Below are positions 1-64,000 of a stretch of DNA of 64,000 bases, piece by piece; the stretch's first letter is position 1, and the number at the start of each line of letters is the position of its first letter. Below the pieces are notes generated by a model. It ran no database searches. It was not told the origin of the DNA and saw nothing but the letters and a program-made list of their open reading frames with translations. The DNA is taken from positions 20,854 through 84,853 of the forward strand of contig JAYPYO010000003.1 of assembly GCA_038135995.1 (NCBI GenBank). Direction: 5' to 3'. The position numbers were made by a program, and so were the translations under genes. Origin of the DNA: Porticoccaceae bacterium. Its GTDB lineage: Bacteria; Pseudomonadota; Gammaproteobacteria; Pseudomonadales; Porticoccaceae.

Positions 1-20
1 CTAACCTCTAGAGAGTCCAT
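1..20 (-). CDS. 5' end of a divergent gene running off the window (MDSLEV...)
   Basis: ATG at 20..18 on the minus strand, preceded by SD-like GAGGA (reverse complement of 26-30). Only six codons are visible. Confidence 0.3.
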
Positions 21-355
21 AAATATCCTCTTAATTGTTACCGAGGCCAATCGCATAAGGGGTTTGAATATACGAACCCCAGCAAAAAAATTCATTACTT
101 ATCAGCTCTTTGGGACCAGTCTACCCTTGACACCTATCCGAGTTTGTATAATTGCAGATTGACTATATTAGCGATCAGCTCTCAACTGGATAAGTAGATT
201 TTAATTAGCAGTTTTTCGAGTGATCAGTAAAAATGCTAACTATGCACGGTATTGATTGACCCAGTGAGGATTAGGCATGCATCATTCTCAGCCAGTGAGT
301 CTTGGGCTCCAAGGGTCGCACATCTTATTTTTTTGACAATATTCAGGCTAACAAT

Positions 356-1234
356 ATGACTATCATGCCTCAAACTGCTGACAACTATATTTTTACTGGC
401 ACCTGCCGTGCTGGCCTTGGCGTGGTTGCGGCTGTCACCAGTTTTCTCGCTGACAGAGACTGCTATATCTGCGCTCTGGAACAATTCGATGATGAATCAA
501 CTGATAAGTTTTTTATGCGCGCTGTGTTTCGTCGCCAAAAGGGCTCGCCAGCTATTGCTGATATGCGCAATCAGTTTGACACTGTTGCCCAGCAATTCAC
601 TATGGACTGGCAGTTTCATGACCCAGAAGTGGCAGTTAAAACTCTACTGATGGTATCTAAATACGATCACTGTCTGGACGATTTACTCTACCGCCAGCGC
701 AAAGGCGAATTAAATATGGAAATCACCGCAGTGGTCTCCAATCACCAGGATTTACGCCCTATGGTTGAGCGCGAGGGCATTCGCTTTATCCACTTGCCGG
801 TGACCAAAGATACTAAGGCCCAGCAGGAACAGCGGCTGATGGAAATCGTCGATGAGACTGACACCGAATTGGTGGTTTTAGCTCGCTATATGCAGATTTT
901 GTCCAATGAGTTAACCCAACAGCTCTCGGGTCGCTGTATCAATATCCATCACTCCTTTCTGCCCGGTTTTAAAGGCGCCAAACCCTATCACCAAGCCTTT
1001 GATCGAGGTGTTAAAGTGATTGGCGCTACAGCTCACTACGTGACCTCTGACCTGGATGAAGGGCCAATTATTGAGCAGATGCTGACCAGAGTTGACCATA
1101 ATTATGGGCCCGATCATCTAGTGCAGGTGGGTCGAGATAACGAATCTATGGCACTGGCCAAGGCTGTGAAGTATCACATTGAGCGCCGCGTATTTTTAGA
1201 CGGTAATAAAACTGTTGTTTTCTTGGGCAGCTAA
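356..1234 (+). CDS. purU: Formyltetrahydrofolate deformylase
   Basis: N-terminal ACT-like domain, then formyltransferase motifs VLARYMQILS, INIHHSFLPGFKGAKPY, HYVTSDLDEGPII. ATG at 356 or 365 is more likely than the TTG at 302 used by the ORF track. Confidence 0.92.
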   Translation: MTIMPQTADNYIFTGTCRAGLGVVAAVTSFLADRDCYICALEQFDDESTDKFFMRAVFRRQKGSPAIADMRNQFDTVAQQFTMDWQFHDPEVAVKTLLMVSKYDHCLDDLLYRQRKGELNMEITAVVSNHQDLRPMVEREGIRFIHLPVTKDTKAQQEQRLMEIVDETDTELVVLARYMQILSNELTQQLSGRCINIHHSFLPGFKGAKPYHQAFDRGVKVIGATAHYVTSDLDEGPIIEQMLTRVDHNYGPDHLVQVGRDNESMALAKAVKYHIERRVFLDGNKTVVFLGS

Positions 1235-1256
1235 GCTGTAACAGGGGGAGAGGGTC

Positions 1257-2498
1257 ATGCCTTTTGGGCTTTTAAAATACGGTCTCAGCAGCGAGTATCC
1301 GGCACAGCATCATTTTACCCCTAGCACAGAGCTTAAAAAGCACTATGACGTGGTTATTATTGGCGCCGGTGGTCACGGTACTGCCATTGCCTATAATCTG
1401 GCCAAATATCATGGCATCACCAATGTTGCCGTACTGGAAAAAAGCTATCTGGGCGGTGGCAATACGGCCCGCAATACAGCAGTTATTCGCTCTAACTATC
1501 TCACTGAAGCGGGCGTCAGCTTTTACCGCGAGTCAGTCAAGCTGTACAACAATCTAAGCAATGAATTTAACTATAACGTGATGATGGAAAATCGCGGTCA
1601 GCTAACTCTTGCGCACAGTGATGCCGCTGTGCGCAGTTTTCGCTGGCGCGCTGAGGTCAATCAGCATATGGGAGTGCGCTCTGAGCTTATCGATCGCCAG
1701 GCGATTGCAGAATTAGTCCCAAATCTGAATATGTCTGAAGACTCGCGCTTCCCCATTATGGCCGGTCTCTGGCATGCCGACGGTGCCACCGCTCGCCACG
1801 ATGCCGTGGCCTGGGGCTATGCTAAGGGCGCCTGTGATCGCGGGGTCGAGCTGCACCAACTGACTGAAGTCGAGGATATTGAAGTCACCCAAGGTCGCGT
1901 AACTGCGGTTAAAACCAATCGCGGCCGCGTTGAGTGCGGCGCTGTGGTGCAGGCCGTGGCGGGTGCCAGCTCTATAGTGGCTAAAAAAGCCGGTATTCCA
2001 TTACCTATTCACTGCTATCCGCTGCAGGCTATGGTCACGCAGCCCTATAAGCCTGTTTTAACTCCCCATGTCAGCTCTCCCCATGTACATGTCTATGTGC
2101 ATCAAACATCCCGCGGAGAATTTGTGATAGGTGGCGGGTCGGACCCCTACCCGCTCTACCACACCAGAGCCACATTGGATCAGCGCGAATCATTAAGTGC
2201 TGCAGCTCTGGAGCTGTTCCCATTTTTAGCCCAGGCAAGAATATTGCGCCAGTGGGCGGGCACCACAGATATGACTCCGGATTATAGTCCAATTATGGGG
2301 CTGAGCCCGGTAGAAAATTATTATCTGGATGCAGGCTGGGGCACCTGGGGCTTTAAAGCCACGCCTATCTGTGGCGTAACCATGGCCGAGCTGGTGGCGA
2401 CTAAAAAGGTGCCAGAGATTATCAAGCCGTTTGAGCTTGAGCGCTTCTACAACTACGAACAAATTAACGAAGCCGGCGCCACAGCCGCCAGCCACTAG
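1257..2498 (+). CDS. soxB: Heterotetrameric sarcosine oxidase-family beta subunit (SoxB/MgdA type, FAD)
   Basis: GAGGHG FAD motif, GGGNTARNT, RQWAG..D.TPDYSPIMG, GWGTWGFKATP. First gene of a B-D-A-G cluster. May be N-methylglutamate dehydrogenase MgdA rather than true SoxB. Confidence 0.8.
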   Translation: MPFGLLKYGLSSEYPAQHHFTPSTELKKHYDVVIIGAGGHGTAIAYNLAKYHGITNVAVLEKSYLGGGNTARNTAVIRSNYLTEAGVSFYRESVKLYNNLSNEFNYNVMMENRGQLTLAHSDAAVRSFRWRAEVNQHMGVRSELIDRQAIAELVPNLNMSEDSRFPIMAGLWHADGATARHDAVAWGYAKGACDRGVELHQLTEVEDIEVTQGRVTAVKTNRGRVECGAVVQAVAGASSIVAKKAGIPLPIHCYPLQAMVTQPYKPVLTPHVSSPHVHVYVHQTSRGEFVIGGGSDPYPLYHTRATLDQRESLSAAALELFPFLAQARILRQWAGTTDMTPDYSPIMGLSPVENYYLDAGWGTWGFKATPICGVTMAELVATKKVPEIIKPFELERFYNYEQINEAGATAASH

Positions 2499-2509
2499 GA
2501 GAGACAGCA

Positions 2510-2812
2510 ATGAAACTTCTTACCTGCCCTCTCAATGGCCAGCGCAATATCTCGGAATTTACCTATGGTGGTGAATATCATCCTATGCCAGACCCAAATA
2601 CTACTACCCCAAGAGACTGGGCCGAGTATGTGTTCTTTCACGACAACCAGGCCGGTGTGGTAATCGAATGGTGGTGTCATACCGCCAGCTCATTTTGGTT
2701 TTTGGCCGAGCGCAACACCATTACAGATACTGTGATTCGTACCTTTGAAGCCAGTGAACTATTTAATCAGCGCATCGACTTTGCCGAGCCGGCGACCGGG
2801 GAGACAAACTAA
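2510..2812 (+). CDS. soxD: Sarcosine oxidase-family delta subunit (SoxD/MgdB type)
   Basis: 100 aa with LTCPLNGQRNISEFTYGGE, W.EYVFFHDN.AG...EWW.H. Its stop overlaps the next start (TAATG). Confidence 0.8.
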   Translation: MKLLTCPLNGQRNISEFTYGGEYHPMPDPNTTTPRDWAEYVFFHDNQAGVVIEWWCHTASSFWFLAERNTITDTVIRTFEASELFNQRIDFAEPATGETN

Positions 2813-5709
2813 TGCAACGCTTACCCAGCCCCTATGGTCTGTTGATCGATCGCGAGCAACCGATTAAGTTTAGCTTTGAGAGCAAGTCTTATCAGGGCCT
2901 CGCCGGTGATACTATCGCCAGTGCACTGGCCGCTAACAACCAATGGCTATTGAGCCGTTCATTTAAGTACCATCGCCCACGGGGCGCTCTAACCATGGCA
3001 GGGCAGGATGCCAATACCATGGTGCAGCTGCCATCAAACCCCAATGCCCTGGCAGATAAAGAGCCTCTATCTGCGGGGCTAAGGGTGATGGGGCAGAACT
3101 ACAGCGGCAGCTTAAAGACTGATCGCGGTGCTCTGCTGGGATTATTTTCAAGATTTTTGCCGGTTGGCTTCTATTACAAAGCCTTCTTCAAACCCAGGGG
3201 TATCTGGGAAAAATGGGCTCCGCTGATTCGTAAAAAAGCCGGTCTGGGAATTATTGATCAGCAACTCGAGCCGGACTATTACGACAAGCAGTACAGGTTT
3301 TATGATGTAGTAGTGGTAGGCGCAGGTCCCGCAGGTATGCAAGCAGCTCTAACCGCTGCTGTGGACGGCTGTGAGGTGCTACTGGTCGATGAAAACTCGG
3401 TGCTGGGTGGCTCATTAAATTATTCTCGCCTGGATGCCAAAGGCACCATGGCCAGAGAAGTCCGCGATCTACTGGTGCAGGATATTGAGGCTAATAGCAA
3501 TATTACCTGTATGACTAATGCCACGGTTAACGCCTGGTTTGCAGACAACTGGCTGCCTATTATTTGCCAAAAGCGTCTCTATAAGGTGCGTGCTAAACAG
3601 ACAATTTTATGCACCGGGGCGCTGGAGCAGCAGGCGGTTTTTCACAACAACGATGTGCCCGGGGTAATGATGAGCAGCGCCGCCCAGCGCTTGATTCACC
3701 TCTATGGTATTCGTCCGGGCAAAACAGCGGTTATTGTCACTGGCAATGACGATGGCTATGCCAACGCCCTAGATTTGGCTGATGCTGGGGTCGAGGTTGC
3801 AGCTATAGTTGATCTGCGGGATAAGCCCAGATCAAGTCCTCTGGTCAGTGCCGCCAAAAAACGCGGACTTAGCATCAGGGCTGGCTATGCAGTTTACGCT
3901 GCGCAAAAGCGCGGCAATCATTTATCTGCTGTGGAGATTCGCCAAATACTCGGCCAGGGGGTTTGTGGCTCTGAGTCCGAAAATATTCGCTGTGACCTGT
4001 TATGCATGGCAATCGGCTATACCCCCACCTATCAGCTCGCCTGTCAGGCTGGAGGACAGCTAAGCTACGATGATAATTCGGCTATGTTTACCCTGAATAA
4101 TCTGCCCGATGGTTTGCAGATTGCCGGCTCTGTGGATAGCTATTGGGATCTGAGTAACTGCCTGGAGGAAGGTGCCAGAGCAGCAACCATTGCCACTCAT
4201 GCTCTGGGCTTTACTCAAGCCGATATACCAGAGCCAATGCCCAGAGAAAAACACAGTCCCAACCATAGCTGGCCTATTTTTGCCCACCCCAAAGGTAAGG
4301 AATTTGTCGACTATGATGAGGATCTGACCATTGCTGATATTGTCAACGCCACCCGCGATGGCTACGAGCATATCCAGCTGGTTAAACGCTATTCGACCTG
4401 TGGCATGGGTCCATCGCAGGGCCGCCATTCAGCGCTGGCCGCTGCCAGATTAGTCGCAGCTGCAACCAACAAAACCGTTGCCCAAACCGGTGTGACCACG
4501 GCGCGGCCTCCCTTTGCACCAGAACATCTGGGTCACAGTGCCGGACGCAGCTTTTATCCGGCCCGCCGCAGTAATATGCACTACCGTCATATCGAAGCCG
4601 GTGCCCAGATGCTCCAGGCTGGCGCCTGGTATCGCCCAGCTTATTATGGCCAGACCGCTGATCGTGAAAGCTGCATTAATAACGAAGTCAACAATGTGCG
4701 CACCAATGTGGGCCTGGTGGATGTGTCCACCCTGGGTGGGCTTGAAGTGCGCGGCCCAGATGCCGGAGAGTTCCTTAATCGCTTCTATACCTTTGGTTTT
4801 ATCAAACAGCCGGTGGGCCGGGCTCGCTACGCCCTGCTGACCAATGAAGCGGGCGTGGTAATCGATGATGGCGTGGCTTGCCGTTTTAGTGAGCAGCACT
4901 TCTATGTCACGGCTACCACTGGCGGTGTAGATCGAGTCTACCAGAACATGCTCAAGTGGAATGCTCAGTGGCGCTTGGATGTGGATATAGCCAATGTGAC
5001 CTCAGCCTACTGCGGCGTGAATATTGCGGGGCCCATGGCACGTCAGGTATTGGCCAAGGTCTGCGCCGATATTGATCTCTCCGCAGAGGCTTTCCCCTAT
5101 ATGGGCGTGCGCGAAGGGACAGTGGCTGGCGTGCCCGCTCGAGTAATTCGCGTAGGCTTTGTCGGCGAGCTGGGTTTCGAGGTACATGTGCCCCAACAGT
5201 ATGGCGAAGCCCTGTGGGACAGTTTGATGGGGGCCGGCAGCGTGGAAGGTATCCAGCCATTCGGTATCGAGGCGCAGCGAGTTCTGCGCCTGGAGAAAGG
5301 CCATATTATTATTGGTCAGGACACAGACGCTATGACCAACCCTATGGAAGTACAGATGGGCTGGGCTGTGTCGAGAAAAAAACCTTTCTTTGTAGGTGGC
5401 CGAACTATTGCCGAGTTAGAGCAGAAAGCGCCGATCAGAAGTCTAGTGGGTTTTGTGGTCAATGATAACAATGTACCTATTCCACTGGAGAGTCATCTGG
5501 TGCTGGAGGGGGATCAAATGGCTGGTCGGGTGACCTCCTGTAACTATTCGCCGACTCTGGGCAAACCCATTGGGCTGGCCTATGTCCAGCCCCACTGTAC
5601 CGAACCAGGTAGCCAGATCAGAATCAAATCCTCCGCGGGAGTCATGGTCACCGCCAACGTTGTGGCTCTGCCTTTCTACGATCCCAAAACATCGCGTCAG
5701 GAGCTGTAA
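2812..5709 (+). CDS. soxA: Sarcosine oxidase-family alpha subunit (SoxA/MgdC type; NAD-binding plus GcvT-like folate-binding domains)
   Basis: GDTIASALAAN, RSFKYHRPRG, VVGAGPAG, KRYSTCGMGPSQG, DVSTLG, RVGFVGELGFE, LRLEKGH motifs; 965 aa. Confidence 0.85.
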   Translation: MQRLPSPYGLLIDREQPIKFSFESKSYQGLAGDTIASALAANNQWLLSRSFKYHRPRGALTMAGQDANTMVQLPSNPNALADKEPLSAGLRVMGQNYSGSLKTDRGALLGLFSRFLPVGFYYKAFFKPRGIWEKWAPLIRKKAGLGIIDQQLEPDYYDKQYRFYDVVVVGAGPAGMQAALTAAVDGCEVLLVDENSVLGGSLNYSRLDAKGTMAREVRDLLVQDIEANSNITCMTNATVNAWFADNWLPIICQKRLYKVRAKQTILCTGALEQQAVFHNNDVPGVMMSSAAQRLIHLYGIRPGKTAVIVTGNDDGYANALDLADAGVEVAAIVDLRDKPRSSPLVSAAKKRGLSIRAGYAVYAAQKRGNHLSAVEIRQILGQGVCGSESENIRCDLLCMAIGYTPTYQLACQAGGQLSYDDNSAMFTLNNLPDGLQIAGSVDSYWDLSNCLEEGARAATIATHALGFTQADIPEPMPREKHSPNHSWPIFAHPKGKEFVDYDEDLTIADIVNATRDGYEHIQLVKRYSTCGMGPSQGRHSALAAARLVAAATNKTVAQTGVTTARPPFAPEHLGHSAGRSFYPARRSNMHYRHIEAGAQMLQAGAWYRPAYYGQTADRESCINNEVNNVRTNVGLVDVSTLGGLEVRGPDAGEFLNRFYTFGFIKQPVGRARYALLTNEAGVVIDDGVACRFSEQHFYVTATTGGVDRVYQNMLKWNAQWRLDVDIANVTSAYCGVNIAGPMARQVLAKVCADIDLSAEAFPYMGVREGTVAGVPARVIRVGFVGELGFEVHVPQQYGEALWDSLMGAGSVEGIQPFGIEAQRVLRLEKGHIIIGQDTDAMTNPMEVQMGWAVSRKKPFFVGGRTIAELEQKAPIRSLVGFVVNDNNVPIPLESHLVLEGDQMAGRVTSCNYSPTLGKPIGLAYVQPHCTEPGSQIRIKSSAGVMVTANVVALPFYDPKTSRQEL

Positions 5710-5711
5710 TT

Positions 5712-6413
5712 ATGACTGAATTAAACCCTGATCAGGCTCTCAGACGCAGCCCATTGTATCGCCGTCATCAACAGCTCGACGCTCGATTTGAGCAGCTTGG
5801 CGACGCTGTGGTGGTCAATGCTTACAGCGATACTGGTATGGAACCCAGACTGGCAATCAGTCTTGGGTTGGCGGATCTGTCCTGCCTGCCGCGCACCGGC
5901 TACAAAGGCCCCAATGCACAATCCTGGGCCGCTGCTCAGGAAATAGACCTGCCCTCTGAGCCCAACACAGCGCTGGCTCAGGCCGATGGTTCGTTGGTGG
6001 CTAAACTTTCCCATCAGGAACTATTGATCGTCTCTGACATGCGGGGTAATTCTGCTTTGATAGACAGGCTTGACCCACAGCCTCAAGATGCGGGTGTCTA
6101 TTCGCTGCCTCGTGCAGATAGCCATGGCTGGCTGGCAGTTACAGGCCTGCTGGCCGCTGAGATGTTTTCAAAAGTCTGCGGTGTTGATCTGCGCACCCAC
6201 AAGTTTGCTCAGGGCCAGGTTGCCCAGACATCCATCGCCAAAATTAATGGCGTGGTTGTGCGCCATGATCTGGGTACTACACCCTGCTTTCATATTTTCA
6301 GCGATATTGCCTCTACGGAATTTCTTTGGGACTGTCTACTGGACGCTATGGAGGAACATCAGGGCGTAGCCATTGGTGTCGCTGCCATAAGAAGTCTTGC
6401 CGCGTCTGAGTAA
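5712..6413 (+). CDS. soxG: Sarcosine oxidase-family gamma subunit (SoxG/MgdD type)
   Basis: Fourth position in the cluster. GcvT-like motifs LADLS.LPR.G.KG, KVCGVDL..F..G.VAQT, EFLWDCLLDA. Confidence 0.75.
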   Translation: MTELNPDQALRRSPLYRRHQQLDARFEQLGDAVVVNAYSDTGMEPRLAISLGLADLSCLPRTGYKGPNAQSWAAAQEIDLPSEPNTALAQADGSLVAKLSHQELLIVSDMRGNSALIDRLDPQPQDAGVYSLPRADSHGWLAVTGLLAAEMFSKVCGVDLRTHKFAQGQVAQTSIAKINGVVVRHDLGTTPCFHIFSDIASTEFLWDCLLDAMEEHQGVAIGVAAIRSLAASE

Positions 6414-6448
6414 CGTCTGAGCTAATTCATGGCTTATACTTCCGAGTC

Positions 6449-7426
6449 ATGAAAAAGAACAAAAATATAGAGATCTCCGCCCTGCGCATCTTCGCTGCCG
6501 TCAGTGAGGCAGAGACTTTAACTCAGGCCGCAGAACGCTTGGGTATTACCCAGTCTGCGGTATCACAAACCATTAAACAGCTGGAGATTCAGACTGAAAC
6601 CCAGCTGGTGGACACCAGGTCTCGCCCGGTCAAACTCACACCCAGCGGCCAGGTACTCAAGGATTATGCTCGGCAGATTATCGATGATACCAGGCGCATG
6701 CTGGCCGACGTGCGCATGACAGCCAAAGGCGGCACAGTGCCATTAAATCTTGGCCTGATAGATTCGTTTTGCGATGTAGCCGGCCTGCAACTAATGCAGC
6801 AGCTAGATCCCTATGTCTCCAAACTGAGCCTGCGCACAGGTCTGGGGTCCTCCCTTTCTCAGGATCTACTCAATCGCAATCTGGATATATTAATTACCAG
6901 CGACCCAATCGACGAACATCCAGAACTGCAGCGCTACCCTATTCTGCGCGATCCCTTTGTGATGATTGTGCCCGACAGGTACAGCGATCAAGGCTCGGCA
7001 ATACCGGCCTGGCTGGCAGAGAATGTGCCGTTTATTCATTACACCAGAGAGTCACGTCTGGGCAAACTGACTGATCTCATTGCCCGCCGCCTGAGCATAC
7101 AGCCCCAGACTGCCTATGAGCTGGACAGCACTCAAACACTGATGCGCTTTGTACAGTCTGGTCAGGGCTGGGCTATTACTACGGGTCTCTGCCTGGTGCG
7201 CTATCCGGAGTTGCTGCAGGGCTGCGAAGTATTGCAGCTGGCCAGTGGCACCAACGCCCGTTATCTAACCATGCTCTGTCGCCACAATGAATTGGGCGCA
7301 TTGCCAGAGCAGATCGCAGCCACCTGCCGCTCAATATACGGCGATGAAATTGTGCCCCAATTAATAGATATAGCTCCCTGGTTTGAGCATCAGGCCTACC
7401 CCATCACTGAGATGCCGGCCATCTAG
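6449..7426 (+). CDS. LysR-family transcriptional regulator
   Basis: HTH ALRIFAAVSEAETLTQAAERLGITQSAVSQTIKQLE followed by a substrate-binding domain. Directly downstream of the sox-like operon. Confidence 0.9.
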   Translation: MKKNKNIEISALRIFAAVSEAETLTQAAERLGITQSAVSQTIKQLEIQTETQLVDTRSRPVKLTPSGQVLKDYARQIIDDTRRMLADVRMTAKGGTVPLNLGLIDSFCDVAGLQLMQQLDPYVSKLSLRTGLGSSLSQDLLNRNLDILITSDPIDEHPELQRYPILRDPFVMIVPDRYSDQGSAIPAWLAENVPFIHYTRESRLGKLTDLIARRLSIQPQTAYELDSTQTLMRFVQSGQGWAITTGLCLVRYPELLQGCEVLQLASGTNARYLTMLCRHNELGALPEQIAATCRSIYGDEIVPQLIDIAPWFEHQAYPITEMPAI

Positions 7427-7443
7427 TGAATCCGTGCTGCACC

Positions 7444-10053
7444 CTATGAGATAAAAATATCGCCATCCCCTGAGTCTGTGTCGACCCAGCTGACAGCCTC
7501 TGTATCCACCGAACTGAAAAGTCCATCCAGCTCTGGCATTGGCTGGCCTGCCGAATCTGCGGGCAGATAGCTTTTACCCCAGGCCAAACCGGCGATACCC
7601 CGCTCCAGCATAGAATCAATCTGCTCGTCGGTATAATCAACCGCCGCGAGAATCTGCCGAGTCGAATGACCATGGGCCTCAGTCGGACTGACCGCATCAA
7701 TTCGGGCACAGGTTGGGCGAATTGCATAGTGGTCTATCTGAGTCAATTGATGGCCGCTGGGATGATCCGGGTAAATCGAGAAAGCAAAGCTACCCAGCTC
7801 CAGACCAACAGTGCCATCGGCAGCACGACTGTACTGCTCGCGCAGAGTCTCAATGGAAATTGGCTGCGCCGCCGCCACATCGGCAGCTAGCAGGCGCTCC
7901 ATCCACTTTTGCGAGGAAGCTTGCTGGAAGGCCACGGTTAAAAATACCTGGATATCTGCGGTGGCGGTAATACCCTGCAATCCAGTGATATTTTCAAGTA
8001 TCGGTAAATCAGCAGGCTCAGCATCGAGGAAAATCCAGTCGTCAGCGGTCTGGTAAAAATGGGATAGCTCATGGTTGCCCATTGCCTGGCGGCCAGAGGG
8101 CTCATTAAAGTCTTCAAGCCCTGCATAGTCGAAGCAGAACGGCAGCTGCGCCAGATTGGTTACCGCTGACAGCGAAGTGCGCGCACGGCTAACGGCTCCG
8201 GTCCTGGCTTTGTGATACAGGGCTACGGCCATAGAGAGGCCGCCGGCAAACCCACAGTTTACATCCAGAGTCCCCAAATGAGCGTGCTCCTCAGGGGTGT
8301 CGACGCCACCAAAACGGCTCATAATGCCGCTGTTGGCCTGAATAATATCGTCGTAACCAATATAGTCGGTCTTCTGCCCAGGCCTGGGGCCGCCAAGGCA
8401 ATCCAGACGACAGAACAGCACGCCGGGGTTAATTGCCTGCAGCGCATCATGATCCAGACCCAGCGGCTTCATCTGGCGCTCTGGGGCATTGATAACCACC
8501 ATATCCACAGAGCGCACCAGGCGATTGAATGCCTCGCGCCCCTCTTGCGTATTAATATCAATCAGCGCACTGCGTTTTCCCATATCTGCCTGGAAGGCAA
8601 ACAGGGTGCCGATCAATGGATCATAGTTTGGTACCACCGGCTCAACCTTGATCACTTCAGCGCCAAAGCGGCCAAGAAAAGCTGTGGAATGAGGGCCGGC
8701 AATAACATTGGTTAAATCCAGCACTCGCAACCCATCTAGCCAGCCCTGAGACTGGGCAGCTGGCGATGGCTGATCAAAAACTGGTTGCGGCAGAGATGCC
8801 AGCTTGGCCAGGGCCTGGTCAAAAGACAGGAAACTCCGCGCTGAGGGGGCAAGCATTTTGTGCGCAGATTCTTCTAACCAGGCCACCGGGCCAGGCTGTT
8901 TCATTAACCCGTACTCAGGGTCATTTACTTCAACAATCAATCCTGCATCATTGCAGTGTTGGCTATTTACCCACTCCCTGGTGGTTCTGTGGGGGGCACC
9001 CGGAATCTGACCCTGACCGAAAATTACACCCCATTCAGAGGAGGTCTTGGTGCGCATCACCAGCTTTATCTTTGTCGAGATAATATCCGCCCAGCGCCTA
9101 GGTAATGGATAGACTCCCAGGGAGCTCTCCCCCTCCCACTCGGTCACCGGCAGGTGCAGATTGGTGACCTCGGGCATGCCCTCAGCCATGACTTCTTCAT
9201 ACAGACCCAACACCTCCAGACAGCGCCGTGCATGGTTGCGGTGAGAGGGACAGACAATATAGAACATACGACCATCGGCACATTCATAGGTACGGTAGAA
9301 GGGGTCCAGATACTCTTGAAGCTGTGCATAACTGAGGTCAAAATCAATGTTGGCCGCGCGGCGTCGCTCGATTTCATGCTCACGCATAGTCTTATAGCGC
9401 TCAGGTAGATCGGCTACCTGATAGGAATTGTAAGAGAGCCCCTCCATCATGGCAGCAATCACTGGCACCTCTATGCAATCACCCAGACCTGTTTTCTCAC
9501 GCGCCAGTAGCGCCAGCACCACCGAGCTGGACGCCAGAGTGACGGTGTAAGACGAGGCCAGAGGCAGTGGTGAGAAGCAGGGGTTTAAGCCCATTAACAC
9601 ACGGTTAAAGCCCATATCAGTAAAGGCTCCAGCGGTAGCAGCCACCACAGCTTCGGTGGCCTTCCACTGGCTGCGCAGCTGATCATTACTGGCAAACCCG
9701 GGTACTGACAGAGTAATGAGTTGGGGCCGGGTGGCACGCAGCTCGGCAAAATCAATGCCCAAACGCCGCATCACACCGGGTCGAAATGACTCAATCACCA
9801 CATCGGCACAATCGATTAATTGCATCGCCTGATCAAAACCCTCAGGGGTTTTTAAATCCACACTCAGACAGCTTTTATTGCGGTTCAAAATCGCGTTGGC
9901 CTGATGCTTCCACTGGGGCCCAGAGGGCGGATCAATATGCACCACCGTTGCTCCCAAATCTGCAAGCACCATAGCCACTGCCGGGCCAGCAATTTGCTGA
10001 CCAAAGTCGACTACCCGCACCCCCTCAAGGGGCAATTGATCCTGTTTGTCCAT
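7444..10053 (-). CDS. dddD: Tandem two-domain class III (CaiB/BaiF) CoA-transferase; DMSP CoA-transferase/lyase DddD-like
   Basis: Two CaiB repeats (RVVDFGQQIAGP...ESFRPGVM and RVLDLTNVIAGP...GYDD). The catalytic-type Asp is present only in the C-terminal repeat (GTLDVNCG, codon 8265-8263). About 870 aa from ATG 10053. Divergent from BCCT, Fe-ADH and MMSDH genes as in the Marinomonas dddD/dddTBC cluster. Confidence 0.8.
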   Translation of the reverse strand: MDKQDQLPLEGVRVVDFGQQIAGPAVAMVLADLGATVVHIDPPSGPQWKHQANAILNRNKSCLSVDLKTPEGFDQAMQLIDCADVVIESFRPGVMRRLGIDFAELRATRPQLITLSVPGFASNDQLRSQWKATEAVVAATAGAFTDMGFNRVLMGLNPCFSPLPLASSYTVTLASSSVVLALLAREKTGLGDCIEVPVIAAMMEGLSYNSYQVADLPERYKTMREHEIERRRAANIDFDLSYAQLQEYLDPFYRTYECADGRMFYIVCPSHRNHARRCLEVLGLYEEVMAEGMPEVTNLHLPVTEWEGESSLGVYPLPRRWADIISTKIKLVMRTKTSSEWGVIFGQGQIPGAPHRTTREWVNSQHCNDAGLIVEVNDPEYGLMKQPGPVAWLEESAHKMLAPSARSFLSFDQALAKLASLPQPVFDQPSPAAQSQGWLDGLRVLDLTNVIAGPHSTAFLGRFGAEVIKVEPVVPNYDPLIGTLFAFQADMGKRSALIDINTQEGREAFNRLVRSVDMVVINAPERQMKPLGLDHDALQAINPGVLFCRLDCLGGPRPGQKTDYIGYDDIIQANSGIMSRFGGVDTPEEHAHLGTLDVNCGFAGGLSMAVALYHKARTGAVSRARTSLSAVTNLAQLPFCFDYAGLEDFNEPSGRQAMGNHELSHFYQTADDWIFLDAEPADLPILENITGLQGITATADIQVFLTVAFQQASSQKWMERLLAADVAAAQPISIETLREQYSRAADGTVGLELGSFAFSIYPDHPSGHQLTQIDHYAIRPTCARIDAVSPTEAHGHSTRQILAAVDYTDEQIDSMLERGIAGLAWGKSYLPADSAGQPMPELDGLFSSVDTEAVSWVDTDSGDGDIFIS

Positions 10054-10170
10054 GACTTGTACTCTTAACTCAGTGGAGAGACTAATAATTCGGGATTCCT
10101 GCACTGTCTCATGCACTGCTAGGAGACCCCGTCTTCTGGTCGCGATCTTAGAAATCATTGGCCTGTCTCA

Positions 10171-10216
10171 CCAGCAATAAAAAATGCCCCTAAGGTAGTG
10201 TTTTTCTTATTGCTGG
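10171..10216. promoter_or_regulatory. Inverted repeat in the dddD-BCCT divergent region (candidate operator or leader hairpin)
   Basis: CCAGCAATAA (10171-10180) and TTATTGCTGG (10207-10216) are perfect reverse complements with a 26-nt spacer. Confidence 0.35.
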
Positions 10217-10411
10217 GGGCTATTTGATCCGGCTACAGGGCACGCCATTACTGGATTTATACCAAGACACAATTTTATTAATGGCAACTGGCTACGGCGG
10301 CGAAAAATAGCTTAATAACCCTCAGAGCTGTTGTTCTTTTGCTTCAAAAACAATATGATTTGTATCGTTTTAAGGAAAACAGTTAATTAAAATAATAAAT
10401 GGAGACAAACT

Positions 10412-11977
10412 TTGATATCAGCAACAAAATCTGGCTTTTTGTCAGGCATTCATCCTGTAATGGCTCTGGGCTCTGCGGTTTTAGTTGCGGCGTTTGTTTT
10501 ATTTACCCTGATAAGTCCGGTAACAGCAGATGCTGTTTACAGTGCAGCACGAGACTTTATCGCCGCTGAACTCAGTTGGTACTACATCAGTTTGATGAAT
10601 GTATTTTTGCTGCTGGCCATAGGATTGGTATTTAGCAAGTACGGCAAGATTCGCCTGGGCAAAGATTCCGAAACACCAGAATTCAGTAACTTTGCCTGGT
10701 TCTCCATGCTATTTGGCGCCGGTATTGGTATCGGCATTCTGTTCTGGAGCATTGCCGAGCCCATCTACTATCTGCAAGCCAATCCATTTATTACTGAATC
10801 ACAGGCTATGGGGCCGCAAGCCGCTCAGGTGGCTATGCGTATCACCATATTTCACTGGGGTCTGCACGGCTGGGCTCTCTATGCAATGCTGGGTATGTGC
10901 TTCGCCTATTTCTCCTTCCGCAAAGACTTGCCTCTGTCTATCCGCTCGGCCCTGTACCCTATTTTTGGCGAGCGTATCTATGGGCCCATAGGTCATTTGG
11001 CCGACTTACTGGCGGTGTTGGGCACTGTATTTGGTATAGCCACATCTCTGGGTATGGGAGCACAGCAAATGAATGCTGGTATCCATTATTTACTGGGCGT
11101 CAACATTAGCCTGAGCACCCAGATTCTATTAATTGTGATTATCACTGTGGTGGCTACCATTTCAGTATTAACCGGTGTCAATCGGGGTATTCGCATTCTC
11201 AGTGAACTCAATATGCGACTGACTCTGTTAATCCTGGCGCTATTTCTGGTGTTTGGACCAACCCTCTATCTACTGAGTTCAGTGGTCAGCAATACAGCCG
11301 ACTACCTACTTAATGCCCCTGCATTGGGAGTCTGGTTAGCGCCCGAGCAACACAGCCAGTGGCAGAGCGACTGGACTATTTTTTACTGGGGCTGGTGGCT
11401 TGCCTGGTCGCCATTTACTGGTATTTTTATTGCCCGTATTTCCCGCGGCCGCACTATCAGAGAGTTTCTTATTGGCGTGATTGGCGCACCTGCCGTGCTA
11501 ACCATTCTGTGGATTACACTGTTTGGCAATACAGCTATGTTTATTGAACTCTTTGGTGATGGTGGCGTGACTGCGGCAGTTAATGCAGACCGTACAACTG
11601 CCCTGTTTAAAACCATTGAGCTGCTGGATCTGGGTGCACTGCTCACTGGTCTAATGGCCTCTATCTGCACGGTGATGCTGGTCACTTACTTTGTCACTTC
11701 GGCCGATTCCGCCACCCTGGTGATCTGCACTTTGGTAGCCATGGGCAACAGCAATCCAGGGGCGCGACTGCGCATATTTTGGGGCATGGCAATAGGGGCT
11801 GTAGCCTCGGTACTGCTTTTTGCCGGTGGCCTTAATGCACTGCAAACGGCCTCTATTGCCGCAGCTCTACCTTTCTCCTTTGTTCTGATAATGGCCATCT
11901 ATGGCCTGTGCAAATCTCTCTATGCCGAGGGCCAGAGCCCGCCGGCAAAACCAATAGCGACTAAAGCTGGAGACTGA
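10412..11977 (+). CDS. BCCT-family (betaine/carnitine/choline) transporter, DddT-like DMSP importer by context
   Basis: WFSMLFGAGIGIG, HWGLHGW, WTIFYWGWWLAWSPF, FFVTSADS-like motifs; about 12 TM segments. TTG start with GGAG SD at 10401-10404. Confidence 0.9.
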   Translation: MISATKSGFLSGIHPVMALGSAVLVAAFVLFTLISPVTADAVYSAARDFIAAELSWYYISLMNVFLLLAIGLVFSKYGKIRLGKDSETPEFSNFAWFSMLFGAGIGIGILFWSIAEPIYYLQANPFITESQAMGPQAAQVAMRITIFHWGLHGWALYAMLGMCFAYFSFRKDLPLSIRSALYPIFGERIYGPIGHLADLLAVLGTVFGIATSLGMGAQQMNAGIHYLLGVNISLSTQILLIVIITVVATISVLTGVNRGIRILSELNMRLTLLILALFLVFGPTLYLLSSVVSNTADYLLNAPALGVWLAPEQHSQWQSDWTIFYWGWWLAWSPFTGIFIARISRGRTIREFLIGVIGAPAVLTILWITLFGNTAMFIELFGDGGVTAAVNADRTTALFKTIELLDLGALLTGLMASICTVMLVTYFVTSADSATLVICTLVAMGNSNPGARLRIFWGMAIGAVASVLLFAGGLNALQTASIAAALPFSFVLIMAIYGLCKSLYAEGQSPPAKPIATKAGD

Positions 11978-11979
11978 CT

Positions 11980-13137
11980 ATGTCGACACAAATAATTCTG
12001 CCGCGCATTTTGCAGATTGGTGATGGCGCCAGCCAGGAGGCTGGCAATATTCTCAACAGCCTAGAGTGCCAGCGACCTTTGATTGTTACAGATAGCATGA
12101 TGGTGCAGCTGGGCTATGTTGCCCGCCTGCAGGAGAGCCTTGAAGGCGCGTCTATTGCCTCGGATATTTTTCAGGACACTGTGCCGGAACCCACAGTAAG
12201 CTCGATTCAGGCCGGTGTAGACAGGGTTCGCGATGGCAACTACGACAGCATTATTGCAATCGGCGGTGGCAGCCCCATCGACAGCGCCAAAGCCATTGCT
12301 ATTTTGGGCAAATATGGCGGCGTGATGCGTGACTATAAATTCCCGCGGGTAGTCAATGAGCCGGGACTGCCAATTATCGCCATTCCCACTACTGCCGGCA
12401 CTGGCTCAGAGTGCACCAAGGTTACCATTATTACCGATGAGACCAACGATGAAAAAATGCTCTGCGTTGGCGTGGGCTTTATGCCTACCGCGGCTCTGGT
12501 CGACTACAGCCTGACCCTTAGCCTACCCGCGAGGACCACGGCAGATACAGGCATTGATGCCCTGACCCACGCTATGGAAGCCTATGTCAGTAAAAAGGCC
12601 AGCTTGTACAGCGATAGCCAAGCCATAGCGGCAATGAAACTACTGGCCCCTAATTTACGCAAAGCCTTCCATGATGGCAGTGACCAAAAAGCACGAGAAG
12701 AAATGATGCTTGGGGCAACTCTGGCCGGCGTAGCCTTCTCCAATGCTTCGGTGGCCCTGGTGCATGGCATGTCGCGCCCTATAGGTGCGTTCTATCATGT
12801 GCCCCATGGTCTCTCCAATGCCATGCTTCTACCCATGGTCACTGAGTTTAGTATTCCGGCCGCGCCCGAGCGCTATGCCGACTGTGCCCGTGCCATGGGT
12901 GTGGCTAGTTATTCTGACAGTGATGAACTTGCCAACAGCAAACTGATGGACGAGCTCTATGCTATCAATAAAGAACTACAGGTACCCAGTCCCGAGCAGT
13001 TTGGTATTGATCGCGACCACTTTTTTAATAACTTGCCGGTGATGGCTGAGCAGGCGTTGGCCTCAGGTTCACCCGGCAACAATCCCCGAGTACCCAGCGC
13101 CGATGAGATTATCGAGATCTATCGCAAGCTTTGGTAA
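11980..13137 (+). CDS. Iron-containing alcohol dehydrogenase (DddB-like, probable 3-hydroxypropionate dehydrogenase)
   Basis: GGGSPIDSAK, PTTAGTGSE, DALTHAME, LVHGMS, HGLSNA metal and NAD motifs. Confidence 0.88.
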   Translation: MSTQIILPRILQIGDGASQEAGNILNSLECQRPLIVTDSMMVQLGYVARLQESLEGASIASDIFQDTVPEPTVSSIQAGVDRVRDGNYDSIIAIGGGSPIDSAKAIAILGKYGGVMRDYKFPRVVNEPGLPIIAIPTTAGTGSECTKVTIITDETNDEKMLCVGVGFMPTAALVDYSLTLSLPARTTADTGIDALTHAMEAYVSKKASLYSDSQAIAAMKLLAPNLRKAFHDGSDQKAREEMMLGATLAGVAFSNASVALVHGMSRPIGAFYHVPHGLSNAMLLPMVTEFSIPAAPERYADCARAMGVASYSDSDELANSKLMDELYAINKELQVPSPEQFGIDRDHFFNNLPVMAEQALASGSPGNNPRVPSADEIIEIYRKLW

Positions 13138-13160
13138 AACCACTTTTTGAGGACAGCACA

Positions 13161-14657
13161 ATGACATTAGTAGGACATTTAATAAACGGCCAGATAACCA
13201 ATGGGGGCAAGCGCACTCAGGATGTCTACAATCCATCCACCGGAGAAGTGAGCAAGCAGGTTGCCCTGGCCTCAAAGGCTACAGTGGAAGACGCAATTGC
13301 TGCGGCCGAGGCAGCTTACCCCGAATGGCGCAATACCCCGGCCATCAAACGCGCCCGGGTGATGTTTAAATTTAAGGATTTGCTGGAACAGAATGCCGAA
13401 AAAATCTGCGCATTAATCGGCGAAGAGCACGGTAAGATCAGCCATGATGCCGCGGGCGAACTGCAGCGTGGCATCGAGAATGTGGAGTATGCCTGCTGTG
13501 CGCCCGAGCTGCTAAAAGGCGAGCACAGTAAAAATGTGGCGCCCAATATTGATTCCTGGAGCGAGTTCCAACCGCTTGGAGTAGTGGCAGGTATTACCCC
13601 ATTTAATTTCCCTGCTATGGTCCCTCTGTGGATGTACCCAATGGCCATCGTCTGCGGCAACTGCTTTGTACTCAAACCCTCGGAGCGCGACCCAACTTCC
13701 ACATTGTTTATTGCTGAACTGCTGAAAGAAGCCGGATTGCCCGATGGTGTAATGAATGTGGTCAACGGCGATAAAGAAGCTGTGGACACATTGCTTCACG
13801 ATGAGCGCATCAAGGCAGTGAGCTTTGTTGGCTCCACTCCCATCGCCGAATATATCTATAGCACCGCCAATGCCAACGGCAAGCGCTGCCAGGCCCTGGG
13901 CGGCGCCAAGAACCATGCGATTGTAATGCCAGATGCGGATATGGATAACGCAGTAGCCCAGCTGCTCGGTGCTGCCTTTGGCTCCTCCGGTGAACGCTGC
14001 ATGGCCCTGTCTGTTGCCGTAGCTGTTGGCGATGCCGCGGCAGATGCTCTGGTCAGCAAAATGCAGGAGGCCATGAAAACCCTAAAAATTGGCCCCTGCC
14101 AGGATGCAAATAATGATTTTGGCCCAGTGATTACCCAGCAGCATCAGCAAAAGGTATTTGGCCATATCGACAGTGCCGAACAGCAGGGAGCCGAGGTTGT
14201 AGTCGATGGCCGCAACCCCAGTATTGCGGGCTATGAAAATGGTTTCTATGTGGGTGGCACATTGATTGATCGCGTGACCCCTGATATGGATAGCTACAAT
14301 GCTGAAATCTTTGGTCCTGTGCTTCAGGTGGTGCGTGTCGATACCATGCAGGCGGCCATGGATCTGATTGACGATCACGAGTACGGCAATGGCACCTGTA
14401 TCTTCACCAGAGACGGTGAAGCGGCGCGCTATTTCTCTGATCATATTCAGGTGGGTATGGTGGGCATTAATATTCCTCTGCCTGTGCCCGTGGCCTACCA
14501 CAGTTTTGGTGGCTGGAAGCGCTCATTATTTGGTGATCTCCATGCCTATGGCCCGGATGCTGTACGCTTTTATACCAAGCGCAAAACCATCACTCAGCGC
14601 TGGCCTTCAGCTGGTGTGCGTGAAGGTGCCCAGTTCTCTATGCCAACCATGAGCTAA
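13161..14657 (+). CDS. mmsA: CoA-acylating (methyl)malonate-semialdehyde dehydrogenase (MmsA/DddC)
   Basis: ITPFNFPAMVPLW, LKPSERDP, FVGSTPIAEYIY, GGAKNH, GERCMA, EIFGPVL, SFGGWKRSLFGD. ATG 13161 with GAGGA SD is preferred over the track start at 13131. Confidence 0.92.
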   Translation: MTLVGHLINGQITNGGKRTQDVYNPSTGEVSKQVALASKATVEDAIAAAEAAYPEWRNTPAIKRARVMFKFKDLLEQNAEKICALIGEEHGKISHDAAGELQRGIENVEYACCAPELLKGEHSKNVAPNIDSWSEFQPLGVVAGITPFNFPAMVPLWMYPMAIVCGNCFVLKPSERDPTSTLFIAELLKEAGLPDGVMNVVNGDKEAVDTLLHDERIKAVSFVGSTPIAEYIYSTANANGKRCQALGGAKNHAIVMPDADMDNAVAQLLGAAFGSSGERCMALSVAVAVGDAAADALVSKMQEAMKTLKIGPCQDANNDFGPVITQQHQQKVFGHIDSAEQQGAEVVVDGRNPSIAGYENGFYVGGTLIDRVTPDMDSYNAEIFGPVLQVVRVDTMQAAMDLIDDHEYGNGTCIFTRDGEAARYFSDHIQVGMVGINIPLPVPVAYHSFGGWKRSLFGDLHAYGPDAVRFYTKRKTITQRWPSAGVREGAQFSMPTMS

Positions 14658-14666
14658 TAGATAGCT

Positions 14667-15431
14667 ATGAACACCAGAGAAAAAGGGTCTGCGGTCAGCC
14701 GCGTTATGCAGATTATTGAAGCAGTAGCCAGAGCCGAGCGACCTCCGTCGCCGGCCGATCTGGCCTGCCAGCTGAACATTCCCAAACCAAGCATCCACCG
14801 CCTGTTAAATCAGTTGGAGGATGATGGATTTGTGCAGACTAATCTGCGCGGGCTAATTTTGCCCAGCGCCAAAATGCACAGTATCGCCTGGGGAGTACTG
14901 CACACCGAGCGATTTAGTGCAGCGCGCAGGGCCATACTGCAAGAGCTGACTGAGAAGATTGATGAGACCTGTGGCATCGCCGTGCCCAGAGGGACGGAAA
15001 TGGTGTACTACGATAGGGTGCAGTCAGATTGGCCACTGCAGATTGATCTGCAAGTGGGTAGTCACACTCCCAGCTGGTGCACTGCCAGTGGCAAACTCTA
15101 TCTGAGTTCGCTACCCAGAGAGCGCCGCCGTCGGATTATCGATAAATTGCCCCTGATGCAGTACACGCGCAATACTATTGTTGATACGCAGATTCTGGAA
15201 GCAGAGCTTGAGCAGATAAAAGTAAGTCGCGTGGGAACAGACAATCAAGAGTTTGTCGATGGTATGGTGGCTTGCGCTGTGCCCATAAATGATAGCAGCG
15301 GTAAGCTCTGTGCCTGTCTGTTTACCCATGCTCCGGTGATTCGCAAAAGCTTTGACGAACTAATGGCCTATACGCCGGTTTTAGAAAGCGCCGCGCAAAA
15401 CCTTGGTCAGCTGATTGATCAACCTGATTAA
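14667..15431 (+). CDS. IclR-family transcriptional regulator
   Basis: N-terminal HTH (..LNIPKPSIHRLLNQL), C-terminal HCT-like WCTASGKLYL, DNQEFVDGMVACAVPI. Confidence 0.88.
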   Translation: MNTREKGSAVSRVMQIIEAVARAERPPSPADLACQLNIPKPSIHRLLNQLEDDGFVQTNLRGLILPSAKMHSIAWGVLHTERFSAARRAILQELTEKIDETCGIAVPRGTEMVYYDRVQSDWPLQIDLQVGSHTPSWCTASGKLYLSSLPRERRRRIIDKLPLMQYTRNTIVDTQILEAELEQIKVSRVGTDNQEFVDGMVACAVPINDSSGKLCACLFTHAPVIRKSFDELMAYTPVLESAAQNLGQLIDQPD

Positions 15432-15458
15432 TCAGCAGTCAACCCCCAGGAGATAATC

Positions 15459-16355
15459 ATGAAAAAAAGATTACCGCCTCTCAACTGGCTGCGCTCTTTT
15501 GAGGCTGCCGCCCGACACCTAAACTTTACCCAGGCCGCTGCAGAATTGCATATGACTCAGGCTGCGGTCAGCCAACAGATTAAGGGCCTGGAAACCACGC
15601 TGGGTTGTGCGCTATTTATCCGCCTTGCCCGGGGGCTAGAACTTACTGATGCGGGCCGGGCCTATATCCCCGGCGTGCGGGAGTCCATTGAGAAACTGGC
15701 TGTGGTCACCGATGAGGTATTCGGCAAAGAACGCAGCTACACGCTAACCCTGCGCGTTAATCTGGTGTTTTTTAATACCTGGCTGGCACCCAAACTAGCA
15801 GACTTTCGTCAACGCTATCCAGATATTGATTTGCGTTTTACCAGCAATATCTGGGTCGCTGGTCATGACCGGGAGGCAGATGTTGAAATTCGCTACGGCA
15901 AAGGTTCCTGGCCTGGATTTACCAGCAATCGATTAACCTGGGATGAACTGATCCCGGTGTGTAGCCCTGAACTATTAGATGGTGAGCTCCCCCCAACAGA
16001 CCCTAAAGATCTGAATAACTATAGCTTGCTGCATGTCATTGGCTACGAGGAAGGCTGGGGTTACTGGCTTAATCAGCTGGGCTATCACAGCATTGATGCC
16101 TCCCAGGGTATTCATTTTGATTCTTTGATGACGGCTATGGAAATGGCTGCTCACGGGCATGGAGTTGCCCTCAGCCGAACCTCTTTAATAACGCCTATGG
16201 TAGATTCAGGCCGCTTGATCACGCCGTTTACACAGACTACCGGAACGTCCGAATCGTTCTTTCTGGCTACACCCTCAGATAAGCCAGTTCGATCTCATGT
16301 AGAGCAATTTCGTCAGTGGTTGATCGAAAAATCAGGAATGGAACTAGGCGCTTAA
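15459..16355 (+). CDS. LysR-family regulator, GcvA-like
   Basis: LPPLNWLRSFEAAARHLNFTQAAAELHMTQAAVSQQIK.LE is the GcvA-subfamily N-terminus. Confidence 0.9.
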   Translation: MKKRLPPLNWLRSFEAAARHLNFTQAAAELHMTQAAVSQQIKGLETTLGCALFIRLARGLELTDAGRAYIPGVRESIEKLAVVTDEVFGKERSYTLTLRVNLVFFNTWLAPKLADFRQRYPDIDLRFTSNIWVAGHDREADVEIRYGKGSWPGFTSNRLTWDELIPVCSPELLDGELPPTDPKDLNNYSLLHVIGYEEGWGYWLNQLGYHSIDASQGIHFDSLMTAMEMAAHGHGVALSRTSLITPMVDSGRLITPFTQTTGTSESFFLATPSDKPVRSHVEQFRQWLIEKSGMELGA

Positions 16356-16367
16356 CTAGCAATTGAC

Positions 16368-17099
16368 TTAGTCCCCCGCCCCCGCTCTTGAACTGTCAGT
16401 GGATTCAACTAGAACTCTGGCAACCAGATTATCCAGCTCATGCCACAGACTATCCTCAATCTCGATACCCAGCTCTAACAGCTGGGTGTAGCTGTTAATC
16501 ATAGATTCCGGTGAAATACCGTCGGCCAGCGGACCCGGATGAATAGTCCTGGCAAATCTCTGCTCGATAACAGATAAATCACTGCCTGCAAAGATAATCA
16601 GCGACTGATCAGCGGTAATAGCTGATGGTGAATATCTACTGAGCGAAGGCTGTTTTGCACCAGGCTCTATGCTGAGCTTAAAACCATTCTGCTCCTCAAC
16701 CCAATAAGCCACCAGCGCTGACCCCAGCTGCGCGGCACTAACCAGACGCTGGGCGACAAAACGACGATTGTGACAGTTATTAAGCTGCACCTGACCGCTG
16801 CCATGCTGGCGAGCTAGAGCGCAAGCCAGACGCACGGCCTGACTGCCACACAGCAACACAGAGCTGCTCTGACCATCGAGCACCGCATAGTCATCTCCAT
16901 CGGTAATTAATTTGGCGTGAAGGCACAGGCAATTGTAGAGAGAGGGCAAGGCCTCCCGCAGCTGTTGCAAGCCATTTAAGCCATGCATCTCAGACCAGAT
17001 AACCATGGCCGCCGCGTCCTGATAATCGCCCACGGAAAAGCCCAGACCTTCAAACGCCTTCTTTAGGGACGCAGTCAATTCATTGCGAGAGACTCTCAT
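16368..17099 (-). CDS. DUF3726-like protein (degenerate Ldh_2-fold homolog)
   Basis: Starts MRVSRNELTASLKKAFEGLG at ATG 17099, 4 nt after the upstream stop. The track's extension to 17396 overlaps the upstream gene. The DUF assignment is from recall. Confidence 0.7.
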   Translation of the reverse strand: MRVSRNELTASLKKAFEGLGFSVGDYQDAAAMVIWSEMHGLNGLQQLREALPSLYNCLCLHAKLITDGDDYAVLDGQSSSVLLCGSQAVRLACALARQHGSGQVQLNNCHNRRFVAQRLVSAAQLGSALVAYWVEEQNGFKLSIEPGAKQPSLSRYSPSAITADQSLIIFAGSDLSVIEQRFARTIHPGPLADGISPESMINSYTQLLELGIEIEDSLWHELDNLVARVLVESTDSSRAGAGD

Positions 17100-17103
17100 G
17101 CTG

Positions 17104-18936
17104 TTAGCCGGTGCTGGAATCAGTGTTGCTGGAATCCGGGTTATTGGAAAGCACCGGTTTAATGGGAAACTGCCAGTCGTCAAAGAACGGTTTATCAAAG
17201 TCGCTGATGAGTGGCGCACCCTGAAACATGGTGTTGCGTACCCAGAGGCGAGAACGCGGATCAAATTTGCTAACCCCAAAAAACGACAGCTTGCAGCGCA
17301 GTAGATGGATAGGCAGCACATCGCTGTGCACCAGATTCTCGCGAATATCTCCGTACTGACTCTGAGCCATGGTCTGAATGCGACAGATGGCACCACTCAG
17401 ATTGGGTTGCTGGAGAATAAAATGAGCCACATCCTGCTGCGGAAATTCTGCACTGTGGGCGCAGATTTGGTCGTAACAATCACGCACCATGCGTCCTATA
17501 GCCAGGGGCATTTGTTTTTCCATACCCATATCCACATGAGTTTGCCCAAGTCGTGGCTCCATTTTCTCCTCTGACCTATACCAGAAGGAACCCTGAGACT
17601 CAGCCTGACTAAAATCAATAGCCAGTGCCCAGTCATATTTATCTTCGATAAGCGCCTGTAATTCCACCAGAGACATCTGCGGGATCAGATGCTGATCTTC
17701 ATCAACCGCCATCATTTCTTCAAGCTCATCGACAAGCTCTGGGTACAGCTCAATCAAGAGACTATTGATCACTTCCTGAGTCTCAACATGCCAGCTCTGC
17801 TCGGCATAGCCGACAAGCTCTGCCCAGCTGTAGTGGCTGGCGATAATATTTTTGCCTTCGGCCTGTAACCATTGCCCAAGTTGCTGCAACTCTTCGCGAA
17901 CCAGGCCATTGGAGATATTTTGCTGGGCATCTGCGGTGCTAATTTCGCTCAGGTGCTGAATTACTCTGGCGATAGCAACAGAAAATTTATCCAGGTGAGC
18001 CCTGTCTATACCCTGATCACCAGCAACAATGGCTCGAGCCAGGGCAGTTTCGCGCTGCTCGATCCATTGATTTATCAACAGCGGATGATTAATTAAAAAT
18101 GGCGCCATTCCCAGTCCGGTTGAATTGCCAATACCAAAGTAGCGTTTGATATCGTCATCCAGTTTTACGGCAGTCTTGGGCGCGCGCTGAGAGGCTATGT
18201 AATCCGCATGCTGCAAACTGAAGTGCCGCAGCATAAAGCAGGTAAACATTTCTGCGGCAAAGGGGCGGGCAAAATCACGATGTTTGGTGCGCACCTTTTC
18301 CCAGTCGGCCATACCCAGCTTGCCGCTGCCATAGGCGGCGGTGGTGCGATAGAGATAGCCGACCTCGGCAATCACATCCACATCTGGCTGACGACCACTA
18401 GCCAACTCATCAACTACATAGTCAAAAGTGCGGCCACTGCGATTACCCCGCGACAACACAAATACTCGGGAATCAACCCGCCCTGCCTCTTGCTTGGGAA
18501 CATTATTGCGCAGAAATTCAAGCTGTTCGGCATCCACTGTGCCTTCGCAGAGTGCCATGGTCAGGTCCCACTGATTGGCGATTACCCGATCATTGCGATT
18601 TTCCGGATCAAGGTAGTGGGAAAACAACACATAGCTGTAGGTACCATATCTGGCTTTGACTTCGTAAACAGCGGTACCATAGCCCTCTTTATCCAGATCA
18701 AAAACACTGGTTTTGATCTGCCAGTTTTCCTGCACCATGCGGCGCACTAATGTGCGCATAAAACTCAGACGCGACTGGTGAAAACTACCCAACCTGTTCA
18801 GCTGCATTACCTGGCTTGCAGGGCGCATTGGCAGCCCAGCGTTGCGGCTGTCACTGTTGCTGCGGCCTGCTTTAGGGCTACTGCCATGACTATGATCATG
18901 GCTGGAGGTGGCAGTTGATCTGTATGAGGAATGCAC
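17104..18936 (-). CDS. Conserved hypothetical protein (610 aa, no recognisable domain)
   Basis: Long operonic ORF with conserved-looking blocks RLGSFHQSRLSFMR, GYLYRTTAAYGSGKLG, GIGNSTGLGMAPFL, LRCKLSFFG..KFDPRS..WVR.TMFQGAP. Start is GTG 18936 or ATG 18828. Confidence 0.8.
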   Translation of the reverse strand: MHSSYRSTATSSHDHSHGSSPKAGRSNSDSRNAGLPMRPASQVMQLNRLGSFHQSRLSFMRTLVRRMVQENWQIKTSVFDLDKEGYGTAVYEVKARYGTYSYVLFSHYLDPENRNDRVIANQWDLTMALCEGTVDAEQLEFLRNNVPKQEAGRVDSRVFVLSRGNRSGRTFDYVVDELASGRQPDVDVIAEVGYLYRTTAAYGSGKLGMADWEKVRTKHRDFARPFAAEMFTCFMLRHFSLQHADYIASQRAPKTAVKLDDDIKRYFGIGNSTGLGMAPFLINHPLLINQWIEQRETALARAIVAGDQGIDRAHLDKFSVAIARVIQHLSEISTADAQQNISNGLVREELQQLGQWLQAEGKNIIASHYSWAELVGYAEQSWHVETQEVINSLLIELYPELVDELEEMMAVDEDQHLIPQMSLVELQALIEDKYDWALAIDFSQAESQGSFWYRSEEKMEPRLGQTHVDMGMEKQMPLAIGRMVRDCYDQICAHSAEFPQQDVAHFILQQPNLSGAICRIQTMAQSQYGDIRENLVHSDVLPIHLLRCKLSFFGVSKFDPRSRLWVRNTMFQGAPLISDFDKPFFDDWQFPIKPVLSNNPDSSNTDSSTG

Positions 18937-19014
18937 GGGCGGTACCTATAAAAATAGTGATCATGGACCACTGTTTCGACCTGAAATTTTCGGCTATTTT
19001 AGGCCTAGTACTAC

Positions 19015-19090
19015 CCCCAGACTTAACTAAAAACGACACAGAAAGCGCGGTTACGACATAGATATTTTTCGCAGTTAACTGGGGTTTTTT
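19015..19090. repeat. Intergenic imperfect inverted repeat / structured element
   Basis: CCCCAG(AC)TTAACT-AAAAA ... TTTTT(CGC)-AGTTAACTGGGG followed by T6 on the plus strand. Confidence 0.35.
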
Positions 19091-19129
19091 ATAACTTTTT
19101 GAACCTGTTATGGGCAACCTATTGTCTGG

Positions 19130-20125
19130 TCAAGAGGGAGTACCCGGAAAAGATTTTTCAAAGAATCCCAGCCAGTTTTGGCCCATAATTTTCTCTATAT
19201 CTGCATTGGCAAAACCCTGGTCTTCAAGACCCTGAGCCACTGTCAGCATATCTTTTGAACCCGCAAACCAGTTGGGCTGGCGAGGCCATGAGGGATTGGC
19301 TGCAGAGCCTTCACCATGGTCAATACCCATAGTCCAGCGACCGCTGCGCATCCACTCCAGAGTTGAATAGCCCCAGTTTTCACAGAGATCCGAGCCAATA
19401 CCTATGCGGTCGACACCAATCATTTCGGCGGTTTGAGCTATCATCTGGCAAAATTCTTCGAGGCTGCAGTCTGAGCCATTTTTAAGATGGAAGGGATACA
19501 TGCTAAAGCCCAGCATACCCTCTGACTCACCAATGGCGCGCAGCACTCTGTCAGATTTATTGCGCAGTGCCGGGTGGAAAAAACTTGGGTTGGCATGGGT
19601 AATGGCTATAGGCCGCTCGGATATTTCTATAGCTTCGAGGGTGGATTTTTCAGCGCTGTGGGACATATCGATAATCATGCCTACGCGGTTCATCTCTTTG
19701 ATCACTTCGCGGCCAAATCTGGTGATACCACCATCCTGCTCTTCATAACAGCCGGTGGCCAGCAGACTCTGATTGTTGTAGCTGAGCTGCATAATGCGCA
19801 CCCCCAGCTGTTGCAGAATCTGCACCATTTTTACATCGTCTTCTATAGGCGAGCAGTTCTGAAAACCAAAGATAATGCCCACCTTGCCCAAACGCTTGGC
19901 TTCAAGGATATCCGCAGCCTGATGAATTGGCATAATCAAATCGGCATGGTTGATAAAATGCCGATTCCAGTTGCCAATATTCTCCAATGTCTCGCGAATA
20001 TTTTCCCAGTAGGCGATGGTGACATGAATGGCACTTAAGCCACTGCGCTGGGCCTGTTCAAATAGGTCGCGGTTCCAATTGACATATTGCAGCCCGTCGA
20101 CAAGTAGCATATCTCTGTTCATCAC
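19130..20125 (-). CDS. Membrane-dipeptidase (peptidase M19)-family amidohydrolase, atypical metal site
   Basis: MQLSYN, GITRFGREVIKEMNRVGMIIDMSH, ITHAN, RNKSD, GIGSD. The N-terminal DGLQY replaces the usual HxD. Confidence 0.85.
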   Translation of the reverse strand: MMNRDMLLVDGLQYVNWNRDLFEQAQRSGLSAIHVTIAYWENIRETLENIGNWNRHFINHADLIMPIHQAADILEAKRLGKVGIIFGFQNCSPIEDDVKMVQILQQLGVRIMQLSYNNQSLLATGCYEEQDGGITRFGREVIKEMNRVGMIIDMSHSAEKSTLEAIEISERPIAITHANPSFFHPALRNKSDRVLRAIGESEGMLGFSMYPFHLKNGSDCSLEEFCQMIAQTAEMIGVDRIGIGSDLCENWGYSTLEWMRSGRWTMGIDHGEGSAANPSWPRQPNWFAGSKDMLTVAQGLEDQGFANADIEKIMGQNWLGFFEKSFPGTPS

Positions 20126-20142
20126 TGAATCCTGATTACCAA

Positions 20143-21588
20143 TTAATAGGGCTTGCTGTAGTTGGTCTTAATAATGGTGTAGAAGTCTCGCGCGTACTGA
20201 CCCTGTTCCCGCGGACCATAGCTTGAATTTTTGCGACCGCCAAAGGGCACATGATAGTCGGTACCTGCGGTAGGCAGGTTAACCATCACACAGCCTGACT
20301 TGGAGTGACGCTTAAAGTGACCCGCATTAGCCAGACTATTAGTAATAATCCCTGAGGTCAGACCAAAGTCTGAATCATTGGAAACCGCCAGTGCCTGTTC
20401 ATAGCTATCAACTTTGATCACACAAGCAATGGGGCCAAATACCTCTTCCCGGTTAATACGCATCTGATTATTGGTGTTTACAAACAGTGCTGGCGACATA
20501 TAAAAACCTTCGGTCTCCATGCTCAGAGCCTCGCCACCCAATACCAGCTCTGCACCCTCATCTTTGGCTATCTGCATATAGTCGAGGTTTTGCTGCAGCT
20601 GGCGCCCATCAACTACTGGGCCAATTTGCGAGCCCTCGGCCAGAGCATGCCCGACAACCAGATTGCTCACAGCCTCGGTCATCTTGGCAACAAACTTATC
20701 ATGAATACCCGCCTGCACAATCAGTCGTGATGAGGCCGTGCATTTTTGCCCTGTGCCAAAATAGGCACCGGCAACTGCACATTGCACTGCTACATCCAGA
20801 TCTGCATCGTCTAGCACCACCAGGGCATTTTTACTGCCCATCTCAAGTTGCACCCGGGCCATATTGTCAATCGCATTGCGAGCAATATGACGACCTACGC
20901 CAACTGAACCTGTAAAGGTGACTGCTTGAATATCTGGAGATGTACACAGAGTCTCACCCACATCGCTCCCCGAACCCATAACCAGGTTAAATACACCAGC
21001 GGGCAAGCCGCTGCGGCTAATAATTTCGGCCAGTATCCAGGCACTGGCAGGCACCAGCTCTGCGGGCTTGAGCACCACTGAATTGCCGTAGGCCAGGGCA
21101 GGAGCAACTTTCCAAGCGGCGACCGCCATAGGAAAGTTCCAGGGCGTTACAATACCGATCACACCCAGAGGTTCACGATGAACCTCAACATCGACGCCTG
21201 GACGCACTGACTGAGTATTTTCTCCCATCAGACGCAGAGTTTCGGCAGCATAGTATTGAAAGAACTGACCGGATCTAAACACCTCACCTACGCCCTCAGC
21301 GCGGGTTTTACCCTCTTCCCGGGCCAGAATCTCGCCAATTTCGCCACTGCGGGCAATTAGCTCGGCGCCAATAAAGTCCAGCACTGCCTTGCGCTGTTCC
21401 AATCCACTCTGAGACCAGTCGTCGAAAGCTGCATTGGCAGCTCCGATAGCGGCCAGACAGTCTTCATTAGTAGCCTTGGCATAACGACCCACTAGGTCGC
21501 TGGTATCCGAGGGATTAATATTTTCAATGACCGCCGAGCTACTCACCCATTCGCCGTTGATATAGTTGTTGTACAAATCCTGACTCAT
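20143..21588 (-). CDS. Aldehyde dehydrogenase (2-oxoglutarate-semialdehyde dehydrogenase-like)
   Basis: TPWNFP, LKPAE, FTGS, LEMGSKN, catalytic GQKCTASSR, EEVFGP, PFGGRKNS. ATG 21588 has a GGAG SD. Confidence 0.88.
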   Translation of the reverse strand: MSQDLYNNYINGEWVSSSAVIENINPSDTSDLVGRYAKATNEDCLAAIGAANAAFDDWSQSGLEQRKAVLDFIGAELIARSGEIGEILAREEGKTRAEGVGEVFRSGQFFQYYAAETLRLMGENTQSVRPGVDVEVHREPLGVIGIVTPWNFPMAVAAWKVAPALAYGNSVVLKPAELVPASAWILAEIISRSGLPAGVFNLVMGSGSDVGETLCTSPDIQAVTFTGSVGVGRHIARNAIDNMARVQLEMGSKNALVVLDDADLDVAVQCAVAGAYFGTGQKCTASSRLIVQAGIHDKFVAKMTEAVSNLVVGHALAEGSQIGPVVDGRQLQQNLDYMQIAKDEGAELVLGGEALSMETEGFYMSPALFVNTNNQMRINREEVFGPIACVIKVDSYEQALAVSNDSDFGLTSGIITNSLANAGHFKRHSKSGCVMVNLPTAGTDYHVPFGGRKNSSYGPREQGQYARDFYTIIKTNYSKPY

Positions 21589-21749
21589 ACTGACTCCGCT
21601 GATTATCTTTGACATCGGTTGACGCAATAGCGACACATTTTTATCTTTCCGCACCTATAAATCTAATCAAAACTTCCTATAGATTTATAAGCATAATTAA
21701 TTTATCCTTGATTCTAATATAACCATAAATAAATCCAATAAAAGAGTTT

Positions 21750-22694
21750 ATTATCAAATACTTAAACGTAACACTGCGCCATCTGCGCACGTTTATCACT
21801 GTGGCTGAGGAAGGGAGTTTTAATGGCGCCGCCGAAAAGTTATCGCGCACCCAGCCAGCTATTACCCTGGCAGTAAAGCAGCTGGAGGAATTTATTGGCC
21901 TAAAGCTGCTGGAGCGCACCACCAGGCAGGTGAGCACGACCACTGAGGGCGAGAATTTTATCCCTATAGCCCAGCGTTTGGTCCGCGACTTTGATACCGC
22001 TATCTACGATCTGCGAGCTACGGCTGAGCGTCGCAGCGGCCATGTCAGCATGGCTATTGTGCCCTCAGTTGCCAGCAATGTGCTGCCGGATATTGTTAAA
22101 ACCTTTGCTGCGGAATTTCCCGGTATTCATCTGCATCTCGATGATGACAGCTCGCAGGGAGTGCAGCGGCGGGTCGAGCGCAACGAAGTAGACTTTGGCT
22201 TGGGCAGCCTGTGGAAGCCTAACAAACTGTTGGAATTCAGGCCGCTGTTTGCCGACAAACTGGAGCTGATTTGTCACCGAGATCACGAGCTGGCGCAAAA
22301 GTCTGATGATGTGCACTTGAAAGAGTTAGAGAACAGTACGTTCTTGGATACTGGCATTACCCAGACATTGCGCATACGGGAGAACTTCGGCGAATCCAAG
22401 TTCGATTTCCCCAATATCACCACATTGCTAGCGATGTTAAAATCCAATCTTGGTGTTTCGGTGCTACCCTCTCTGGCGATTCCCAAATCTACAGGTGACC
22501 TTGTATCCAGGCCTCTCTTCCCCACCGAGGTACGCGAGATTTACCTGATTACCCGCAAGGGCTGGACCCTATCACCGGCCGCAGAGGCCATGATAGAAAC
22601 CATTATTCGCGAGACGCCCAATCAGGTGGAAAAACACCGCCTAACCCTGCTCTACCCAAGCAAGAAAGCACCCTCCAGCAAAGTCAGGGGCTGA
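21750..22694 (+). CDS. LysR-family regulator, probably with a non-AUG start
   Basis: The frame is open from 21729. The HTH start LNVTLRHLRTFITV lies upstream of the first canonical start (GTG 21801). ATT 21750 or ATC 21753 follows AAGAG at 21742-21746. Confidence 0.85.
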   Translation: MIKYLNVTLRHLRTFITVAEEGSFNGAAEKLSRTQPAITLAVKQLEEFIGLKLLERTTRQVSTTTEGENFIPIAQRLVRDFDTAIYDLRATAERRSGHVSMAIVPSVASNVLPDIVKTFAAEFPGIHLHLDDDSSQGVQRRVERNEVDFGLGSLWKPNKLLEFRPLFADKLELICHRDHELAQKSDDVHLKELENSTFLDTGITQTLRIRENFGESKFDFPNITTLLAMLKSNLGVSVLPSLAIPKSTGDLVSRPLFPTEVREIYLITRKGWTLSPAAEAMIETIIRETPNQVEKHRLTLLYPSKKAPSSKVRG

Positions 22695-23697
22695 GGAATT
22701 CTCTGCAACTGGCCAACAGGGTCTCGGTAACCTGTATACCTTCGGCGGCAGTCTTGGCGCGGTTGGCATAGCGACGATTACCAGGCATATGAGCGCCCTC
22801 CATACCGGCCAATCGCTCGAGAAAAGACTCTGAATGCTGGAGCCAGTTGGCTTCGTCACCAAAGCGGCTGGGATCAAGGGCCAGCATAAATTCACCACCA
22901 TTGGGTGGGCCACCATCGTTGTTGTCGTTTTTCTGAGCTTCAAAGCTGAAGTCCATGCCGGTCAGACCAGCTACTAACAACTCGATCATCATGGCAATGG
23001 TAGAACCCTTGTGGCCCCCAAAGGGCAACAATGCACCACCATCAATAATTTTTTGTGGCTCAGTGGTTGGGTTTCCCTCGGCATCTACCCCTGTGCCCAG
23101 AGGCACATCATGCCCATCGCGAGCGGCAATCATTACTTCGCCGCGAGCCATGGAGGCCGATGCCTGATCAAAGACCATTGGAGGCTGGTCCCCTCTGGGC
23201 CAGCCAAAGCACATGGGATTGGTGCCAAATAATGGCTGCTTGGCGCCGGCCGGAACCACTGCCGGCTTGTAGGTAGTAAACGCCATGGCAGCACAACCGG
23301 CCTCTGCGATGGGCTCGACCTCAACCCAGAGTGCAGCAAAATGATGCACATTGACCAGTGCCAGAGCAGCAATACCATTTTCCCGAGCCGCCTCTATCAG
23401 CGCATCGCGGCCCGCCTCCAGGGCCAGTGGCGCGTAGCCATGATCACCATCCACCCGAACCACGGCTGGAGAGATTCGGCTGACACTGGGTCTGGCACTG
23501 CCATTGACCTTGCCACTGCGCAGTGAGGCAATATAGCCGGGTAAGCGGAATAAACCGTGGGAGGCACATCCATCGCGCTCGGCGGCTGCAATGGTGCGAG
23601 CCACGGCTGCAGCATTTTCATGATCACAGCCATTGGCGGTTAAGCAGTCTTCTACCAGCGCCTGTACTTCTTGCTCAGTCATGTTTACGTGAGACAT
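22684..23697 (-). CDS. Ldh_2-family oxidoreductase (DpkA/LhpI/ComC-like imine or 2-oxoacid reductase)
   Basis: ERDGCASHGLFRL, VDGDHG, VHHFAAL, FGTNPMCF, FDQASAS, LPFGGHKGS. Confidence 0.85.
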   Translation of the reverse strand: MSHVNMTEQEVQALVEDCLTANGCDHENAAAVARTIAAAERDGCASHGLFRLPGYIASLRSGKVNGSARPSVSRISPAVVRVDGDHGYAPLALEAGRDALIEAARENGIAALALVNVHHFAALWVEVEPIAEAGCAAMAFTTYKPAVVPAGAKQPLFGTNPMCFGWPRGDQPPMVFDQASASMARGEVMIAARDGHDVPLGTGVDAEGNPTTEPQKIIDGGALLPFGGHKGSTIAMMIELLVAGLTGMDFSFEAQKNDNNDGGPPNGGEFMLALDPSRFGDEANWLQHSESFLERLAGMEGAHMPGNRRYANRAKTAAEGIQVTETLLASCREFLSP

Positions 23698-23725
23698 AGG
23701 TTACTCCGATACACAGTTTTTATTG

Positions 23726-25765
23726 TTATTTAATGGGATAGCGATCCAGCACTGGACCCAATGCCTGCTTAAGCGGATCCAGGCAGTCTTCAAAGTTTTT
23801 CCACTGCTCCAGACCGCTGGTATAAATTGGTTGCCTTACCTGCTCTGCACTGGGCGTGCGCACAGAGCGCTGGTTTTCATGGAAGCTGATACAGCCCTCC
23901 TCAAAGGGCAGACCGCAGTAATCCAGAATGCGGCGCACCTGAGTATCAAGATCAGCGACCACGTCCTCATACTGCACTCGCAGCACCTTGCCCGGGAGCA
24001 CATTGTCCCAGTGATCCATCAACTCAACATAGTTGCGATAATAGGTGCCCACCTCTTCCAAACCATAGGTAAACTCCTGACCCTCGAAAAACAGCTGCTT
24101 AAAGCCACTAAAGCAGCAGGCCATGGGGTGACGGCGGGCATCAATAATTTTTGCATTGGGCAAAATCATATGGATCAGGCCAATATCGCGGAAGTTATTG
24201 GGCATCTTGTCGATAAAATAAGGTGCGCCCTCGCGATGGATCTGAGTTTCATCTATATAAGTCTGCCCCAACTTTGCAGCCATCTCTGGAGTCAACTGAG
24301 CCAGCACCTGAGGATATCGAGGCTCTTCAAAAACCGTGCGCCGGCCATTTAAACGGTGAGCGATGGCGGGAATATTATTTAATTCCAATGTGCCGTCGAC
24401 CATGGAGTGAGAGGCCAGAATCTGCTCAAGCAGCGTAGAGCCAGCCCGGGGCAGGCCGACAATAAAAATAGGGTCTGGTGCAGTACAGCCAGCTTGACCA
24501 AACTTGTCAAATAGTTCTCTGGTACAGAATTTTTGCTGCAGCGCTATCTTGTAGGACATACGATCTTTGTCGTACTGCACATCTTCTTTCTTAAGCTGAT
24601 TGCCGCTGATGTAGTAGTCACCTGCCGCGGCGTAATCACCGGCATCTTCCATGGCTTTGCCCAGAGCAAAGCTGAGATGAATTTTATCATCTAAGGCAGT
24701 GGCATCCGCCTGTTGATGCTCTCGCATCTGATTTATCTCGGCATCCTCAAACCTGTAGGTTTTAAGATTAGCCAGACTCCAAAATGCATCGCCAAAATCC
24801 GGTTTAGCGCGGTAGACGGCACGATAAGCTTCAACTGCCTCGTCCAGTCGACCTATGGTTTTAAGTGCATGGCCACGCAGTAAATGGGCCGGCGCCGCAT
24901 TGGGGTCTGCGGCCACAAACTCATCATAAAGAGCCAGTGCCTCTTCGAACCTGCCCACGGCAACACATTGGTTGGCATAGGAGAATCTGTATTTATTATT
25001 ATCTGGCTCGGCGTCTAATAGTATCTGCGCTTGCTCCATACAGAGTTCAAACTTCTGTCGCTTATACAGCACATTCATATAGTCGAAGCGCACTAGCTTA
25101 TTCTCTGGCTCATATACCAGCGCACTCTCGAGAATAAATTCTGCATCATCCAGTACATGAGTTTTAACACCCAGGTCTGCCAGCAGGCGCATGCCCTCAA
25201 TATGCTTGGGTTGTTTTTGCAAAAAGCTTCGACACAGCTGCTCCGCCTTCGATAGTTTGCCCTCCTCCATCATATTTCTTACACCCAATAGCTCAGGAGG
25301 AAGCGCTGCCAGTCGCTGGTACTGGTCTTTAAAATAATCGTGGGCTTTTTGATCAATCGCCGGATCAGTCAAGCTCATCAGCATCTGCCAACTGGCAATC
25401 AGGCTGCTGTTGTGGGTGGCAGCTTGCTGAAAGGCCAGACGCGCTTCATCGCGCTGATGACGAGCCATAGAGACATGACCCTTCTCTTGCCAGGCACGGC
25501 CATAGGTCGGCTCAATTTCAAGTAACCGGTCCAGAGAATCCAGAGCCGCCGTGTAATTTTCTCTAAATCTATGGGCGACAGCATTAAAGTACAGCGCCTC
25601 GGAATGATTGGGGTAGTCGGCCAGCAATCGCTCCATAAGCATCTGCGCGTCGGCAAACTCACCCCCCTGAATAAGTGCCTTGGCCTGGGACAACAGAGTG
25701 ACCGCTTGCTCCGCCGAGATAATCTCCGATCCTTCCCGATGACTAGTTTGGTCGCTGACAGACAT
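23726..25765 (-). CDS. TPR-repeat sulfotransferase family protein
   Basis: About 430 aa of TPR-like helical repeats, then IFIVGLPRAGSTLLEQIL (5'-PSB), FIDKMPNN, RHPMACCFS (3'-PB), VRTPSAEQVRQPI. Confidence 0.9.
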   Translation of the reverse strand: MSVSDQTSHREGSEIISAEQAVTLLSQAKALIQGGEFADAQMLMERLLADYPNHSEALYFNAVAHRFRENYTAALDSLDRLLEIEPTYGRAWQEKGHVSMARHQRDEARLAFQQAATHNSSLIASWQMLMSLTDPAIDQKAHDYFKDQYQRLAALPPELLGVRNMMEEGKLSKAEQLCRSFLQKQPKHIEGMRLLADLGVKTHVLDDAEFILESALVYEPENKLVRFDYMNVLYKRQKFELCMEQAQILLDAEPDNNKYRFSYANQCVAVGRFEEALALYDEFVAADPNAAPAHLLRGHALKTIGRLDEAVEAYRAVYRAKPDFGDAFWSLANLKTYRFEDAEINQMREHQQADATALDDKIHLSFALGKAMEDAGDYAAAGDYYISGNQLKKEDVQYDKDRMSYKIALQQKFCTRELFDKFGQAGCTAPDPIFIVGLPRAGSTLLEQILASHSMVDGTLELNNIPAIAHRLNGRRTVFEEPRYPQVLAQLTPEMAAKLGQTYIDETQIHREGAPYFIDKMPNNFRDIGLIHMILPNAKIIDARRHPMACCFSGFKQLFFEGQEFTYGLEEVGTYYRNYVELMDHWDNVLPGKVLRVQYEDVVADLDTQVRRILDYCGLPFEEGCISFHENQRSVRTPSAEQVRQPIYTSGLEQWKNFEDCLDPLKQALGPVLDRYPIK

Positions 25766-25834
25766 GGTGTTTCCTGTTACCTGAGCTTTCGTTAGATTTA
25801 TAACACATTAATTAGGCAGTCTTACAAGTTAATA

Positions 25835-25866
25835 CAAGAAAGGCGAGCCTAGGCTCGCCTTTCTTG
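25835..25866 (-). terminator. Intrinsic terminator (perfect 32-bp palindrome) after the TonB-dependent receptor
   Basis: CAAGAAAGGCGAGCCT-AGGCTCGCCTTTCTTG is self-complementary and lies 27 nt past the receptor stop. Confidence 0.75.
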
Positions 25867-25893
25867 ATACTTCGAGTTAACGATTTTTAACGA

Positions 25894-28536
25894 TTAGTTA
25901 AAGTCGTAGTTGAAACGCATACCAATAGTGCGAGGACGGTTGGTAGTAGTTCTCTCGAGGAAGTCCTGACGGTTGATGTGCAACTGAGCACGCTCGTCAG
26001 TCAGGTTGCTGACATACAGCTCAACACCCCAACCAGCGTCAGTGGTTACACCAGCTGCAGCATCCATGATGACATAGCTGTCCTGCATGGTGTTGGGCTC
26101 TTCGTTAGTGTCAACAATAGAGTTGAGCGCCTCGCCTGAGTACTTACCACCAATCTGCCAGAAGGCCTCCATACCAGAAGACATATCCCAGGCATAACGC
26201 GCACGGAGATTGCCCTGGAACTCAGGAGTCAGTGGCAGAGGACGACCCTCATCCTGAACAACAAATGAGAAGCCTGGGTCTACACGAACCAGTTCAGTAT
26301 CGTTGTAAGACATGGCTCCAAAGAGAGTCAGGTTGTCGCTGACAGCCCAAACCATATCCATTTCCAGACCAGAGATCTCTGCGTCACCACCGTTATCAAC
26401 AATGGTGAAAATAGAGATATTCTGAGAGTCAAACTGAGATACCTGAATATCTTCCCAGTCGATCTGGTACAGCGAGCCATTAAGACGCATGTTGCCATCC
26501 ATCAGAGTCAGCTTCCAACCAAGTTCAAGGTTGTCCAGGGTATCTGAATCAAACTTGTAGGGCAGGCAGTAGCCTGGGAAACCGTTATCTTTGGCTGGTA
26601 CATCTACACAGTCAGTGCCATCGTAGGTGCCCTTCTGCGCCGCACCACGGTTAAACCCTGGTGGACGGTAGCCCTCAGAGGAAGTGACATAGAGCAACAC
26701 ATCTTCGTTAGGTGTCCAGGTCACGGTGAACTTAGTGATGGTATCCGTGGTGCTGATGGGCTGCAGAACATTAAACTTCTGCGCATAATCTCGACCACCA
26801 GTCACATTGGGGATTACGTCATTTGTAGGGTCGTTATCATCAACAAACAGCGGACGGTTACCATAGCGCCATGCACCATAGCCAGTAAAACCATACTCCA
26901 GATCGTAGTAACGCGCCGAGGCAGCCACTGTTAACGTATCGCTGAGGTCATAGGACAGCTCACCAAAGACTGCAACCTGCTCTTCGTTACGATGGTTGTC
27001 GTTACGGAACTGGGTAGCAGGGCTAACCAGGCCACGGGCGTTGGCAGCCGCATCGTCCAGAGACGAGTTCAGGTTGATATCTATGGGTGTAAAGCCCGCT
27101 TCTGCTGGCCCTAAATAGTTAAAGTTACCAACGTGAAGGATTTCAGCATCTTCGTAGAAAACACCACCAGTGAAGCGCATATCGGCATCTGGATCAGTAG
27201 ACACACGCAATTCATGAGTCATACGTGTGTTTTCGTTTTCCGCGTTAAAGTTGTTGGCAGGGTTGCCACATTCAATCACACCAGTGTTGCCGCTGAGGGT
27301 TGGATCCCAGCTGTAGTTAGCCTGACCAATATCCAGACCATGGTAGTAAGAACCGGTCAGGTATTCACACTGGTAGCCAGGAATATAGGCACCAATATTG
27401 GAGTAACCCGTGTAGTCCAAACGCTGAGAAACCTCACGATCCAGATAAGCACCGGTGTAAACCAGATCAAGTGCGCCAGCACGACCTTCAAGGGTCCAGG
27501 CAAACTGAGTGAACTCATCTTCCAGAGAATCTTCGGTGAAACGTGCAACTTTAAGGTCACCCAGAGCTTCGTCATAGTCAAAAACGCCCTGAGTCTTCAG
27601 CGACTGCTGAGTAAACTGCAGCAGCGCCGACCAGTCGTCGTTGATCAGATATTTGGCGCCAAGACGCATGCCCTGATAAGACACGTCGTTGAAGTCATCT
27701 TCCACCAGGCCGGAGCTTGTAGCAGTGTTGTACTGCACTGGAACAGTTAATCCACCCTCACCCACTACAGTACCATTGCCAAAAATATGGCCTTCATCAA
27801 AGGTCACAGAATCGCCAGGATAAGCAGGGTTCAGAGCAGGATTTGCAGTGAAGGTACCTTCGACATTGTCGATGTAACCGCCTTTGTTATCGGCGTAAAC
27901 TGCAGCGCGAAATGCCAACTTACCTTCGATAACAGGGATGTTGATCATGGCTTCTACTTTATTGCTGTCTTCACCACCAGAGGTGCTGGAGTATCCGGCA
28001 GACAGACTGGCTGCAAACTCGTCAATCACTGGCTTGTTGGTGATCAGTCGCACCGTACCAGCCTGAGAGCTGGCACCATAAAGAGTGCCCTGAGGTCCAG
28101 GAAGTACCTCAATACGCTCCATATCGGTAATATACACGTCTAGGTTGCGACCACCCGCAGTGACTGGTTGCTCATCCAGATAGAGCGCAACGTTTGGCGC
28201 TGAACCCTGAGATTCCGCAACCGAGATATTGATCGCATCAACAGCTGCACCGCGGATGTAGATTTCATTCTGACCAGGGCCACGGCCACCGGCGTTAACA
28301 CTTGGAAGATACTTTACGTAATCTTCAAAGCTAGTAACATTTTGCTCTTCAAGAGACTCTTCCGTCATGGCCTGAACGGCAATCGGAATATCTTGCATAC
28401 TGGCTGATTTCTTGGTCGCCGTAACCACAACCTCTTCCAGCATGCCTTCAGCTACGGCAACACCAGCAGTGCTTGCAGCCATACCTGCAGCAATCACTGA
28501 GATAACAGCTCGGTTTACTTTCGTCTTACGAAACAT
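25894..28536 (-). CDS. TonB-dependent receptor
   Basis: Signal peptide MFRKTKVNRAVISVIAAG..., TonB box LEEVVVTA, plug RIEVLPGPQGTLYG, C-terminal RFNYDFN. ATG 28536 has a GGAGA SD. Confidence 0.93.
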   Translation of the reverse strand: MFRKTKVNRAVISVIAAGMAASTAGVAVAEGMLEEVVVTATKKSASMQDIPIAVQAMTEESLEEQNVTSFEDYVKYLPSVNAGGRGPGQNEIYIRGAAVDAINISVAESQGSAPNVALYLDEQPVTAGGRNLDVYITDMERIEVLPGPQGTLYGASSQAGTVRLITNKPVIDEFAASLSAGYSSTSGGEDSNKVEAMINIPVIEGKLAFRAAVYADNKGGYIDNVEGTFTANPALNPAYPGDSVTFDEGHIFGNGTVVGEGGLTVPVQYNTATSSGLVEDDFNDVSYQGMRLGAKYLINDDWSALLQFTQQSLKTQGVFDYDEALGDLKVARFTEDSLEDEFTQFAWTLEGRAGALDLVYTGAYLDREVSQRLDYTGYSNIGAYIPGYQCEYLTGSYYHGLDIGQANYSWDPTLSGNTGVIECGNPANNFNAENENTRMTHELRVSTDPDADMRFTGGVFYEDAEILHVGNFNYLGPAEAGFTPIDINLNSSLDDAAANARGLVSPATQFRNDNHRNEEQVAVFGELSYDLSDTLTVAASARYYDLEYGFTGYGAWRYGNRPLFVDDNDPTNDVIPNVTGGRDYAQKFNVLQPISTTDTITKFTVTWTPNEDVLLYVTSSEGYRPPGFNRGAAQKGTYDGTDCVDVPAKDNGFPGYCLPYKFDSDTLDNLELGWKLTLMDGNMRLNGSLYQIDWEDIQVSQFDSQNISIFTIVDNGGDAEISGLEMDMVWAVSDNLTLFGAMSYNDTELVRVDPGFSFVVQDEGRPLPLTPEFQGNLRARYAWDMSSGMEAFWQIGGKYSGEALNSIVDTNEEPNTMQDSYVIMDAAAGVTTDAGWGVELYVSNLTDERAQLHINRQDFLERTTTNRPRTIGMRFNYDFN

Positions 28537-28907
28537 AGGATTCTCCCCGATGAATGATTTAATTGTCCTACTACTGGCCTTCTCCAAATCATTGCGCTGT
28601 TAGTAAGCGCAACCCGACCAATTTTTTATTTCCACATGATGATACTCGCCCAGCATGCTGAGAGACACAAATTAAAAAACCAAATGTATATATAATTTTT
28701 TATTATTAATTGAAATCGCCGCTGTAATTCTCAGCTATTTGAGTATAAAACGATTAAATCGGCAAAACCCACATTTTGAGATTAACGCCCAAAGTATTTA
28801 GCGGTCACGCTTAAATGAGAATAACTGAATTCGCAACTTAAATCGCGGCGACAGCGGATTTTCGCAGTTTTTTTGTAGAATCTCAGCAACCGGACTTGAG
28901 CAAGCTC

Positions 28908-29741
28908 TTAATTAATAAGTTTTATTTTACCTGGCTCAATAAGGATGCGTTTGCTCTTAAACAGACCGCCCAGCGCCTGTTTGTACTTTTTCTTCGACAC
29001 TTTAAATATCCGGTAAATCTCTTCAGGATCACTTTTGTCAGAAATCTGGGACTCACCTCCGGATTCAGTTAAATGCTGAATAATCTGCTCACCCAGATCA
29101 TGATCACCTTGCAATGTAGCCTGAGAAATCAACAGGTCGATCTTGCCATCTTTGCGAATACTTTTAACAAAGCCAGGCAGCCGCTCACCAATTTTAAGCG
29201 GGCGATAGGCGTCCGCGCGGAAAATAAGCCCCAGATACTTATTATCTATCACCGCTTTATAGCCCAGCTCAGTGCGCCCAGCGACCAACAGATTCACCGC
29301 CTGACGCGGCTTGAGCCATACACTTTCTTCATCTAGGTGATGGCTGAGCTTGGTCGAGGCGGCAATGCGATCTGAATTCTGATCATGGAATACATGGACC
29401 ACATAGGAATAGCCTACTTCCATAGGCTTCTGCTGCTCGTTGTACGGCACCAGCAGATCCTTGGGTAAACCCCAATCCATAAAAGCGCCGGCATGATTAA
29501 TATCGACCACAGTGAGCATCGCACAGTCACCGACCTGAACTTTAGGCTTTTCAGTTGTTGCTATCAGCAGGTCATCGGAATCGAAGTACAGAAACACATC
29601 AATCCAGTCGCCAAGTTCACAGCCTTGGGGCACATAGCGTTTAGGTAACAGGATAGTATCCAGTTCACCACCATCCATATAAACGCCAAACTCGACCTGC
29701 TTTACCACCTGAAGCTTGTTATATGTACCAATCTCTACCAT
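28908..29741 (-). CDS. cvfB: S1-domain RNA-binding protein, CvfB/YitL family
   Basis: IGTYNKLQVVK...FGVYMD, LLPKRYVP, GAFMDWGLPKDLLVP, DGKIDL, SDKSDPEEI...F.VSKK.YKQALGGL.K. Confidence 0.85.
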   Translation of the reverse strand: MVEIGTYNKLQVVKQVEFGVYMDGGELDTILLPKRYVPQGCELGDWIDVFLYFDSDDLLIATTEKPKVQVGDCAMLTVVDINHAGAFMDWGLPKDLLVPYNEQQKPMEVGYSYVVHVFHDQNSDRIAASTKLSHHLDEESVWLKPRQAVNLLVAGRTELGYKAVIDNKYLGLIFRADAYRPLKIGERLPGFVKSIRKDGKIDLLISQATLQGDHDLGEQIIQHLTESGGESQISDKSDPEEIYRIFKVSKKKYKQALGGLFKSKRILIEPGKIKLIN

Positions 29742-29854
29742 ATCTGTGACTCTCTATCGGGAATAGACTACTTTTGCAGTCGCTAGTGCCGGGCGGGAGT
29801 ATACAGCAGTCAGAGCGGGCGCGGCAGGTTAGTGCCGCGCCAAACAGATCTTAA

Positions 29855-30181
29855 CTAGATGGATTGATTGTTGTCAGAATGCTTGTGTTGAGGCTGTTGG
29901 GCAGAGGTCGATGCCATCTGCGCCTCAGCTTTTGCGGCCAGGGCCACCTCTACAGCGGCAACCACGTCGGATACAGTGGCAAATTCCTCTATTTCCTCAT
30001 CAGTAAACTCAATGGCATATTTATCTTCCAAGTCCATGCCGATAGAGAGCTTTTCCAGGGAGTCTATATTGAGATCTTTTAATGTCATGCTTAGATCAAC
30101 ATGGTTGGATTTTACGGCGGGATTTTTACTAATAAACTCGCAAACGGTTTTTTCAACCGCTGACTGATTGCTATCGTCCAT
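29855..30181 (-). CDS. Acyl carrier protein (stand-alone) with a C-terminal low-complexity tail
   Basis: DLNIDSLE phosphopantetheine-Ser motif, LEDKYAIEFTDEE...TVSDVV. Confidence 0.8.
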   Translation of the reverse strand: MDDSNQSAVEKTVCEFISKNPAVKSNHVDLSMTLKDLNIDSLEKLSIGMDLEDKYAIEFTDEEIEEFATVSDVVAAVEVALAAKAEAQMASTSAQQPQHKHSDNNQSI

Positions 30182-30378
30182 AATATGTAGTCTCTTATTG
30201 TATCTTTGTCAGAATCCTGATCCGTGCCTCTGCACATCAACTAATCGTTCAATTACCCGTTTAGTTTTAGAGTCGGACCAAATACGGCAATAACTGCCCC
30301 TGTAATCTAAAAGTAGTCTAGAATCTGGCTATTCGCAAAATAATAAGGCTTGTCAGCCTAACAATCAGGGATCGCTCA

Positions 30379-31587
30379 ATGAATATAATCTCGACGGCAG
30401 GCTTTAAAAACGTCTGGATTCTGAGTATCAGCAGCGCCCTCGCCGGCTCTATTATCCCACTGATGATTCTGGCTGGCAGTCTGGCCGGCACCTACCTGGC
30501 ACCCTCAGCGGACTGGGCTACAGCCCCTATTGCCCTTATGGTTACTGGTACTGCAGTGGCTGCTATACCGGTTACCCACCTAATGCGCAGCATGGGGCGC
30601 AAGAAAGGCTTACTGACCTTTATGATGATTGCCATAGGTGCCTGTGGCCTGGCGATTATGGCTCTCCAATTGCAAAGCTTTACCCTATTTTGCATAACCG
30701 CTTTTATACTGGGATCCTGCAACGCCGCCATATTGCAGTCCAGATTTGCCGCCATGGAAACTGTGGCTGTTGAACATAGCTCCACCGCAGCCTCAATGGT
30801 ATTGGCGAGCGGCATTATTGCTGCCTTTGTTGGTCCTGAGATGGCTATTATGGGCAGGCAATTCACGGCAGTAGAGTATCAGGGGTCATTTGCACTGGCA
30901 GCTCTCTGTGTACTGGTGGGCGCTCTGCTACTAAGCTTTTATAAGCCAGCGCCAGTGGCTGAAATCACCACAGAGGTAGCCAGTAAGGGCACAGTTCAGC
31001 TGCTGCGCAACCCCTCGCTTTGCCTGGCAATAGCTAGCGGCGCCATAGCCTATGTGGTTATGTCATTTGTGATGACCGGCACCCCCATTAGCATGCATCA
31101 TTTTCATGGTCATTCACTGATAGATACCAAGTGGGTGATCCAGAGCCATATAGCCGCTATGTTTTTGCCTTCTTTTATAGCGCCACTACTATTTAGATAT
31201 ATCAATACTCGGGGCATGATGCTGATGGGCCTGGCCTGCTACTGCGCCACTATTGTGATCGGCTTTAGCGATACCAGTGTCAGTGGGTTTTGGCTGCAAC
31301 TGGTGCTGCTGGGGGTTGGCTGGAACTTTATGTTTGTGGCCGGCACTACACTTCTACCCAGCACTCACAGCAAGGAAGATCGATTCAAGGCTCAGGGCAT
31401 CAACGATTTTATGGTTTTTTCTCTGCAAGCAGCAGCTGCACTAAGTGCGGGCTGGGTGATTAATCTAATCAGCTGGCAGCAAATGCTGTTTGGCTGCCTG
31501 ATTCCAATCCTGATTATGCTGTTAATACTTCTGTGGGAGAGCGTGCAAGTGCGCACCAATAACCGCAACACTCAAGCCGAAAGCTGA
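30379..31587 (+). CDS. MFS transporter (RfnT-like family)
   Basis: About 12 TM segments; QSRFAA.E, AAFVGP, FVMTGTPISM, IQSHIAAMFLPSF, LLGVGWNFMF, KAQGINDF. Confidence 0.85.
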   Translation: MNIISTAGFKNVWILSISSALAGSIIPLMILAGSLAGTYLAPSADWATAPIALMVTGTAVAAIPVTHLMRSMGRKKGLLTFMMIAIGACGLAIMALQLQSFTLFCITAFILGSCNAAILQSRFAAMETVAVEHSSTAASMVLASGIIAAFVGPEMAIMGRQFTAVEYQGSFALAALCVLVGALLLSFYKPAPVAEITTEVASKGTVQLLRNPSLCLAIASGAIAYVVMSFVMTGTPISMHHFHGHSLIDTKWVIQSHIAAMFLPSFIAPLLFRYINTRGMMLMGLACYCATIVIGFSDTSVSGFWLQLVLLGVGWNFMFVAGTTLLPSTHSKEDRFKAQGINDFMVFSLQAAAALSAGWVINLISWQQMLFGCLIPILIMLLILLWESVQVRTNNRNTQAES

Positions 31588-31608
31588 GCCCGAGACTGAG
31601 CCACAGCC

Positions 31609-31962
31609 CTAGCCACGATAAATACAGCCGCTGGTGCAGGTCTCTTTAATAGTGATACTAGCCAGCTCGGGCAACCCGGGTTTAAGTTGCTGCCATATCC
31701 ACATGGCGAGATTTTCACTGGTGGGGTTTTCCAGGCCTTCGATATCATTGAGGTAATGGTGGTCCAGCTGATCATAAACCGGGGCAAATGCCGCCTTGAT
31801 CTCACCAAAATCCATGATCCAGCCAGATTGCTCTCCCACAGGACCCTCCACCGCAATTCTCACCTGAAATGAGTGCCCATGGAGCCGGGCACATTTATGG
31901 CCCTCGGGCACATTGGGCAGCCGATGAGCCGCCTCGATACTAAAGTCTTTATAAATCTGCAT
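31609..31962 (-). CDS. queD: 6-carboxy-5,6,7,8-tetrahydropterin synthase
   Basis: EAAHRLP...[32 protein letters not shown]. Likely ATG at 31962. Confidence 0.93.
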
Positions 31963-32039
31963 TTTTGCGTGAAAAACCCTCAAATAAGGCCGGTATATTA
32001 GGGCTGTGAACTCAATATGTATATAGCATGAGAAAAAGT

Positions 32040-32067
32040 TTGACAGCCTCCTTCAGTTCGGTAGAAT
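32040..32067 (+). promoter_or_regulatory. Sigma70 promoter of the tRNA operon
   Basis: TTGACA-N16-TAGAAT followed by the GC-rich discriminator GCGTCGC. Confidence 0.7.
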
Positions 32068-32083
32068 GCGTCGCTCTCTCAGG

Positions 32084-32159
32084 GGGTGGTTAGCTCAGCT
32101 GGTAGAGCATCGCCCTTACAAGGCGAGGGTCACAGGTTCAATCCCTGTACCACCCACCA
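32084..32159 (+). tRNA. tRNA-Val (TAC)
   Basis: 76 nt; acceptor GGGTGGT/ACCACCC, anticodon arm TCGCC-CTTACAA-GGCGA, T-loop GGTTCAATCC, encoded CCA. Confidence 0.97.
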
Positions 32160-32176
32160 AGAGAAAAAGCTTTCGC

Positions 32177-32253
32177 GGACCGGTAGTTCAGCTGGTTAGA
32201 ATGCCGGCCTGTCACGCCGGAGGTCGCGGGTTCGAGTCCCGTCCGGTCCGCCA
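32177..32253 (+). tRNA. tRNA-Asp (GTC)
   Basis: 77 nt; acceptor GGACCGG/CCGGTCC, anticodon arm CCGGC-CTGTCAC-GCCGG, GGTTCGAGTCC, encoded CCA. Confidence 0.97.
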
Positions 32254-32266
32254 TTTAGCTCCCATC

Positions 32267-32293
32267 AAACCTCTGTTTTTACAGAGGTTTTTT
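32267..32293 (+). terminator. Intrinsic terminator of the tRNA operon (possibly bidirectional)
   Basis: AAACCTCTGT-TTTT-ACAGAGGTTT followed by TTT. Confidence 0.8.
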
Positions 32294-32388
32294 GTTTACG
32301 CAAAAAATAACAGCAGCTGTGTGAGCTGTCCCCTAGCTAAACTACAAGAAGCTCCGTTAATGGGCCTTTAATTCCTAACAGTAGAACC

Positions 32389-33282
32389 CTAGGGCACCTC
32401 ACGACCATTGGCTGCCTCATAGAGCTCATACCAAGACTGCCTGTCAAGTTGCACTGATAAAGCCTCAGAGAACATCTTTATTCTGTCAATCCTATTGCTA
32501 CCCATTATGGGCAGTATCTGGCTCGGATGTTTTAGCAACCAAGCTATAGCCAGAGACGAGGGCTGCACGGCATAAGCCTGAGACATTTCCCTGAGTTTGT
32601 CAGCCAGCCTTAGATTGTTATTGTCAAATACCTCACCCCCCGCTAAAGGGGACCAGGCCATAGGAATTATTTTCTCGCGCTGTAAATAGGACAAATCGCC
32701 ATTGGTCAACGGGGCATTATTGTGCAGATTGATTTCGATCTGGTTGCAGACCAGCTTGTTTTTCATATTGGCTTGCAGCAATGCCAGGTCGAAGGGCCGG
32801 AAGTTAGAAACGCCCAGCGCCTTAACCTTGCCGCTCTGAACCAATGCATCGAGCGCAGCTCCGGTCTCCGCTGCATTCATTAATGGATCAGGACGATGCA
32901 GTAGTAAAACATCTATCTGCTCTATAGCCATCTCTCGCAAAGAGCGATCAACAGACTGTTGGATATGGGCACTAGATGAATCGTAGTATTTTAATCTGCG
33001 ATCAGCATAAATACCGGCAGGTGCGACAATGTTACATTTAGTAATTATCTCCATCTGCGCGCGCAACTCTGGAGCCTGCTTTAAGGCACTACCAAACAGA
33101 GCTTCTGAGGTGTAGCCGCCATAGATGTCTGCCTGATCAAAGCTTGTGATCCCCTGCTCCAGGCAGGCATCAATTTTTGCAATTATATGTGAGGCCGATC
33201 TATCCGTATCCTCGGTTAGCCTCCACAAACCATAGATAATTCTGGATAGAGTGACGGATTCAGATAAAGCGATTTCTTCCAT
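32389..33282 (-). CDS. Aldo/keto reductase (YdhF-like)
   Basis: LSRIIYGLWR, FDQADIYGGY..E, IITKC, DVLLLHRPD, GVSNF, PMAWSPLAGG. Likely ATG at 33282. Confidence 0.9.
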   Translation of the reverse strand: MEEIALSESVTLSRIIYGLWRLTEDTDRSASHIIAKIDACLEQGITSFDQADIYGGYTSEALFGSALKQAPELRAQMEIITKCNIVAPAGIYADRRLKYYDSSSAHIQQSVDRSLREMAIEQIDVLLLHRPDPLMNAAETGAALDALVQSGKVKALGVSNFRPFDLALLQANMKNKLVCNQIEINLHNNAPLTNGDLSYLQREKIIPMAWSPLAGGEVFDNNNLRLADKLREMSQAYAVQPSSLAIAWLLKHPSQILPIMGSNRIDRIKMFSEALSVQLDRQSWYELYEAANGREVP

Positions 33283-33458
33283 AATTATAAGGCTTCTCAA
33301 TAAATGTATACTGTTCGGCAAATCATACAGCTTTAGATGGGTATTACTCGATAGTTTAATGCGCAATCACCCCATTAAAATCTTCTTGCTTTGCTCTCCC
33401 AGAAATATGATCACTGAACAACAGTTTAAAATTGTTGGATAAAAAATAGCTGCAAATC

Positions 33459-33548
33459 TAGCGACAACCATAAATCAGCGGCAAAGATTTATTTTTATTT
33501 CAACAGAACATTAATCAAAATAGGTCACGACCTTGAGAAAAGTAACCA
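33459..33548 (+). repeat. Copy 1 of a 90-nt direct repeat (upstream of the VOC gene)
   Basis: Block A 33459-33494 matches 34471-34506 at 33/36 nt. Block B 33521-33548 matches 34533-34560 at 25/28 nt. Both copies have a 26-nt spacer. Confidence 0.85.
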
Positions 33549-33571
33549 AAAAGCTTTTGCGGACCATCTAG

Positions 33572-34372
33572 ATGCCCATGCTCAACGCCCAATTTGACCA
33601 CATAGTGGTCTTTGTCGCCGACCTCAACAGAGCCTCTGCGGATTTTACTGCGCTCGGCTTTCAAGTCACTCCCGGCGGCTCTCACGGCATCACTGAAAAC
33701 GCTCTAGTGATCTTTTCCAATCAAACCTATATCGAACTATTGGCTCTGCGGCCGAGCTGGTATAGGCCGTTAATCAAGTTGGCAATAAAACTCAATTTTG
33801 TGCAGCGGCATGCGCAGAAGAAAACCACTATCTACAGCAGACTTTTCGGCTGGATCTGTGGCGATACCGGGCCAGTTGACTGGTGTGCACGGGTAAATGA
33901 TCTTGATGCCAGCCTTACACTATGGGACAACCAGGATATTGAAGTTTTGCACAGCGAGGCATTTTCGCGCGAGCGGACCGATGGCGAAGTCGCACAATGG
34001 AAACTGGGCGGCAGCAGACAGGCTGACCTACCCTTTTTACTGCAGGATACAACCCCTATTGATACTCGCATTCCTATGTTGGGCACAGCTAAACATGCCA
34101 ATGGCGCGCAGGCTTTAATCGCAGTTAAGATTGCGATCAGCGACATTGCAGCTATCGGCAATACACTGGGGAAAGCACTTTCAGCCGACACTGGGCAAAA
34201 CGGTAAGGCCGAGGGACAATTTAGTCTCGGCAATGTAGCTGTGAGCCTTGCTGATATGCAGACTACTGACTCCAAAATCTCCATCAGCCTTGCCTATTCG
34301 GGAGAGCAAATCCAACATCTGGATATCAGCAAAACTCAGGGCATAAAAATCACCCTGATACCAACTCCTTAA
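33572..34372 (+). CDS. VOC / glyoxalase-like (Glyoxalase_3) family protein
   Basis: FDHIVVFV.DL..A...F..LGF.VTPGGSH...TENALVIF...TYIELL; LPFLLQD; HANGA. Confidence 0.82.
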   Translation: MPMLNAQFDHIVVFVADLNRASADFTALGFQVTPGGSHGITENALVIFSNQTYIELLALRPSWYRPLIKLAIKLNFVQRHAQKKTTIYSRLFGWICGDTGPVDWCARVNDLDASLTLWDNQDIEVLHSEAFSRERTDGEVAQWKLGGSRQADLPFLLQDTTPIDTRIPMLGTAKHANGAQALIAVKIAISDIAAIGNTLGKALSADTGQNGKAEGQFSLGNVAVSLADMQTTDSKISISLAYSGEQIQHLDISKTQGIKITLIPTP

Positions 34373-34470
34373 AGGCGATGCTCCAGGACACAGCCATGCT
34401 AATTAAACCCTAGGTTCAATGTCTGCGCTTAGCGGGTCACGATTTGCCGGGTAAAAGTTAGCAGCATGGG

Positions 34471-34560
34471 TAGCGACAACCATAGATCACAGGCAAAGAT
34501 TTATTTACACTGAGTCAGTAGTGTATTTTATATAGGGTACGATCTTGAGAAAAGTAACCA
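34471..34560 (+). repeat. Copy 2 of the 90-nt direct repeat (upstream region and first codons of the halogenase)
   Basis: Matches 33459-33548 and ends in the halogenase start TTG AGA AAA GTA ACC A. Confidence 0.85.
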
Positions 34561-36161
34561 TTATTGGAGGAGGCTCGGCTGGCTGGATGGCCGCAGCCTA
34601 TTTAAACGGAGCACTTAACAAGCGAGGACTGGACCCCAAAGTCCATATTACGCTGGTTGAGTCTCCAGATATTCCGCGAATTTCCGTCGGTGAGGCCACT
34701 ATTCCCTCGATGAGACATCTACTCGCTGTAGTAGGTGTCGACGAGCAGGATTTTATGCGCACCACAGATGCCTCTTTTAAGCAGTCGATCAAATATGTCA
34801 ACTGGGTTAAAAATAACGATACCTTTTATCATCATCCGTTTAGCCGCTATTCCCAGTATCCCATTGATAACTCGGGCTCCGAATGGGCTGCCAGTGATCG
34901 CAGCATTCCCTACATGGAAACAGTTTCGGCTCAACCTATTATCTGCGAGATGGGCAGAGCACCACTAGCCCTGGGACAAAAGGGCGCAAATAGCGAACTC
35001 AATTACGCATATCACATGAATGCACAGAAATTTGCCGATTACTTGCGAGACTTCTCCACTGCCCGGGGTGTAGTCCATATTGAGGCTAATCTCAGCCAAG
35101 TTAAAATGCGTGACAATGGTTTTATTGATTCTGTAGTCCTAGATAACGAGCAGGTTTTAGATGGTGATCTATTTGTTGACTGTACCGGTTTCCGCGCAAA
35201 ACTGATTGGCGAGGCAGCCGGTGTTGATGTGGAAGATTGCTCACAATGGCTGCTCTGTGACCGGGCCGTGACTATGCATGTCCCCTATGAGACGCACTAC
35301 CCTGGCATGGTGCGCCCCTATACCACCGCCACAGCTCTGTCCAACGGCTGGATCTGGGATATTCCCATGCAGTCACAGCGCTCAATTGGCTATGTGCACT
35401 CAAGTCACTTCATCTCCTCGGAAGATGCTGAGAAGGAAATGCGCGCCTATCAGGGAGCAGACACCGAGCAACTCAATAGCCGGCATATCAAGTTCTCTGT
35501 GGAGCGCCGACGACAAACCTGGCAGGGAAACTGCGTTGCCATTGGACTATCCGGAGGATTTATTGAACCACTGGAGTCCACCGGCCTATACCTCAGCGAC
35601 CTGGGTGCCGTAGCTCTGGCCGAGCACTTTCCGTTCGACGATGCCCATATGGAGGCCATGTCTTATCGCTATAACCGGGTTATGTCCAATCGCTTTTATG
35701 AAATTCTCGACTTTATCAATATGCACTACTGCCTGACTCAGAGAACCGATACCGACTTCTGGCTTGAGGTACAAAAGCCCGAACATATCAATGATCGGCT
35801 AAAGGCCAAACTGGAATACTGGGCCATGAAATTGCCGACGCCACTGGATTTTGAGGATCAATGTTTTTCAGGATTGACTTCCAACACGGCCAGCCCACTC
35901 TTCAACAGCGGCCCAGTGGATACAGCAGGGTTATGGAATCATGAAAGTTATTTATGTATCCTGCATGGAATGGGGTTTCAGCAGGCAGAATATGCGCAGA
36001 AAAATACCATCAATAAAGCGCAGCCACAGATTTTCCGTCGCGTGATTGAGCGGCTCCAGGAGGGTCAAAAAACACTGCCACCCCACGCCATCTGGCTCCA
36101 GAATAACGTGGGCATGAAAACCTATCAAACAGCTAGTACACCAGCAGGATGGCGCTGCTAG
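34545..36161 (+). CDS. Flavin-dependent (tryptophan halogenase-family) halogenase
   Basis: GGGSAG, VGEATIP, catalytic-Lys context DASFKQSI, VDCTGF, WIWDIP (WxWxIP), FIEPLESTG. TTG start. Confidence 0.9.
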   Translation: MRKVTIIGGGSAGWMAAAYLNGALNKRGLDPKVHITLVESPDIPRISVGEATIPSMRHLLAVVGVDEQDFMRTTDASFKQSIKYVNWVKNNDTFYHHPFSRYSQYPIDNSGSEWAASDRSIPYMETVSAQPIICEMGRAPLALGQKGANSELNYAYHMNAQKFADYLRDFSTARGVVHIEANLSQVKMRDNGFIDSVVLDNEQVLDGDLFVDCTGFRAKLIGEAAGVDVEDCSQWLLCDRAVTMHVPYETHYPGMVRPYTTATALSNGWIWDIPMQSQRSIGYVHSSHFISSEDAEKEMRAYQGADTEQLNSRHIKFSVERRRQTWQGNCVAIGLSGGFIEPLESTGLYLSDLGAVALAEHFPFDDAHMEAMSYRYNRVMSNRFYEILDFINMHYCLTQRTDTDFWLEVQKPEHINDRLKAKLEYWAMKLPTPLDFEDQCFSGLTSNTASPLFNSGPVDTAGLWNHESYLCILHGMGFQQAEYAQKNTINKAQPQIFRRVIERLQEGQKTLPPHAIWLQNNVGMKTYQTASTPAGWRC

Positions 36162-36189
36162 CACTTTAAAGACCGTGAGGGGAAGAGGA

Positions 36190-38172
36190 ATGTTAAAGAC
36201 CATAGCAATAAAACTAATCATAGCGCTGTCATTATTAGCGCCAAATATCTATGCCAACGAACAGACTCCGCTGCGTCACTTTGCCGAATTTAGCACTTGG
36301 AGCTCGATCAAGATCAGCCCCGACGGCAGCTATCTGGCAGGTATAGTGGACACCGATAGCGGGCTTGGCGGCTCAAAACTCATGGTGATAGATACAAAAA
36401 CCATGGAGAACTTACATCAGATAACTATTGGCGGATCTGGGTTTATAGGGAGTTTTGTCTGGGCTAATAATGAGCGGCTGATTGCCTGGGAAGCAGTTAA
36501 GTCAGGAATTCAGGAAATCCCCTTCTCGACCGGAAATATTATTGCCGTCAACATGGACGGCACCAAAAAGCGTTGGATTTATGGAGCCGGCAAGAAACAA
36601 CAGAGCCATCTGCGCCGCTTCTCGTCTCGCGTCAGCGCTTCGGTTGCCCATAGATTACCGGAAGACGATCGTAATGTTTTGATGGAAGTCTACACCTGGG
36701 GATCGAAGGATGGTGCATACACGCGACTGGTTAAACTAAATATTTATAATGGCCGAGAAACCTCTCTGGGTTCATCGCCCATTAAGAATGCATCACTGAT
36801 GGTTGACCCCGATGGAGACTTACGGTTTGCCTATGGGTATGACATCGATGATGAAGAGGCATGGAAACTATTTCAGCGGCAAGGAGAAAGTTGGAAGCTT
36901 CTATCCAGAACGGACGAGTATAAGGGAACGTCAATACCCCAAGCATTTGTCCCAAACGAAGAAGCTATCATAATAAAAGATAATATCGAAACTGACACCG
37001 CAGCCCTGTATCACCTCAATTTGAAGAGTGGCGAGAAGACATTACTTTACAAGCATCCCTATGTAGATGTTGCTGACCTAGAGATGGACTTTATAGAGGG
37101 ATCTGGTGATACCAAAGCTTACCTGGCCGGCGTCTGGGTAGAGCCCGACTATAAGACCTTTATTCCACTATCGGACGAAAGCGAGCACAACCGCATGCTA
37201 TTGGCCCTACAGGCACAATTCCCAGAGCATGTTGTAGAGATCACATCAGAGACCTCAGCGAAAGATCTTGATCGCGAACTCGCCGTGGTGTCTGTATGGA
37301 GCGATAAACTTCCAGGCATGTATCTCTTATTCGACAAAACCAATAAAAAGTTATCTCGTATTCGCCAGGCTCATTCTTTTATCGATTCAAACAAGATGCG
37401 GCCAATGGAGCCCTACAAAATCACTGTGCGTGACGGTAAAACCATTTATGGGTATCTGACTCGCCCAGAGGGTGAAGGTCCCTTCCCTCTGATTATGCAC
37501 CCCCATGGCGGCCCCTATGGCCCCAGAGATCGATGGGGATATAACTCAGAAGTGCAAATGCTTGCCAGTCGTGGCTATGCCGTGCTGCAGGTTAATTTTC
37601 GCGGCTCTGGCGGCTATGGCAAAGATTTTATGTACTCAGCATTTCAGCAGTGGGCCGGAGAAATGCAGGACGATCTGACAGATTCCGTGCGATGGGCTAT
37701 TGATTCTGGCATTGCCGAAGAGGGGCGAGTCTGCATCTACGGTGCCTCTTATGGAGGCTATTCGGCACTGATGAGTGCAGTGAAAGAGCCGGATCTCTAT
37801 GCATGCACAGCAGGTTACGTGGGCGTCTACGATCTTGAGCTTATGACTAAAAAGGGTGATATTCAACGCCGGGATGAAGGCCTCGACTATATTAATGAGG
37901 CTATTTGCGACACCCCTGCATCCTGTAAAGCAGGCTCGCCAATCACCTACCTGGATCGCCTGAAAGCGGATGTCATGATTATTCACGGTAAAGATGACCA
38001 GCGGGTACCCTTTGCCCATGCAGAGGTACTGCGCGATGAATTGGATAAACGCGACATTGACTACGAGTGGCTGGTTAAAGCCAAAGAAGGGCACGGTTTT
38101 GTCAATGTGGACAATAGAGAAGAGTTATATAAGAAGCTGCTGGCGTTTTTTGATAGAAATATTGGCTCTTAA
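36190..38172 (+). CDS. Secreted S9-family (prolyl oligopeptidase-like) peptidase
   Basis: Signal peptide, beta-propeller region, HPHGGPYG, QVNFRGS.GYG, nucleophile GASYGGY, HGKDDQRV, EGHGF. Confidence 0.9.
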   Translation: MLKTIAIKLIIALSLLAPNIYANEQTPLRHFAEFSTWSSIKISPDGSYLAGIVDTDSGLGGSKLMVIDTKTMENLHQITIGGSGFIGSFVWANNERLIAWEAVKSGIQEIPFSTGNIIAVNMDGTKKRWIYGAGKKQQSHLRRFSSRVSASVAHRLPEDDRNVLMEVYTWGSKDGAYTRLVKLNIYNGRETSLGSSPIKNASLMVDPDGDLRFAYGYDIDDEEAWKLFQRQGESWKLLSRTDEYKGTSIPQAFVPNEEAIIIKDNIETDTAALYHLNLKSGEKTLLYKHPYVDVADLEMDFIEGSGDTKAYLAGVWVEPDYKTFIPLSDESEHNRMLLALQAQFPEHVVEITSETSAKDLDRELAVVSVWSDKLPGMYLLFDKTNKKLSRIRQAHSFIDSNKMRPMEPYKITVRDGKTIYGYLTRPEGEGPFPLIMHPHGGPYGPRDRWGYNSEVQMLASRGYAVLQVNFRGSGGYGKDFMYSAFQQWAGEMQDDLTDSVRWAIDSGIAEEGRVCIYGASYGGYSALMSAVKEPDLYACTAGYVGVYDLELMTKKGDIQRRDEGLDYINEAICDTPASCKAGSPITYLDRLKADVMIIHGKDDQRVPFAHAEVLRDELDKRDIDYEWLVKAKEGHGFVNVDNREELYKKLLAFFDRNIGS

Positions 38173-38191
38173 CTGAGCCAATAATCTTATA

Positions 38192-38220
38192 TTGACCTGT
38201 TTTTTTTGCAGGGATATACT
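38192..38220 (+). promoter_or_regulatory. Sigma70 promoter upstream of the TonB-dependent receptor
   Basis: TTGACC-N17-TATACT. Confidence 0.65.
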
Positions 38221-38393
38221 CGAAGGGCGAGAAGATTTACTGGAGTATTTCTTTAAGGCTAAGCGCAAGATAATAATACATCTTTTTAATCAATTAAACC
38301 GCAGTTAAGACAAGGATGCAGCGACCCACAGTCAACTCTGAGAAAGAGAGCTGCGCGTTGGTCAATGAAGCTGTGGGTGGGGAGATAAACCAA

Positions 38394-41360
38394 ATGATAC
38401 GTAAAACACCATTAGCCTATGCTATTGGCTCGCTTGTGATGGCAAGCAGCTTTTCAGTATTGGCTCAATCTGAAGTTGATAGTGAAACAGTGACAGCTGA
38501 ATCAGGATCTGCATCCGCAAGCCCGCAGGTTCTAGAGGAAGTGATGGTAACAGGGTCTCGTATTGCGCGAGACGTTTTCTCAAGTTCATCGCCAATGGAC
38601 GTTATTGAGATGGAGGTTGCCGATGTACAGGGTATTGGCGATATAGCAACGCTACTGCAGACCACTACTGTGGCTGCCGGTTCACCTCAGGTGACTGCCG
38701 CGTCCTCAACCGCATTTGTTCAAAACGGCGGTACAGGTGCAGCTACACTAAGCCTGCGTGGCCTTGGTGCTAACCGAACTCTGGTACTGCTGAACGGCCG
38801 TCGAGCCGGTCCAGCGGGTGTGCGTGGCGGCGTTTCCTCATTTGACCTCAATGTTCTGCCTTTAAATGCCATCGAGCGTGTGGAGATTCTTAAAGATGGT
38901 GCATCGTCTATTTATGGCTCTGACGCTGTAGCTGGTGTGGTAAACATTATTACCGACAAGTCAGACGGTGGAAGCTTCGATGCCTTTATCTCCCAACCAG
39001 GTGAAGACGGTGGTGAAACCTCTCGGGTCAGCTTTAAATTCGGCGACACCGTAGGCCGCTTGCACTACAGCATGACCGGTGACTACTACAGAGCGGAAGA
39101 ACTAGCCAAAGGCGATCGCGACTACTTTAACTGTGGTGAAGAATATGTATTCGATCCCGCGACCGGCGATCGAGCGGATACTATAGATCCGCGCACAGGT
39201 AAGCCACATTGTACTGACCTGCTCTGGGGCCATGTCTGGATCTATGATTACGATGGCGAAATCCCTTCAAGATCCAAAGCCCAGTATGATTACGATGGTG
39301 ATCTAGGAAACTATATTGATTCCTTTGAAGAGTTCAGCACCATGAACACACCTGCTGGCTGGTATCCGGTTGCCTATGATCGCGACTCCATGGGTGTCAC
39401 CAATGCTGATCACCCATTCCAGGATGAAGCATCATTGATACCAAAAACAGAGCTCACCACCCTTTACGGTGAAGCCAAGTTTGATATTAATGATGACACC
39501 ACTGCCTACGCTGAGCTTTTGTTAAACCGACGAGAGAACTATGTTAATGGCTACCGTCAGTTCTGGTCATACACTTACAACGAGTCAAGCGATTACTTTA
39601 CAGGTAACTCAGCGCCCACTGCGGACGGCTGGACTGGTAATCAGTGGCTGAGCTCGACACCAATAACAGATCAAAACGATAACAAAATCACCGTAGACTA
39701 CTCTCGAGTGGTTGCAGGATTGATGGGTAACTTCTCTGGCGACTGGTCAGACTGGTCCTATGATCTGTCTATCCAGAAGTCGCGCAGCGAAGGCGAGTAC
39801 ATGAGCCAGCAAGTGCTGGATGATGCCATGCGTGGCAACAACTGGCTGGGTGGCCTTTGTGAGGGTACCAAACTAGCCAGTGGAGCAGACTGTATTGACC
39901 TTCCTTGGTTTGATCCTCAATTCCTTGCCGGTAACTTCACCCCAGAGCAAATGGAATATCTCTTTGCCTGGGAAACAGGTGTCACCGAGTATGACCAGGT
40001 GTCAATTGAAGGCTTTGTGACTGGTCCATTAATGGAGCTTCCTGCAGGCACCATGGGCTTTGCAATGGGCTTCCAGACGAAAAAGGATGAGATCATCGAC
40101 ACCCCGGGACAGTTAACCCGAGATGGCCTTGCAGCCTTGACGTCTACAGCTGGTATTACCGCTGGTTCTGACCGCACCAAAGCTGTGTTTGCAGAAGTCG
40201 ACGTGCCGCTTCTCGAAGACATGCCCTTCGTTAGGTCACTCGCACTGAATGCATCTATGCGTTACACCGAAGTTGCCTCCTATGGTTCAGGCGACACCTA
40301 CAAAGTAGGTATCAACTGGGACATTACTGACACGGTCAAACTCCGTGCAAGTAACGGCACCTCCTTCAGAACGCCTTCATTGTATGAGCTGTATCTGGCT
40401 AATCAGACAGCCTCTGCTCGCCAGTCCTCTATCGATCCATGTATTGATTGGGCAGCGGCCATTGAAGACGGTGATATCAGCCAGCGCGTTGCAGATAACT
40501 GCGCGGCTGACGGTGTTGATGGCGATCACTATGCAGCAATCAGTGCGACTACCATCTCCGGTGGTAATGGTGATACTTTGGAAGCCGAAACCTCGAAAAC
40601 CAATACCATTGGATTGGTTTGGAGACCGGAGTTTGCAGATCTAAACATTTCTGTAGACTACTTTGATATCACTGTGAATGATGAGATATCTCAGTTGGGC
40701 GCCGGCTCGATTGTTTTCGGTTGCTACAACTCAGTCAACTTCCCCAACGATCCACTCTGTGATTTGTTTGAGCGTGATCCCGTTGATATGAAAGTTGATA
40801 ACGTCTACGACCAGTACATCAATATTGCAGAGCAAACCAACCGCGGTTGGGACCTCTCTGCTCGGTACACAACCGAAGTCCCCTGGGGTGAGCTGGTGTT
40901 TGACACTCAGCACACTTTCCAGATTGAAGATTCAATCCTAGTACGTGATGGTTCTCCAAATCGCGACTACAACGGCCGCATGGGTGACCCCAAGTGGACT
41001 GGTAGAGCGTCGCTAGAACTGCGCAATAACGATTGGAGCTACTACTGGGGCATGAACTTCATTGGCGATGCATCTGATGTAGACGACTATGGCACAGACG
41101 AAGGTTCTCGTTTCGGTACTCCTGTAAGGTTTGTTCTGGGTGCGGACAGGATTGTTTATCACAACCTGTCAGTATCAAAGGCCTTCCCTGACTCAGGTGT
41201 TCTGGCGAGATTTGGTGTAAATAATGCTCTAGACACCAAGCCACCGCGCCTGACCACATTGAACCTTGGGCAGGTAAACACAGAGGGTAACTCTGCGTTC
41301 TACTCCCAGTACAACTGGAGAGGACGTTCGTTCTTCTTCAATGTTACTAAGGACTTCTAG
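38394..41360 (+). CDS. TonB-dependent receptor (large, about 990 aa)
   Basis: Signal peptide MIRKTPLAYAIG..., LEEVMVTGSR, LRGLGANRTLVLLNGRR, RVEILKDGASSIYGSDAVAGVVNII, terminal KDF. ATG 38394 has a GGAG SD. Confidence 0.93.
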   Translation: MIRKTPLAYAIGSLVMASSFSVLAQSEVDSETVTAESGSASASPQVLEEVMVTGSRIARDVFSSSSPMDVIEMEVADVQGIGDIATLLQTTTVAAGSPQVTAASSTAFVQNGGTGAATLSLRGLGANRTLVLLNGRRAGPAGVRGGVSSFDLNVLPLNAIERVEILKDGASSIYGSDAVAGVVNIITDKSDGGSFDAFISQPGEDGGETSRVSFKFGDTVGRLHYSMTGDYYRAEELAKGDRDYFNCGEEYVFDPATGDRADTIDPRTGKPHCTDLLWGHVWIYDYDGEIPSRSKAQYDYDGDLGNYIDSFEEFSTMNTPAGWYPVAYDRDSMGVTNADHPFQDEASLIPKTELTTLYGEAKFDINDDTTAYAELLLNRRENYVNGYRQFWSYTYNESSDYFTGNSAPTADGWTGNQWLSSTPITDQNDNKITVDYSRVVAGLMGNFSGDWSDWSYDLSIQKSRSEGEYMSQQVLDDAMRGNNWLGGLCEGTKLASGADCIDLPWFDPQFLAGNFTPEQMEYLFAWETGVTEYDQVSIEGFVTGPLMELPAGTMGFAMGFQTKKDEIIDTPGQLTRDGLAALTSTAGITAGSDRTKAVFAEVDVPLLEDMPFVRSLALNASMRYTEVASYGSGDTYKVGINWDITDTVKLRASNGTSFRTPSLYELYLANQTASARQSSIDPCIDWAAAIEDGDISQRVADNCAADGVDGDHYAAISATTISGGNGDTLEAETSKTNTIGLVWRPEFADLNISVDYFDITVNDEISQLGAGSIVFGCYNSVNFPNDPLCDLFERDPVDMKVDNVYDQYINIAEQTNRGWDLSARYTTEVPWGELVFDTQHTFQIEDSILVRDGSPNRDYNGRMGDPKWTGRASLELRNNDWSYYWGMNFIGDASDVDDYGTDEGSRFGTPVRFVLGADRIVYHNLSVSKAFPDSGVLARFGVNNALDTKPPRLTTLNLGQVNTEGNSAFYSQYNWRGRSFFFNVTKDF

Positions 41361-41386
41361 AGTTTCTAGTCGTTCGTCTGCTACAC

Positions 41387-41420
41387 AACTATGCCTCCTT
41401 TCGGAGGCATAGTTTTTTTT
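41387..41420 (+). terminator. Intrinsic terminator after the receptor
   Basis: AACTATGCCTCC-TTTC-GGAGGCATAGTT followed by T6. Confidence 0.85.
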
Positions 41421-41494
41421 AAACGCACATAAATTTCACAGATTGAGTAAACTACAGCTGAAAGATTTGCCCCGCCGCTTCCAGGACTAAAATA

Positions 41495-42286
41495 ATGCCA
41501 ACTATCAATGCCAAACCGGACAACCTCAATTCTCTCAACGGCAACTATCATCACACGCCTCTGACAGAGTCGGTATTCCTAAATTCGGTTCCCAAATCTG
41601 GCACCCACCTGATACGCAATATTATGCGTATGTTTGTCTCGGTCGATCAGCAATACCATGATGCGTTTATTCAGATCCCAATATTACGTCAACACTTGGC
41701 AGCGTTTAGCCCTGACAAATCGAGACTTTCATGGGGCCATCTGCTGTTTTCAGATGACTCCGCGATTGCGTTGCGCAATGTCAATCATATAGTGCTGGTG
41801 CGCGACCCCTATAGCTGGGTGCTCGCCAGGGCACGATTCTTTCTATCAGATACCTTTAAAGGCTCGTTGGAGCACCTGAGAGGGGGCAATGTCGCCATAG
41901 ATGAAGTACTCAATATGATGATTTTGGGCATTCATGGTAAGTCGCCCACGCTCAATGAAATATACACTCACAATGCCGTGGGCTGGCTGGGCACCAAAGC
42001 CAAAATCGTTAAGTATGAAGATCTAGTCAGCAATGTCAGCAACATCGAATCCGACAGCGCAGAGATGTTTTTTAGCGACTTATTCTCAGCCGCCAATATG
42101 GGACCATTGCCAGACGATTGGCGCGAGCGCGTATTGGTGGGATCCGATCGCAAACAGAGCGGTACCGCCAGAGAGAACCTAGCCGGCCTCAATGAGGTTA
42201 TTCCAGATACCCTGCCCGATAAACAAAAACAGATGGTCGACTATGCCGCACCAGGTTTGCGCGCATTGCTGGGTTACGGCGACTGA
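41495..42286 (+). CDS. Sulfotransferase-domain protein
   Basis: FLNSVPKSGTHL (5'-PSB PKSGT), LVRDPYSW (3'-PB-like), IVKYEDLV. Confidence 0.7.
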   Translation: MPTINAKPDNLNSLNGNYHHTPLTESVFLNSVPKSGTHLIRNIMRMFVSVDQQYHDAFIQIPILRQHLAAFSPDKSRLSWGHLLFSDDSAIALRNVNHIVLVRDPYSWVLARARFFLSDTFKGSLEHLRGGNVAIDEVLNMMILGIHGKSPTLNEIYTHNAVGWLGTKAKIVKYEDLVSNVSNIESDSAEMFFSDLFSAANMGPLPDDWRERVLVGSDRKQSGTARENLAGLNEVIPDTLPDKQKQMVDYAAPGLRALLGYGD

Positions 42287-42400
42287 CCCAGCCCCCCTAC
42301 ATTGTCAGCGTTGATAAATGGCAAAACACAGCACAAAGATCACTCCCCTGCCTGACTCCTTAGCATCCACATACCGAGAAACTCTGCAGTTTAGTGTCCC

Positions 42401-42434
42401 AAAAAAAAACCCTGATCCAATCATTGGATCAGGG
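42401..42434 (-). terminator. Minus-strand-oriented intrinsic terminator with no minus-strand gene upstream
   Basis: CCCTGATCCAAT-C-ATTGGATCAGGG hairpin preceded by A9 on the plus strand, which is U9 after the hairpin on the minus strand. Confidence 0.6.
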
Positions 42435-42578
42435 CCTGTTTACTACGGGGAGAGTTTTTATTTCACGAAATTTGCAAGGAATAAACGACTTGCACTAGAT
42501 TTGACAGACCAGAGAGCAAAAGTTCCAATAAATAATATAGATTTTTTCTGCGACTAGAAAAATAATGGAGTAACAGCC

Positions 42579-42977
42579 ATGTCAGTAAAGTTCGACCATC
42601 AATTTAATGCCTCCGCTGACCAGCTGTGGGCTATTCTGGGAACGCCAGATCGTATCGACTGGGTTCCGGGAGCAACTAGCTGTACATTCGATGGCTCAGT
42701 AAGGTCATTGTCGCTGCCTGGCGCTGGAGATATTAAAGAGCGGATTCTCAGCCACAGCGATGAGCTGCGCACCATGGAATATTCTTGCTTTGAAACTCCT
42801 GCTCCATTGCAATCTCACCATTCCAGCATTCAAATTGTCGCTGAGGGGAGCAAGTGTCGCCTGCTGTGGGAAACTTCTGTCACACCCACAGAGATTGAGA
42901 GCTTTATACGGGCAAGCATGGCAGGCTGTATCGAAAAGCTGACTGAAATACTAGATCAGGCAGATCAAGGCGACTAA
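42579..42977 (+). CDS. SRPBCC (polyketide cyclase/dehydrase, START-like) family protein
   Basis: F.ASADQLWAIL....IDWVPG, G.VR.L, IKERIL, R.MEYS, H.SSI.I, CRLLWE; GGAG SD. Confidence 0.82.
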   Translation: MSVKFDHQFNASADQLWAILGTPDRIDWVPGATSCTFDGSVRSLSLPGAGDIKERILSHSDELRTMEYSCFETPAPLQSHHSSIQIVAEGSKCRLLWETSVTPTEIESFIRASMAGCIEKLTEILDQADQGD

Positions 42978-43342
42978 GGCAGGTATCAAGCTAGGAGGTA
43001 TTGCGTGTCTAGTTCGTCACAGTAATTGGAGGCGAAATTAGACTTTGGTGATTAGCATCTTAACCCGGCTACTTCTCTGCCTCTGCTGTCCGATAAAGAC
43101 ATAGTTATGACGGTTTTCGACAGTGCATGCATTATGGCTAGAGTTATGATAGATTTCAGGTGTGGTCGTAGAAATAGCCTGCCTTTTAGGCGCAACTGCG
43201 GCTTAGAGCAAAAAAGCAGTGTAGAAAAGCAACAACGTAACACAATAATAATTAGTACTCTGGTCAGTGTTAAAAAGCACGGCCAATAATTATAAAACGA
43301 CGGCGCAAAGCCGCTAATATAAAATGTTGAGGGGAAACCACG

Positions 43343-45931
43343 ATGAAAACATCATTCCGTACTATGAGTGCACTGGCTTTAGCCATTGCCACTGCTTCTG
43401 GTAGTGCTTATTCAGCACAGCTAGAAGAAGTAATAGTAACAGCGCAGAAACGCGCAGAAAGTATGCAGGACGTTCCTATATCCATGACAGCTGTCTCCGG
43501 AGATAAAATCCAGGAAGCAGGCATTCAAACCATGGGCGAGCTATCGGGCTATGTTCCTAACTTAAGCATTAGCGAAAATGCCGTGAATAGTATTATTACT
43601 ATGCGTGGTATCAGCGTTGGCGCCAACCAATCATTTGAACAATCTGTAGGTATTTTCGTCGATGGTGTTCACTACGGTAAGAGCCGTGAAATCAGAACCG
43701 GTTTGTTTGATCTTGGCCAGGTAGAGGTTTTGCGTGGACCACAGGGCATCCTGTTCGGGAAAAACACCCTAGCTGGCGCGATTAATGTGACATCTGCTTC
43801 CGCTGTTATTGGTGACGAAATGAACGGCAGAGTCAGTGTTGCCGCTGAAAGCTACGACGGTCAAACCGCTGAAGCAGTCATCAATATGCCAGTGTCCGAT
43901 AACATGGCCGTCAGATTGGCTTACAGAGACCGCAGCGATGATGGCTACATGGATAATGGCTTTGCAACCGCCGGGAATGGCGCAACTCCAACCATGCCGT
44001 CAACTGATGAACAAATTTGGCGTCTTTCCGCAACCTGGGAACCCAACGACTCCACTGTAGTGAAGCTTAAGCACTCAGAAAGTGACTTTGTTCGACGCGG
44101 CTCAACTGCAACTTTGGTCCGTTTTCAGCCTGAGGCAAATATAGCGGCATCTAACAGTCTCATGTATGGCGTTATGGGTGCAGTTTTCCCTACATATGGA
44201 GCTTCAGTGGCCGCTGCTGGAACCGGCAATACTGATGGCTTTAGAGACTCTATCAGCATAGGCGGTCTGGCTTTGGCTCAGAGTCTAGGTAGGGACCTCA
44301 ATGAAACAGAAGAGAAACCTGAGGGAACAGACACTCAGACCGCAGCAACATCACTTACTGTTGAATGGGAGTTGGCCAACGGCTACACCCTAACTTCTGT
44401 TACTGGATCGACAGGTTACGAATATGAAGACGGTATTGACGCAGACTTTTTACCTGTAAGCTTTATCGGTCGCAGTGATATTTCTGAGTATGATCAATTT
44501 AGTCAAGAAATTCGACTAGCCTCCCCAACTGATGGCAATTTCTCATGGATAGCAGGTGGCCAGATGCAATCAGCGGAGCAAGTAATTGATCGAACTGTAA
44601 TTTTTGATGGCACCGTGGGTCAACCAGGGCTGCTAGCCGCATTAACTGGCTGCAGAACGTTTTTGGCCATACCTGGTGGTGGCTGTGTTAATGGAGTAAC
44701 TGCTTTTGATAAGTCGGGCCGAGTGTCTACTTGGAAGACCGAAACAGACTCATTTGCGGTATTCCTCCAGGGTACTTATGACATTACTGACACCCTGAGC
44801 TTGACTGCTGGTGTTCGTTACACCGAAGAAGAAAAAGATGCGTATACGAAAGTAGACATCGTTCAGGATGCGGCTTTGGTGGATGGAGTTATGGTTAACG
44901 ACATTAGGAATCTTGCTACTCCTGATTCCAACCCATACAACGCTGCTCTCAATGGAGCCACCTTCGATTCATACGCTCACGAATTTGACGAAGATCGCAA
45001 GACAGACCAGCTAATGCCTGCCTTGAGTCTTGAGTGGGAAATGTCCGATACCAGTATGTTTTACATCAGCTATTCAGAGGGCTTCAAGAGCGGCGGCTTC
45101 AATGCTGTTGATAGCCAGATGCCAGCCTTTGATGCGGCGACAGGGGCTCCAATCTATGACGAGCCTGGTCTAGGTTTTGAATATGATGACGAGACAGCTG
45201 AGTCAATAGAATTTGGTGGTAAGCATACGCTGATGGATGGCGCCATGACTGTGAACTGGGCCATGTTCACAAGTGAGTATGTCGATCAGCAGGTTTCTAC
45301 TTTCGTAGGTCTGGGCTTCGTGGTGGCGAATGCTGCTAGCTCCGATGTTAAAGGAATGGAAGTCGATATGCAGTGGCAAGCTAGCGACAATCTCCGTTTT
45401 GGCGCGAACCTTGCGATACTTGACGCAGAGTATGGAAACTTTACCGCTGCTGGTTGTACTGCACAGCAAGACTCTGCGCTTTTGGGCTTGGGCACTTTGA
45501 CATCAGCCTCACCTGTAACATCGGCAATGGGCTGTTCCGCTCAGTTTAACGCGGCAGGCGCCAAAAGCGGTCAATCGCAGGATCTATCTGGCAGCGAATT
45601 TGGTGCCGGCCACTCAGGTTCTTTGACGGCTGACTACGCACGACCTCTGTCTAATGGTTTAGTCATGTTTGCTTCTGCAGACTACAACTTTACTGATGAC
45701 TTCAAGATGACTGGAGACCACGATCCTCTCGACGTCCAAGAGGCATATGGCAAGGTTAATCTGCGTTTCGGTATCCGTGCCGAGAACTGGGACTTCCTGA
45801 TCTATGGAAAGAACGTAACTGACAAGCAAACCGCTCAGGGAGCGTTCGATATTCCTCTTGCAAGCGGCTCGCATGGTCGATACCAGGACCAAGGCGAATT
45901 GTGGGGAGGTCGCTTTACTTACAGATTCTAA
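43343..45931 (+). CDS. TonB-dependent receptor
   Basis: Signal peptide, LEEVIVTAQKR, VEVLRGPQGILFGKNT.AGAINV, terminal FTYRF. Confidence 0.93.
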   Translation: MKTSFRTMSALALAIATASGSAYSAQLEEVIVTAQKRAESMQDVPISMTAVSGDKIQEAGIQTMGELSGYVPNLSISENAVNSIITMRGISVGANQSFEQSVGIFVDGVHYGKSREIRTGLFDLGQVEVLRGPQGILFGKNTLAGAINVTSASAVIGDEMNGRVSVAAESYDGQTAEAVINMPVSDNMAVRLAYRDRSDDGYMDNGFATAGNGATPTMPSTDEQIWRLSATWEPNDSTVVKLKHSESDFVRRGSTATLVRFQPEANIAASNSLMYGVMGAVFPTYGASVAAAGTGNTDGFRDSISIGGLALAQSLGRDLNETEEKPEGTDTQTAATSLTVEWELANGYTLTSVTGSTGYEYEDGIDADFLPVSFIGRSDISEYDQFSQEIRLASPTDGNFSWIAGGQMQSAEQVIDRTVIFDGTVGQPGLLAALTGCRTFLAIPGGGCVNGVTAFDKSGRVSTWKTETDSFAVFLQGTYDITDTLSLTAGVRYTEEEKDAYTKVDIVQDAALVDGVMVNDIRNLATPDSNPYNAALNGATFDSYAHEFDEDRKTDQLMPALSLEWEMSDTSMFYISYSEGFKSGGFNAVDSQMPAFDAATGAPIYDEPGLGFEYDDETAESIEFGGKHTLMDGAMTVNWAMFTSEYVDQQVSTFVGLGFVVANAASSDVKGMEVDMQWQASDNLRFGANLAILDAEYGNFTAAGCTAQQDSALLGLGTLTSASPVTSAMGCSAQFNAAGAKSGQSQDLSGSEFGAGHSGSLTADYARPLSNGLVMFASADYNFTDDFKMTGDHDPLDVQEAYGKVNLRFGIRAENWDFLIYGKNVTDKQTAQGAFDIPLASGSHGRYQDQGELWGGRFTYRF

Positions 45932-45948
45932 ATCCCTGTAGGTTGACC

Positions 45949-45980
45949 AAAAAAGGACGGGCACTGCCCGTCCTTTTTTT
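45949..45980 (+). terminator. Bidirectional-type intrinsic terminator
   Basis: AAAAAAGGACGGGCA-C-TGCCCGTCCTTTTTT-T. Confidence 0.85.
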
Positions 45981-46131
45981 ATGCCCTGACTTTTGTTTTT
46001 GCGCTCTGGCCACACCACAGAACTGTCGGCTTTTGCAACAGCCTTGACCGCTTGCGACAGTGCAACCATAACAAATTAGGTTATGATAAATCCGCTCTAT
46101 CATAACTATAAGAATACTGAGACAGGTCAAC

Positions 46132-46989
46132 ATGAGTCCAAGCAACCAACAGCCCGCTGCCATAGGCTTCTGCCGTGCCCTGCTGGCTTGCTGTGGTTTG
46201 GCATTGGCTCTGTTTGGTGATTTATGGCATGACTCCCAGTTGGTTAATCCAAATAAGACCAGCACAGTCGCTGTAGTGAATCAACGGCCCATAATTTATA
46301 CCGATGCAGACATTAGTTCCCGGCGGCTCTGGCGGCTCGATTTCAAACAACTCAGTGCTGCGCAACAACAATCCGTAATACAGATATTGATTGACGAAGA
46401 GTTGCTGTTACAGCGGGCCGAGAGTTTAGATTTGCTATCCACCGACCCCGGCCTGCGCAAGGCGGCAGTGGCCGCCGCAATTGATTTAGTGGTTACAGAT
46501 TATCTTGCTCAGCCCTACACCGAGCAAGAGTTGCAGGAGTTTTATCAGGACCAGAGCGCGATTTTCGAAACTTCTGAAAAACTGGCCGTTGATGGACTCC
46601 TGATCGCGCAATCTGTGGCCATGGACAGAATTGAGGGCCTGCTGGACTCGGGGCACAGCCTCGATGATATTGCCCAGCGCGTGGACAGTCAGTATTTACT
46701 ACCGAGATCGTTGATGCCAGTCCACAGACTACAGAGCCAACTTGGTTCCACTACTGCGGCAATGGTGCTAGGGCTGCAGCAGGGTGAACTGAGTGCACCG
46801 TTGCACAGGCCTGAGGGCCTGGTTATCTTCCAGGTAACCCGAAAACAGCCATCACAGTTGCCTGACTACCAGAGTATTCGAGAATCGGTGGTCAGCGAAT
46901 ACCAGCGCCGTGGTCGCGAACAGGCACTGCAACGCAAGTTGTCTCAACTGCGGCAGAGTGCTGATATCAGCATTGCTGGAGGCCAGTAA
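46132..46989 (+). CDS. Membrane-anchored PpiC/PrsA-like foldase (SurA-N plus degenerate rotamase domain)
   Basis: N-terminal TM, VAVVNQRPI, LIDEELLLQRA, ELQEFY, GELSAPL....G..IF, LSQLRQSADI. Confidence 0.7.
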   Translation: MSPSNQQPAAIGFCRALLACCGLALALFGDLWHDSQLVNPNKTSTVAVVNQRPIIYTDADISSRRLWRLDFKQLSAAQQQSVIQILIDEELLLQRAESLDLLSTDPGLRKAAVAAAIDLVVTDYLAQPYTEQELQEFYQDQSAIFETSEKLAVDGLLIAQSVAMDRIEGLLDSGHSLDDIAQRVDSQYLLPRSLMPVHRLQSQLGSTTAAMVLGLQQGELSAPLHRPEGLVIFQVTRKQPSQLPDYQSIRESVVSEYQRRGREQALQRKLSQLRQSADISIAGGQ

Positions 46990-47465
46990 TGCCCAGTTCG
47001 AAGTTGACCCTACGCTCTCCTTTAAGCCTACTGATAATAGCAGCGTTTTTGGGCAGCACACTGGGCCTGATGGAGAGCACCGGCTCAGCGACGGACACCA
47101 ATATAAGCCTCAATGTTCCCATACAGTATGCTGCTGAGATCAACAACGTTCCTATCCTTTACAGAGACTATCAAAGAGCCCTCAGCCTATTTGCCGAGGG
47201 TAAGCGGGGTAAGTTGAGTACCAAGGATCGCGAGTTGGTACTGGAACGGCTGATTCAGGAGGAACTGCTAGTTCAACAGGCCGTGTCTGCAGATCTTATG
47301 CGCTCTGATCCCAGGCTTCGCGGAGCTGTACTGCAATCTATGCTAGCGGGCCTGGATATTGAATCCCGCTCAAAGCTTGCTACTGGAGAGGCCAATGATG
47401 GCTTGGAGGCCTATCTCAAGCAGTTGCGCAGGAGTGCCAGTATCCAACGGGAGCCACTGCAATGA
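46989..47465 (+). CDS. Short SurA-N-like foldase paralog lacking the rotamase domain
   Basis: AAEINNVPI, LERLIQEELLVQQA, SDPRLR, YLKQLRRSASI parallel the upstream protein. Translationally coupled (TAATG). Confidence 0.6.
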   Translation: MPSSKLTLRSPLSLLIIAAFLGSTLGLMESTGSATDTNISLNVPIQYAAEINNVPILYRDYQRALSLFAEGKRGKLSTKDRELVLERLIQEELLVQQAVSADLMRSDPRLRGAVLQSMLAGLDIESRSKLATGEANDGLEAYLKQLRRSASIQREPLQ

Positions 47466-48688
47466 GTGCTCTACAGCAGTTAATGCCTATAATAATGCTA
47501 CTGAGCATAGCCATTGCCAGCCCAGCACAGGCTCACAATCGAAGTCAGTCTTTCTCAGTCTGGACCATTGATCAACAGCAGTTAACCATGCTGTACACAG
47601 TCAAAGCGCGCGAGGCCACAAGGTTTCAACCCCGCCTGGCAACCAGGGAAGCTTCTCTGACCAATCATCTGGAGCAAACTATTCAAGTCTCTCAGGCCGG
47701 TGTCCACTGCGCACCAGCGGCGCCTTTTCAGGCCATGGCAGCACAACCAGGTTATTTGCGGATAGCCGCCAGCTTCAACTGCCCGCAGAACCCAAAAACC
47801 AGCCCGCCAGAGATTCAAATTGCCAGTTTTTTCAGCCTGGTGTCATCACATATTCACTATGCTCGATTGGCCATGGGAAAACAGATACCACAGGAGTACC
47901 TGTTTACTGAGGGGCGTCAGCAGCAATCTATTGAGCTGGGAGATACCAGCCAGATCAAGACTGTAGAGCAGGTGCTTCTCCAGTATGTCGTGCTAGGTAC
48001 AGAGCATATTTTCACTGGCTACGATCATATTGCCTTTCTGCTGGCCCTGCTGCTTATGCTGCGCAGCCTGCGTGATATTGTCTGGCTAGTATCCGGCTTT
48101 ACCCTGGGACACAGTATTACTCTGAGCCTTGCTGTGCTCGGCTGGATTAGTCCCGAAACCACAATTGTCGAGGCGCTTATTGGTTTTACCATTGCTCTGG
48201 TAGCGGCAGAGAATATTGGCTCTAAAACTGGCGCTAACCGACCCATCGCCTATGGCGCAGCTGCAGCGCTTGGGCTGATGCTGCTGTTATCACTGACCGG
48301 GTTGATGACTTCATCTCTGCCACTGATCACCCTGGTGGGTTTAATAATCTTCACCCTGAGTTACCTGCCCGCCAACGGCGAATTCAGCACCTTTAAAATG
48401 CGCCCAGCCCTGAGTCTGGCTTTTGGACTGATCCATGGCTTTGGTTTTGCCGCCATTTTGCAGGAAGTAGGCCTACCAAAAGAGCAGCTGTGGCCGGCGC
48501 TGCTAGGTTTTAATATAGGGGTAGAATTGGGACAACTGCTGATTGTCGCCGCCCTCTGGTTAATTTACCTGAGATTTAAAAAAAACAAAGAATTTACCGG
48601 TTCCACGGCAGACCTCTGCTCGGCGGCACTCTGTGGCTTGGGGCTGTTTTGGTTTGTCGCCCGCAGCTATGGGCCAACCATTGGCTAA
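47462..48688 (+). CDS. HupE/UreJ-family membrane protein with an N-terminal periplasmic domain
   Basis: Signal peptide then AH; GTEHIFTGYDHIAFL, FTLGHSITL, FGLIHGFGFA, FNIGVELGQ. Confidence 0.85.
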   Translation: MSALQQLMPIIMLLSIAIASPAQAHNRSQSFSVWTIDQQQLTMLYTVKAREATRFQPRLATREASLTNHLEQTIQVSQAGVHCAPAAPFQAMAAQPGYLRIAASFNCPQNPKTSPPEIQIASFFSLVSSHIHYARLAMGKQIPQEYLFTEGRQQQSIELGDTSQIKTVEQVLLQYVVLGTEHIFTGYDHIAFLLALLLMLRSLRDIVWLVSGFTLGHSITLSLAVLGWISPETTIVEALIGFTIALVAAENIGSKTGANRPIAYGAAAALGLMLLLSLTGLMTSSLPLITLVGLIIFTLSYLPANGEFSTFKMRPALSLAFGLIHGFGFAAILQEVGLPKEQLWPALLGFNIGVELGQLLIVAALWLIYLRFKKNKEFTGSTADLCSAALCGLGLFWFVARSYGPTIG

Positions 48689-48716
48689 CAAATAAAAAGG
48701 ATAACAGGAGGACTGC

Positions 48717-50996
48717 ATGATGTTACAACGGGTACTTATGATCACTGGCGGAGTGGCAGCTGTGGCTGTGATTTTTTTCTCTGGCTTGGCGCCAGATGCA
48801 AGCTATAGGCTATTGCCCGGTTACTTTCCGGATCCGGATCAGGCCTGGAGTGAAACGCCTCTGGAATTTGGACAGGTCAGCGAGACCAAGCTGCCGGCAG
48901 AGGTCGTAGGCCAGCGAGCCATCGGCGCCACAAGAGACGACAAGCAGATACTGTTTGGTGATACCCATGTACACACCACCAATTCAGCTGACGCCTTTAT
49001 GTACAGCTTGCCCATGATGCACGGTGCCTCGGGCGCCTATCCACCCGCCTATGCCTGTGACTATGCGCGCTTTGTGTCACAGCTGGATTTCTACTTTCTT
49101 ACCGATCACGCCGAGAGCTTTACCCCGCGCCAGTGGCGCGATGGCATAGACTCAGTGCAGCAGTGCAATCGCCTGGCTGGCGACCCTGACAACCCTGATA
49201 TTGCTGCTTTTGTCGGCTGGGAATGGACTCAGGTAGGCGGCACTGCAGAGAATCACTACGGCCACCATAATGTGCTGTTTAAGGATGACAGCACCGACCT
49301 GCTTCCGACACGACCCATAGCCTCTGTGGGTGTGGGCGTTGCCACAGTGGCCGCTCGCTCGGGCTCCGGTAAACAGTCCAGCCTGCTGGGGCTGCTAGAT
49401 CCGCGTCACCGCGACTATTATGCCTCCTACAATGACTGGGTAATGCAAATGGCCGCTGTGCCCGCCTGTGATCCAGACACTCCCAGCCCAGAGCTACCGG
49501 CGGAGTGCTACGAAACTGCTGCCACTCCGGGTCAGCTATTCGCCAAGTTAGACCAATGGGGCTTTGACAATATGGTAGTGCCCCATGGCACCACCTGGGG
49601 CTTCTACAGCCCCCCCAATTCAAACTGGCGCCATCAGCTCACCGCTGAAAACACTGACAATCAAAAGACCCGCTTAATTGAAGTCTATTCAGGCCATGGT
49701 AACTCAGAGCAGTACCGAGACTTTGCTGTTCGCAAGCTCAATGACGCAGGAGAATGGGTCTGCCCAGAGCCCCAAGCAAACTATCTGCCCAGCTGCTGGC
49801 AAGCAGGTGAAATTATCCGCCAGCGCTGTCTAACGGAGGGTACTGATGCTGGGGAGTGCGAAACCCGAGCCATTGAAGCCAGGCATAATTTTGTCCAGGT
49901 GGATGGCATTCAGGGCTTTATGACCGTGCCCGGCAGTACGCCCGAGGAGTGGTTAGATGCAGGCCAGGCCCGTGATATTTTCCTGCCGGCATTTAATTAC
50001 CGGCCACAAAAATCTGTGCAGTATGGCCTGGCCCTACAAAATTTTGATGATCCCGAAAATCCTTTGCGCTATCAATGGGGCTTTATAGGCTCTACCGATA
50101 CCCATTCCGCCCGCGCCGGCCATGGTTTTAAACAGCAACAGCGGCTCAATACCTCTGATGCCACTGGTGTGCGCAGCCCGTTCTGGGAGACTATTTTTGC
50201 CAGTTCCTCGGTAAGGCCAGAGCCTGGCTCCAGGTCCCTGAATGCGGACGAAATTGACCCGGCTAGCGCTAAACTCTATGCCTCGGAATTCGAGCGCACC
50301 ACCTCGTTTCTCAATGTGGGCGGACTGGCCGCGGTGCACTCTCAAGGCCGCAGCCGAGAAGCTATCTGGGATGCCATGAAGCGCCGCGAAGTTTACGGCA
50401 CCAGTGGCCACCGCATGCTGCTATGGTTTGATCTGTTGCAGGCAGGCTCTTCCCTGCCCATGGGTAGCTCAGTTGCCATGGATTCGGCACCCCGTTTTCG
50501 CGCCACAGCCATTGGCTCCTTTAAGCAGTTACCCGGCTGTCCGGACTATGTGGTAAATGCGCTGGAGAAGCGCCATCTGCAAAAAATGTCCCAGGGAGAA
50601 TGCTATCACCCCTCCGATGAGCGCTATGCCATTGAGCGTATCGAGGTAATCAAAATTCGGCCTCAATCTGTGGCAGGAGAACCTATTGCTCCATTGATTC
50701 AGGATAGTTGGCGGCAGTTTGACTGCGAGCCATCGCCCCAAGGCTGCACCATAGAATTTGAGGACCCCGACTTTGCAACTGAGGGTCGAGATGCACTCTA
50801 TTATGTGCGCGCTCTAGAAGAACCCATAGCAACCATTAATGGCGGCAATCTACGCACCAGTTTCGATGAAAATGGTCAGGCGGTGGATACAGATATGTGC
50901 TTTGGTGACTACCGGGTGGATATAGCTGACGAATGCCATCAAAACCAAAGCCAGAGAGCCTGGTCGTCACCTATCTTTGTCGACTTTAAACAATAA
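48717..50996 (+). CDS. DUF3604-family protein (PHP-like metallohydrolase fold), exported
   Basis: LFGDTHVHT, LTDHAE, WEWT, VPHG, IEVYSGHGNSE, GFIGSTDTH, EVYGTSG.R, YYVRALE, RAWSSPIF. Confidence 0.85.
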   Translation: MMLQRVLMITGGVAAVAVIFFSGLAPDASYRLLPGYFPDPDQAWSETPLEFGQVSETKLPAEVVGQRAIGATRDDKQILFGDTHVHTTNSADAFMYSLPMMHGASGAYPPAYACDYARFVSQLDFYFLTDHAESFTPRQWRDGIDSVQQCNRLAGDPDNPDIAAFVGWEWTQVGGTAENHYGHHNVLFKDDSTDLLPTRPIASVGVGVATVAARSGSGKQSSLLGLLDPRHRDYYASYNDWVMQMAAVPACDPDTPSPELPAECYETAATPGQLFAKLDQWGFDNMVVPHGTTWGFYSPPNSNWRHQLTAENTDNQKTRLIEVYSGHGNSEQYRDFAVRKLNDAGEWVCPEPQANYLPSCWQAGEIIRQRCLTEGTDAGECETRAIEARHNFVQVDGIQGFMTVPGSTPEEWLDAGQARDIFLPAFNYRPQKSVQYGLALQNFDDPENPLRYQWGFIGSTDTHSARAGHGFKQQQRLNTSDATGVRSPFWETIFASSSVRPEPGSRSLNADEIDPASAKLYASEFERTTSFLNVGGLAAVHSQGRSREAIWDAMKRREVYGTSGHRMLLWFDLLQAGSSLPMGSSVAMDSAPRFRATAIGSFKQLPGCPDYVVNALEKRHLQKMSQGECYHPSDERYAIERIEVIKIRPQSVAGEPIAPLIQDSWRQFDCEPSPQGCTIEFEDPDFATEGRDALYYVRALEEPIATINGGNLRTSFDENGQAVDTDMCFGDYRVDIADECHQNQSQRAWSSPIFVDFKQ

Positions 50997-51008
50997 TCAG
51001 GGGGAAAT

Positions 51009-51812
51009 ATGTCCACAGCACTAGTTACAGGCGCATCCGACGGCATAGGCCTGGAGTTTTGCAAAATTTTGGCCCGCCGCGGCTATGATCTTATTCTGGT
51101 GGCTCGTCGCGAGGCGGTGCTCAATGAAATCAGCGCAACTTTGATGACAGACCACGGGATTAGATGCACCGTTATTAGCAGTGATTTATCCAAATCAAAC
51201 GCTGCGCAAAGCCTATTTAAGGCCATTCAGAAGCAAGAGCTTCAGGTCGATTTTTTAATTAATAACGCAGGCCTGCTGCACAATGGCTTTTTTACCCATT
51301 TAAAGCTGGCTGACCAGGAAAAAATGATGAGGGTCAATATGATGGCACTGACCTCTCTGTGCCATCTGTTTGCCAATGATATGGCCGCCCGACAGGGAGG
51401 GCATATTCTCAATGTCGCCTCTCTGGCCGCCTGGATGCCCATACCCAATCAAAATATCTATGCGGCCACCAAAGCCTTTGTGCTGTCCTTCACCCAGGCA
51501 CTGCACAATGAGCTTAAAGCGGCGGGTACTGGTGTCACAGTCACTGCGCTCTGCCCCGGCTATACAGCAACCAAGATGATGGACAACCCCCAACAGGGCG
51601 CCAAACTGGCGATTCCTGACAGCATGATGCAGTCGGCTGCAGATGTGGCGGAACAGGGAATTAATGCCTGCCTCAAAGGCAAGGCAACCTGGATTCCAGG
51701 TTTTTCAAATCGGTTTACGGCGGCCATCACTCACCTGTTTTCAAAAATGGCACTGGCCCGGGTTGCAGGGAGCTTTTACCGCAAGAATTTAAGTCAATTC
51801 TCCTCACAATAA
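51009..51812 (+). CDS. Short-chain dehydrogenase/reductase
   Basis: TGASDGIG, LVARR, LINNAG, NVASLA, YAATK. Confidence 0.9.
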   Translation: MSTALVTGASDGIGLEFCKILARRGYDLILVARREAVLNEISATLMTDHGIRCTVISSDLSKSNAAQSLFKAIQKQELQVDFLINNAGLLHNGFFTHLKLADQEKMMRVNMMALTSLCHLFANDMAARQGGHILNVASLAAWMPIPNQNIYAATKAFVLSFTQALHNELKAAGTGVTVTALCPGYTATKMMDNPQQGAKLAIPDSMMQSAADVAEQGINACLKGKATWIPGFSNRFTAAITHLFSKMALARVAGSFYRKNLSQFSSQ

Positions 51813-51832
51813 AAACACAAAGGAAAACCAGC

Positions 51833-52807
51833 ATGGCTCAGAAACAACCCAAAAAAGTATTGATCACCGGTGCCAATGGTTTTATCGGCAATCAGCTGAT
51901 GCAGTATTACAAGGCTCAGGGCATTGCCGCCGTGGGTGTTGACCTCTGTGGCAACGGCGATGACATTATCGAGGGCGATATTGCCGAGCCTGAAACCATC
52001 AGTGCGCAGCTTAGGGACTGCGATGTGGTGGTGCATACAGCTGCGCTGGTATCCAATTCGATTGCAGATGCAGATATGTGGCGCGTCAATGTACAGGCCA
52101 CGGGCAATTTGGTGGCCGCAGCTGAGAAATATAAGGTGCGGCGCTTTGTGCAGATTTCGTCCATCGTGGCCTATGGTAATTCGGCTGAGGGAGAGCTGGA
52201 CGAAACCCAGCCGGTACATGCTGATGGTGGCAGCTATGTTCTCACCAAGCTGGCCTCCGAGCATGCAGTGCTCACGGCCACCGCCAACAGCGCCATGGAG
52301 CTGGTGATTATTCGCCCCGGAGATGTCTATGGTCCTGGTAGTCGACCCTGGGTTATTCTGCCTATAGAGGCGATCAAAAAAGGCCAGTTTATGCTGCCAG
52401 CCCAAGGTGAGGGTTTCTTCCGCCCCATCTATATCGATGACCTGATTCGCGGCATTGCCCTAGCTGTATCCACCAAAGAAGCCAGTGGTCAAATTTTTAA
52501 TCTGTCCTGTGAAGGTTATATGACTACCAAGGAATTCTTTAGCCACCATTACCGCTGGATGAACAAGCGCGGACCCCTGACCCTACCCACCAGGCTGACA
52601 CTGATAGCTGCTGCAGCGGCCACCAAAATTGCCGACCTGACAGGCGGAGTTAACGAGGCCTCAACGGCGACTGTGACTCAGCTCTGCACCAAAAGCTGGT
52701 TCAGTATTGCCAAGGCTGAGAAAATACTGGGCTGGAAACCAGAGATGCCCTTTGAGGAGGGGATGCAGCGTTCGAAAACCTGGGCTCAGCAACAGGGTCT
52801 TATTTAA
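51833..52807 (+). CDS. NAD-dependent epimerase/dehydratase (extended SDR, 3beta-HSD-like)
   Basis: TGANGFIG, VVHTAA, NVQAT, ISSIVAYG, YVLTK..SE, IRPGDVYGPG. Confidence 0.88.
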   Translation: MAQKQPKKVLITGANGFIGNQLMQYYKAQGIAAVGVDLCGNGDDIIEGDIAEPETISAQLRDCDVVVHTAALVSNSIADADMWRVNVQATGNLVAAAEKYKVRRFVQISSIVAYGNSAEGELDETQPVHADGGSYVLTKLASEHAVLTATANSAMELVIIRPGDVYGPGSRPWVILPIEAIKKGQFMLPAQGEGFFRPIYIDDLIRGIALAVSTKEASGQIFNLSCEGYMTTKEFFSHHYRWMNKRGPLTLPTRLTLIAAAAATKIADLTGGVNEASTATVTQLCTKSWFSIAKAEKILGWKPEMPFEEGMQRSKTWAQQQGLI

Positions 52808-52810
52808 TAA

Positions 52811-53833
52811 TCACTGATCGCTGCGGTAGGAACCTGCGGTGCGGCCAGTCCACTGTTTAAAGCTGCGATAAAAAGACCGCGCCTCGGCATAGCCCAGCTC
52901 GTAGGCAATGCTCTCTAGGTTGAGTTGGGTGTTTTTCAGGTAGTACAGGGCCAACTCCAGACGCAGCTCATTTAGCACATCGCTGTAATGTGTGCCCTCT
53001 TCCCCCAGCTTGCGCTGCAAGGTGCGACTGCTCATGCCCAGCTTTTCGGCTATCACTGTGCTTGACGGGGTCTGCTGTTTCAGCATCAATCGCAATAGGC
53101 TCTTCACCTGATCGGACACCCGATGATGCTGGGTGATCTCTGCTAAAAGACGCGTGGCGTGCTCCAGCAACATCTCGAGTAATTTTTCATTGGCCTGGGG
53201 CAGTGGCACATCCAACTCTGACTCTTTAATGCGCAGGCCACTGGCGGGCTGGTTAAAAAGCACCTCACAGCCAAACACCTCAGTGTAGTCCATCAACAAG
53301 GCAGGGTCAGCCGGTGGTTCATGCTCAAACCAAACCTGATCATGGGGTGCAAAATTGAGAAAATTCCGCGCATAGGTCACCCATGAGCCCAGCACATGCT
53401 CAACCTCATGACGTTTGGCCTGGGGGCTACTAAATTTGCAGTGCCAGCGCTGCAAGGCAAAACCATCAGCGATTTCTACACTGGTCACACCCATATCGCC
53501 GACAAGTTTTTCATAGATAGGAATCTTGGCCTGGATCATGCGCAATGTAGAGCAATTCATGCAAATATAGCCCAGTACCGAATAGGACGAGGGCTCGATA
53601 AACTGGGAGGCATGCAGACCAAAACACTGGTCGCCGCTCACCCCAATCAGCAGCTCCAGCAATTGTTCCATAGCAGCGGCGGAAATATGGTTATTATTGT
53701 CTGCCAGTATTTCTACATCTATGCCGACCTGCTCCAGTAACGGCAAATAATCTACCCCGCAAGCCTGCGCCGATTTAAGATATTGATTGATAGCAGGCAC
53801 TGAGGCCAGATTATTACCGCTGGTTTCCAACAT
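52811..53833 (-). CDS. AraC-family regulator (Arabinose_bd_2 / OruR-like N-terminal domain)
   Basis: C-terminal IAEKLGMSSRTLQRKL..EG, IAYELGYAEARSFYRSFKQWTG.T.G.YR. Confidence 0.92.
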   Translation of the reverse strand: MLETSGNNLASVPAINQYLKSAQACGVDYLPLLEQVGIDVEILADNNNHISAAAMEQLLELLIGVSGDQCFGLHASQFIEPSSYSVLGYICMNCSTLRMIQAKIPIYEKLVGDMGVTSVEIADGFALQRWHCKFSSPQAKRHEVEHVLGSWVTYARNFLNFAPHDQVWFEHEPPADPALLMDYTEVFGCEVLFNQPASGLRIKESELDVPLPQANEKLLEMLLEHATRLLAEITQHHRVSDQVKSLLRLMLKQQTPSSTVIAEKLGMSSRTLQRKLGEEGTHYSDVLNELRLELALYYLKNTQLNLESIAYELGYAEARSFYRSFKQWTGRTAGSYRSDQ

Positions 53834-53894
53834 AAGTCTGTTTATTATCCTGTTACTGAATACTGCGCATCAAGCCTGTGGCTGACCGAAATAG

Positions 53895-53976
53895 TGACTC
53901 AGCTGTCGTACTGCGACAGTGATCATTTTCACCGTCGCTTTATTATGGACATTATTGAATATAGTATGACTCAGCT
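53895..53976. promoter_or_regulatory. Direct repeat TGACTCAGCT x2 in the AraC divergent region (candidate operator)
   Basis: Exact 10-mer at 53895-53904 and 53967-53976. Confidence 0.3.
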
Positions 53977-54087
53977 CTGTAGTTTAGGGTAGACCCCTAA
54001 CCTCTTAACATTGACAGAGTATAGTCACCAGAGGGCGTTTTCTCCTGCGCCCTATAACTAAAAATAATACCGATAAAGGTGGGTAAT

Positions 54088-55707
54088 ATGCGACTCTGGA
54101 ATGGCTGGGGAAATGAAGATAGCGAGCTAAAGATGGACCTTAACAGCGGCTTGAAGATGCTGCTTGGGGCCCTGGTGGGACCCGGAGTCTCACTACCTCA
54201 GGCCAGTCTACAAGAGGTCGTAGCCAAGGTGCCAAAGTCGCGACTCGATACTCACCCGCTTATAAGTTTAGACCCGGAGACAAGAGTCCGTCATGCCCGT
54301 GGCCAGAGTCTGCCCGACTGGCTGGCAATGCGCAGCGGTGAAGTTGACAGCTTTCCCGATGGTGTGGCGCTGCCGGAGTCCAGCCAGCAGGTGCGCGAAT
54401 TACTGCAGTATGCAGCGGATCACAATATCGAGGTAATTCCCTATGGCGGCGGCACCTCGGTGGTTGGGCATATTAACCCCAACGCCAGTCAGCGGCCCGT
54501 GCTAACTATCAGTATGGCAAACATGAACCAGTTGCTTGATCTCGACCCTGTCAGCCAGCTGGCTACTTTTGGCGCTGGCACTCCAGGACCGGAGATTGAG
54601 GCTCAACTGCAGGCCAAAGGCTTTACTCTGGGTCATTTTCCCCAGTCCTGGGAACTGTCCACAGTGGGCGGCTGGGTCGCCAGTCGCTCCAGCGGTCAGC
54701 AGTCATTGCACTACGGCCGCATTGAAGCCATGTTTGCCGGTGGCAGCATGGAAACCCTCAAAGGCACCATGGATATACCCACTGTCCCGGCCTCCTCGGC
54801 GGGGCCAGATATTCGCGAGATGGTACTGGGCTCTGAGGGCCGCATGGGTATTATTACCCAGGTGGTGGTGCGGGTGACGCCAGTACCGGAAACTGAGCAG
54901 TTTCAGGTGGTTTTCTTCCCGTCCTGGGACGCTGGGCTCAATGCAGCGCGCAATTTGGTACAGCAGCGTGTCGCCCTGTCTATGGTGCGGTTAAGCAACC
55001 CCTTGGAGACCACCAGTCTGCTGCATATGGGGGCTGGCGAAGATACTGCTGGAGTGGCTGCTCTGGAAGCGGCCCTGGCCGAAAAAGGCATTGGGTCAGG
55101 CAAGGTAATGATGACCTTTGCCGTTACCGGCAGCGCCAAGCACTGCGCCCATGCCAGTGACACAGCCATAGAAGTCTGCGTCCATGAGGGCGGAGTTGCT
55201 GACCAGTCTGGACTGGGTGACAACTGGGCCCATGGTCGCTTCCGCGCACCCTATGTTCGCGACCCGCTGGGCACAGCCGGCTATGCCGTGGATACTATGG
55301 AAACCGCAGTAGACTGGTCAAAGGTAACAGAATCCATGGATAAAATTGAACAGGCTATTCGCACAGGTCTGGCAGATGAGGGTGAGCAGGTGCATGCCTA
55401 CACCCATCTCAGCCATGTCTATGGCCAGGGCTCAAGTATATACACCACCTATGTATATCGCTTTGGCGATAGTTATCAGCAGGCATTGCAGCGCTGGCAT
55501 AAACTTAAAACAGCAGGCGCTGAGCAGATTGTTGCCTGCGGAGGCACAATTAGCCATCAGCATGGCGTGGGAGCAGATCATCGCAACTACTTGCAGGCCG
55601 AGAAAGGAGAGCTGGGTATTGCCGCCATAAACAGTCTCTGCCAACTCTTTGACCCCAAGGGTCAGATGAATCCAGGCAAACTGTTGCCCGATGCAGAGCA
55701 AATTTAA
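54088..55707 (+). CDS. FAD-binding oxidoreductase, alkyl-dihydroxyacetonephosphate synthase (AGPS)-like
   Basis: MRLWNGWG, PYGGGTSV.G, GHFPQSWELSTVGGW, GSEGRMGIIT, SHQHGVG, DPKGQMNPGKL. Confidence 0.82.
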   Translation: MRLWNGWGNEDSELKMDLNSGLKMLLGALVGPGVSLPQASLQEVVAKVPKSRLDTHPLISLDPETRVRHARGQSLPDWLAMRSGEVDSFPDGVALPESSQQVRELLQYAADHNIEVIPYGGGTSVVGHINPNASQRPVLTISMANMNQLLDLDPVSQLATFGAGTPGPEIEAQLQAKGFTLGHFPQSWELSTVGGWVASRSSGQQSLHYGRIEAMFAGGSMETLKGTMDIPTVPASSAGPDIREMVLGSEGRMGIITQVVVRVTPVPETEQFQVVFFPSWDAGLNAARNLVQQRVALSMVRLSNPLETTSLLHMGAGEDTAGVAALEAALAEKGIGSGKVMMTFAVTGSAKHCAHASDTAIEVCVHEGGVADQSGLGDNWAHGRFRAPYVRDPLGTAGYAVDTMETAVDWSKVTESMDKIEQAIRTGLADEGEQVHAYTHLSHVYGQGSSIYTTYVYRFGDSYQQALQRWHKLKTAGAEQIVACGGTISHQHGVGADHRNYLQAEKGELGIAAINSLCQLFDPKGQMNPGKLLPDAEQI

Positions 55708-55727
55708 GTACCCAGAGCGCTAAGGCC

Positions 55728-57323
55728 ATGAACCAAAACTCCTCTCGTAATTCACTGCTAGCTGATATGCGTCAGGGTCAATCCCTCGACTGGGATATGA
55801 TTATAGTCGGCGGCGGCATCACCGGTGCCGGTGTGCTGCGCGAAGCTGTGCGGCGAGGCTACAGAGCTCTGTTGTTGGAACAGCAAGATTTTTCTTGGGG
55901 AACATCGAGCCGCTCTTCAAAAATGGTTCATGGCGGTCTGCGCTATCTGGCGGCTGGCGATATAGGTCTGACTAGGGATTCACTGCGAGAGCGAGAGCGC
56001 CTTTTAAAAGAGGCCCCGGGGCTGGTTGATCGCATTGCCTTTTACTTTGCTCTGGGCAAGGGCAACTTCCCTGGCCGTTTCGCCATGAGCGTTATTCTTA
56101 CCATCTATGATTTTCTGGCGCGCATTCGCGATCACCGCTATTGCAATAATCAGGCGCTGGCAAAGCATTTCCCGGGCGTGGAAACCGAAAATTTAAACGG
56201 CGCCTGTTACTACACAGATGCCATGGTCGATGACTCCAGGCTGGTACTCCGGGTGCTACAGGAGAGCATGGATGAGGGTGGTCAGGCACTTAATTACTGC
56301 AAGGTTAGCCAGTTGCTACTGACTGATGACCAGGTCAGTGGTGTAGTCATAGAAGACCGGGAGCATGGCGCTAGTATCCAGTTAAATGCTCCCGTGGTTA
56401 TCAGTGCCACCGGAGCCTGGGCAGATCGCTTGCGCAATCAACTCAACCCGGAAAAACGTGTACGGCCGCTGCGCGGCAGCCACCTGATTATCCCTAAATC
56501 CATTTGCCCAGTGACCGATGTTCTCACCTCGCTGCATCCTCAAGATAAACGTGGCGTCTATGTCTACCCCTGGGAGGGCACCACAGTCATAGGCACCACA
56601 GATCTTGATCACAATGAAGACCTGGATATTGAAGCCAGTATTTCCCCTGAGGAAACCCAGTATTTACTCGATGGCTACAACGCACTATTTCCTCAAAGTC
56701 CACTGTCCCGCGACCAGGTAATCTCAACCTGGGCTGGTGTGCGACCGGTTATAGGTTCTGAAAATGCTAAGGATCCCTCAAAAGAGCGTCGAGACCATGC
56801 CACCTGGTCAGACAAGGGTTTGATTACCCTCAGTGGCGGCAAGCTCACTACCTTTAGACTCATCGCGCTGGATGGGATTCAAGCTGCCCAAGACAGACTG
56901 CCAGAGCCTAAACCCTTTGAGCATGACCAGGTGTTTAGCACACCGAATATTGCGGCTTCAGCCCTGGTGCCAGAGAACCCGGCCTGGGGGCAGCGCCTGC
57001 TGGGGCGCTACGGAGACCGTGCTCAGGAGATCTTGGCCCTGGCCTGTGTCGAGGAGAGGCAACCCATTGGCGATAGCGAATTTTGCCTGGCCGAATGCCG
57101 TTGGGCGGCGCGCCATGAGCAGGTACAGCACCTTGATGATCTGCTGCTGCGACGCACCAGGCTGGGTATGTGTCTGGCCGATGGTGGAGCTGAGATATTT
57201 GCCCCTGTCAGAGAAATCTGCCGTGCAGAACTGGGTTGGAATGAGGAGCAGTGGCAGTCTGAGCTCAGCCGCTACCAGGATATTTGGCAGCGCTTTTACT
57301 ATTTTCCTGAGCACAAAAAATAA
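55728..57323 (+). CDS. Glycerol-3-phosphate dehydrogenase/oxidase family (GlpD-like) flavoprotein
   Basis: VGGGITG, GTSSRSSKMVHGGLRYL, NATG-like SATGAW, RGSHL, IGTTD, WAGVRP, GGKLTT.R, DLLLRRTR. Confidence 0.88.
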   Translation: MNQNSSRNSLLADMRQGQSLDWDMIIVGGGITGAGVLREAVRRGYRALLLEQQDFSWGTSSRSSKMVHGGLRYLAAGDIGLTRDSLRERERLLKEAPGLVDRIAFYFALGKGNFPGRFAMSVILTIYDFLARIRDHRYCNNQALAKHFPGVETENLNGACYYTDAMVDDSRLVLRVLQESMDEGGQALNYCKVSQLLLTDDQVSGVVIEDREHGASIQLNAPVVISATGAWADRLRNQLNPEKRVRPLRGSHLIIPKSICPVTDVLTSLHPQDKRGVYVYPWEGTTVIGTTDLDHNEDLDIEASISPEETQYLLDGYNALFPQSPLSRDQVISTWAGVRPVIGSENAKDPSKERRDHATWSDKGLITLSGGKLTTFRLIALDGIQAAQDRLPEPKPFEHDQVFSTPNIAASALVPENPAWGQRLLGRYGDRAQEILALACVEERQPIGDSEFCLAECRWAARHEQVQHLDDLLLRRTRLGMCLADGGAEIFAPVREICRAELGWNEEQWQSELSRYQDIWQRFYYFPEHKK

Positions 57324-57356
57324 CTCGCAAAAGCAATAATAAAAATGGTGGTAGTT

Positions 57357-58910
57357 ATGCATAAACCGGCCTATTTTCTAGCTATAGACAATGGCACCCA
57401 GAGTGTCCGTGCCATGATCTTTGACCAGTCTGGTACTTTGGTCGCTAAGAGCAAAGTGGCTATTGAACCCTATTTTTCGACCCAGCCCGGCTGGGCAGAA
57501 CAGAAAGCAGAGTATTTTTGGTCGTCATTATGCGAGGCCTGCCAACAGCTATGGCCCATGGTCGATTTTCCTATCGAAGAAATCTGCGGCGTATCCATTA
57601 CTACCCAGCGTGCCACCGCTGTGCCCATGGATGCCAATCACCAGCCGGTGCGCCCCGCTATCACCTATATGGACCAGCGCCAGGTAGATACCCAGCCCCC
57701 ACTGGGGGCCCTGGAGTCTGCCCTGATGAAGCTGATCAAGGCCAAAGGCTTTGTTGACCAGGTACACCAACAAGCCGAGGCTAGCTGGATGGCTCAGGAG
57801 GAACCAGAGCTCTGGGCTAAGGTAGATAAATTTCTATTGCTATCCGGCTATCAAACTTATCGGCTCACAGGTGAATACAGAGATGCTATTGCCAGTCAGG
57901 TAGGCTATGTGCCCTTTGATTTTAAGCAACTTGACTGGGCTGCAGCCTCAGACTGGAAGTGGCGTGCTGTGCCCATTACCCCTGAGATGCTTCCAGAGTT
58001 AAAACCTGCAGGCGAAATACTGGGCCATATAACGCCAGAAGCGGCACAGCAAACAGGAATTCCTGTGGGTCTACCGGTGATTTCCAGTGGTTCTGATAAA
58101 GCCTGCGAAGTCCTGGGCACCGGCTGTCTGGATACAGAAACCGGCAGCCTTAGCTACGGCACCATGGCCACCCTCAATATTACCAGTGATAAATATTTAG
58201 AGGCTATAACCTATCATCCAGCCTACCCTGGGGTGATCCCCGGCTCCTTTAATGTGGAAGTCATGGTCGAGCGCGGCTACTGGATGGTCAACTGGTTTAA
58301 ACAGCAATTTGGTCTGCATGAGCAAACTCTGGCCGACAAAGCTGGTGTCGCCCCGGAAACCCTGTTTGATGAGCTTTTAAAGGCGGTGCCCGCTGGCTCA
58401 ATGGGTCTGACCTTACAGCCCTACTGGGGCACTGGAACCAACAGTGCCGGGCCAGAGGCCAAGGGTGCCATTGTAGGTTTTAGCGATGTGCACACCAGGG
58501 CCCATATGTACCGAGCTATGATTGAGGGCCTTACCTATGCTCTGCGCGAAGGCAAGGAGCTGCTCGAAAAACGCAGCGGTAAATCTCTGAGCCGCCTGGT
58601 GGTCTCCGGCGGAGGCTCCCAGAGCGATCAAATTATGCAGATTACTGCAGATATTTTTGGCATGCCCGTGGAGCGGCCCCATACCTATGAGGCATCTGGC
58701 CTGGGCGCCGCTATTGCCACCGCAGTGGGCACTGGCACCCATCCGGACTTTGAGACAGCTGTGCAGCTAATGACCCATGTGGCGGACCGCTTTGAGCCAA
58801 TACCCGCTAACCAGCAGATATACAATGACCTCTACAACCAGGTGTACAGACAGATGTACAGACACCTAAAACCCAGTTATCAGGCAATTAAATCCATTAT
58901 TGGGCTGTGA
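57357..58910 (+). CDS. FGGY-family carbohydrate/polyol kinase
   Basis: LAIDNGTQSVRA, ITTQR, GSDKAC, LSYGT, YRAMIEGL, SGGGSQS, EASGLGAA. ATG 57357 has a GGTGG SD. Confidence 0.9.
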   Translation: MHKPAYFLAIDNGTQSVRAMIFDQSGTLVAKSKVAIEPYFSTQPGWAEQKAEYFWSSLCEACQQLWPMVDFPIEEICGVSITTQRATAVPMDANHQPVRPAITYMDQRQVDTQPPLGALESALMKLIKAKGFVDQVHQQAEASWMAQEEPELWAKVDKFLLLSGYQTYRLTGEYRDAIASQVGYVPFDFKQLDWAAASDWKWRAVPITPEMLPELKPAGEILGHITPEAAQQTGIPVGLPVISSGSDKACEVLGTGCLDTETGSLSYGTMATLNITSDKYLEAITYHPAYPGVIPGSFNVEVMVERGYWMVNWFKQQFGLHEQTLADKAGVAPETLFDELLKAVPAGSMGLTLQPYWGTGTNSAGPEAKGAIVGFSDVHTRAHMYRAMIEGLTYALREGKELLEKRSGKSLSRLVVSGGGSQSDQIMQITADIFGMPVERPHTYEASGLGAAIATAVGTGTHPDFETAVQLMTHVADRFEPIPANQQIYNDLYNQVYRQMYRHLKPSYQAIKSIIGL

Positions 58911-58913
58911 TAC

Positions 58914-60263
58914 CTAGCTGAGCAAATGCTCTTTTTGGCAATAATCCAGTGTTGCATCTAGCGCCGGGGCTACCTTGTCGATCATTTCATCAATCTGTTC
59001 ATGGGTAATGATCAGCGGCGGACAAAAGCCGAGACAGGAGCCTGCCACCGTGCGAATAAGTAAGCCATTGTCCTGCGCCATCTTCTGCGCATAACCGCCA
59101 ACTGTACCGCCGGCAAAAGGCTCGCCTGTGTCTTTATTGGCCACTAACTCCAAGGCGCCAATTAAGCCACTGCCGCGCACCTCGCCAACCAGCGGATGAT
59201 CAGCAAATTCCGCCAAACGCTTTTGCAGATAAGCACCAGTGACGGCAGCTTTTTCAAAAATCTTGTCACGCTGATAAATCTCCAGTGTCTTATTGGCAAC
59301 AGCACAGGCTACCGGATGACCAGAGTAAGTATAACCATGACCAAAGGCACCGGCACTGGCGCTCTGCTCTATCATGGCATCGTACATTTCACGGCGAATA
59401 GCAGAGGCGCTAATCGGCATATAGGCCGACGACAGCTGTTTGGCAAAGGTCATCATATCTGGCGACTCTATGCCCATGGTGGTGCAACCAAAATCATTGC
59501 CCGTGCGGCCAAACCCGGTGATAACCTCATCGGCCCAAAACATAATGTCGTAGCGATCAAGCACGGCTTGAACCTTCTGGTAGTAGCCCTCCGGTGGCAC
59601 AATCACACCACTGGCGCCAGTAATAGGCTCGGCGATAAAGGCGGCAATTGTCTCAGGCCCTTCACGCACAATCAGATCCTCAAGATTGCCCACAATACGA
59701 TCGACAAACTCGGCTTCCGATTCATCACCCTGTTTACCTCGATAATAATGGGGGTGATCGGTGCGCAGAATACCCAGAGCATCCACAGGCAAATCAAAGT
59801 GATTCTGGGTTACCGGAAGGCCGGTCAATGAAGCAGCAGCTACGGTTACACCGTGGTAGGAACGCTCTCGAGCAATAATCTTGCGGCGCTCCGGCTTGCC
59901 TATGGCCTCATGGTAATAGCGCAGTAATTTAATATGCGTGTCATTGGCATCGCTGCCAGAGTTACCAAAGGACAGTACTGCATCATCCATTGGAATCATA
60001 TCGGCCAGTCTATCTGCCAGATCAATAGCCACCTGATGAGTCTTACCACCAAACATATGGCTAAAGGTCAGCTTGCTCATCTGCTCGCTGGTAGTATCAA
60101 TCAGCTCCTGATTGCCGTAACCCAGAGCTGTGCACCAGAGACCAGCCAGGCCCTCTAGATACTGCTTGCCATCTTTATCCCAAACATAACAGCCCTCACC
60201 CCGCTCAATGGTGATCTGTTCAATGGCTTTAAAGTTGGTTGTTGGATAAATTAAGTGGGTCAT
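58914..60263 (-). CDS. Class III PLP aminotransferase (omega-amino acid/putrescine:pyruvate type)
   Basis: YLEGLAGLWC, SGSDAND, SYHG.T, AAFIAEPI.G..GVIVPP, DEVITGFGRTG, TFAKQLSS.Y.P, HGYTYSGHP. Confidence 0.92.
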   Translation of the reverse strand: MTHLIYPTTNFKAIEQITIERGEGCYVWDKDGKQYLEGLAGLWCTALGYGNQELIDTTSEQMSKLTFSHMFGGKTHQVAIDLADRLADMIPMDDAVLSFGNSGSDANDTHIKLLRYYHEAIGKPERRKIIARERSYHGVTVAAASLTGLPVTQNHFDLPVDALGILRTDHPHYYRGKQGDESEAEFVDRIVGNLEDLIVREGPETIAAFIAEPITGASGVIVPPEGYYQKVQAVLDRYDIMFWADEVITGFGRTGNDFGCTTMGIESPDMMTFAKQLSSAYMPISASAIRREMYDAMIEQSASAGAFGHGYTYSGHPVACAVANKTLEIYQRDKIFEKAAVTGAYLQKRLAEFADHPLVGEVRGSGLIGALELVANKDTGEPFAGGTVGGYAQKMAQDNGLLIRTVAGSCLGFCPPLIITHEQIDEMIDKVAPALDATLDYCQKEHLLS

Positions 60264-60291
60264 TGTGATTCCTTAATACCTTGTTATTGTT

Positions 60292-61755
60292 TTACTGGTC
60301 TATACCACCCATACAGATATATTTAATATCCATATAGTCATCCATACCGTACTTGGAGCCCTCGCGACCGCTGCCGGACTCTTTAATACCGCCAAAGGGC
60401 GCCATCTCATTGGAAATAATGCCCTCGTTAACACCAACAATGCCGTATTCCAACTGCTCCGCCACACGGTGAACTCGGCCTATATCTCGGGAATAGAAAT
60501 AAGCAGCCAGACCAAACTCTGTGTCATTGGCCATTTGTACCGCCTGCTCCTCAGTCTCGAACTTAAATAACGGCGCCACAGGCCCAAAAATCTCCTCCGA
60601 GAACACCCGCATATCTCTGCTGACATCAGTGAGAATAGTAGGCTCGACAAAGTTGCCTCCCAGTTCACTGCGGCCGCCACCCAGGGCAACGGTGGCGCCC
60701 TTGGCCACAGCATCATCAATAAATTCACAGACTCCTGTGGCAGCCTTTTCATCAATCAGTGGGCCGACTGTAACCCCCTCTTCTGCGCCATTGCCCAGTA
60801 CCAGAGTTTTCACTGCTGCACTGAGTTTGGCGGCAAATTGATCATAGATCCCCGCCTGAATAATCAACCGATTGGAACAGACACAGGTCTGGCCGGCATT
60901 GCGATATTTGGATACCAGAGCGCCCTGCACTGCAGCGTCAATATCGGCATCATCAAATATAATAAAGGGCGCATTGCCTCCCAGCTCCATAGAGGTGCGC
61001 TTAACCGTCTGGGCACATTCCGCCATCAGCTGTTTGCCCACCGGTGTGGATCCGGTAAAGGTGACTTTGCGCACTATTGGGTTACTGGTGATCTCGGCGC
61101 CAATCTCTGCGGTGCGGCCAGTGACCATATTCACCAGTCCCTTAGGGAATCCAGCGCGCTCGGCCAGTTCCATCAGAGCCAGTGCTGACAGGGGCGTGGC
61201 ATTGGCTGGCTTACAGACTACGGCGCAGCCAGCAGCGATCGCAGGCGCAATTTTTCGCGTCAGCATGGCATTGGGGAAATTCCAGGGGGTGATACAGGCC
61301 ACCACCCCCACAGGCTGTTTGATGACCATAATCCGCTTGTCAGCGGAGGGCTGGGGAATAATATCGCCGTAAACCCGCTTGGACTCTTCACTAAACCACT
61401 CGGCATAGTTGGCACCATAGGCAATTTCGCCTCTGGCTTCGGCCAATGGCTTGCCTTGCTCTGCAGTCAACAGCCTGGCCAGATCTTCTTGATTTTCCAT
61501 GATCAGGTTAAACCATTTACGCAACAGCCCGGCTCGCTCTTTAGCAGTGGTTTTGGCCCAGGCACTCTGTGCCGCCTGCGCAGCCTCAATCATTCGTCTG
61601 GTCTCGGCGGTGCCACATTTGGCAACCTCAACCAGTGTTTCACCAGTGGCTGGGTTGGTCACCGCGAGGGTTTCGCCAGAATCGGCGCTGAGCCACTGGC
61701 CATCTATATAAGCCTGTGACTTAATTAAGCTGCTATCGCTGAGTGTCAATGTCAT
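60292..61755 (-). CDS. gabD: NAD(P)-dependent succinate-semialdehyde dehydrogenase
   Basis: [65 protein letters not shown]. Confidence 0.9.
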
Positions 61756-61954
61756 TGGAATTTCCATTATTTATCTAGGTTGCAGGTATTTAAGATTCTT
61801 AGTGTCCATGCATAGCTCATTTGGCACAAATAATGATTCACTGCCCTGATGGGAACAATACCCATGATTAGGTAGATAGACAGCTGGTAATGGCAGACGA
61901 GGGACTACAAGGGACCCTCGAAAACCTGTAATCTGAGGAACAGAGGGGAACAAA

Positions 61955-62509
61955 ATGTCCGATCCGACACTACATTTTATTCGCGATGGTATTCACACCC
62001 ACCTGGCTCTGCCTGCCGAGGTATTGCTGCAAGCTGTGCCTCAGTTGCGACCTTACTTTATCGACTGCCAGTGGATCAGAGTTGGCTGGGGTGACTATCG
62101 CTACTACGGTGCCGACTATCAGCCGATATGGTTGGGACTGCGGGCACTGTTTTTACCCACCTCCGCGGTAGTTGGCCTGTTGGGCACCAATGATCTGCGT
62201 GAGGCGCTCAGTGATTCCGCAACTATTTACAGCATTGCGGTCAATGGCCCATTGATGGAATCTGTGGCGCTATTTGTCAGCCGCCACTTTAAGCTGGACA
62301 ACAGCAATCAGCCCACCAAGGTCCGCGACAGACATTGCGGAACCCAATTTTTTAAATCTCGTGGTATCTACTTAGTCCTCAATACCTGCAATAACTGGAC
62401 AGCCTATGGGCTAAGCAGCGCCGGTCTGCGCCTGCTGCCCATGTTTAACTTCCTCCCTGGGCAAGTGGAGCGCAATGTGCGCAAAAATGGTTATCTTCCG
62501 AGTAACTAA
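61955..62509 (+). CDS. DUF2459-like hypothetical protein
   Basis: GIHTHLALP, VGWGD..YY, LRALFLPTSAVV, FF..RG.Y....TCNNWT...L..AG. Assignment is from recall. Confidence 0.65.
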   Translation: MSDPTLHFIRDGIHTHLALPAEVLLQAVPQLRPYFIDCQWIRVGWGDYRYYGADYQPIWLGLRALFLPTSAVVGLLGTNDLREALSDSATIYSIAVNGPLMESVALFVSRHFKLDNSNQPTKVRDRHCGTQFFKSRGIYLVLNTCNNWTAYGLSSAGLRLLPMFNFLPGQVERNVRKNGYLPSN

Positions 62510-62602
62510 TAGCAGTCAATCTGCTGCACCCAATTTGGGGTATTAGCCCTCAAATCTCCCTGGCAGTACATTGCTATCTTACCCATAGCGCCAGAGTACT
62601 CT

Positions 62603-64000
62603 ATGTCTTTTAGCCCCAGTGAATTTACCCAGTACGATACTGCAGCCATCTCGGAGACTGACAGAGCCCATTTTCTGCATCCCTGGCAAATCTTTGATGC
62701 CATTGCCGAAGAGGGAGCCTTGCCTATAGCTGCGGCAGAAGGTGCCTATATTTACGATGCTGATGGAAATCGCTATCTGGACGCCGTGGGCGGTCTCTGG
62801 TGCACCAATATTGGTCTGGGCCGCGATGAAATGGCCGATGCCATTGCCGATCAGGTGCGTAAAATGGCCTATGCCAGTCCCTTTGTGGATATGACCAACA
62901 TTCCAGCCGCTACTCTGGCGGCCAAACTGGCCGAACTGGCTCCTGGCGACCTTAATCACGTGGCACTGTCCTGCGGTGGCTCTACGGCCATTGATACTGC
63001 CTATCGCCTGATTCATTTTTACCAGAACTGCCGCGGCAAGCAGGATAAGAAGCATATTATCTCCAGAATCAATTCCTACCACGGGTCTACCTACGCCTCT
63101 ATGTCCATAGGCGGCAAGCCAGGAGATCACCCTCCAGAGTTCGATTATATTGAGGGCACTATTCATCATATTTCCTGCCCCAATTACTACAGAGCTGAAG
63201 AGTGCGGAGGGACGGCAGGTATTAGTGAGGCTGAGTTTTTGGCCGCCAAGCTGCAGGAACTGGAAGACAAAATCCTCGAGATTGGCGCCGATAAGGTAGC
63301 CGCCTTTTTTGCCGAGCCTGTGTTTGGTGCGGGTGGCGTCATAGTGCCCCCCGAGGGCTATCATCGCGGTACCTGGGAAATCTGCCAGAAATATGATGTG
63401 CTCTATGTGTCCGACGAGGTGGTAACCGCCTTTGGTCGGCTTGGCCACTGGTTTGCTTCAAAAGAAGTCTTCGACTTTCAGCCAGATATTATCTGTTCTG
63501 CCAAGGGTCTAACCTCTGGCTATCAGCCTCTGGGCGCCACAATTTACTCCAGCAAAATACATGATGTAATCAGCGAACTGGGCCATGGCCGCTGCTTTAC
63601 CCATGGCTTTACTTACTCGGGCCATCCAGTGGCCTGCGCTGCAGCCCTTAAAAATATTGAGATTATGGAGCGGGAAAAACTACTGCCTCATGTGCAATCT
63701 ATTGCCCCCTATTTCCAGGCTCAATTAAAAACCCTCTGCGATCTGCGGATTGTGGGCGATGTCCGCGGTGTGGGCCTGATGGCCTGTGTAGAATTTGTTA
63801 AAGACAAGGCCAGTAAACAGCGTTTCGACGAAGAGCTTGATATTGGCAAATGGGTATCCAATCAGGCGGATAGCAGAGGCCTGATTGTGCGGCCCATTGT
63901 CAATCTCAATGTGATGTCTCCGCCACTGATTATTGATCGCGAACAGGTCGACTTTATTGTCAGTGCGCTACGTGCAAGTATTCTTGCCTGTATGGATGAT
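62603..64000 (+). CDS. Class III PLP aminotransferase (3'-truncated by the window edge; absent from the ORF track)
   Basis: Hand translation is open for 466 codons: MSFSPSEF...HFLHPW, YLDAVGGLWC, SYHGSTY, AFFAEPV.GAGGVIVPP, DEVVTAFGRLG, SAKGLTSGY.PLG, HGFTYSGHPVAC. Confidence 0.9.
   Translation, partial: MSFSPSEFTQYDTAAISETDRAHFLHPWQIFDAIAEEGALPIAAAEGAYIYDADGNRYLDAVGGLWCTNIGLGRDEMADAIADQVRKMAYASPFVDMTNIPAATLAAKLAELAPGDLNHVALSCGGSTAIDTAYRLIHFYQNCRGKQDKKHIISRINSYHGSTYASMSIGGKPGDHPPEFDYIEGTIHHISCPNYYRAEECGGTAGISEAEFLAAKLQELEDKILEIGADKVAAFFAEPVFGAGGVIVPPEGYHRGTWEICQKYDVLYVSDEVVTAFGRLGHWFASKEVFDFQPDIICSAKGLTSGYQPLGATIYSSKIHDVISELGHGRCFTHGFTYSGHPVACAAALKNIEIMEREKLLPHVQSIAPYFQAQLKTLCDLRIVGDVRGVGLMACVEFVKDKASKQRFDEELDIGKWVSNQADSRGLIVRPIVNLNVMSPPLIIDREQVDFIVSALRASILACMDD

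Follow-up and report, generated by a model that had tools for sequence, protein, structure and literature searches.

The window, a 64,000-nt stretch of a Porticoccaceae genome, carries on its minus strand four consecutive genes that encode, in the order of transcription, an NAD(P)-dependent aldehyde dehydrogenase (homD, 20143..21588; PF00171, 2e-157), an M19-family amidohydrolase of a non-canonical subfamily (homC, 19130..20125; PF01244, 2.6e-76), a protein of about 574 residues with no known domain (homB, 17104..18828) and a 243-aa DUF3726 protein (homA, 16368..17099; PF12525, 1.8e-14). Divergent from homD, on the plus strand, is a LysR regulator (homR, 21753/21801..22694; PF00126 and PF03466), and next to it, again on the minus strand, lies a full-length Ldh_2 gene predicted to encode a DpkA-like NAD(P)H imine reductase (22684..23697; PF02615, 5.7e-103, residues 8-329). 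ORF and domain searches thus recover all six genes around which the original prediction, that of an undescribed catabolic pathway, had been built.

The reductase gene is convergent with homR and belongs to a different transcription unit from homDCBA, one that it shares with a sulfotransferase gene. The latter precedes it on the minus strand, at a distance of 28 nt, and encodes a protein with TPR repeats and a sulfotransferase domain (23726..25765; PF13469, 2.3e-54); it is in turn preceded by a gene for a TonB-dependent outer-membrane receptor with plug and beta-barrel domains (25894..28587), after which comes a terminator-like hairpin. Near the start of the window, a plus-strand unit (302..6413) combines purU (302-1234; PurU above its cut-off) with the beta (1257-2498), delta (about 2510-2812), alpha (2812-5709) and gamma (5712-6413) subunits of a sox-like enzyme. 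A DddD-type double CoA-transferase gene (7444-10158) and a BCCT carrier gene (10412-11977) complete the island, so that the context first described for these genes (DMSP cleavage, BCCT import, an Mgd/Sox-type enzyme and purU) is indeed in place. The sox-like subunits score below the SoxB and SoxA cut-offs (beta 464 versus 529, alpha 908 versus 1164), and a second sox cluster, on contig C4, scores above them (724 and 1487). The cluster in the window is probably mgdABCD, the genes for N-methylglutamate dehydrogenase (SPO1585-1588 in R. pomeroyi), for which a divergent paralogue of this kind would be expected.

The four core genes and their regulator correspond to a known system. Ferrer-Gonzalez et al. 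(Nat Microbiol 2026; PMC13236597) described an operon for homarine (N-methylpicolinate), homABCDER/homT, with Cobetia sp. OBi1 (ACFLL8_11490-11520) and Ruegeria pomeroyi DSS-3 (SPO3188-3192) as model carriers. Knockouts demonstrated that hom genes are needed for growth on homarine, the carbon and nitrogen of which pass into N-methylglutamate and, upon demethylation by Mgd, into glutamate; homA is given as about 700 nt and homB as about 1,700 nt (PMC13236597). The layout in the window, R | D C B A, is that of the published operon, and homA to homD span 5.3 kb (16368-21588), where the published survey required the four genes to fall within 10 kb (PMC13236597). A locus of Cobetia amphilecti (L082) reads LysR | Aldedh - M19 - BCCT - 599 aa - DUF3726 - RidA, that is, the seven published genes. 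When its proteins were searched against the genome from which the window derives, the window genes emerged as unique or clearly best matches: HomD is 64% identical to its Cobetia counterpart (556 bits versus 235 for the genome's next aldehyde dehydrogenase), HomC (60%), HomB (46% over 591 aa) and HomA (30%) are each the sole match, and Cobetia HomR finds its best match, at 35% identity, in the LysR protein of the window.

The homarine operon from Cobetia and Ruegeria that was mentioned in the original prediction is therefore the system present here, and the route proposed there, from a cyclic N-methylated algal osmolyte through N-methylglutamate to glutamate, would by orthology be that of homarine. 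What does not survive is the claim of novelty, since SAR92/Porticoccaceae are already named among hom carriers and expressers and the pathway genes themselves are published (PMC13236597); new is the DpkA-like reductase where others carry a RidA-type homE. Taken together, the locus is very probably the SAR92/Porticoccaceae version of the homarine operon, with a lineage-specific accessory unit made up of the TonB receptor, TPR-sulfotransferase and DpkA-like reductase genes beside it and a probable mgdABCD/purU cluster 10 kb away, its substrate and induction being assigned through orthology (30-64% identity) to the Cobetia proteins.

The gene arrangement is far from chance: 54 of the 80 named genomes, drawn from many orders, show D-C-(T)-B-A synteny. 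Loci were surveyed with a 12-sequence HomB alignment as query, a 42-sequence set being too diverse. Among the loci found, Ruegeria is represented only by that of R. arenilitoris (L017), where the genes are laid out differently, as R B A. As a separate observation, the cluster members of ten HomB representatives carried only Caballeronia and Sporosarcina names.

Turning to the individual proteins, the 342-aa ORF listed for homA overlaps the preceding gene, and PF12525 begins at its residue 102; the shorter homA has its ATG 4 nt past the homB stop. For homB, a GTG at 18936 would give a 610-aa product, but homology across 1375 representative homologues begins at residue 33-37 of that ORF, and its start at M37 points to 18828 (574 aa) as the likely start. 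The short intergenic gap, together with natural HomA-HomB fusions (e.g. P0134), argues for a partnership between the two proteins. In its AF2 model (pLDDT 94) HomA is a shortened Ldh_2-fold protein, that is, one with an NAD(P)H-oxidoreductase fold: every one of its 27 significant fold matches in the PDB is an enzyme of the Ldh_2 family. HomB matches nothing in Pfam, NCBIfam or PDB sequences, and its AF2 model (pLDDT 90.7) finds no match at E<=0.001 among PDB folds, flavin monooxygenases included; scattered low-probability kinase-like fold matches were not trusted. A Pfam search detects no flavin domain in either protein. A two-component flavin oxygenase of the TgnAB type would consist of a flavin reductase and a flavin-dependent oxygenase; HomA has the predicted fold of Ldh_2 enzymes rather than of a flavin reductase and HomB has no PDB match, which leaves the published TgnAB analogy without structural support.

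HomC is closest in the PDB to 2i5g, annotated as 'amidohydrolase' (325 aa), with 240 bits versus at most 89 for canonical dipeptidases. Canonical M19 membrane dipeptidases have a binuclear zinc site that includes N-terminal His-x-Asp ligands. In HomC the first 35 positions of the PF01244 profile are left unmatched (the match starts at 36), alignments with canonical dipeptidases reach no further back than residue ~40, and the N-terminus reads VDGLQY, resembling IDGLII in 2i5g. HomD contains LEMGSKN and GQKCTA, in agreement with the aldehyde dehydrogenase motifs initially noted, and its nearest NCBIfam models are 2,5-dioxovalerate and alpha-ketoglutarate-semialdehyde dehydrogenases, with scores below cut-off (500 versus 750 bits).

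The conserved N-terminus of HomR, (I)KYLNVTLRHL, starts with ATC here and with ATG in relatives. Between homR and homD lies a perfect dyad, TATAAATCTA-N14-TAGATTTATA (21656..21689), and the nearest relative (L085) has a similar one. We regard this stretch of AT-rich DNA as a weak candidate for the HomR operator, from which HomR would probably activate the operon. The 10-mer TATAAATCTA also occurs in the sulfotransferase promoter of the window; we do not take this shared sequence as a sign of co-regulation, the third site being absent from L085.

What distinguishes the locus is its reductase. Among solved members of the Ldh_2 family its product is closest to DpkA (306 bits; next 155), to which it is 47% identical (1wtj, over 318 aa) and sister in the tree with support 1.0, so that the initial DpkA-like assignment holds. 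Cobetia homE encodes a protein of the RidA / Ribonuc_L-PSP family (PF01042, 127 aa). No RidA-type homE is found near the window cluster, the only match in the genome being a distant RidA on contig C18, and homE is in any case optional, with about one third of carrier genomes lacking it (PMC13236597). The idea that the Ldh_2 gene might itself be homE was rejected, as Halomonadaceae loci and the Cobetia locus identify homE as RidA. Across the 54 hom loci, which come from related genomes and are not phylogenetically independent, RidA is present in 27 and Ldh_2 in 13, and no locus has both. The Ldh_2 genes of hom clusters form two separate lineages in the tree. Orthologues of the window reductase adjoin homD in six loci (L004, L016, L019, L024, L027 and L036), and in these and in L030 the sulfotransferase gene lies immediately upstream of the Ldh_2/hom genes. 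One relative from the same genus carries hom together with the reductase; three relatives have neither. The reductase gene is genuinely linked to the cluster and counts as an accessory gene in this variant of hom. That Ldh_2 replaces RidA HomE in several lineages, and that the two never co-occur, points to an imine intermediate and to a candidate enzyme for its reduction: we infer that the reductase would convert an N-methyl-imine intermediate into N-methylglutamate. R. pomeroyi makes N-methylglutamate with neither homE nor an in-cluster Ldh_2, so another enzyme can perform this reduction.

Trigonelline chemistry, taken as an analogue, and the formulas of the intermediates that accumulate, C7H9NO5, C6H9NO4 and C6H9NO3 (PMC13236597), allow a sequence of steps to be proposed. 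A HomA/HomB complex would open the N-methylpyridinium ring between C5 and C6, yielding N-formyl-N-methyl-dehydroglutamate semialdehyde. HomD, as a 2-oxoglutarate-semialdehyde dehydrogenase-like enzyme, would oxidise the aldehyde to C7H9NO5, and HomC, as an M19-type amidohydrolase, would remove the formyl group to give C6H9NO4, although these two steps may be interchangeable in order. The resulting enamine/imine, 2-(methylimino)glutarate, would be reduced with NAD(P)H to N-methyl-L-glutamate by the DpkA-like enzyme; in bacteria that carry it, RidA-type HomE would handle the same reactive imine. Finally, MgdABCD would move the methyl group to tetrahydrofolate, leaving glutamate. We extend this scheme tentatively, and with rather less than even confidence, to a broader reading in which the DpkA-like enzyme, the second Ldh_2 lineage and RidA HomE are alternatives for one and the same enamine/imine, 2-(methylimino)glutarate, the reductase makes N-methylglutamate, and the TonB receptor and TPR-sulfotransferase act together as a module that takes up homarine-like quaternary amines at the outer membrane.

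The main competing explanation accepts the core as hom and treats the receptor, TPR-sulfotransferase and DpkA-like genes as an unrelated neighbouring unit, serving for example to take up and reduce a cyclic imino acid in D-lysine, D-proline or hydroxyproline catabolism and travelling beside hom in a few lineages. The unit does have its own orientation and the terminator-like hairpin after the receptor gene. In 79 metagenome loci centred on the sulfotransferase gene, moreover, the receptor-then-sulfotransferase pair is nearly always present; it is generic and mostly found without hom, yet it is only where hom follows that Ldh_2 comes directly after the sulfotransferase. Similarly, DpkA's known role is in D-lysine/D-proline catabolism and genomes that lack HomB may also carry DpkA-type genes (44-54% identity), but in Woeseiaceae and Hellea the reductase gene and homD share a strand, with the former 77-120 nt upstream. 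A chance neighbour would also have to be reconciled with the second, unrelated Ldh_2 lineage in hom clusters and with the mutual exclusion of reductase and RidA. We consider an unrelated unit unlikely, if a serious contender.

Two further alternatives concern the substrate. A hom homologue might, in this lineage, act on something other than homarine, be it an N-methylated pyridinium or a related compound (trigonelline, for instance, or a different derivative of picolinate); the modest identity of HomA and HomB to the Cobetia proteins (30% and 46%) and the accessory genes and transporter that differ from those of the model organisms leave some room for this, but HomC and HomD share 60-64% identity with their Cobetia counterparts, Porticoccaceae homC, homD and mgdA transcripts rose in homarine-amended seawater, and in situ the expression of Porticoccaceae homB followed homarine (PMC13236597), which makes such a shift improbable. 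Scarcely credible is a pathway not yet described that would act on the betaine of pipecolate, proline or hydroxyproline, all three put forward in the original prediction, with no specific support for pipecolate betaine and proline betaine: DpkA-type enzymes do reduce cyclic imino acids and the island does hold other osmolyte genes, but all four core genes are orthologous to a characterised homarine operon and no Rieske or other known betaine demethylase was found in the cluster. A homarine operon with an accessory reductase remains the reading we adopt.

Few nitrogen-containing metabolites of marine phytoplankton are as abundant as homarine, and SAR92/Porticoccaceae rank as major consumers in coastal waters. 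In the window a single 28-kb island would hold the whole route, from outer-membrane receptor through ring opening and N-methylglutamate demethylation to C1 disposal. To the published picture our analysis adds that homE belongs to the RidA family and that Ldh_2 reductases stand in its place in several lineages. If RidA and Ldh_2 enzymes are indeed alternatives, the N-methyl-amino-acid dehydrogenase activity of DpkA-type enzymes, long puzzling, would gain a physiological role. The predicted fold of HomA and the lack of a solved structural relative for HomB mean that the flavin-oxygenase analogy needs direct testing.

Compared with the Cobetia and Ruegeria systems, the window shares HomA-D and HomR orthologues, gene order, tight homB-homA coupling and probably an mgd-type demethylase in the genome, but its cluster has no internal BCCT gene homT, a DpkA-like Ldh_2 gene preceded by TPR-sulfotransferase and TonB receptor genes stands beside homR, and the probable mgd genes and purU are just 10 kb away. 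DpkA itself is an imine reductase and N-methyl-amino-acid dehydrogenase; the SHGxFRxPGY, HHFAALW, GTNP and LLPFGGHKGS blocks are conserved in the window enzyme, which is found in a homarine context instead of D-lysine/D-proline catabolism and for which the proposed substrate is an acyclic N-methyl imine of 2-oxoglutarate. A possible parallel for HomC is provided by the dgc (dimethylglycine catabolism) operon of Pseudomonas aeruginosa (PA5396-PA5397), an N-methyl-amine catabolic operon: PA5396 is a 978-nt 'putative dipeptidase' gene, and from the matching length 2i5g may be its product. The partner enzymes there are DgcAB, and the substrate differs from that of hom. The trigonelline pathway, TgnA-E of Acinetobacter baylyi, was drawn on as an analogy in the published work (PMC13236597) and acts on an isomer of homarine, N-methylnicotinate. 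As in the steps proposed for hom, ring opening is followed there by aldehyde/alcohol oxidation and a hydrolase step, and C7H9NO5 fits the logic of an N-formyl-N-methyl ring-opened diacid; the hom proteins, however, show no homology to TgnA-E, and the hom end product, a C5 amino acid, retains its N-methyl group.

The genes of the original prediction are all present as described when ORFs are listed and searched against profiles, in a Porticoccaceae (SAR92) assembly of 2.3 Mb. homD (21588..20143, minus strand) encodes an aldehyde dehydrogenase (PF00171, 2e-157) with the catalytic LEMGSKN and GQKCTA motifs, and its closest NCBIfam models are 2,5-dioxovalerate and alpha-ketoglutarate-semialdehyde dehydrogenases (500 bits with a cut-off of 750, and 490 bits with a cut-off of 770). 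It is followed on the same strand by homC (20125..19130), an M19-family gene whose product matches PF01244 (2.6e-76) only from profile position 36, and by homB (18936..17104), a long ORF with zero matches in Pfam, NCBIfam or PDB sequence searches. Since homology across 1375 representative HomB relatives sets in at residues 33-37, homB likely starts at ATG 18828, giving 574 aa. The DUF3726 gene homA was called as a 342-aa ORF that overlaps the previous gene; its real start is ATG 17099 (minus strand), 4 nt past the preceding stop, giving 243 aa. The LysR gene homR diverges from homD and converges with a full-length Ldh_2 reductase gene (23697..22684; PF02615, 5.7e-103).

The homarine operon homABCDER was defined by Ferrer-Gonzalez et al. 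(Nat Microbiol 2026; PMC13236597). It reads homE, homA, homB, homT (BCCT), homC, homD, homR in Cobetia sp. OBi1 (ACFLL8_11490-11520) and homA, homB, homC, homD, homR in Ruegeria pomeroyi (SPO3188-3192), with homA of about 700 nt, homB of about 1,700 nt, a predicted peptidase as HomC and an aldehyde dehydrogenase as HomD (PMC13236597). Knockouts of homB, C, D or R abolish growth on homarine, and labelled homarine yields N-methylglutamate and glutamate; SAR92/Porticoccaceae are listed among the carriers, and Porticoccaceae homC, homD and mgdA transcripts go up after homarine addition (PMC13236597).

We linked the window to Cobetia by running a HomB alignment against genomes of named species and Halomonas HomB against named proteins, and then retrieving the Cobetia amphilecti locus. 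Its seven genes and their order are precisely those published: LysR (minus strand), then Aldedh, Peptidase_M19, BCCT, a domainless 599-aa protein, DUF3726/Ldh_2 (262 aa) and Ribonuc_L-PSP (127 aa). When these proteins were queried against the window's whole genome, the window genes proved the best matches of HomD (64%, 556 bits; next ALDH 235 bits) and HomR (35%), and the sole matches of HomC (60%), HomB (46%) and HomA (30%). homA-D span 5.3 kb, inside the 10 kb of the published survey (PMC13236597), and the arrangement D-C-(T)-B-A is found together in 54/80 named genomes, carriers including Pseudomonas, Halomonadaceae, Marinobacter, Oceanospirillales, Woeseiaceae and Hellea. Judged by gene-by-gene comparison, the window locus is the published hom operon. 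The function originally predicted, conversion of a cyclic N-methylated osmolyte such as homarine to N-methylglutamate and then glutamate, was right, and the pathway, put forward there as a candidate undescribed one, is already described (PMC13236597); the window locus adds an accessory-gene variant to it.

Several features of the locus and its relatives deserve mention. In Ruegeria arenilitoris (L017), HomB is of gammaproteobacterial type, shares 56% identity with the window protein and stands in the layout R-B-A, with homC and homD absent from the 7 kb upstream; this points to a split cluster or to horizontal transfer. In the window (21750-21755), the nearest relative L085 and L131, homR begins with ATC (IKYLN or IKHLN), with no canonical start codon, where L004, L112, L117 and L119 have ATG-AAA-TAC (MKYLN...). 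As the change is seen in three separate assemblies it is no sequencing error, and it may be a rare ATC/ATT start. The 10-mer TATAAATCTA has exactly three copies in the 64 kb (0.12 expected): two, at 21656-21665 and 21680-21689, form a dyad between homR and homD, and the third, at 25793-25802, lies about 30 nt upstream of a sulfotransferase start and is unconserved in L085.

What, then, is the reductase doing beside homR? The family of homE is left unstated in the main text of PMC13236597. The homE of Cobetia amphilecti belongs to the RidA (Endoribonuclease L-PSP) family, which rules out the window Ldh_2 gene as homE. A RidA gene occupies both homE positions described in PMC13236597, following homA in Halomonadaceae, Pseudomonas and Marinobacter, and closing a D-C-T unit in, among others, Amphritea, Marinobacterium and Oceanimonas. 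The window's genome is without a homE-type RidA, its sole RidA being a distant one on contig C18. Among 54 loci that combine homB, homC and homD, RidA lies near the cluster in 27, Ldh_2 in 13, neither in 14 and both in none (Fisher's exact p 4e-5, overstated since the genomes are related).

Against P. syringae DpkA the window protein reaches 306 bits (next solved structure: 155 bits) and 47% identity over 318 residues with the conserved sequence blocks intact, which bears out its original description as DpkA-like. DpkA has been documented as an NADPH imine reductase; it also forms N-methyl amino acids from methylamine and 2-oxo acids, and the physiological role of this second activity is called elusive (PMC6110843). 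In a tree, hom-linked Ldh_2 genes form two distinct lineages: a DpkA-sister lineage with 51-90% mutual identity (the window, other Porticoccaceae/Cellvibrionales, Woeseiaceae, Hellea), and one only 31-37% identical to DpkA and the window gene (Arenicella, Halioglobus, Pelagibius, Magnetovibrio, others). Members of the latter sit in or beside RidA-less hom clusters of other orders (L021, L030, L031, L033, L055, L070, L078, L095).

Does the reductase belong to hom, or to the genes upstream of it? Two observations argue against hom membership: DpkA-type genes (44-54% identity) also occur in HomB-less genomes, and the window reductase is transcribed with its upstream gene, apart from homDCBA. That gene, 28 nt away, encodes a TPR and sulfotransferase-domain protein (25765..23726) and is preceded by a TonB-dependent receptor gene (28587..25894). 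A sulfotransferase gene directly upstream of reductase/hom genes recurs in seven named genomes of four lineages. However, across 79 metagenome loci centred on the sulfotransferase protein (L085-L163) the receptor-then-sulfotransferase pair is near-universal and generic, often adjoined by BCCT carriers, and Ldh_2 directly follows it only where hom comes next (L085, L112, L117, L119, L131); in L124 and L152 it also follows, the contig ending right past the reductase. In L096, which has no reductase, the sulfotransferase gene adjoins homDCBA directly. Woeseiaceae and Hellea have the reductase upstream of homD in the same orientation, at a distance of 77-120 nt. Of 201 genomes sampled from the order, a relative of the same genus carries both HomB and the reductase (89% identical) at equal spacing; in three further relatives, one of the same genus and two of the same family, both are missing. 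Our reading is that the pair is a general module for outer-membrane uptake, joined to hom in several lineages, and that the reductase, unlike the pair, is tied to hom itself. In L121 the pair stands as three tandem copies. Just past the receptor stop (25820-25870) lie a GC-rich hairpin (GAAAGGCGAGCC / GGCTCGCCTTTC) and T-rich sequence, so transcription of the receptor may be separate from that of the sulfotransferase-reductase pair.

Compounds that accumulate during homarine catabolism (C7H9NO5, C6H9NO4 and C6H9NO3; PMC13236597), combined with the gene families, suggest a route. HomA/HomB would cleave the ring between C5 and C6 to N-formyl-N-methyl-dehydroglutamate semialdehyde, and HomD would oxidise the aldehyde to C7H9NO5, a step that fits its likeness to 2-oxoglutarate-semialdehyde dehydrogenases. 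HomC would then take off the formyl group to give C6H9NO4, C6H9NO3 being the expected product if deformylation came before, and reduction of the residual enamine/imine would give N-methylglutamate. For this reduction, the natural candidate in the window's organism is the DpkA-like enzyme. The RidA family acts on enamine/imine intermediates; if RidA-type HomE in other bacteria acted on the same species, the mutual exclusivity of RidA and Ldh_2 would be explained.

The HomA model is confident (pLDDT 94), and all 27 significant fold matches are Ldh_2-family oxidoreductases (probability 1.00, TM 0.60-0.71), so HomA is predicted to be a shortened Ldh_2-fold protein rather than a flavin reductase. 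The HomB model (44-sequence alignment) is also confident (pLDDT 90.7, pTM 0.90) and unmatched among PDB folds (best E 0.35, TM <= 0.10). Natural HomB-HomA fusions, such as P0134 (804 aa, DUF3726 part 567-799), support the HomA-HomB complex predicted in PMC13236597. P0135 and P0166 likewise carry a C-terminal HomA-like DUF3726 domain (760-809 aa across the three), and further relatives of 840-960 aa, including P0184, P0194 and P0237 (930-959 aa), have a long C-terminal extension in which a Pfam search finds nothing.

HomA/HomB have been likened to the flavin pair TgnA/TgnB (PMC13236597), but neither sequence nor fold supports the analogy. The closest solved relative of HomC is an uncharacterised 'amidohydrolase' (2i5g, 240 bits; canonical renal dipeptidases <= 89 bits), and the P. 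aeruginosa dimethylglycine operon holds a similar 'putative dipeptidase', PA5396. Between the demethylation genes and hom lies a dddD-type DMSP-cleavage cluster (7444-16355), opening with a double CoA-transferase (904 aa) and continuing with a divergent BCCT carrier, an iron alcohol dehydrogenase, a methylmalonate-semialdehyde-type ALDH and regulators of the IclR and GcvA types; two of these genes, ALDH and IclR, adjoin hom in L004 too. The demethylation genes themselves, purU and a four-subunit sox-like enzyme, occupy 302-6413. Because the window beta and alpha subunits fall below the curated NCBI SoxB and SoxA cut-offs (464 vs 529; 908 vs 1164) and a second four-subunit cluster on contig C4 (77178-82412) lies well above them (724, 1487), the genome holds a divergent paralogue near hom besides a canonical sarcosine oxidase encoded elsewhere. 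In L052, L057, L071, L073 and L058 (Luminiphilus/Halieaceae and one Pseudomonadales MAG), homA has mgdA/mgdC-like genes (54-72% identity to those of the window) within a few kb, and the hom-mgd linkage thus recurs. The window cluster is probably mgdABCD, the N-methylglutamate dehydrogenase. A divergent copy in addition to a canonical one matches the described pattern of mgdABCD alongside sox genes (soxGADB in the paper's wording; PMC13236597).

Follow-up and report, generated by a model that had tools for sequence, protein, structure and literature searches.

The occurrence in a Porticoccaceae genome of an AGPS-like flavoenzyme in one operon with a GlpD-like dehydrogenase and an FGGY-family kinase raises the question of which compound these enzymes process, and whether they synthesise or cleave glycerol ethers. 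Analysis of the 64,000-nucleotide stretch of DNA containing this operon (hereafter the window) recovered the four open reading frames proposed in an earlier note on the sequence, with an AraC gene divergent from a three-gene operon, among the following features:

43343..45931, + strand: TonB-dependent outer-membrane receptor (Pfam Plug and TonB_dep_Rec_b-barrel)
46132-50996: SurA/HupE/DUF3604 cassette, lying between the TonB receptor and the SDR pair in the window
51009-51812, + strand: classical SDR, paired with the extended SDR
51833-52807, + strand: extended SDR, paired with the classical SDR
52811..53833, - strand: AraC-family regulator, GliR-like, 340 aa (Pfam Arabinose_bd, 1.3e-33, and HTH_18)
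53880..53935, no strand: operator-like box in the AraC/operon intergenic region, conserved in alignment
54088..55707, + strand: AGPS-like FAD enzyme, 539 aa (Pfam FAD_binding_4 and FAD-oxidase_C)
55728..57323, + strand: GlpD-like FAD dehydrogenase, 531 aa (Pfam DAO and DAO_C)
57345..58910, + strand: FGGY-family kinase of a distinct subfamily, 521 aa (Pfam FGGY_N and FGGY_C)

A Porticoccaceae copy of the gliR cluster

The genes of the trio are separated by gaps of 20 and 21 nt, and a convergent aminotransferase gene abuts the FGGY kinase downstream. The ORF lister had started the flavoenzyme at GTG 54079; its true start is almost certainly ATG 54088 (MRLWNGWG, with aaaggtggg upstream), since homologues begin there and the window's own database entry has 539 aa.

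The locus is the Porticoccaceae (SAR92) counterpart of the P. aeruginosa gliR/PA3026-PA3024 cluster (PMC8151288), the block that the earlier note had correctly given as PA3027-PA3024, and presents the same four genes in the same order and orientation. Judging from sequence, identities to the Pseudomonas loci L021 and L026 (AraC 44-46%, AGPS-like 57-58%, GlpD-like 46-49%, kinase 57-58%) are at the level of orthologues. The PA3023-type DAGK lipid kinase present in the Pseudomonas loci is, however, absent downstream in the window, where the convergent aminotransferase is found instead, and the Porticoccaceae module is extended by the TonB receptor and the two SDRs. The regulatory elements also differ. 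The window AraC scores 352.9 bits with the NCBIfam GliR model (NF050186), under its cut-off of 570, and the P. aeruginosa GliR motifs A and B had no match in 53834-54087 with up to two mismatches allowed. The operator-like box contains a different palindrome, CTGTCGT-N-CGACAG, within a block (CTGACCGAAATAGTGA...CTGTCGT....TGACAGTGA) that is kept in an alignment of the window with loci L008, L010, L011 and L012, spanning the Porticoccaceae and Halieaceae.

The trio is a widespread enzyme set, already described in P. aeruginosa. Among 150 Porticoccaceae genomes, the AGPS-like gene was identified in 36 and the GlpD-like gene in 37, adjacent to each other and in the same genomes bar the one extra. 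In about 68 of 81 loci, drawn from many phyla (Pseudomonadota, Chloroflexota, Bacillota, Myxococcota, Thermodesulfobacteriota, Vulcanimicrobiota and others), the AGPS-like gene is followed by the GlpD-like one, and the kinase comes third in 53 of the 81; the arrangement is therefore far beyond chance. The module was found in sulfate reducers as well as in Chloroflexota.

The flavoenzyme and its dehydrogenase partner

The motifs previously quoted from the flavoenzyme (GHFPQSWELSTVGGW, GSEG and SHQHGVG) are all present in its translation. A PDB sequence search returned AGPS structures as best matches (2uuu, 1.2e-68; 4bby, 9e-59), and the AlphaFold model (pLDDT 90.5) could be superposed on AGPS along its entire length (TM 0.82-0.88), with D-lactate dehydrogenase as the next-best fold class (TM 0.70). 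Residues R304, R394 and Y455, at positions invariant in 65 aligned loci, align with R352, R447 and Y508 of Dictyostelium AGPS, the catalytic roles of which have been described (PMC3509576). Alignment to guinea-pig AGPS 4bby set H493-Q494-H495 opposite His615-His616-His617, so that the histidine of the HHH motif that the earlier note had seen changed to Gln is the middle one; Gln occupies this position in 60 of the 65 loci, Pseudomonas loci included, and the H-Q-H form is all but fixed within the clade of the flavoenzyme. As had been suggested from its motifs, the flavoenzyme is, on the evidence of its model and of the alignments, AGPS-like in both fold and catalytic residues.

It is highly improbable that the flavoenzyme is an ordinary VAO/D-lactate dehydrogenase-type redox enzyme, acting without ether chemistry on a hydroxy compound supplied by the other two enzymes. 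It does belong to the FAD_binding_4/FAD-oxidase_C superfamily, and the His-to-Gln change makes its site not identical to that of AGPS, but it has both the N-terminal region peculiar to AGPS and the AGPS fold over its whole length, the Arg, Arg and Tyr that mark AGPS catalysis do not vary, and D-LDH-type enzymes are clearly more distant both in score (84 bits, versus 235 for AGPS) and in the fold comparison above.

In the tree, the flavoenzyme and the Pseudomonas loci fall in one clade, separate from the clade containing a eukaryotic AGPS and an acyltransferase-fused bacterial AGPS. The window enzyme has in common with AGPS/ADPS (EC 2.5.1.26; 2uuu, 4bby) and M. xanthus MXAN_1676 its fold over the full length, its FAD domain and N-terminal RWNGWG region, the Arg, Arg and Tyr of catalysis, and two of the three HHH-loop histidines, the first and the third; it differs in the Gln at the middle position and in belonging to a clade apart from that of the eukaryotic enzyme, and identity is only about 25-35%. 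Its partners are a GlpD-like dehydrogenase and a kinase, whereas that of MXAN_1676 is the FAR/GNPAT acyltransferase MXAN_1675. No conserved acyltransferase or fatty acyl reductase was detected among 63 operon neighbours of the module, which, together with the separate clade, sets the flavoenzyme apart from biosynthetic AGPS. The direction of the reaction likely differs too, with cleavage in the window enzyme and synthesis in AGPS and MXAN_1676.

The GlpD-like protein scores 271 bits with the best NCBIfam GlpD model, under its cut-off of 360, and matches 3da1 (6.8e-69) and E. coli GlpD 2qcu (3.4e-51) in the PDB. It keeps the motifs HGGLRYL, WAGVRP and GGKLTT, which we take to be the site of the glycerol 3-phosphate (G3P)-binding residues in E. 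coli GlpD, and no other GlpD homologue in the genome has the first of these motifs in its standard form; for these reasons it may still be a plain G3P oxidase. Natural AGPS-like::GlpD-like fusion proteins of about 1100 aa, with the GlpD-like part C-terminal, were identified in four separate 50%-identity clusters (P0168, P0191, P0194 and P0216), the members of which include Fidelibacterota and Calditrichota proteins. These fusions support two enzymes acting in consecutive steps, and make non-consecutive steps unlikely.

The kinase and ordinary glycerol use

The FGGY kinase scores under the NCBIfam cut-offs for XylB (256 vs 380) and GlpK (163 vs 590), and the true GlpK of the same genome (738 bits) sits on another contig, so the module kinase is not the housekeeping glycerol kinase. 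When 45 module-type FGGY kinases, the window's included, were aligned with the genome's own GlpK, all 45 retained the Arg of the NQRET motif and the catalytic Asp, and the Glu, Tyr and Phe positions were replaced. A search of five same-genus genomes without the module found no DAO_C gene, and four of the five retain GlpK. Deletion of PA3026-PA3024 left P. aeruginosa growth on glycerol unaffected, and none of the media and BIOLOG plates tried revealed a mutant phenotype (PMC8151288). Given the separate GlpK, the module-free genomes without DAO_C and this deletion result, the module is unlikely to serve ordinary glycerol catabolism.

These data bear on the scheme published by Kotecka et al. (2021), in which the kinase converts glycerol to G3P, the GlpD-like enzyme yields DHAP, an unlinked acyltransferase forms acyl-DHAP and the flavoenzyme forms alkyl-DHAP. 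The kinase and the GlpD-like enzyme would here constitute a second glycerol pathway. This agrees with domain-level annotation and with the presumed G3P-binding motifs of the GlpD-like protein, but appears improbable: the kinase is without the GlpK substrate residues and far under the GlpK cut-off, GlpK is separate and persists in genomes without a GlpD homologue, the operon deletion had no glycerol phenotype (PMC8151288), and the dehydrogenase-flavoenzyme fusion speaks against non-consecutive steps.

Substrate and direction of the pathway

Each of the two SDR genes is present in 32 of the 150 Porticoccaceae genomes, in the same 32 and always as a neighbouring pair, and all but one of these also carry the AGPS-like gene. 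Orthologues of the TonB receptor (E <= 1e-150) were detected in 22 of the 150, adjoining the SDR pair, and all 22 carry the module. In L009, G019, G046 and G065, the SDR pair lies directly upstream of the trio on the same strand, with no intervening AraC gene, and in the last three the receptor, SDR, extended SDR, AGPS-like and GlpD-like genes form one co-directional array.

In other phyla, a FadR-type regulator stands in for AraC: a GntR/FadR_C regulator is found directly 5' of the module in 14 loci from five phyla, and members of this family are acyl-CoA sensors. The regulators of the module are of the substrate-responsive, catabolic type, which, together with the TonB receptor of the module array and the recurrent third-place kinase, suggests a starting compound that is imported and unphosphorylated. 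A link to lipids is indicated by the FadR_C regulators, by the DAGK-type lipid kinase of the Pseudomonas loci, by the phospholipase C included in the published GliR regulon (PMC8151288), and by a GDSL lipase and a PhoD-type phosphatase that are occasional neighbours of the module.

The nature of the imported compound allows for more than one reading. All characterised FGGY kinases are generally understood to use soluble substrates (water-soluble sugars and polyols), we know of none acting on a lipid, and TonB receptors are not the usual lipid import route; for these reasons the substrate may be a polar glycerol ether instead of a long-chain alkylglycerol. The same three steps would then act on a hydrophilic leaving group, as in a deacylated betaine-lipid backbone (glyceryl-trimethylhomoserine) or a 1-O-glycosylglycerol, or on a related polyol. 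Import through a TonB receptor suggests a compound that is polar or amphiphilic, phytoplankton products sustain SAR92-group bacteria, and the kinase pocket is unlike that of GlpK. The kinase and GlpD-like pair also recalls erythritol catabolism, where EryA and EryB are an FGGY-type kinase and a GlpD-like polyol-phosphate dehydrogenase, the shared logic being phosphorylation of a polyol and oxidation of the neighbouring secondary alcohol by a GlpD-family flavoprotein. In the window, however, the third enzyme is AGPS-like where erythritol catabolism has an isomerase set, ery-type genes are absent, and window-type modules have lipid-type regulators in other phyla. Polar-ether catabolism is rendered quite doubtful by the FadR_C regulators, lipid kinase and phospholipase C, which point to long-chain lipids; moreover, glycosides are normally split by glycosidases, and no gene for handling betaine or sugars is conserved among the operon neighbours of the module.

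Ether-lipid synthesis, or ester-to-ether remodelling, is a serious rival, if a rather unlikely one. The GlpD-like enzyme would oxidise 1-acyl-G3P (lysophosphatidic acid) to acyl-DHAP, the kinase possibly phosphorylating monoacylglycerol; like true AGPS, the AGPS-like enzyme would swap acyl for fatty alcohol; one SDR would reduce alkyl-DHAP to alkyl-G3P and the other would help make the fatty alcohol. In its favour, the flavoenzyme has the fold and catalytic residues of AGPS, acyl-DHAP would suit the fusions just as well as the shared intermediate, and the SDR pair and the presence in sulfate reducers and Chloroflexota are as compatible with synthesis as with cleavage. Some members of two module-carrying phyla, the Thermodesulfobacteriota and Chloroflexota, make alkyl glycerol ethers. 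An NAD-dependent epimerase-family protein, comparable to the extended SDR, is likewise encoded in the M. xanthus operon that is proven to be biosynthetic (PMC9131029). Nevertheless, synthesis leaves the kinase and the TonB receptor without an obvious role, the module has no conserved acyltransferase or FAR-type reductase neighbour, the clade lies apart from that of the eukaryotic AGPS and the acyltransferase fusion, and the regulators are of catabolic type. To our knowledge, moreover, ether lipids have not been reported from the module carriers Pseudomonas, Marinobacter and Psychrobacter. The reverse direction, which the earlier note had allowed, thus keeps its standing as a rival, but with an outer-membrane importer attached to the trio the breakdown of ready-made glycerol ethers fits better.

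From its gene content, we tentatively read the module as serving to take up 1-O-substituted glycerols, most likely alkylglycerols, and to cleave them without oxygen. With expression switched on by the divergent AraC regulator, a ready-made 1-O-substituted glycerol, most plausibly a 1-O-alkylglycerol freed from ether lipids, or its precursor, would be imported by the TonB receptor. The FGGY kinase would phosphorylate the free primary hydroxyl, and the GlpD-like flavoprotein would oxidise C2, passing electrons to quinone and yielding a 1-O-substituted dihydroxyacetone phosphate. In the ensuing AGPS chemistry, the Tyr would deprotonate C1, a covalent flavin N5 adduct would form and the O-linked group would leave, the products being the alcohol and, through water acting as acceptor, DHAP. 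The two SDRs might, speculatively, carry the fatty alcohol to aldehyde or acyl-CoA and back. Expelling an alkoxide from alkyl-DHAP amounts to running the second AGPS half-reaction backwards; it is chemically more demanding than the loss of a carboxylate, and we did not find it documented in the literature. The order from kinase to dehydrogenase to AGPS-like cleavage, already put forward in the earlier note, is one that we infer, and we favour it over the published synthesis scheme because the fusions, the strict co-inheritance and the attached TonB receptor fit it.

Alkylglycerol phosphorylation is a real entry step in mammals, where the alkylglycerol kinase ACAD10 serves salvage into membrane lipids and not cleavage (PMC13596139). 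ACAD10 and alkylglycerol monooxygenase (AGMO) have the proposed substrate class, 1-O-alkylglycerols, in common with the module, and their protein families are unrelated to it. AGMO requires O2 and tetrahydrobiopterin, whereas the route proposed here would need neither, with oxygen entering in none of its steps.

The GliR-type locus and its surroundings

The locus comprises an AraC-type regulator gene, divergent across a 254-nt spacer from a plus-strand trio separated internally by gaps of 20 and 21 nt. The host bacterium belongs to the SAR92 group of the Porticoccaceae and has a genome of 2.3 Mb.

Genes of the locus and their Pfam domains
52811-53833, minus strand: AraC regulator; Arabinose_bd (PF12625, 1.3e-33) and HTH_18 (PF12833)
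54079-55707 (ORF), plus strand: FAD-linked oxidase resembling alkyl-dihydroxyacetonephosphate synthase (AGPS-like); FAD_binding_4 and FAD-oxidase_C
55728-57323, plus strand: GlpD-like dehydrogenase; DAO and DAO_C
57345-58910, plus strand: FGGY kinase; FGGY_N and FGGY_C

An earlier note on this DNA had delineated the same four ORFs, and the Pfam searches recovered them at these coordinates with the domains it described; the motifs it quoted for the FAD enzyme were likewise found in the translation. The flavoenzyme most likely starts at the ATG at 54088 (MRLWNGWG), where its homologues begin, and not at the GTG nine bases upstream. A purine-rich ribosome-binding stretch precedes this ATG.

At both ends, the unit formed by the regulator and the trio meets convergent genes, with 3 nt between stop codons (52807/52811, extended SDR against AraC; 58910/58914, kinase against class-III aminotransferase) and no terminator-like site at either junction. 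The kinase side carries two class-III aminotransferases and a succinate-semialdehyde-dehydrogenase-like ALDH (58914-61767 and 62603-64000). The ALDH scores just under its equivalog cut-off (777 vs 828 bits), and no conserved adjacency of the aminotransferases and ALDH to the module was detected in other taxa.

In Pseudomonas aeruginosa, GliR (PA3027) has been described to activate the divergent PA3026-PA3024 operon, together with PA3023, which encodes a lipid kinase, and a gene for a phospholipase C (PMC8151288). Kotecka et al. 2021 proposed a route leading from glycerol to alkyl-DHAP and left its chemistry open, and deletion of the operon produced no phenotype, glycerol included (PMC8151288). 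The top match of the AraC protein is the NCBI model of P. aeruginosa GliR, with 352.9 bits against a cut-off of 570, which by this score makes it a GliR relative and, under NCBI's rule, not an equivalog. The order of the AGPS-like, GlpD-like and FGGY genes matches that of the Pseudomonas genes, and the AGPS-like proteins fall in the same clade of the tree. Compared with Pseudomonas loci of the same layout, the four proteins are 44-58% identical (46-58% for the three enzymes), which, together with the shared layout, indicates that the locus is a further example of a described, unsolved operon type. The module is already in the literature, and the window locus adds one more member. It differs in lacking a downstream counterpart of the PA3023-type DAGK/YegS lipid kinase gene, the place of which is taken by the convergent class-III aminotransferase; among the loci compared, a DAGK_cat gene was present only in those of Pseudomonas.

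The promoter regions also differ. No match to the P. aeruginosa GliR motifs A and B was found in 53834-54087 with up to 2 mismatches allowed. The spacer instead contains an operator-like box (53880-53935) with the palindrome CTGTCGT-N-CGACAG, unlike the GC-rich motifs published for P. aeruginosa, which is kept in the AraC/operon spacer of four Porticoccaceae and Halieaceae loci (L008, L010, L011 and L012). A promoter/terminator scan marked this box as terminator-like. Between the box and the start codon lie some 100 nt (53936-54060) that are absent from four aligned relatives and hold the second copy of a 10-mer, TGACTCAGCT, repeated in the promoter region. This 10-mer was discarded as an element, being unconserved in relatives and not above chance in the window.

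Assignment of the three enzymes

The closest solved relatives of the flavoenzyme by sequence are the AGPS of Dictyostelium (E 1e-68) and guinea pig (E 1e-58), and its AlphaFold model (pLDDT 90.5) superimposes on both (2uuu and 4bby) with Foldseek TM scores of 0.82-0.88 over some 560 columns, that is, over the full length including the N-terminal region. D-lactate and glycolate dehydrogenases gave much weaker PDB sequence matches, and D-lactate dehydrogenases reached a TM of 0.70 to the model; that the flavoenzyme is a plain redox enzyme is regarded as extremely improbable. Mutagenesis of Dictyostelium AGPS has revealed that R352, R447 and Y508 matter (PMC3509576). Their aligned equivalents, R304, R394 and Y455, are invariant in 65 aligned related loci and nearly invariant among 125 wider representatives. 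H493-Q494-H495 aligns to His615-617 of guinea-pig AGPS, the HHH loop. The Gln is not a private mutation, since 60 of the 65 clade loci carry it; the clade also includes four loci in that same context that keep HHH, the form present in 110 of the 125 wider representatives.

In a FastTree phylogeny of 178 sequences, for which only local supports were computed, every locus with a neighbouring GlpD-like gene groups with the query in a 74-row clade (support 99). P0241, the only eukaryotic AGPS in the set, groups with the acyltransferase fusion P0206 apart from the query, in a clade of 17 rows (support 100). P0206 (801 aa, from a metagenome) is a natural fusion of a PlsC/GNPAT-type acyltransferase to AGPS, and a candidate bacterial single-protein unit making acyl-DHAP and then alkyl-DHAP. 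Myxococcus xanthus MXAN_1676, a proven biosynthetic AGPS, shares about 42% identity with human AGPS and neighbours genes encoding a FAR-GNPAT fusion and an NAD-epimerase-family protein (PMC9131029). Such a context was not seen at the present locus, where the partners are the GlpD-like dehydrogenase and the kinase, and a Pfam census of 63 operon neighbours returned no FAR or GNPAT-type acyltransferase. In an Archangium genome, a search for an additional AGPS of the biosynthetic type, with FAR/acyltransferase genes as partners, was negative and recovered just the GlcDEF genes of glycolate oxidase and one FAD oxidase, unlinked.

The GlpD-like protein presents the motifs HGGLRYL, WAGVRP and GGKLTT in alignment to 3da1, with residue roles that we take from E. 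coli GlpD, and scores under the cut-offs of the GlpD equivalog models (271 vs 360 for NF008899; 239 vs 352 for NF009906). The kinase is far under those of both XylB (256 vs 380) and GlpK (163 vs 590), and a true GlpK (738 bits) is encoded on another contig of the same genome. In GlpK, glycerol is bound by Arg83, Glu84, Trp103, Tyr135, Asp245 and Phe270; across 45 aligned kinases of the present type, the equivalents of the GlpK Arg and catalytic Asp are kept, the Glu84 position is occupied by Gly or Ala, and the Tyr135 and Phe270 positions are not kept. As judged from sequence, the cluster is probably not one of ordinary glycerol catabolism.

Within the same genus, five genomes that are close to complete but devoid of the AGPS-like gene contain no DAO_C-containing gene, and GlpK is kept in four of them. 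The genomes combining a GlpK-type kinase with the absence of any GlpD-family (DAO_C) gene are G030, G083, G142 and G144. It appears that GlpK can operate in this genus with no flavin-linked G3P dehydrogenase to follow it. The sole other GlpD homologue in the window's own genome (G000:C10:24385-24591; locus L007:220-1821) encodes 533 aa, is 28% identical to that of the cluster and carries VWGGIKYL where the latter has HGGLRYL. The gene immediately downstream is GH31 alpha-xylosidase-like, which suggests for this homologue a possible role as a sugar- or polyol-phosphate dehydrogenase, and not as GlpD.

Gene linkage, fusions and co-inheritance

An AGPS-like gene followed by a GlpD-like gene was the rule in 80 loci from named genomes spanning at least nine phyla, and the FGGY kinase came third in 53 of 81 loci. 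Furthermore, among the best 150 representatives drawn from 1.8 billion proteins, four separate clusters consist of fusion proteins some 1100 aa long, AGPS-like in the N-terminal half and GlpD-like (DAO and DAO_C) in the C-terminal half. Their members are of diverse origin, Fidelibacterota and Calditrichota MAGs among them, and fall in other branches of the 178-sequence tree than the query, indicating that the partnership is old and widespread. In the 150 Porticoccaceae species genomes, the AGPS-like gene is present in 36 and the GlpD-like gene in 37; the two sets differ by a single genome, and the genes lie side by side.

Both the fusions and the strict co-inheritance speak for the two flavoproteins catalysing successive reactions. 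This does not agree with the published glycerol scheme, in which an unlinked acyltransferase step intervenes between them, and we consider that scheme very improbable for the module. The census of the 63 same-strand operon neighbours revealed no further conserved partner, suggesting that the core is a self-contained unit that could turn a 1-O-substituted glycerol into DHAP and an alcohol. Ten more neighbours were mostly unrelated (P-type ATPase, YicC, GGT, YhdP), the exceptions of note being a GDSL lipase and a PhoD-type phosphatase. One of the 63 (loci L009-L087) belongs to the TMEM164 family (3.7e-57), the animal member of which is an acyltransferase acting on ether phospholipids.

Two further elements accompany the module in the Porticoccaceae. 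The classical and extended SDR genes (51009-51812 and 51833-52807 in the window) occur in 32 of the 150 genomes, in an identical set for both and always adjacent, and are co-inherited with the module. PDB sequence searches with the two SDRs returned only generic epimerase/dehydratase and SDR matches; fatty alcohol, aldehyde and acyl-CoA might be their substrates and products, a role that would suit either direction of the pathway. An orthologous TonB-dependent receptor (43343-45931, plus strand) is confined in this family to module-bearing genomes, where it lies beside the module, and in three genomes receptor, SDR, extended SDR, AGPS-like and GlpD-like genes form one co-directional array. In the window, receptor and SDR pair are separated by a cassette (46132-50996) of two SurA-like genes, a HupE-UreJ gene and a DUF3604 gene, the product of the latter being an exported hydrolase. 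The relatives G104 and G116 each present a gap of about 5 kb with the same cassette, and in other genomes of the genus, such as G015, the receptor abuts the SDR pair. The cassette looks like an insertion into the island.

Direction, substrate and implications

The reading that we tentatively favour, at somewhat below even probability, is that the module cleaves imported glycerols bearing a 1-O-substituent, most likely an alkyl group. The kinase and the quinone-linked dehydrogenase would turn such a glycerol, 1-O-alkylated or otherwise 1-O-substituted, into the corresponding DHAP derivative, and the AGPS-type flavoenzyme would then run the ether-forming half-reaction in reverse, with water as acceptor, to yield an alcohol and DHAP. 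AGPS-type chemistry could plausibly release an alkoxide in this way if its second half-reaction ran backwards, with water replacing the fatty acid; no documentation of it was found in the literature. The presence of a kinase implies an unphosphorylated starting material and favours an imported compound, as do the substrate-responsive regulators and the restriction of the TonB receptor to module-bearing genomes, beside the module. GlpD-type quinone-linked flavoproteins work in the oxidising direction, which points the same way. The earlier note had proposed phosphorylation, oxidation and ether cleavage of alkylglycerols in this order, allowing for the reverse direction. That interpretation is supported in part: fusions and co-inheritance favour consecutive flavoprotein steps, and the kinase and TonB receptor favour the processing of an imported compound.

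The opposite direction, ether-lipid synthesis or ester-to-ether remodelling from lysophosphatidic acid, is compatible with the AGPS-like::GlpD-like fusions, with the SDRs and with the occurrence of the module in sulfate reducers and Chloroflexota; we regard it as a serious rival, though a rather unlikely one. As to the substrate, a link to long-chain lipids is suggested by GntR/FadR_C regulators directly upstream in 14 loci (Chloroflexota, Bacillota, Myxococcota, Thermodesulfobacteriota and Actinomycetota), by the DAGK-type kinase and phospholipase C of Pseudomonas, and by GDSL lipase and PhoD-type phosphatase genes as sporadic neighbours. We know of no FGGY kinase with a lipid substrate, and the cargo of TonB receptors is usually polar, which makes a polar, non-lipid glycerol ether a real, if distinctly unlikely, alternative.

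Marine animals, protists, some bacteria and sediments are rich in ether lipids, and to our knowledge the only well-defined ether-cleaving enzyme is alkylglycerol monooxygenase, which requires oxygen. The literature searched contained neither a characterisation of the module nor a defined bacterial pathway of ether-lipid breakdown or alkylglycerol catabolism. The bearers of the module include SAR92 bacterioplankton, sulfate reducers and Pseudomonas, and it might possibly, though this is put forward with some doubt, provide bacteria with a widespread means of cleaving the glycerol ether bond without oxygen, which would fill this gap. The three enzymes are few, soluble and open to testing under either direction, and the fusions, the co-inheritance and the attached importer narrow the candidate substrates to a short list. 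Cleavage of imported alkylglycerols, if true, would represent the first pathway of ether-lipid catabolism to be defined in bacteria, would account for the turnover of such lipids in anoxic habitats and would give the GliR regulon of P. aeruginosa a function. If the module makes ether lipids instead, its bearers would be new bacterial sources of alkyl glycerol ether biomarkers.
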